Source of the DNA: a virus
Taxonomy: Duplodnaviria > Heunggongvirae > Uroviricota > Caudoviricetes
IMG/VR virus record: IMGVR_UViG_3300006139_000503
DNA length: 19,302 bases
Reading direction: 5' to 3' (one strand)
Position 1 is the first letter of the stretch. The number at the start of each line of letters is the position of its first letter. The notes under the pieces were generated by a model. The model saw only the letters and a program-made list of their open reading frames with translations. It searched no databases and was not told the DNA's origin. Positions 1-19,302 of the stretch are shown here, piece after piece. The translations under genes were made by a program, and so were the position numbers.

Positions 1-69
1 AACCAGACGCAGACCTGGGATTCGCACGGGATGCTGTTTAGGAAGTATGATGCCGTCACGGATTCGTAT
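1..69 (+). repeat. Exact direct repeat of 2898..2966 (conserved tail arm, copy 1)
   Basis: 69/69 identical; first mismatch at base 70 (A vs G); weaker homology continues to about 330/3230. Confidence 0.97.
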
Positions 70-1302
70 ACTGACGAACAGATGAAAATCATTAATTCCA
101 CGCTTGCGATTACCGATGATAACTGGGAGACCTCAAAGACTGCTGTGGGCAAGATTATTTACTACGACCCGGAAAACGATACCTCGAAAGAGGGTTATGG
201 TATAAACGGCGAAGTTCTTGTAGGCAGGCTGATTTTGGGACAGAACTTAGGCATCTATAATGCTGCGAACACGATGAGGTTTACCGAAGACGGGCTTGAA
301 GTAAGTAATGGTGTAAATACGTTCACGGTCAACCCGAATGATGAATGTCTAATGAACATTAAGAACGGAGATACGGATGTATTGAAATTTAATGAGGATG
401 GTGATTTAGAGGTAACTGGATGCATAAATGCTACGAGTGGTAAAGTGTCAATGTTCAATATTGATGATGGCGACGCTGAGGGGTTGACTGCGTATTTTAA
501 TGATGGAACAAAAATTAAGCAGTATGGTTTGCGTAGAAACCGATTCTTTGCGTACTTAAAAGGTGCTTTCAATAAATTTATGGGACATTTAGATTTATAC
601 AACGGAATCGGAGAAGACCGAGAAACACCCTACGTTTCTATTGGCTCCGTTGGAGATGTTGATATAATTAGTAATTCAAATATACATCTGTGTGGAAAAT
701 TGTCTTATACTCCTGATGGTAAAGCTTCTTCTACTTCCTATGTTTCTATTAATGGCACTAATGGAGAAGCTACCTTCTCAGGCGCTACAAAATTTGATGG
801 TGCGTTATATTCATCGAATGTGTACAATACTACAGGCGGTACAGCAAATGTTTACATAAACTCTGCAAACCGTTTCACCCGCGCAACCTCTGCCTCTAAA
901 TATAAGCTGAATATTAAACCATTAGAGGAAAACTCTGATTACGCCTACAATATTCTACAGCTAATACCTAAACAATGGTTCGATAAAACATCCATAGAAA
1001 ATTATGCCGAAGTTCTCACTGCGGTATATAATGGAGATGAGCTGAACCCTGATATAGATAGTACTATTGATACCATTGATTCTTGTTATGGGCTGATTGC
1101 TGAGGACGTTGTCGACGCAGGATTATCAAAATATTGTACGTACAATTCTGAGGGTGAAGTGGAAGGAATCATGTACGAAAAGCTATGGACTTTATTGATT
1201 CCTATAGTTAAAGATTTAGTTGAAAAGGACAAAGAAAAAGATGAAAGAATCAACATGCTCGAAGCTAAAATCAGAGAATTGGAACGGATGATAAATATTT
1301 AA
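1..1302 (+). CDS. Phage tail-tip/minor structural protein, C-terminal part (variant 1) with peptidase S74 intramolecular chaperone; runs in from upstream of the window
   Basis: Frame is open from base 1 (NQTQTWDSHG-MLFRK...), so ATG31 is internal. C-terminus has TSASKYKLNIKPL...YGLIAEDV...IMYEKLWTLLIPIVKDL plus a coiled coil, typical of S74. N-part is homologous to 2898 onward. Confidence 0.85.
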   Translation, partial: NQTQTWDSHGMLFRKYDAVTDSYTDEQMKIINSTLAITDDNWETSKTAVGKIIYYDPENDTSKEGYGINGEVLVGRLILGQNLGIYNAANTMRFTEDGLEVSNGVNTFTVNPNDECLMNIKNGDTDVLKFNEDGDLEVTGCINATSGKVSMFNIDDGDAEGLTAYFNDGTKIKQYGLRRNRFFAYLKGAFNKFMGHLDLYNGIGEDRETPYVSIGSVGDVDIISNSNIHLCGKLSYTPDGKASSTSYVSINGTNGEATFSGATKFDGALYSSNVYNTTGGTANVYINSANRFTRATSASKYKLNIKPLEENSDYAYNILQLIPKQWFDKTSIENYAEVLTAVYNGDELNPDIDSTIDTIDSCYGLIAEDVVDAGLSKYCTYNSEGEVEGIMYEKLWTLLIPIVKDLVEKDKEKDERINMLEAKIRELERMINI

Positions 1303-1307
1303 ATCAA

Positions 1308-1355
1308 ATATCCTCCAGGCTGAATCAAAAGTTAAAAGTTCGGTCTGGAGGATAT
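1308..1355. terminator. Hairpin between convergent tail and Ig/LRR genes, probable bidirectional terminator
   Basis: ATATCCTCCAG (1308-1318) pairs with CTGGAGGATAT (1345-1355); stem extends 6 more pairs including two G-U. Confidence 0.75.
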
Positions 1356-1373
1356 ACAAATATCACAAAATAA

Positions 1374-2297
1374 TTAATGTTCGTTATCTTCTGCTAAATC
1401 AACAAAGGGTATTTTGTTACTTGACGCATAAGAACTAGCATGTGTTCCTTCGTAACCATAAATAGTTAAATTAGGGCAATCTTCAAAAGCATCAGGATGT
1501 ATAGACGTTACACTGGAAGGAATTACTGCTTTTGTTAAATTGGTACAGCCTGAAAATGTGTATATTAATATTTTGGTTAAATTAGCTGGAATATCTATAT
1601 TCCTTAAACTACTACACTGTACAAATACGCAGCTACCTATCTGGGTTACACTATTAGGTATGTTTATGCTTACCAAATTAGTACATCTCCAAAATGCATA
1701 CTGCCTTATTGTTGTTACCCCTTCAGGTATCTTGACCTCTGTCAAGGTCGTACATTCTGAAAACGCATAAGCCCCAATTGCTCTAACCGGCAATCCGTTT
1801 ATCGTTGACGGTATAGTTACAACTTTATCCTGACCATTATATTTCGAAATTACAATGGCTCCTTTTTCCACCTGTCCGGTTTCATCTACCCAATAAGAAA
1901 AATCACCATATGTTGGGCGCTCAGGCTCACTGGGAATAGGCTGCGGTGTCGGTTCCGGCACAGGTCGTGGAACCGGCTTCGGTTTTGTCACCTTAACCTT
2001 ACAAACATACTTCTTCTTCCCTATTTTCGCAGTAATCTTGGCATTACCCGCTTTTTTCCCTACGACCTTGCCTTTCTTACTGACCGTAGCGATTTTCTTA
2101 TTGCTTGTAGACCATTTGGGTTTTTTCTTCGTGCCTTTTAGCTTGAGAGTGACAGATTTGCCTTTTGTGATGGTAACAGACTTTTTACTGAGCTTGATTT
2201 TCGCTGCGGATGCTCGTGAGGGCGAGGAAATTGCTCCGGCTATGACGAGACATAGGGTTAGGAACAACAGCGTTAGTTTATGAATGTGCTTTTGCAT
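1374..2297 (-). CDS. Secreted surface protein: signal peptide, Lys-rich Ig-like (Big_2-type) domain, Pro-rich linker, BspA-type LRR (LRR_5) repeats (variant 1)
   Basis: Signal peptide ending ASA-A; KWSTSNKKIATVSKKGKVVGKKAGNAKITAKIG Ig motif; PKPVPRPVPEPTPQP linker; 4-5 repeats of the AFxxCxxLxxIxIPxxVTxI type; RBS AAAGGAG upstream. Confidence 0.9.
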   Translation of the reverse strand: MQKHIHKLTLLFLTLCLVIAGAISSPSRASAAKIKLSKKSVTITKGKSVTLKLKGTKKKPKWSTSNKKIATVSKKGKVVGKKAGNAKITAKIGKKKYVCKVKVTKPKPVPRPVPEPTPQPIPSEPERPTYGDFSYWVDETGQVEKGAIVISKYNGQDKVVTIPSTINGLPVRAIGAYAFSECTTLTEVKIPEGVTTIRQYAFWRCTNLVSINIPNSVTQIGSCVFVQCSSLRNIDIPANLTKILIYTFSGCTNLTKAVIPSSVTSIHPDAFEDCPNLTIYGYEGTHASSYASSNKIPFVDLAEDNEH

Positions 2298-2390
2298 AGA
2301 TACATCTCCTTTACTATTTATTTCATCGCTTTTGTTGATTTAATTATACATTGGTATTTTCTGTTAGTAAAGTAATATCATATGCGACAT
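1939..2390 (+). repeat. Conserved arm (5' half, RBS and promoter of the Ig/LRR gene), copy 1; repeat of 4770..5230
   Basis: About 14 mismatches over 1939-2297 by manual count (about 96%); homology continues through the promoter to TATCATATGCGACAT / TATTATATGCGATAT. Confidence 0.95.
2343..2371 (-). promoter_or_regulatory. Sigma70-type promoter of Ig/LRR gene 1
   Basis: Minus strand TTTACT-17 nt-TATAAT; same spacing kept in copy 2 despite spacer substitutions. Confidence 0.7.
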
Positions 2391-2399
2391 AAGAGGTAG

Positions 2400-4214
2400 A
2401 ATTGCTACAATTACACTTCAGGTGAGAGCTACGTCTCCACCGGACTTAATAACGCCGAGCTTTTCAAGAACGCACAGAAATACCTTGAGGTCGTGCAGGG
2501 CAGAATCCGCAAGGCATGTATGCCCTCCCCTAATATCTCTGCGACGCTCAGGAACCTGCTGGTGATGCCGGAGTTCGCCCCGATTGTTGACAAGTTCTCT
2601 GTCGGGAACTGGATTCGCGTCAGGGTTGATGGGATACTCTACCGTGTGCGGCTCCGCTCCTACACTATCCATTTCAACGAGCTGGACAACATCCAAATCG
2701 AGTTCTCGAATGCGATGAAATCCACCGACAGCGGAAGCAACATACACCGGACGCTTGTCAAAGCCAGGGCTATGGCCTCAAACTACAGCACTGTCGTAAA
2801 ACAGGCGGAAAAGGGCGAGGAAAGCAAGGCTCTCCTGAACACCTGGGTCGAGAAAGGGCTTGACGCGACGAATACGAAGATTATCGGAGGGGTTGATAAC
2901 CAGACGCAGACCTGGGATTCGCACGGGATGCTGTTTAGGAAGTATGATGCCGTCACGGATTCGTATGCTGACGAGCAGTTAAAGATTATTAACTCCACTC
3001 TTGCAATGACCGACGATAACTGGAAGACTTCGAAAGCCGCGATAGGCAGGATTATCTACCTTGACCCGAAGACTAACACCATGAAAGAAGTGCCTGGTAT
3101 AAACGGCGAGGTTGTGGTAGGGAAGATGATTCTCAGCCAGAATATGGGAATCTATAATAATGCGAACACGATGCAGTTCGACGAAGACGGTCTGAAAATC
3201 ACCAACGGGATAACTACGGTCGCGATAAACCCCAATAACCCGAAAGAGGTTATAATGATAAGCCATGATGGCGTGCCTAAATTCTTCACCGATGAAAACG
3301 GATATGTTCATATCTGGGAAGATGACGTTGTTTTGACTGAGGAAGGATTGGACTTCTTTAGCGACCAGGTTCCTATCGGGCGCATGGTTTCGACGGGGTT
3401 AAAAAGCTACCCTGACGAGAAGGGGCTGCACTTTACTTTGCAGGAAGATGGCTCTTACATGTGTTGGGCGGCGATTGATGAAGCTGGAGAAAATAATATC
3501 AAACTTGCGTATTACCGCGATGGGGTTGTTCCTGGTAAAAACGAAGGGTTACACTTAGGGGATGATTTGTATTGCGACAATTACCCAGTGCATTTTAGTA
3601 ACGGTGTGGAGGCTAGAGCAAACGAAAGCGGAACAACTGTTACGATTGCTGATGGTAATAACTTCGCATTTATGGATAAAAATAGTAATCCTGTATGTAT
3701 TTTTACACCTACTAAGGCTGAGATACGAAAAGTTCTTCATCTTTATCAGAATATAGACATGCATGGATTCAATATCTTAAACCCGTCCGATGCCCGACTC
3801 AAAACAAACATCGAAACTACAGAAGTAAATGCATTGGATACTTTAAACCAGATTGAATTAAAACAATTTGACTGGATTGAAAATGATAATCATGAGGATA
3901 TCGCTATGATTGCTCAGCAGTTACAAAATGTCCTTCCTGATTTAGTGCATGAGGATGAATCAAACGGGAAACTTTCAATTAAGACAGATAAATTTATTCC
4001 TTACTTGATTAAAGCAATTCAGGAATTATCAAATAAAATCAACAGCTTAAATGGTTCCGAACCTTCAACACCGAAATCACGTCACGCAAGTCATAATTCA
4101 TGGGAGGATATTTCTCTTGAAGAAAAGAATGAGTTTGTTGAAAAGATAAAAGAAAAAACGGTTGTCCCAGAAGCTACTACACCTGAACCTGTTTCTATTC
4201 CTGTAGGGCGATAA
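2400..4214 (+). pseudogene. 5'-truncated second tail-tip copy (variant 2, S74 chaperone domain), probably a silent cassette
   Basis: Frame opens after TAG 2397-2399; reads ...YVSTGLNNAELFKNAQ...VGNWIRVRVDG, which looks like mid-protein tail sequence; no well-spaced RBS for GTG2493; C-terminal PSDARLKTNIE...IAQQLQNVLPDLV...YLIKAIQEL is S74. Confidence 0.75.
2898..2966 (+). repeat. Exact direct repeat of 1..69 (conserved tail arm, copy 2)
   Basis: Identical 69-mer at offset 2897. Confidence 0.97.
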
Positions 4215-4220
4215 TTAAAA

Positions 4221-4259
4221 AGATAGGCTATGCTTACATCATTGAAGCGTAGCCCATCT
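4221..4259. terminator. Hairpin between convergent tail-2 and Ig/LRR-2 genes
   Basis: AGATAGGCTATGCTT pairs with AAGCGTAGCCCATCT (15-bp stem, one mismatch, one G-U), flanked by A/T runs. Confidence 0.75.
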
Positions 4260-4267
4260 AATAATTT

Positions 4268-5128
4268 TTATAATGGTTTAAAAGATATTCCTTGTTTATT
4301 TGCAAATTCTTCGGCAAATGAACCCGGCTTACCATAAATAGTTAAATTGGGGTGGTCTGAAGGAACAAATATACTGCCATAAGGCACGGGGGCGGGTAAA
4401 GGAATCGGTCTGCCATACTCGTCAAGTATATAATTGCCATTTTCATCATATTGTGATGTATAATATCCTGGTTTTTTACCCATTATCTTTATCACACTAC
4501 TAGGAATTGTTATTTTAATTAAATTTGGACACATGAGAAATGCCTCATCGGTTATTTCCGTTATCCCTTCAGATATTACAACTTCGACTAATTTCTTATG
4601 ATGTATAATGTCGTCTACAACTTTTACTGGACGTCCCCCTAACGTAGCCGGAATAATAATAGATGTCCATTCTTTATCCTGCGGGAAATCTTTAACTGTA
4701 ACAGTCCCATCCTTTTCCACGACATACTCGCAATTCGTTTCATTCAAAACAACCGGAGCACTCGGGTCTGGCTGCGGCGTCGGTTCCGGCACTGGCCGTG
4801 GAACCGGCTTCGGCTTCGTCACCTTAACCTTGCAAACATACTTCTTCTTCCCTATTTTCGCAGTAATCTTGGCATTACCTGCCTTTTTCCCTACGACCTT
4901 GCCTTTCTTACTGACCGTAGCGACTTTCTTATTGCTTGTAGACCATTTGGGTTTTTTCTTCGTGCCTTTTAGCTTGAGAGTGACAGATTTGCCTTTTGTG
5001 ATGGTAACAGACTTTTTACTGAGCTTGATTTTCGCTGCGGATGCTCGTGAGGGCGAGGAAATTGCTCCGGCTATGACGAGGCATAGGGTTAGGAGCAGCA
5101 GCGTTATTTTATGAATGTGCTTTTGCAT
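4268..5128 (-). CDS. Secreted Ig-like plus degenerate BspA-LRR surface protein (variant 2)
   Basis: First about 120 aa differ from variant 1 at 3 positions; C-terminus has only about 2 LRR repeats, an aromatic/Pro-rich insert and the same NLTIYG cap motif. Confidence 0.88.
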   Translation of the reverse strand: MQKHIHKITLLLLTLCLVIAGAISSPSRASAAKIKLSKKSVTITKGKSVTLKLKGTKKKPKWSTSNKKVATVSKKGKVVGKKAGNAKITAKIGKKKYVCKVKVTKPKPVPRPVPEPTPQPDPSAPVVLNETNCEYVVEKDGTVTVKDFPQDKEWTSIIIPATLGGRPVKVVDDIIHHKKLVEVVISEGITEITDEAFLMCPNLIKITIPSSVIKIMGKKPGYYTSQYDENGNYILDEYGRPIPLPAPVPYGSIFVPSDHPNLTIYGKPGSFAEEFANKQGISFKPL

Positions 5129-5230
5129 AGATACATCTCCTTTACTATTTATTTTACCGCTTTTGTTGATTTAATTATACATTAGTGTTTTTTATTGGTA
5201 AAGTAAGATTTGGGATATTATATGCGATAT
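4770..5230 (+). repeat. Conserved arm, copy 2 (repeat of 1939..2390)
   Basis: Offset 2831 through the CDS and promoter; 9-nt insertion GATTTGGGA near the end. Confidence 0.95.
5174..5202 (-). promoter_or_regulatory. Sigma70-type promoter of Ig/LRR gene 2
   Basis: Minus strand TTTACC-17 nt-TATAAT. Confidence 0.7.
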
Positions 5231-5330
5231 TACAAACGTAAAATACACATCGCAAAGAACGAATCCCAAAATTCTACGTTACTAGAGTTTGGAGGCTTTT
5301 CTTTAGCTATTTTTACTGGTAAAAAGTATC

Positions 5331-5359
5331 TTGAAATCCAAAACTGCATATGCTATAAT
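5331..5359 (+). promoter_or_regulatory. Promoter of putative antitoxin sRNA
   Basis: TTGAAA-17 nt-TATAAT with extended -10 (TGcTATAAT); no RBS-led ORF before the terminator about 45 nt downstream. Confidence 0.75.
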
Positions 5360-5364
5360 GCCAG

Positions 5365-5452
5365 TAGGCAAAAAGAGGAAACGAGTCCATCTGGACGAAG
5401 AACGAATCCCCAAACTGTACTGCAATTACAGTTCGGGGATTCTTCTTTTCTT
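5365..5452 (+). ncRNA. Putative type I antitoxin RNA (Fst/Ldr par-like)
   Basis: Promoter-to-terminator unit of about 90 nt; carries AAAAAGAGGAAACGA (5370-5384), identical to 5555-5569 and so complementary to the toxin mRNA start region. Confidence 0.7.
5404..5442. terminator. Terminator shared by the convergent antitoxin and toxin transcripts
   Basis: GAATCCCCAAACTGTA pairs with TACAGTTCGGGGATTC (16 bp, one mismatch), followed by TTCTTTTCTTTT. Confidence 0.85.
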
Positions 5453-5480
5453 TTAGAGTGGCAAAGCACCCACTAGGCTA

Positions 5481-5576
5481 TTAATTGTCCGTATGTTTTC
5501 TGTCAAGCCATTTGATGATGAGGTGGCAAACCACACCGCCCATGACAGTAACTAAAAAAGAGGAAACGATTTCCAT
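5481..5576 (-). CDS. Type I toxin peptide, Fst/Ldr-like, 31 aa: MEIVSSFLVTVMGGVVCHLIIKWLDRKHTDN (absent from the ORF track)
   Basis: RBS GGAGGAGGT 6 nt before ATG; one hydrophobic helix, conserved-type KWLD and charged tail; convergent sRNA. Confidence 0.85.
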   Translation of the reverse strand: MEIVSSFLVTVMGGVVCHLIIKWLDRKHTDN

Positions 5577-5622
5577 CCAAACACCTCCTCCCGTTGCCGG
5601 GTATTGGTTGGACAACGAAATT

Positions 5623-5651
5623 ATTATAACATGCATTTTGACAAACTTCTA
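5623..5651 (-). promoter_or_regulatory. Toxin promoter
   Basis: Minus strand TGtTATAAT extended -10 (5623-5628 hexamer); weak -35 TAGAAG at 17 nt. Confidence 0.55.
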
Positions 5652-5662
5652 CTTTCTTTTAT

Positions 5663-6990
5663 GAATGTTGAAAAGTATTTAGCCCGCAATCCCATTAGCT
5701 TTAGCTGATGGGTTAAGGGTGTAATTTATAAAATAAAAATAGAATATATAGCCAGAAGGGTGGTGACAAGTAAATGCTAAAAGCCTACAAATACCGTATT
5801 TATCCAAACGGACAACAGGAGGAACAAATACAAAAGACGTTCGGGTGTTGTAGATTTGTATATAACAATACTCTTTCATACAGGAAAGAAAAATATGTGA
5901 AACAGAAAGAATCCATGAATAAAGTTGCTTGTAACAACTATGTCAATCAAACATTAAAGAAAGAATACGAATGGCTGAAGGAAGTTGATAAGTTTGCATT
6001 GACAAATGCAGTTTACAACATGGATTCTGCATATCAGAAGTTTTTCAAGGAACATGCGGGATATCCGAAATTTAAAAGTAAGCACGACAGTCATAAATCA
6101 TACACAACAAATTTTACAAACGGAAATATTGCTGTATTGTTTGATTCAAACAAAATCAAACTTCCAAAACTTAAATTGGTAAAAGCAAAACTGCATAGAA
6201 AATTTGACGGTAAAATAAAATCTGCTACTATCTCACAGGTTTCATCTGGAAAATATTTTGTATCTATCCTTGTGGAAACAGGACATATACAAATGGAACC
6301 CGCTGATTGTATAGTTGGTATTGATTTAGGTATTAAGGATTTACTTGTTACCTCCAATGGACAGAAATTTGATAACAAGAGACTAACTAAGAAATATGAA
6401 GATAAATTGGCAAAGGAACAGAGAAATTATCTCATAAAGTAAAAGGTAGTAAAAATTGGAACAAACAGAGAATTAAAGTAGCGAAAATACACGAAAAGGT
6501 TTCAAACACCAGAAAAGATTACTTACATAAAATATCCAGTCAGCTAGTAAGCGAAAACCAAGCGATAGTGACTGAGGATTTGGCTGTAAGTAATATAGTA
6601 AAGAATCATACTCTTGCAAAAGCAATTTCTGATTGTGGCTGGCATGAACTGACACGACAATTACAGTATAAATCTGATTGGAATAATCGCCAGTATGTGA
6701 AAATTGGACGATTTGTTAAATCAAGCCAAACGTGTAATATTTGTGGGTATGTTAATGAGGAAACGAAAAATTTATTTGTCAGGGAATGGACGTGCCCTCA
6801 ATGTGGAAATGTACATGACCGTGATATTAATGCCGCTATCAATATTCTTAATGAAGGGTTAAGACTACTCGATGTAGCTTAGATATATTGAGTACGGTAG
6901 GAACTATCGGAATTAACGCCTGTGGAGATAGTAGGTTGCGAGGTCGATGAAGCAGGAAGCCCATCGAGCTTTAGCTCGTGGGTAGTTCAC
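5663..6990 (+). mobile_element. IS200/IS605-family tnpB-only (non-autonomous) element
   Basis: Subterminal hairpins CCCATTAGCT-TT-AGCTGATGGG (5691-5712) and CCCATCGAGCT-TT-AGCTCGTGGG (6960-6982); right end GGTAGTTCAC at 6990; left boundary is inferred (after TTTAT 5658-5662); no tnpA. Confidence 0.8.
5774..6882 (+). pseudogene. tnpB: TnpB RNA-guided nuclease split by a 1-nt deletion near 6424-6426
   Basis: MLKAYKYRIYPN HTH; RuvC GIDLG, TEDL and DRDINAA; CNIC/CPQC zinc finger. Restoring one A in GAGAAATTAT gives KEQRKLSHKVKGSKNW and a 369-aa ORF. Confidence 0.9.
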
Positions 6991-7010
6991 AATAAGCAGA
7001 CAAACGTGGA
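6883..7010 (+). ncRNA. Putative omega RNA scaffold (3' part) plus guide from flanking DNA (6991 onward: AATAAGCAGACAAACGTGGA)
   Basis: GC-richer segment between the tnpB stop and the right end; TnpB omega RNAs are known to overlap the right end and read the guide from the flank. Ends are approximate. Confidence 0.55.
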
Positions 7011-7104
7011 GTCTGAAGATAACCACTTAAAAATAAACCGAATCATAACACCAGTGTCTTTGTTAAGCTGAGTGTACCGCATTTTCCCAAAGACATTGCT
7101 CACA

Positions 7105-7134
7105 ATATCAGCGAATCGAAGTCGACTGAGTTTT
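7105..7134 (+). repeat. 30-nt direct repeat, copy 1 (27/30 with 8729..8758), containing palindrome AGTCGACT
   Basis: ATATCAGCGAATCGAAGTCGACTGAGTTTT vs ATATCAACGAATGGAAGTCGACTGAATTTT. Confidence 0.85.
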
Positions 7135-7181
7135 CCAGTATTATGTCATAAACTCACACAGCCACGAAAATATGTCTAATG

Positions 7182-7210
7182 TTGACAAACTTACACTTTT
7201 TTAGTACTAT
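7182..7210 (+). promoter_or_regulatory. Sigma70-type promoter upstream of the peptidase operon
   Basis: TTGACA-17 nt-TACTAT; a second candidate TTTATC-17 nt-TATAAT lies at 7301-7329. Confidence 0.65.
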
Positions 7211-7425
7211 ATTAGTGTCAAATGTAATATTTTTAAGATTGCTGCCTAGTCTTGGCATCTGCAAACATGAATCATGGCATGACTTGCGTTAACTGGGGTA
7301 TTTATCATTTTGTACAAGCCTTGTATAATAGTGTTATCAAGTATGCAGGGAGTTTTAATGCGATGATTTATGATTTACATATATATAAGCATTTTAAATT
7401 AACCAAAGAGAGTTATGGTGGTAGC

Positions 7426-8061
7426 ATGACGGGCATTACAATTGAGGGGAAAAAGAAGATGAGAAAAAGCATACAAAGTATTACTGATAAAATCAAGCAA
7501 GAACGCCAATACAACAATAAGATTTATTATGCTTCTGATATGGAATATCTGGCATCAGAAATCCTATCTGCCATGCCAGACACCACTGATGATAGAAATT
7601 CTTGTATTACACCAGTAGTGTCTATCGCAAAAGCGATGGGATTTGATACATTCCAGCAAGATTTGCTGTGGTTTTTATCCGGTTGTATTGGTATCAATAA
7701 AAAGTACATAAAAAAGTTTAAGACAGACCACATTATTTTTACAAACAGAAAAGTACATCCGTACCAACAAAGATTTGTTATTGCCCATGAATTGGCGCAT
7801 TATCTGTTTGATTATGACCATACGTCTGAAGTGTACTATAATACATATAAGAAAAATAGTCATAGTGCAGAAGCAGAAAAGCGTGCAAATGCCTTTGCAG
7901 CCAGCTTACTTATGCCAAAGGATGCCTTCTTAAAAGAATATAATAAGGCAAGAGCTAAGAGTAACAACCCTATATTCATTCTGGATTATCTTTCAGATAC
8001 ATTTAAAGCTCCTAGAAAATCTGTTTTGAAAAGAATGTACGAGGTGGGTTGTTATGCTTAG
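7426..8061 (+). CDS. ImmA/IrrE-family Zn metallopeptidase (start 7426 or 7459 rather than TTG7252)
   Basis: QRFVIAHELAHYLF (HExxH) and EKRANAFAASLLMP; GAGGGG RBS precedes ATG7459. Confidence 0.9.
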   Translation: MTGITIEGKKKMRKSIQSITDKIKQERQYNNKIYYASDMEYLASEILSAMPDTTDDRNSCITPVVSIAKAMGFDTFQQDLLWFLSGCIGINKKYIKKFKTDHIIFTNRKVHPYQQRFVIAHELAHYLFDYDHTSEVYYNTYKKNSHSAEAEKRANAFAASLLMPKDAFLKEYNKARAKSNNPIFILDYLSDTFKAPRKSVLKRMYEVGCYA

Positions 8062-8638
8062 GTCGTTGGCTGGAACGAGTGGTGTTAGCGAAATCCCAAT
8101 CAGAGATGACGCTCTGACGCAACCGGAAGATGCTTACTGCGAACTTCCCAAGCACAATGCGGTATATACGAACTTACTAAAAATATATGAAAATACTACA
8201 AGAATAAACATATATTTGAAAGTCCTTTTTAAATTTACATTTTTTATAGTTGCAATATACATATGGTTGAAAATGGTTTTTATATTTAACGATTCTTTTT
8301 ATAGCGTTTTGAATATAATTAAAACCAACAAGACATTAGATAGTCAAGCTGTCTTGGATTTAATAGCGACTTTTATTCCTCCACTTGTATCGCTCACTAC
8401 TTCATTTATTATAATACCAAAAATTATTGCGAAATATCTATTCAACATAAAGGAAGAAAAAAGTATGGTTGAAATAATAAATAATCTGCAAAGGTATGAC
8501 ACAGCCCTCTATGGACATAGATACAAAGAACGGTTAACGCATAACCCTAGCGGCACTGCTCCTGATGAAACTACCTCTGCAGAACCTATTCCTAGTGAAG
8601 CCGTTCCTGATGAAGTTACTTCTACAGAAGCAAGTTAG
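8054..8638 (+). CDS. Two-TM membrane protein with low-complexity acidic tail, coupled to the peptidase; candidate toxin/effector
   Basis: 8-nt overlap with the upstream gene, RBS GAGGTGG, two hydrophobic segments, motif IPKIIAKYLFxxKEEK. Confidence 0.8.
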   Translation: MLRSLAGTSGVSEIPIRDDALTQPEDAYCELPKHNAVYTNLLKIYENTTRINIYLKVLFKFTFFIVAIYIWLKMVFIFNDSFYSVLNIIKTNKTLDSQAVLDLIATFIPPLVSLTTSFIIIPKIIAKYLFNIKEEKSMVEIINNLQRYDTALYGHRYKERLTHNPSGTAPDETTSAEPIPSEAVPDEVTSTEAS

Positions 8639-8728
8639 ATATGTTGTCTACGCGACCCAAAGAGCATAAGTACCACATAGTGCTGATGCTCTCTATTAAT
8701 TACTGCAACTATACCCGAATCACCCGCT

Positions 8729-8758
8729 ATATCAACGAATGGAAGTCGACTGAATTTT
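8729..8758 (+). repeat. 30-nt direct repeat, copy 2
   Basis: 27/30 identical to 7105..7134. Confidence 0.85.
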
Positions 8759-8768
8759 GAAACAAAAA

Positions 8769-8798
8769 TTGAGCCATAGCTTAAATGCTATGGCTCAA
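8769..8798. terminator. Perfect 12-bp hairpin terminator; the better U-tail is on the minus strand
   Basis: TTGAGCCATAGC-TTAAAT-GCTATGGCTCAA preceded by AAAAA (8764-8768). Confidence 0.8.
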
Positions 8799-8799
8799 C

Positions 8800-9040
8800 C
8801 ACCTTTCATTCCACTCTTGTTACCGTATTCGGTAACGAAGAATCCTACTTTTCGTAGAATGTACTATTGATTTCAAGTCCGTTCTGGTTAACGGAAACGT
8901 GAAATTCTATAGTATCCTTAGAGAAGATACTGTAGACCAGGTAGTATCCTAAATCCCAGCACTACGAGCATGTTGCACTTGCATCCCTAAATAACTATCG
9001 CAAGACAAAGAACAAATGCTGCCGCTTCGTCAGTTTATTT
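8800..9040 (-). ncRNA. Candidate structured RNA, block A
   Basis: No long ORF; several hairpins (GTTACCG/CGGTAAC, CCGTT/AACGG, AGTATC/GATACT); motifs shared with block B; points into the 8769 terminator. Strand and ends uncertain. Confidence 0.3.
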
Positions 9041-9188
9041 CACGCTTGAAATAGTCACATTTTTAACATATTTATACTGATATTTGAATAAGCATATACT
9101 AACCATATTGATTAAATGATGTGTCAAAATATATTCAATTTTTTAATAAACTTTATGACTAAGGATTAGGAAAAGGATTTTTATATTG

Positions 9189-9217
9189 TTGACTAATGCT
9201 ATTCTTTGTTATATAAT
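9189..9217 (+). promoter_or_regulatory. Near-consensus sigma70 promoter of the two-gene cyclase-like operon
   Basis: TTGACT-17 nt-TATAAT. Confidence 0.8.
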
Positions 9218-9248
9218 GTAAAAAAATATATGGTAGGTGAACGTATTT

Positions 9249-10262
9249 ATGACAGAGAAAAACCAAAGAAAAATGCTTTTTCTATACCCCAATGAACTAA
9301 AAACTGATGATTTAAAAAATATACGCTCTATAATGAGGTTATCCCCAGATTTGAAGGAAATAGTAAATAGTGTTAACCATTTTATCAAGCAGATAAGCGA
9401 AAAAATAGGCGAAACTCAATGTCCTTCTAAGATTCAATGTACTTCTGTTTCTAATTATGAAAAAGTAGTTACTGAATATCATAATATCCGATTATGTTTG
9501 GTGCAACATAACGATATAAAATACAATAATATTTACAACAAAATAATTGACGCATACAAACACAACAGCAGTGATATAAGTCATTTAATTTCATTATCAA
9601 TTACATCTCATAAATATAAACTCGGAGAAAAAACCAAATGGAAATATGACCCACAGAAGGATTTTGATATCAACATTGAAACGCATTTAAATTACTTAGA
9701 GTACATTCTATCATCTATTATGTTAGATATCATCTTTTATAGATACTTTAAGTTAAGCAATAATTTATCCGAAAGGAAGAAGTTTTCTAAAGAAAAAAAA
9801 GATTATATTTTAAACCTCAAGTATAATGATAATAAAATTATCCAAAAATATTATGGAAGTAATATTACAGAATTGAATAAAACAAGCTATCTATCATTAT
9901 CCTATCCTCTAGTTTTAGAACACTGTTGCAATAACAGCATAAGCTTGGATGATTTAATTCATTTTCTACTAGAGGATTACTGGAATTTAATTATTAAAAC
10001 ACTCTTCGTTGAAATAGAATTACTAGAAAATTATACAATGTTTGACCCAAACAATCAATATAGCAAATTTGATAAAACTGTACGGATGCAAATCAGTGAT
10101 GTAATTCCAGCTTTCTGTAAGCAAAACAATGTCGACTTCCCCTCATTGGTAGCTATAAAGAAGGGCTCCGTTGAACTCTCTGATTGCTATTTCGTAGAAG
10201 ACAGCAGTGTGTTTTTAGCATTAAACGGCTCATTTAACTATTTTAAATTAATTTCTAAGTAA
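9249..10262 (+). CDS. Hypothetical protein, soluble, no confidently recognised domain (start ATG9249)
   Basis: Long AT-rich ORF; AGGTGA RBS at 9235-9240; 14 nt upstream of the next gene. Confidence 0.8.
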   Translation: MTEKNQRKMLFLYPNELKTDDLKNIRSIMRLSPDLKEIVNSVNHFIKQISEKIGETQCPSKIQCTSVSNYEKVVTEYHNIRLCLVQHNDIKYNNIYNKIIDAYKHNSSDISHLISLSITSHKYKLGEKTKWKYDPQKDFDINIETHLNYLEYILSSIMLDIIFYRYFKLSNNLSERKKFSKEKKDYILNLKYNDNKIIQKYYGSNITELNKTSYLSLSYPLVLEHCCNNSISLDDLIHFLLEDYWNLIIKTLFVEIELLENYTMFDPNNQYSKFDKTVRMQISDVIPAFCKQNNVDFPSLVAIKKGSVELSDCYFVEDSSVFLALNGSFNYFKLISK

Positions 10263-10276
10263 ACAGAGGTGTTGAT

Positions 10277-11296
10277 ATGGGATATATTTCATATTTTGAT
10301 TTATTAGGAACAAAAAATTTTAAAGACGATGCTTGTGAATATGAAGAAAATATTAACATCTTTTATTCAGAAGTCGAAAAAGGAACTATTTTTTTAAGCG
10401 GGCTTGGCGAAGTAGGCTTGTTTAGTGACTCCGTTTACGCTTTTTCCAGGGACTTAGAGCGGCTTCTGGATTATTTAATTTATTTGAGGGAGTCCTTATG
10501 CGCACATGGCTTATTTTTTAATGCTGTAGTTTCAAGAGGCGATTTGGGTTCATTTAATCTCCAATCATCGGGACAAGAACTTCCTGTTTTTGGAGTAGGA
10601 TTTACGGACAAATCAATAATAGACCTATATTTAGAGCAGACCTTGTTTAAAGGAATTGGCATAAAAATTAATAACCAACTTATTAATGAGGTAAATGAAA
10701 TCTCGAGCTTAAAAATAGCCAACAGCTTCTACTACACATCTTATCCATATAATCTAAAGCCATATTACGATATTGCATATGACGTAACGAATATGTCATA
10801 TGACAAAAAAATGAAAAATATCCTCTCATTAATAATCAAAAGTGCACTTAAAGCGTATTCTGTAAATATTAATCACGGAAGATACTATACTTCTTTGTTT
10901 TTTACTATCATGGATAGTTATGATTCAAAACAAATCAATTGGGATTGGGAACAAGATGATAAAACATTTAAAGGTCTGCCCGAAATATTTAATATTATAA
11001 TAAATATTTCTACAGGAAGATACGATGAATGCAAGGACTGGATTGGAATAGACGCCCTCTGTCTTAGAATCATAGATATGATACTTTGTAGTGAAAAAGT
11101 TGACAACCGAATATTAAGAGATATTATTAGTGTTTTTATTAATTTCCCTTGCCTAAAAAAATATATAAATTCATTAGACAGTATTCCTGATGTCTTTTCG
11201 ACTCCAGTTAACAAAAAGAAATTTATTAATTGCGTTCAAGATTATTTTGCACACGATTTAGTTCAAAAATTAATAGGTGATACGTCCTACAATTAG
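10277..11296 (+). CDS. Class III nucleotidyl cyclase-like protein with C-terminal extension
   Basis: YISYFDLLGTK (D8) and GLFSDSV (D51), two Asp 43 residues apart as in class III cyclase metal sites; downstream FFNAVVSRG and FGVG...LYLEQ fit the fold; RBS GAGGTG. Confidence 0.6.
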   Translation: MGYISYFDLLGTKNFKDDACEYEENINIFYSEVEKGTIFLSGLGEVGLFSDSVYAFSRDLERLLDYLIYLRESLCAHGLFFNAVVSRGDLGSFNLQSSGQELPVFGVGFTDKSIIDLYLEQTLFKGIGIKINNQLINEVNEISSLKIANSFYYTSYPYNLKPYYDIAYDVTNMSYDKKMKNILSLIIKSALKAYSVNINHGRYYTSLFFTIMDSYDSKQINWDWEQDDKTFKGLPEIFNIIINISTGRYDECKDWIGIDALCLRIIDMILCSEKVDNRILRDIISVFINFPCLKKYINSLDSIPDVFSTPVNKKKFINCVQDYFAHDLVQKLIGDTSYN

Positions 11297-11302
11297 CTTT
11301 AA

Positions 11303-11524
11303 TTAGGAGCCGATAAAATACTTGTGTCAGTAATAATTGCCATACCTATCTCAATTACCAAATATCTCTTCAGTGCAAAAGAAGATAAAAATACTACTGA
11401 CATTATCTTACATACGCAGGAACATGACACAACAGGAAGACAATGGACTCTGGATTTCAAAAAGACAGAGCACGAATCTGCAAATGAACCTGAAGACACA
11501 TCAAATAATAATGAAAGTGCATAG
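11303..11524 (+). pseudogene. 3' fragment paralogous to membrane gene 8054..8638
   Basis: IAIPISITKYLFSAKEDKNTTDIILHTQEHDT aligns with IIIPKIIAKYLFNIKEEKSMVEIINNLQRYDT; frame begins after TAA 11300-11302. Confidence 0.7.
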
Positions 11525-11533
11525 ACAGAATCT

Positions 11534-11562
11534 AAAGAGCAGGGCTTACTCTCCTGCTCTTT
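11534..11562. terminator. Hairpin terminator
   Basis: AAAGAGCAGG pairs with CCTGCTCTTT (10 bp perfect). Confidence 0.75.
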
Positions 11563-11599
11563 CTCAATTATATAATACTATGATTGGCTTCAATGAATG

Positions 11600-11850
11600 C
11601 ACATCTATCCCCTGCTAAGCAAACTCGACAACAAATTGTCGTTAAGTTTAGTAATCCTAAAGCGAATTAGGCATGTTGCCCGCACATTACAGGGGCTAAT
11701 TCTTCATGTCTGACCAGTCGCTCCTCCCGCAAGGATTTCAAGTCAATATCCGGAAGGATGTCTTTTAGTATCTCTCGTATGGAATCTACAGCAGAAACTC
11801 AGGGACTTGCACCCTTTGCAATCGCTTCCCACCACTGGCAATAAAGATAT
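11600..11850 (-). ncRNA. Candidate structured RNA, block B
   Basis: Visibly GC-richer than its flanks; hairpins CGACAA/TTGTCG, CCTAA/TTAGG, AGGG-ACTTGCA-CCCT; shares motifs with block A. Strand uncertain. Confidence 0.3.
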
Positions 11851-11882
11851 CTTCTTTAGCAGTCAAGTAGTCAAGTCAAAAA

Positions 11883-12226
11883 TTGGCTAAAGATAAAATT
11901 GCTCAGACGGGTGATGTCACAGGAACTACCACTGCTGTAATTTCTTCATTTGTTACTATATTGGCGTCTCTTTTTAACCTCCCCAAAATAATCGCGGAAT
12001 ATTTGTTTAACCCGAAAGAGGATAAGAATATATCTACAATTGTTGGCAGATACAACAGTATGACATTGGTATGTATTCTGTGGAAAGAGGTTTAGAACTG
12101 GAAATGATGAGACAGAGGGGTAGCGTATCAGGAAGCGATTCTGCTCCTGTATCTGACGAATATCCTGGGAACCCTGATGATATGGTCATAAACGCAAATG
12201 CTGTATCTGTATCAGCATCAGAATGA
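11883..12226 (+). pseudogene. Second fragment of the same membrane-protein family, 5'-truncated and frameshifted near 12048
   Basis: LFNLPKIIAEYLFNPKEDKNISTIVG, then in a shifted frame IQQYDIGMY...SVSASE-stop, matching LQRYDTALY...TEAS of 8054..8638. Confidence 0.75.
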
Positions 12227-12507
12227 TAAACTAAACACGTTCTTCGGATACAAAGAACTCCTTTCTTTTTGAAGTGTATAGAAGCGGCAGGTATGTCATA
12301 ACAATTCCCGCCGCCATTTTAATTATGTTTCATTTCCTGCTATTATTAAATAGATGCATTAAATATTGTATCTTTAAACATTATATCTAGTCAAAATATA
12401 TCCTCTGCATATTGTAATTTATAAACTTATGTTCTATCTACTCAATTGTCGAATATTGTTATATAATGTAGATAATATAGATTAAAATAAAATTGGAGGG
12501 GGTAAAA

Positions 12508-13425
12508 ATGAAACAACCAACTTGTGAAATGTGTGGCGGAACTGACCTCATGAAGCAGGATGGCGTCTTTGTATGCCAAAACTGTGGTATGAAATATTCC
12601 GTTGAAGAAGCAAAGAAAATGATGATTGAGGGTAATGTTGATATCCAAGGTACCGTTCAAATTGATAATTCATCTTTTGTACAAAAATATCTTTTAAATG
12701 CACGTCGTGCATTTGATAAAGAAGATTGGGAAGAAGTAGAAAAATATTATAATATGGTCGAGCAAAATTCTCCCGATAATATAGAAGCCGTATTCTTTAG
12801 CGCATATGGCAAAGCTATGTTAGCTCTTACTGATTCTGATTACTATAAAAGGCAGCAGAAGTTTACAGTACTCAATAATTCAATTTCTGTTATCAATGAT
12901 TACTATGAAGTAACGGACGAGGATAAAGAGGCCGTCCTTACTAAAATCAGTGATGCAATACTTAAAATGTCCTCAATAAATTATGTTTATGATACAAAAG
13001 CTGGTTATTCAGTCGGTGGAAACAATTGGCAGATAAATTTGTTCACCGCCACAAAAAACGCCTTTGTGACACAACTCAGACAACTCGGCGCAAAGCATAA
13101 TGACATTTACATTCAAGAACTTATAAAGAAAATGTCAACAGCTCAAACAACCAATAATGGATGTTACGTAGCTACTGCTGTCTATGGTTCTTATGATTGT
13201 CCTCAGGTTTGGACGCTTCGTCGTTATCGTGACTACACCCTTGCTGAAACATGGCATGGAAGAGCATTTATTAAAACTTATTACGCAATTAGCCCTACTC
13301 TTGTAAAATGGTTTGGACACACGGAATGGTTCAAGAAAATGTGGAGAGGGAAACTTGACCGTATGGTTGAAAATTTACAATCTAATGGTATTGAGTCTAC
13401 ACCTTATGAAGATAGAAGATGGTAA
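12508..13425 (+). CDS. TFIIB-type Zn-ribbon, helical (TPR-like) region and C-terminal CFI-box-CTERM-like domain protein
   Basis: CEMCGG...CQNCG; GCYVATAVYGSYDCPQVWTLRRYRD...YYAISP; GGAGGGGG RBS favours ATG12508. Confidence 0.85.
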   Translation: MKQPTCEMCGGTDLMKQDGVFVCQNCGMKYSVEEAKKMMIEGNVDIQGTVQIDNSSFVQKYLLNARRAFDKEDWEEVEKYYNMVEQNSPDNIEAVFFSAYGKAMLALTDSDYYKRQQKFTVLNNSISVINDYYEVTDEDKEAVLTKISDAILKMSSINYVYDTKAGYSVGGNNWQINLFTATKNAFVTQLRQLGAKHNDIYIQELIKKMSTAQTTNNGCYVATAVYGSYDCPQVWTLRRYRDYTLAETWHGRAFIKTYYAISPTLVKWFGHTEWFKKMWRGKLDRMVENLQSNGIESTPYEDRRW

Positions 13426-13463
13426 AAAATCACGCTGAAGCACTCTGCTTTGGCGTGATTTTT
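13425..13463. terminator. Terminator after the CFI-box gene
   Basis: AAAAATCACGC...GCGTGATTTTT stem with inner AAGCA/TGCTT. Confidence 0.8.
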
Positions 13464-13480
13464 ATAAAGGAAGATAGCAC

Positions 13481-13513
13481 AATTCCACTGGCTTTAAACA
13501 ACCGATAGTTCAC
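13481..13513 (+). other. Possible degenerate IS200/IS605 right-end remnant
   Basis: AATTCCACTGGCTTTA-9 nt-TAGTTCAC mirrors AAGCCCATCGAGCTTTA-9 nt-TAGTTCAC at 6957-6990; hairpin arm lost. Confidence 0.35.
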
Positions 13514-13756
13514 AGGTATTAGAACAATGATTATACAAGTCTATGTATTTTAGAACCAAATTATTACTATTTTATTGTTTGTAATTATTTTTATAGTATG
13601 CGTTACACTTATTTCACAATACTTAAAATTTTCTTCCTACTTAATAGCTTTTTATTAACTCAAACGGAATCCCTTTTTAACAAATACATGATAATATCAT
13701 TTTTGAATAAAATATTAAATGAGTTATGAAAATTAGAACTAAAGGAAAGTGCTAAA

Positions 13757-14077
13757 ATGACACAGGAAGAACTGCAAGATATGCTTCAGACATCGCTCGC
13801 AGAAAGAGCCGGTCTTGAAGAACTGTTGGCAAAGCAAGATAAAAAAGATAAAAAAGTAATTAGCGTTTATTGCGCAAACAACAATCCAGCAGATATTTAT
13901 CGAACTTTAAAATTGTTAAATCAACATAAAGGAATGCCTATTCACGATAAAGAAATAGTTACCAAATTTAAAAACAACTATCCCAATAGCCTAACGATTA
14001 AATCCATTTGTGAGTTTGAGGATTTAAGAGACATATATAGTACTTATTTAGAATCTGGAGGAAACGATAATGAGTAA
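13757..14077 (+). CDS. Hypothetical protein, gene 1 of a coupled four-gene operon
   Basis: AAAGGAAAG RBS; 8-nt overlap with the next gene. Confidence 0.75.
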   Translation: MTQEELQDMLQTSLAERAGLEELLAKQDKKDKKVISVYCANNNPADIYRTLKLLNQHKGMPIHDKEIVTKFKNNYPNSLTIKSICEFEDLRDIYSTYLESGGNDNE

Positions 14078-14285
14078 TTCTTATGTTTTTCGTATTCTCA
14101 CAGAAGCCAAAAAATCGCAACTAATACATACGTTTAATTTGAGCAATATACTGATTAACGAAAGAACCGCTATTTATGAAAATACTAATATGCGATTAAG
14201 CATAGATAAAAAAGTTATACGTGTTTTGCTATTCCGTGAGGATAAAATACTTTTAGAAGAATTGAGGAATTTTTTTTATGACTAA
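14070..14285 (+). CDS. Small hypothetical protein, operon gene 2
   Basis: GGAGG RBS; overlaps both neighbours. Confidence 0.7.
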   Translation: MSNSYVFRILTEAKKSQLIHTFNLSNILINERTAIYENTNMRLSIDKKVIRVLLFREDKILLEELRNFFYD

Positions 14286-14745
14286 CCATATTGACGACTT
14301 TGATAAGACAGTGACTATTTTTGAAGATATCTTGCGCTCTTTAAACTATTCTTATAAATCTATTAATTTAAATGATGACGATATTAACTACATTGTTTGT
14401 ATCCCTGCAACGGGTAATCTGAAAAAATTAGATATAATTCCTGTGCTAATGTATCTCAACATTAAAGATTATTCTCTTACTATTTTGGCTGGAAATATAT
14501 ATCGTTTTAAAAAAGGAGAAGACGTAAATCCTTTTTACAAACTTGTTAATTCAGTTAATGAACTAATCAAAAGCGGAACCTTTACTGTAAACGAAAAATC
14601 AAATCAAATTTTATACTTGGATTCTATGTATTGCGGAAGCGACTTCAAAGAATTATCAAGAAACAAAATAAGATTGTTAATCGATTCATTTATTGACGGA
14701 TTGTCTGTTTTATTAACATCAATAGCCAGAATGGAAAATAAATAG
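14278..14745 (+). CDS. Hypothetical protein, possibly YbjN/T3SS-chaperone-like fold, operon gene 3
   Basis: GAGGA RBS; about 155 aa with FYKLVNSVNELIKSGTFTVNE resembling the LLNELN...F.V pattern of YbjN-like proteins. Fold call is weak. Confidence 0.6.
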   Translation: MTNHIDDFDKTVTIFEDILRSLNYSYKSINLNDDDINYIVCIPATGNLKKLDIIPVLMYLNIKDYSLTILAGNIYRFKKGEDVNPFYKLVNSVNELIKSGTFTVNEKSNQILYLDSMYCGSDFKELSRNKIRLLIDSFIDGLSVLLTSIARMENK

Positions 14746-14746
14746 T

Positions 14747-15220
14747 ATGAGCCAACTCCCAAAAAATCAACAGCACAACTCTCTATTAACACTTACAATT
14801 GGTATTATGGTAGCTGTCGGACGGGCATACTTATCTGATAACAACCCCGACGATTTAACTACCATAATGTCTATTGTCAATATAGTCGCATTTGGATTCG
14901 TAATCACATTAATGCTTAACGATATCTATAATGCCGTAAACATACGGATTTCTGATTCTGGAAAGTCAACAAAAAGCAAACAAAAATTAAAATTTCTACT
15001 GGAAGTCTTTTTCTTATGCACTTTCACTCTTTTCTCTATTATAGGCATCAATTACATAATAAATCACCGAAACACTACATCTAACGATATAATCTCAATC
15101 ATTGCTTTATCATTTTCCATAGCAAATGATGGCTTTGTACAATTGGTCGAAAATCCATTATATAAACTCATATGTGCTTCTGAGAGATGTGGCAAAAATA
15201 ATGGCCGGCATAATAAATAA
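14747..15220 (+). CDS. Multi-pass (3-4 TM) membrane protein, operon gene 4
   Basis: Starts 1 nt after the upstream stop; several hydrophobic segments. Confidence 0.75.
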   Translation: MSQLPKNQQHNSLLTLTIGIMVAVGRAYLSDNNPDDLTTIMSIVNIVAFGFVITLMLNDIYNAVNIRISDSGKSTKSKQKLKFLLEVFFLCTFTLFSIIGINYIINHRNTTSNDIISIIALSFSIANDGFVQLVENPLYKLICASERCGKNNGRHNK

Positions 15221-15434
15221 GAAACATACAGGGCTGATTCAAAAAAGTCTGGCATAGCTTGGGCAGTTGAAAGATATAACAGTGAAATAGCTTAAGATAA
15301 AAGAGCGCATTATTAATAAACACCTGTCCGCTATTTAACCATATATCATTCCAAAACGATATATGGTGTATTTATTGATATTATTTATTTTTCTATGCTA
15401 TACTGTTTATACCAAAAAATAGGAGGTATTTACA

Positions 15435-15596
15435 ATGAGAAAAACTAATATTATCAACACTGCACGAGACATGACTGCCAAAGAAAAACACAATCAACCG
15501 AAAACAAATCATATATTCTCCAGAAGGCCTGCGCATCCTGCACCTAAATCCGGAGAAAATACTAATGAAGGAGGAACTGCTCAATCGAATCACTAA
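15435..15596 (+). CDS. Unannotated 53-aa hydrophilic peptide MRKTNIINTARDMTAKEKHNQPKTNHIFSRRPAHPAPKSGENTNEGGTAQSNH
   Basis: Perfect AGGAGGT RBS at 15421-15427, 7 nt before ATG; directly precedes the membrane gene. Confidence 0.65.
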   Translation: MRKTNIINTARDMTAKEKHNQPKTNHIFSRRPAHPAPKSGENTNEGGTAQSNH

Positions 15597-15604
15597 TTAA
15601 ATAT

Positions 15605-16219
15605 TTGCCTGAGATAATCACCTATATTGTTATTGGGTATCTATTTTGCAAAACCTTTCACTCTGTCGCGTTAAAGCAAAATTCATCCGATGTTGAACAT
15701 ATACTAGTGGAATCTCTAGTCGTTGGATACATCATATTGCATATTGCACGTATGATACCTTTTAGCATTTCCTATGAGGTTGATATGGTCGGGATTGCTC
15801 TATGTTCAGTCGTCATGGCTTACCTTTTAGGGCTTTTGGCTACAGGTAACCGCAGAATCCCTCTATTAGATAAGCTTCATATAATGGAAACTGGTAACCT
15901 ATACCTTTGGGACGACTTGATGGATAACACTGGGAAACCAATGCGTATTAAAGTAGAATACGACAGTATCACATATGATGGGATGTTACATCTTTTCGAG
16001 AGTTATTCAAATACACCTCTCATTGCATTAGTGGCATATCATATCATCAAATATGATAATAATCGCAATCGCATAGATGAGATAAATTATCAGCATGATG
16101 CAACAAAAGTTATTGTGTTAGATACATCAAAAGCTAATTCTGTAGAAATTACATATGAAACAGGAAGCAGCATGTGCAAAGATATACAAGGACTTTGTGA
16201 CTATATCACTACCCCATAA
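15605..16219 (+). CDS. Membrane protein (about 3 N-terminal TM plus soluble beta-rich C-domain; DUF6338-like, tentative); true start may be 15584
   Basis: Hydrophobic N-half, then LWDDLMD...IKVEYDSITYDGMLHLFE; no RBS at TTG15605. Confidence 0.7.
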   Translation: MPEIITYIVIGYLFCKTFHSVALKQNSSDVEHILVESLVVGYIILHIARMIPFSISYEVDMVGIALCSVVMAYLLGLLATGNRRIPLLDKLHIMETGNLYLWDDLMDNTGKPMRIKVEYDSITYDGMLHLFESYSNTPLIALVAYHIIKYDNNRNRIDEINYQHDATKVIVLDTSKANSVEITYETGSSMCKDIQGLCDYITTP

Positions 16220-16317
16220 GTGCTAACACTACCCCCCTCACCACAAAACTCTATATTAAATCATACGTAAGATGAAAGCCCCAAAGTAACCAACCAAAGG
16301 TGGCTTTCATTTTACAA

Positions 16318-16346
16318 TTGCATCCATAGAACTATAATGGTATAAT
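16318..16346 (+). promoter_or_regulatory. Promoter of the Rpn-like gene
   Basis: TTGCAT-17 nt-TATAAT with TGgTATAAT extended -10. Confidence 0.75.
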
Positions 16347-16414
16347 TATATAAACCAACAAGATACTATCTCTTCTACCCTCAGTATTGGGATGAAAAAA
16401 TCAGGAGCAATAAG

Positions 16415-17287
16415 ATGCCTAAAACAAATTACAACAGCAAATCAGACTTAGAACATGAAAAAGACTTACAGAGAATCCAGAAGCTCCGCCTCATGGATGA
16501 CGATTTCATGAGCGTAGTCTTCGAAGACAAGGCTTGCTCACAGTTTTTACTACAGACTATTTTAAACAGAAATGATTTAATTATAAAAGATGTGAAAACA
16601 CAGCATAATTTTAAAAATCTTCATGGGCATTCCATTTGCCTGGATATATACGCCCGAAGCATATCAGGCGAAGAATATGATATCGAAATTCAAAGAGCCG
16701 ACAAAGGAGCTTGCCCCAGAAGAGCCAGATACAACAGCAGCATCTTAGATGCGAATATATTAAGCCCTGGAGATGATTATCAGAACCTGCGTGAGACTTA
16801 TGTGATTTTTATTACAGAAAAAGATATTTTAGGATATAATAAACCTATCTATCATATTGATAGAATGGTCAGAGAAATTGATATGCCTTTCAACGACGAT
16901 TCACATATTATCTATGTGAATGGCGAACTAAAAAATGAAGATACCGATTTGAGCAGATTAATGCATGACTTTTCTTGTAGCAATATCGCGAACATTAACA
17001 GCCCTATCCTGAAGGATAGAATAAAATATTTCAAAGAAGAAGAGAAAGGAGTGGCTTCTATGTGTAGAATATTAGAGGAAATGAGAGAAGAAACAGCTAA
17101 AGAAGTTGCCAAGGAAGTTGCCAAGGAAGTTGCCAAGGAAGTTGCCAAGGAAACAACTATCAATAATGCTGTAGTTTTTATAGGTAACCTTTTATCCGAA
17201 GGATTCTCATTGGAAAAAGCATTAATTCTGGCAAATGTACCAAATGATTATAAAGGAGCCGTAATTCAGCAGGTCATGAACCGATAA
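16415..17287 (+). CDS. Rpn/YhgA-like PD-(D/E)XK nuclease (PDDEXK_2, 'nuclease family transposase')
   Basis: LMDDDFMSVVF, ICLDIYA, YDIEIQRAD, RRARYNSSILD, YVIFITE motifs; AGGAG RBS. Confidence 0.9.
   Translation: MPKTNYNSKSDLEHEKDLQRIQKLRLMDDDFMSVVFEDKACSQFLLQTILNRNDLIIKDVKTQHNFKNLHGHSICLDIYARSISGEEYDIEIQRADKGACPRRARYNSSILDANILSPGDDYQNLRETYVIFITEKDILGYNKPIYHIDRMVREIDMPFNDDSHIIYVNGELKNEDTDLSRLMHDFSCSNIANINSPILKDRIKYFKEEEKGVASMCRILEEMREETAKEVAKEVAKEVAKEVAKETTINNAVVFIGNLLSEGFSLEKALILANVPNDYKGAVIQQVMNR
17060..17287 (+). CDS. Putative internally initiated small C-terminal protein (RpnS-like antitoxin), 75 aa, MCRILEEMREE...
   Basis: AAAGGAG (17045-17051) 8 nt before an in-frame ATG17060. Confidence 0.6.
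   Translation: MCRILEEMREETAKEVAKEVAKEVAKEVAKETTINNAVVFIGNLLSEGFSLEKALILANVPNDYKGAVIQQVMNR
17096..17155 (+). repeat. 12-bp tandem repeat encoding (AKEV)4-AKET
   Basis: GCTAAAGAAGTT, then GCCAAGGAAGTT x3, then GCCAAGGAAACA. Confidence 0.97.
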
Positions 17288-17395
17288 ATCGAACGAGTTA
17301 TTTCCATCGGAACAATAATTCCTTTTCTACCTATACTACTACAGATAGACACAGTATACCATAAATCTCACTATTTTGAAGCCCTAAAACCATAA

Positions 17396-17423
17396 GAGCT
17401 GGCATATCCGCCAGCTCCTTTTT
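17396..17423 (+). terminator. Intrinsic terminator 25 nt upstream of the BppU-like gene
   Basis: GAGCTGGC-ATATCC-GCCAGCTC-CTTTTT. Confidence 0.75.
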
Positions 17424-17448
17424 AATGCCAAAGAAAGGATAATAATAA

Positions 17449-18861
17449 ATGCAAGAAATAACCGTATATGATACTGAGAACAGCCCGCTGTCCGATTTAG
17501 TCCAATGGGATAGCGACGTACACATACGCCTAATCGAAGATATCATCGACAAAGCTTATCCCGTACATTTCTTCAACCAGACATTGAATGAAGCCCTTGT
17601 CGTCAAAGACTCTTCTTATGAAAATGGCCGTCTCAAGGTAAAAATCCCCAATTTCTTATTAACGCAGCCTTATCCCATCATTGGATATGTAAACGTTGAA
17701 AAAGACGGCGAAAGCCGATGCCTGTGCCGCTTCCGAATAAATGTGCGTAGAAAACCAAAACCTTCTAACTTCGTCTATACAGAATCATATGATTACATAT
17801 CTATTACCAAAGTCCTCGAAGAATGCCGCGACTTCTCCTCTGCTGCTTCCGAGTCCGCTAACGCTGCCTCTGATTCCGCCATAAAAGCCCAAAGCTACAC
17901 GGAAGGCGGCACCGGGACAAGAGATGGAGAGGATGCTGACAACGCAAAGTATTACTATCAGCAGGCATCAATTAAGGCGAATGCCGCCAATACGTCCGCC
18001 CTCAATGCAAAAGCTTCTGAAGTCTTGTCATCCACGAAAGCAAACGAAGCTTCTGAGAGTGTTGAAGAGGCTGAACGCTATATGACGCTATCAGAAAGTT
18101 TTGCCCGCGGAGGGACTGAGGCACGGCCAAATGAAAATGTCGATAACTCGAAATATTACTACGAACAGGCGAAGAGGATATCCCAAGGGCTTCAAGGTGC
18201 GTTAATCCCAATGGGTACAATTGCATTCTATCAGTTATCTACTGTGGCGAAGCAAGCTGGATATATGTACAACATTACGGATTGGTTTGTTACCGACAAT
18301 ACATTCAAAGAGGGGGCTGGGCACAAATGCCCCGCCGGTACAAACGTATACTACACCGCTGACGGCTACTGGGATTGTCTAGCGGGAACACAAGTAACCG
18401 GTGTTAAAGGCGAAGCGGAAGAAGATTATAGAAATGGTGATGTCAATATTACAAAAGAAAATATTGGGCTGGGGGATGTACCTGACCGGATAGAAAGTTT
18501 GGAAGCAATGGTAAAGCAGTTAGCAAAAGAGGTGCTTTATGCGAAGCCCGTGGAGTTCAAGCTGCTGTCCAAGCCACCAATTACTGGCCTAGTAGGGCAG
18601 ACAATAACATTTATAGCCAGACTGACGCTGGACTCCTCAAAAATGACATCTAAAGAAATCTTGGAAGAAAATGTAAACGATATCACCTGGGTAAGTAGTA
18701 ACACCACAATAGCTAGCGTAACAGGCTGCTCCGTTCGGACAAGAGACAACATAACAGGTAGCGTATACGTAAACGTCTTAGGGCATAAAAGCGGTAATGT
18801 GACAGTTACAGGAACCACTTCGAACGGCATGAGTACAAGCTGTTCGGCAGTAATTACTTAA
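17449..18861 (+). CDS. BppU-like baseplate upper/tail fibre protein with Ala/Ser-rich repeats and a C-terminal Ig-like domain
   Basis: N-terminal LVQWD...VKIPNFLLTQPYPIIGYV; two GGTxxRxxExxDNxKYYYxQA repeats; TWVSSNTTIASV...GNVTVTGTT Ig motif; AAAGGA RBS. Confidence 0.75.
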   Translation: MQEITVYDTENSPLSDLVQWDSDVHIRLIEDIIDKAYPVHFFNQTLNEALVVKDSSYENGRLKVKIPNFLLTQPYPIIGYVNVEKDGESRCLCRFRINVRRKPKPSNFVYTESYDYISITKVLEECRDFSSAASESANAASDSAIKAQSYTEGGTGTRDGEDADNAKYYYQQASIKANAANTSALNAKASEVLSSTKANEASESVEEAERYMTLSESFARGGTEARPNENVDNSKYYYEQAKRISQGLQGALIPMGTIAFYQLSTVAKQAGYMYNITDWFVTDNTFKEGAGHKCPAGTNVYYTADGYWDCLAGTQVTGVKGEAEEDYRNGDVNITKENIGLGDVPDRIESLEAMVKQLAKEVLYAKPVEFKLLSKPPITGLVGQTITFIARLTLDSSKMTSKEILEENVNDITWVSSNTTIASVTGCSVRTRDNITGSVYVNVLGHKSGNVTVTGTTSNGMSTSCSAVIT

Positions 18862-18887
18862 TCAACAAATATCAGGGAGGAAGAAAA

Positions 18888-19205
18888 ATGGAAACCGTTT
18901 TATTACAGACATACACCATTACTCTGCCCATCATATTGGGTTATATCGTATGGATTCTGAAAAGGCAGAAACGGGACAGAGACGCAAATAGTATGGGCAC
19001 TATGCTCCTGCTGCGTGTGCAGCTCATTGAATACCACGATAAATATATGGCGAAAGGTGATATTCCATCTTATGCCTACCAAAATTTCGTGGAGATGTAC
19101 GAGGCGTACCATGAGTTGGGCGGCAACGGGATGATAACAAAAATGTACAAAGAAATCCAGGATTTACACCTGGCAAACAAGAAAGGAGACTATTATGAAG
19201 AATAG
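18888..19205 (+). CDS. Phage lysis-cassette membrane protein (holin-like)
   Basis: Single N-terminal TM; LLLRVQLIEYHDKY...YEAYHELGGNG motif common next to holins; GGGAGG RBS. Confidence 0.7.
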   Translation: METVLLQTYTITLPIILGYIVWILKRQKRDRDANSMGTMLLLRVQLIEYHDKYMAKGDIPSYAYQNFVEMYEAYHELGGNGMITKMYKEIQDLHLANKKGDYYEE

Positions 19206-19302
19206 GAATTTTGAAAAATGGGTAAAGGCAGCAGGAATTAGAGCAGTGAAGACCGTAGCACAGGCGGCGGTTGCGGGAATAGGAACGGCCGCAGCTATGG
19301 GG
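19195..19302 (+). CDS. Holin (r1t-like), partial, runs off the window; absent from the ORF track
   Basis: AAAGGAG RBS, then MKNRNFEKWVKAAGIRAVKTVAQAAVAGIGTAAAMG. Confidence 0.85.
   Translation, partial: MKNRNFEKWVKAAGIRAVKTVAQAAVAGIGTAAAMG

Follow-up and report, generated by a model that had tools for sequence, protein, structure and literature searches.

The locus analyzed here is most closely analogous to the orphan toxin/immunity arrays known from CDI and Rhs loci, where displaced orphan CT/immunity modules lie behind the cdiA and rhs genes (PMC4927057; for orphan cdiA-CT/cdiI and rhs-CT/rhsI modules, also Koskiniemi et al. 2014, PMC3967940, as cited in PMC4927057). In both cases, a demarcating motif in a long gene sets off a polymorphic C-terminus from the conserved body, each C-terminus is accompanied by a partner gene, and 5'-truncated, start-less downstream copies that retain homology to the conserved body form tandem arrays. 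In CDI and Rhs loci, homologous recombination joins an orphan to the expressed gene and removes the resident pair; here, the fusion is known from proteins. The polymorphic end is a toxin in CDI/Rhs but a tail tip in the present locus (with an S74 chaperone domain in tip 2). Its partner, a secreted Big_2/LRR protein, is encoded on the opposite strand, whereas the CDI/Rhs partner is a cytoplasmic immunity protein encoded on the same strand. Because of the nature of this end and this partner, the locus, which belongs to a Gram-positive phage, is not a member of the CDI/Rhs group.

Among phages, the closest parallel is the receptor-binding/Llp module of T5 and BF23, in which oad or hrs lies beside llp, and Llp blocks the receptor used by the tip (PMC4728585, PMC9586334). 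In T5-like phages, a receptor-binding gene and a gene for a small exported protein are located side by side and exchanged as a module, and here likewise the partner gene adjoins the tail-tip (presumed receptor-binding) gene and both are exchanged together. Whereas Llp, from a lytic coliphage, is a small lipoprotein of the outer membrane, the protein encoded here is about 300 aa long, has a signal-peptidase-I type signal and lacks a lipobox (residues 13-16, read from the sequence, are LTLC, with Leu at -1 off the consensus), and carries a variable LRR head on a constant part that would serve as an anchor. T5-like phages also lack orphan copies.

Alternative fibre ends are carried as well by the invertible tail-fibre segments Mu G, P1 C and e14 P, which depend on a site-specific invertase and inverted repeats, whereas diversity-generating retroelements employ a reverse transcriptase; in Mu and P1, the alternative tail-fibre C-termini each have a cognate neighbour gene. 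As in these systems, host range could change without outside DNA, but the repeats here are direct, the crossovers are scattered, and no recombinase or retroelement lies nearby, a combination that points to general homologous recombination with one-way deletion. Finally, in tail-fibre mosaicism, recombination with prophages and their remnants, by a relaxed homologous mechanism, swaps fibre ends at conserved arms (PMC3945230, PMC13195805). The exchange described below is of the same kind, but its donor is a spare copy in the phage's own genome, with a conserved junction and a linked partner gene.

The window is the whole 19,302-nt stretch of IMG/VR record IMGVR_UViG_3300006139_000503 that was analyzed, and the two units are contained within approximately positions 1-5230, with the following features:

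1-1302, + strand: 3'-terminal 433 codons of the expressed tail-tip gene, which is truncated where the contig begins; PHROG tail families, 2e-28
1-69, + strand: hinge block, copy 1, an exact copy of 2898-2966, encoding NQTQTWDSHGMLFRKYDAVTDSY
70-340, + strand: tail arm of unit 1, where identity to unit 2 falls from about 80% to none
341-888, + strand: body of tip 1 (type A), presumably the part that binds the receptor; shares 20% identity with tip 2
889-1302, + strand: tip 1 C-terminal domain, aligning with the intramolecular-chaperone domain of tip 2, below the Pfam threshold
1308-1355, unstranded: hairpin 1 (18-bp stem) between the convergent genes; -27.4 kcal/mol, z = -8.2 (+ strand)
1374-1922, - strand: variable head of Ig/LRR-1, a BspA-type LRR solenoid, acidic (pI 4.9); LRR_5, 2.3e-34
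1923-2297, - strand: constant part of Ig/LRR-1 (the Ig arm), with signal peptide, Big_2 and proline-rich linker
2343-2371, - strand: promoter-like site of Ig/LRR-1, TTTACT-17-TATAAT, by consensus match only
2396-2408, unstranded: ancestral illegitimate junction, joining the Ig-gene upstream region to an internal point of a tail gene; the same to the base in the window, L001 and L056
2400-4214, + strand: orphan tail fragment of 604 open codons with tip 2, type B, open from stop to stop
2400-2897, + strand: upstream tail arm of the orphan (86% identity with the expressed gene), which includes three of the four natural crossover intervals
2898-2966, + strand: hinge block, copy 2, an exact copy of 1-69
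3786-3950, + strand: Peptidase_S74 intramolecular-chaperone domain of tip 2; Pfam, 1.5e-14
4221-4259, unstranded: hairpin 2, unlike hairpin 1 in sequence; z = -4.7 (+ strand) and -5.1 (- strand)
4268-5128, - strand: Ig/LRR-2, with a constant part as in Ig/LRR-1 and a shorter, remodelled head (type B); Big_2, 1.5e-8; LRR_5, 5.6e-5
5174-5202, - strand: promoter-like site of Ig/LRR-2, by consensus match only

An earlier note on this DNA described a unit of about 2.9 kb that occurs twice in direct orientation, with near-identical outer arms and differing C-termini and terminators, and this description holds. Both copies have the same layout: a + strand tail ORF, then a hairpin, then a - strand ORF encoding a signal peptide, Big_2 and LRR_5. 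Measured start to start, the repeat offset is 2897 nt for the tail arm and 2831 nt for the Ig arm. Self-comparison of the window shows that the hinge blocks are identical to the last base, and the Ig arms (1939-2375 and 4770-5206) are 95.4% identical over 437 nt without gaps, the match reaching approximately 2395 if a 9-nt indel is allowed. The last 315 aa of tips 1 and 2 are 20% identical, and the two LRR heads 31%. Thus, as had been proposed, the variable ends of two convergent genes are enclosed by conserved arms, and, facing each other between these arms, they form one exchange cassette.

The extent of the tail arm and the nature of the second tail gene differ from the earlier description. 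The exact match of the 69-nt block was correct, but the real arm goes about 500 nt farther upstream: positions 2427-2892 are 86% identical to their counterpart in the full-length tail gene of contig L001. A break in the source contig is the reason why the window begins exactly with the 69-nt block. Past base 69, identity between the two tail arms is 80% to about base 300 and nil by about 340. Within the block, there are no synonymous changes in 23 codons, compared to 0.19-0.27 per codon in the flanks, and the second-longest exact run shared by the two tail arms is 27 nt. The block encodes NQTQTWDSHGMLFRKYDAVTDSY, part of a motif invariant throughout the tail family, and its exactness exceeds what protein conservation predicts. 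As to the pairing of two tail genes, unit 1 does contain the 3' part of a whole gene, but unit 2 contains a 5'-truncated fragment.

The full tail-tip gene encodes 1249 aa in L001. In L001 and L031, PhageMin_Tail (2614 aa) is followed by DUF6558 ('phage tail protein'), and this in turn by the tail-tip gene of 1249 or 1288 aa, so that the tail-tip gene sits 3' of the tape measure and the DUF6558 tail protein, in the Tal-position order of siphophages. The protein carries an invariant hinge motif, followed by an exchangeable tip of approximately 430-470 aa. The Pfam scan gave no match for its N-terminal part, and the C-terminal domain of tip 1 matched Peptidase_S74 only at E=0.12 and tip 2 in BLASTP at E=0.076. 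The locus closes the tail module of a temperate siphophage, the host of which is probably a mouse-gut Lachnospiraceae bacterium.

The gene convergent on the tail gene would be self-contained, with a promoter-like site, a strong Shine-Dalgarno sequence and a shared hairpin, and in its secreted product a proline-rich linker would connect a Big_2 domain, constant and extremely basic, with an LRR head that is variable and acidic. The Big_2 domain of Ig/LRR-1 has a pI of 10.9 and no acidic residues at all, and AAAGGAG precedes the ATG. An AF2 model of Ig/LRR-1 (mean pLDDT 87, solenoid 91-98) contains an N-terminal signal helix at residues 3-23, and its LRR fold matches TpLRR 6mlx and 4gt6, as well as 4fs7 and 4h09, all cell-surface LRR proteins. 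Ig/LRR-1 thus has the repeats, solenoid and export signal of BspA-type LRR_5 surface proteins, which Ig/LRR-2 resembles weakly (5.6e-5). The location of these genes on the opposite strand, along with the promoter-like sites, strong Shine-Dalgarno sequence and hairpin, might fit morons, autonomous genes within a late operon; promoter-like sites are no more frequent in this region than in shuffled sequence.

Unit 2 is a 5'-truncated, start-less orphan that is cut at the same base in diverged phages. Its codons correspond to the full tail-tip gene from about residue 658 onwards, and neither a start nor a Shine-Dalgarno sequence is conserved among the copies compared. An old illegitimate join would have set the second cassette behind the first, such that it begins approximately 165 codons upstream of the hinge, without a separate start. 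The tip in unit 2 is of type B in the window and in L001, and of type A' in L037 and L056; in L037, an insertion of about 250 nt interrupts the junction, and the alignment immediately after it is uncertain. Five diverged copies, of 604-638 codons, all keep the orphan frame intact. Some strains hold two or more orphans (in L086, the orphan is followed by a further one), and one tail remnant, L081, carries an internal deletion.

The earlier note had proposed that the tip pairs are switchable by homologous pop-out with no dedicated recombinase, and switching of tips by plain homologous recombination is borne out. Six public 1254-aa proteins (P0230, P0359, P0356, P0353, P0360 and P0362) are, at the protein level, exact natural full-length chimeras of the unit 1 gene and the orphan, with no mismatches to the former over residues 1-649 and 0-2 mismatches to the latter beyond the arm. 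Their crossovers fall into four intervals, at residues 733-741, 744-758, 778-794 and 840-844, and the orphan-specific residues 657-733 are absent from all six. The 840-844 class, bordering on the 69-nt repeat, could be a threading error of the assembler if k was below 69. Given that the crossover points differ among the six chimeras, the spare tip does recombine into the working gene. These protein sequences indicate that homologous recombination in the tail arm of approximately 770 nt repeatedly fused the expressed gene to the orphan tip, and that at least three independent crossovers appear to have brought the orphan tip of the window into the expressed gene. Inverted repeats of at least 30 nt were not found in the window, Pfam scans of its ORFs detected no recombinase or reverse transcriptase, and the sole transposase-like genes, a split TnpB and a PDDEXK_2 gene, lie far downstream. 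No deletion joint was found in four runs, where the search covered contigs and was blind to rare forms.

The co-inheritance of tip and LRR head, also anticipated by the earlier note, is apparent as well. Tip types A, B and C pair one-to-one with head types A, B and C on two phage backbones, with a Spearman coefficient of 0.87 between the pairwise identities of tips and heads (the pairs are not independent). The Ig arm sorts independently of tip and head type (rho 0.19). Cassette contents are replaced as blocks: the truncated copies compared show no differences over 200 codons and then dS > 1, and the tail proteins of L041 and L044 are 88.5% identical over residues 1-941 and unrelated beyond. 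Co-variation of this kind is expected from physical linkage between the arms alone.

Taken as a whole, the model of an orphan switch, comprising the array, the ancestral junction, the block swaps and recombination with the spare tip, is probably correct. The exchange would usually occur inside one genome or concatemer, deleting unit 1, and the resulting phage would carry tip 2 together with LRR-2; the chimeras could instead have arisen by exchange between two phages.

The role of the LRR protein is more tentative. It would sit on the lysogen surface, held by its basic domain. On the preferred but tentative reading, the LRR head would bind the receptor of the matching tip and so exclude phages of the same tip type, and the exclusion range would grow by one specificity with each orphan. 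A role of the protein as a lysogenic-conversion adhesin, paired with the tip by linkage alone, is about as likely. Several observations were counted against exclusion. Linkage suffices for the co-variation, and the protein is unlike the lipoprotein Llp. The head dN/dS of 0.17-0.39 points to purifying selection and gives no hint of an arms race. Genes for proteins related to the LRR protein occur in plain chromosomal settings (L048 and L083); L085 combines the Ig arm with a LysM head, and its 3' neighbour is a same-strand membrane-protein gene, with no tail tip. Distant relatives of the tail gene have no Ig/LRR partner of this kind. That the heads are tip-type-specific exclusion factors for a proteinaceous receptor and the locus a library of tip and receptor-mask cassettes is somewhat doubtful. 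If true, recombination would change the host range while a mask fitting the new tip is always kept, and the locus would be a phage counterpart of the toxin/immunity orphan arrays.

Among the alternatives to the orphan switch, the one that survives best, albeit unlikely, is that unit 2 is an inert scar, the fossil of a past recombination between two phages, accompanied by two morons. The Ig/LRR adhesins would then be kept for themselves, the truncated tail would hitch-hike, and the chimeras would be incidental, with no selected role. A fossil is one of the two published models of CDI orphans (PMC4927057), linkage accounts for the tip/head co-variation, and the decayed remnant in L081, the Ig/LRR relatives away from tail genes and the purifying selection on the heads all fit such a scar. 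Against it, the orphan frame has stayed open in the five diverged copies, the junction is kept while the cassette contents change, and the window's orphan tip apparently entered the expressed gene through at least three separate crossovers. Furthermore, a 2.9-kb direct repeat should vanish quickly from a size-limited genome unless retained.

It is highly improbable that the orphan is expressed by itself, as a free C-terminal fibre fragment of approximately 550-564 aa starting at ATG 2520 or 2565 and driven by an extended -10-like site at the junction, which would serve as a second receptor-binding protein or a soluble decoy. The reading frame is open, TGCTACAAT is present at 2403-2411 on the + strand, and gene callers choose ATG 2520 in many assemblies, but promoter-like sites exceed no shuffled expectation, and the L037 copy lacks ATG 2520. 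The only start common to all copies is an ordinary internal Met with poor Shine-Dalgarno spacing, and the fragment would lack the N-terminal two-thirds that would hold the tail-tip protein on the virion.

The identical structure is present in many independent mouse-gut assemblies (MEGAHIT, SPAdes, JGI and Logan), and in 20 runs, drawn from 11 studies, 94% of the words sampled from positions 1-5300 are present. A false tandem, created during assembly from two related phages that differ in their tips, might be suspected because the window, like several other contigs, breaks exactly at the 69-nt repeat, because the samples contain several variants and because depth is uneven in run X3. The probability of such an artefact is practically negligible: the junction of the Ig promoter with the tail gene is an adjacency absent from either single-unit phage and is covered by contigs from four assemblers and by a single 603-nt unitig in four runs, the 37.9-kb k127 contig L001 crosses the whole locus from the tape measure to past unit 2, and, as weak evidence, word depth in three runs is similar among pieces unique to unit 1, to unit 2 and to the region downstream.

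Host range is the main limit on phage action in the gut community, and the built-in host-range changers of which we are aware are invertible segments and retroelements. Under the orphan-switch model, start-less spare tips in direct repeat would transfer the logic of silent cassettes and orphan toxins to a part of the virion, with the conserved hinge motif and the conserved Ig arm as natural exchange points. Because short-read assemblies break exactly at this locus, such arrays are probably under-counted. To our knowledge, few receptor-specific superinfection exclusion factors have been described in Gram-positive gut bacteria, for which the LRR protein is a candidate.

The window contains two direct copies of a unit of ~2.9 kb, in each of which a strong hairpin separates a tail ORF on the + strand from a convergent ORF whose product (hereafter, the Ig/LRR protein) combines a signal peptide with a Big_2 domain and LRR_5 repeats. 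The tail ORFs are as follows:

First tail gene, + strand: only the last 433 codons lie within the window
Second tail ORF, + strand: open from 2400, with homology to the full gene from ~2408, which corresponds to residue 658 of 1249

The two units are related through their outer parts, the tail arm and the Ig arm. Positions 1-69 are identical to 2898-2966, after which the identity is ~80% up to base 300 and fades by ~340; in addition, positions 2427-2892 are 86% identical to the corresponding stretch of the full tail gene, so that the true tail arm spans ~770 nt. The Ig arms (1939-2375 and 4770-5206) are 95.4% identical in an ungapped alignment, which extends to ~2395 when a 9-nt indel is allowed. 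Between the arms, the copies are unrelated, with 20% identity between the variable C-termini of the tail proteins (tips 1 and 2), 31% between the LRR ends (heads), and different hairpins. The arrangement described in the earlier note, convergent genes with paired conserved arms and facing variable ends, is thus borne out.

The 69-nt block encodes part of the motif GLDATNTKIIGGxDNQTQTWDxHGMLFRKYD, which is invariant even among tail proteins with just 43% overall identity. Protein constraint alone is insufficient to account for the exact match because there are no synonymous changes in the 23 codons of the block, compared with 0.19-0.27 per codon in the flanks. The second-longest exact run between the two tail arms is 27 nt, and the block looks like a recent patch of conversion or crossover.

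Public assemblies were used to check the duplication. The exact Ig/LRR proteins of both units (LRR-1 and LRR-2) are encoded on many mouse-gut contigs assembled with MEGAHIT or SPAdes, by JGI, or in Logan, and 94% of the sampled words of positions 1-5300 are present in 20 sequencing runs from 11 studies. A 37.9-kb MEGAHIT k127 contig, L001, spans the locus from the tape measure through both units into further genes, in the order 2614-aa tape measure, DUF6558 tail protein, 1249-aa tail gene, LRR-1, truncated tail gene, and second LRR gene. The inter-unit junction is crossed by a single unitig (2294-2896 or 2294-2966) in each of the four runs examined. A merge of two related phages during assembly, the artefact raised in the earlier note, would not create this junction and is rejected. 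Many shorter contigs, including the source contig of the window, end exactly at the 69-nt block, which explains why the window begins there. In a JGI assembly (L010, 13841-13995), the expressed tail gene is called as two ORFs of 419 and 43 aa, and two matches to tip 1 overlap by 65 nt, suggesting that a short stretch was duplicated immediately ahead of a more diverged 3' patch; the split reflects a genuine frameshift or else a seam where the assembly joined variants.

The first tail gene occupies the tail-tip position of siphophages, after the tape measure and a distal-tail-type protein. The 5'-truncated tail ORF of unit 2, denoted the orphan, has no conserved start: the ATG at 2520 chosen by the gene callers has a weak Shine-Dalgarno sequence and is absent from the diverged copy in L037, another tandem phage, and the sole start common to all orphan copies is an ordinary internal Met codon. 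A Peptidase_S74 chaperone domain forms the C-terminus of tip 2 (1.5e-14); the corresponding end of tip 1 can be aligned with it, but at no better than E=0.12. A megablast search of positions 1-5300 against cultured and deposited phages gave no match, and tblastn searches of phage records with the tail arm and the LRR protein retrieved just distant, mostly unannotated uncultured gut contigs. One annotated tblastn match, PV036455.1, has an LRR gene in a replication module and is unrelated. Scans of IMG/VR with tip 2 and with the Ig/LRR alignment detected no relative, and a scan of genome contigs yielded only distant Big_2 proteins among the matches listed.

Ten units from nine distinct loci were compared (the cassettes of the related contigs L041 and L042 are identical). 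There are three tip types, each accompanied by its own head type, and this pairing holds on two backbones, in agreement with the one-to-one co-variation predicted in the earlier note. Types A and B occur in the family of the window. In the second family, L041 and L044 have tail proteins that share 88.5% identity in residues 1-941 but are unrelated thereafter, L041 combining tip C with head C and L044 tip B with head B; the types match in L044 even with a MazE/PIN pair inserted between the tail and LRR genes. Tip type is not tracked by Ig-arm identity, and the same type-B' head is found on two different arms (L001 and L086). This co-variation is consistent with functional pairing but is not proof of it, because linkage between two arms would yield the same pattern. 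A counter-example to obligate pairing is locus L085, where the Ig arm carries a LysM head and the 3' neighbour is a same-strand membrane-protein gene. Near more distantly related tail genes, drawn from human-gut contigs and 15 Lachnospiraceae genomes, the Ig/LRR model had no match except for one distant convergent LRR ORF in one of these genomes (L112), and in most of these relatives, same-strand genes come next after the tail gene. In another Lachnospiraceae genome (L117, 3823-5428), a relative of the tail gene precedes two same-strand, paralogous genes for predicted lipoproteins (257 and 267 aa), possibly another tail-linked slot for surface proteins.

A search of full-length proteins with a type-B tip produced a cluster that groups orphan products with six proteins of 1254 aa, encoded on Logan and ENA contigs 7.6-24 kb long. 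All six are exact chimeras: residues 1-649 match the expressed gene of L001 without a mismatch, the part beyond the arm has 0-2 mismatches to the orphan of the window, and each protein shows one clean switch among the 61 informative arm sites.

Switch intervals (residues) in the six chimeric proteins
733-741: P0230
744-758: P0359
778-794: P0356
840-844: P0353, P0360, P0362

The 840-844 class, at the edge of the 69-nt repeat, could result from assembler threading. The other three classes fall where the arms share no exact run longer than 27 nt and, for this reason, were not invented by k=31 assembly. The orphan-specific residues 657-733 are absent from all six chimeras, which argues that the expressed gene recombined with the orphan and not the reverse. 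Judging from these protein sequences, at least three independent homologous exchanges have put the tip of the orphan into the working gene. An invertase switch and a retroelement were also considered and excluded within the window. Six chimeric proteins with four crossover intervals thus support switching by homologous recombination as proposed in the earlier note; in its pop-out form, the exchange presumably deleted unit 1, as expected from a crossover between direct repeats. Neither a deletion joint between the arms nor a circle joint was detected in four runs, all represented by Logan contigs, which are unable to show rare forms; the runs labelled 'organism A' are metagenome-sized and not isolates. 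In three contigs (L005, L006 and L007), the upstream arm of the orphan is joined to the arm of unit 1 across the 69-nt block; such contigs could stem from a reciprocal product or a circle, from an orphan whose tip is of type A, or from threading by the assembler.

Where the region upstream of the Ig gene meets the middle of the tail gene, the window, L001 and the related locus L056 agree base for base; in L037, this join carries an insertion of ~250 nt, and the alignment just downstream is uncertain. The comparison indicates that the orphan junction is ancestral. The tip of unit 2 is of type B in the window and L001, and a relative of type A in L037 and L056. All five truncated copies retain 604-638 open codons, and comparisons among them reveal stretches of 200 codons without change followed by regions with dS >1 and dN/dS ~0.2. 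Such a pattern is the signature of orphan contents being replaced as blocks by recombination with functional genes, and not decaying in place.

The array varies in length. There are single-unit relatives (L031, L032 and L041), and L086 continues from one orphan unit through the junction into the beginning of a further orphan, which fits the deeper junction unitig in three runs (X11, X18 and X19): there, unitig 2294-2896, which comprises the Ig promoter, the junction and the orphan upstream arm, is 3-4 times as deep in words as either tip. Run X3 has ~3 times more depth over unit 2 and the downstream region than over unit 1. These differences, in what is a weak measure, suggest that genomes carry additional orphans or that several variants of the array co-exist.

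The LRR gene adjoins a Tn916-type integrase and excisionase, with host genes beyond, in L042 and L043, placing the cassette near a prophage end. Contig L081 (1153-2171) carries two tandem Ig/LRR genes followed by a tail remnant, a decayed cassette in which the arm motif runs straight into the final 30 residues of the chaperone end. The 30-nt motif ATATCAGCGAATCGAAGTCGACTGAGTTTT occurs twice in the window (7105-7134 and 8729-8758, 90% identity) and again within the insertion at the L037 orphan junction (about 8300-8590), and may be the end of a small mobile element. Right behind unit 2, an IS605-family TnpB gene, probably a pseudogene, is split into two ORFs, one with HTH_OrfB_IS605 and weak OrfB_IS605 matches (5774-6442) and one with the Cas12f1-like TNB domain (6568-6882); orphan arrays of CDI systems likewise carry transposase genes. 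The tail cassettes border an accessory island at 7252-17287 that encodes an ImmA/IrrE peptidase with a small partner, two low-GC ~340-aa products without known function, and a PDDEXK_2 nuclease-like protein.

The structural model of the Ig/LRR protein is confident (mean pLDDT 87): a signal helix precedes a Big_2 sandwich, which a disordered linker rich in proline connects to an LRR solenoid. In model comparison, the solenoid is similar to TpLRR and to LRR proteins found at the cell surface of gut commensals. Of the 74 residues of the Big_2 domain, 27 are basic and none is acidic (pI 10.9), and the head has a pI of 4.9; the basic domain would hold the protein on the anionic cell envelope, with the head outward. 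Both Ig/LRR genes look autonomous, as each is equipped with a promoter-like site, a hairpin and a strong Shine-Dalgarno sequence. In L037, a third Ig-arm gene (8683-9939, 418 aa) with a doubled LRR_5 head lies between the two units, so that, together with the LysM head of L085, the constant arm carries several head architectures. Positive selection was not indicated by the dN/dS values of the LRR heads. Complex prediction for a tip 1 trimer (residues 100-296) with the LRR-1 head scored 0.00, a result that weighs on neither side of the question of binding.

Relatives of the tail gene are present in 17 of the 401 sampled genomes of the family containing a Blautia faecis locus, the putative host family. 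Of the interpretation in the earlier note, the geometry, co-inheritance and recombinational switching hold, given the arms, the matched tip and head types, and the chimeras; the suggested role of the Ig/LRR protein in superinfection exclusion is tentative, and somewhat doubtful in our estimate, and an adhesin role unrelated to the tip is about equally plausible. Among phages, the closest precedent is found in T5 and BF23, where the receptor-binding gene oad/hrs is paired with llp, which encodes a matched exported protein (PMC4728585, PMC9586334); the Ig/LRR protein, however, lacks a lipobox, and any like function is putative. Closest in logic are the orphan cdiA-CT/cdiI and rhs-CT/rhsI modules, displaced start-less 3' ends homologous to the main gene that are arranged in tandem with partner genes, that recombination can fuse to the main gene, and for which both a 'fossil' and a 'silent reserve' model have been set out (PMC4927057). 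The locus described here is not a member of the CDI/Rhs family because it has a tail tip as its variable end and a secreted LRR protein as the partner. That tail-fibre ends are exchanged by relaxed homologous recombination is well established (PMC3945230, PMC13195805); the new element here is that a spare copy is kept internally, at a conserved junction and together with a linked partner gene.
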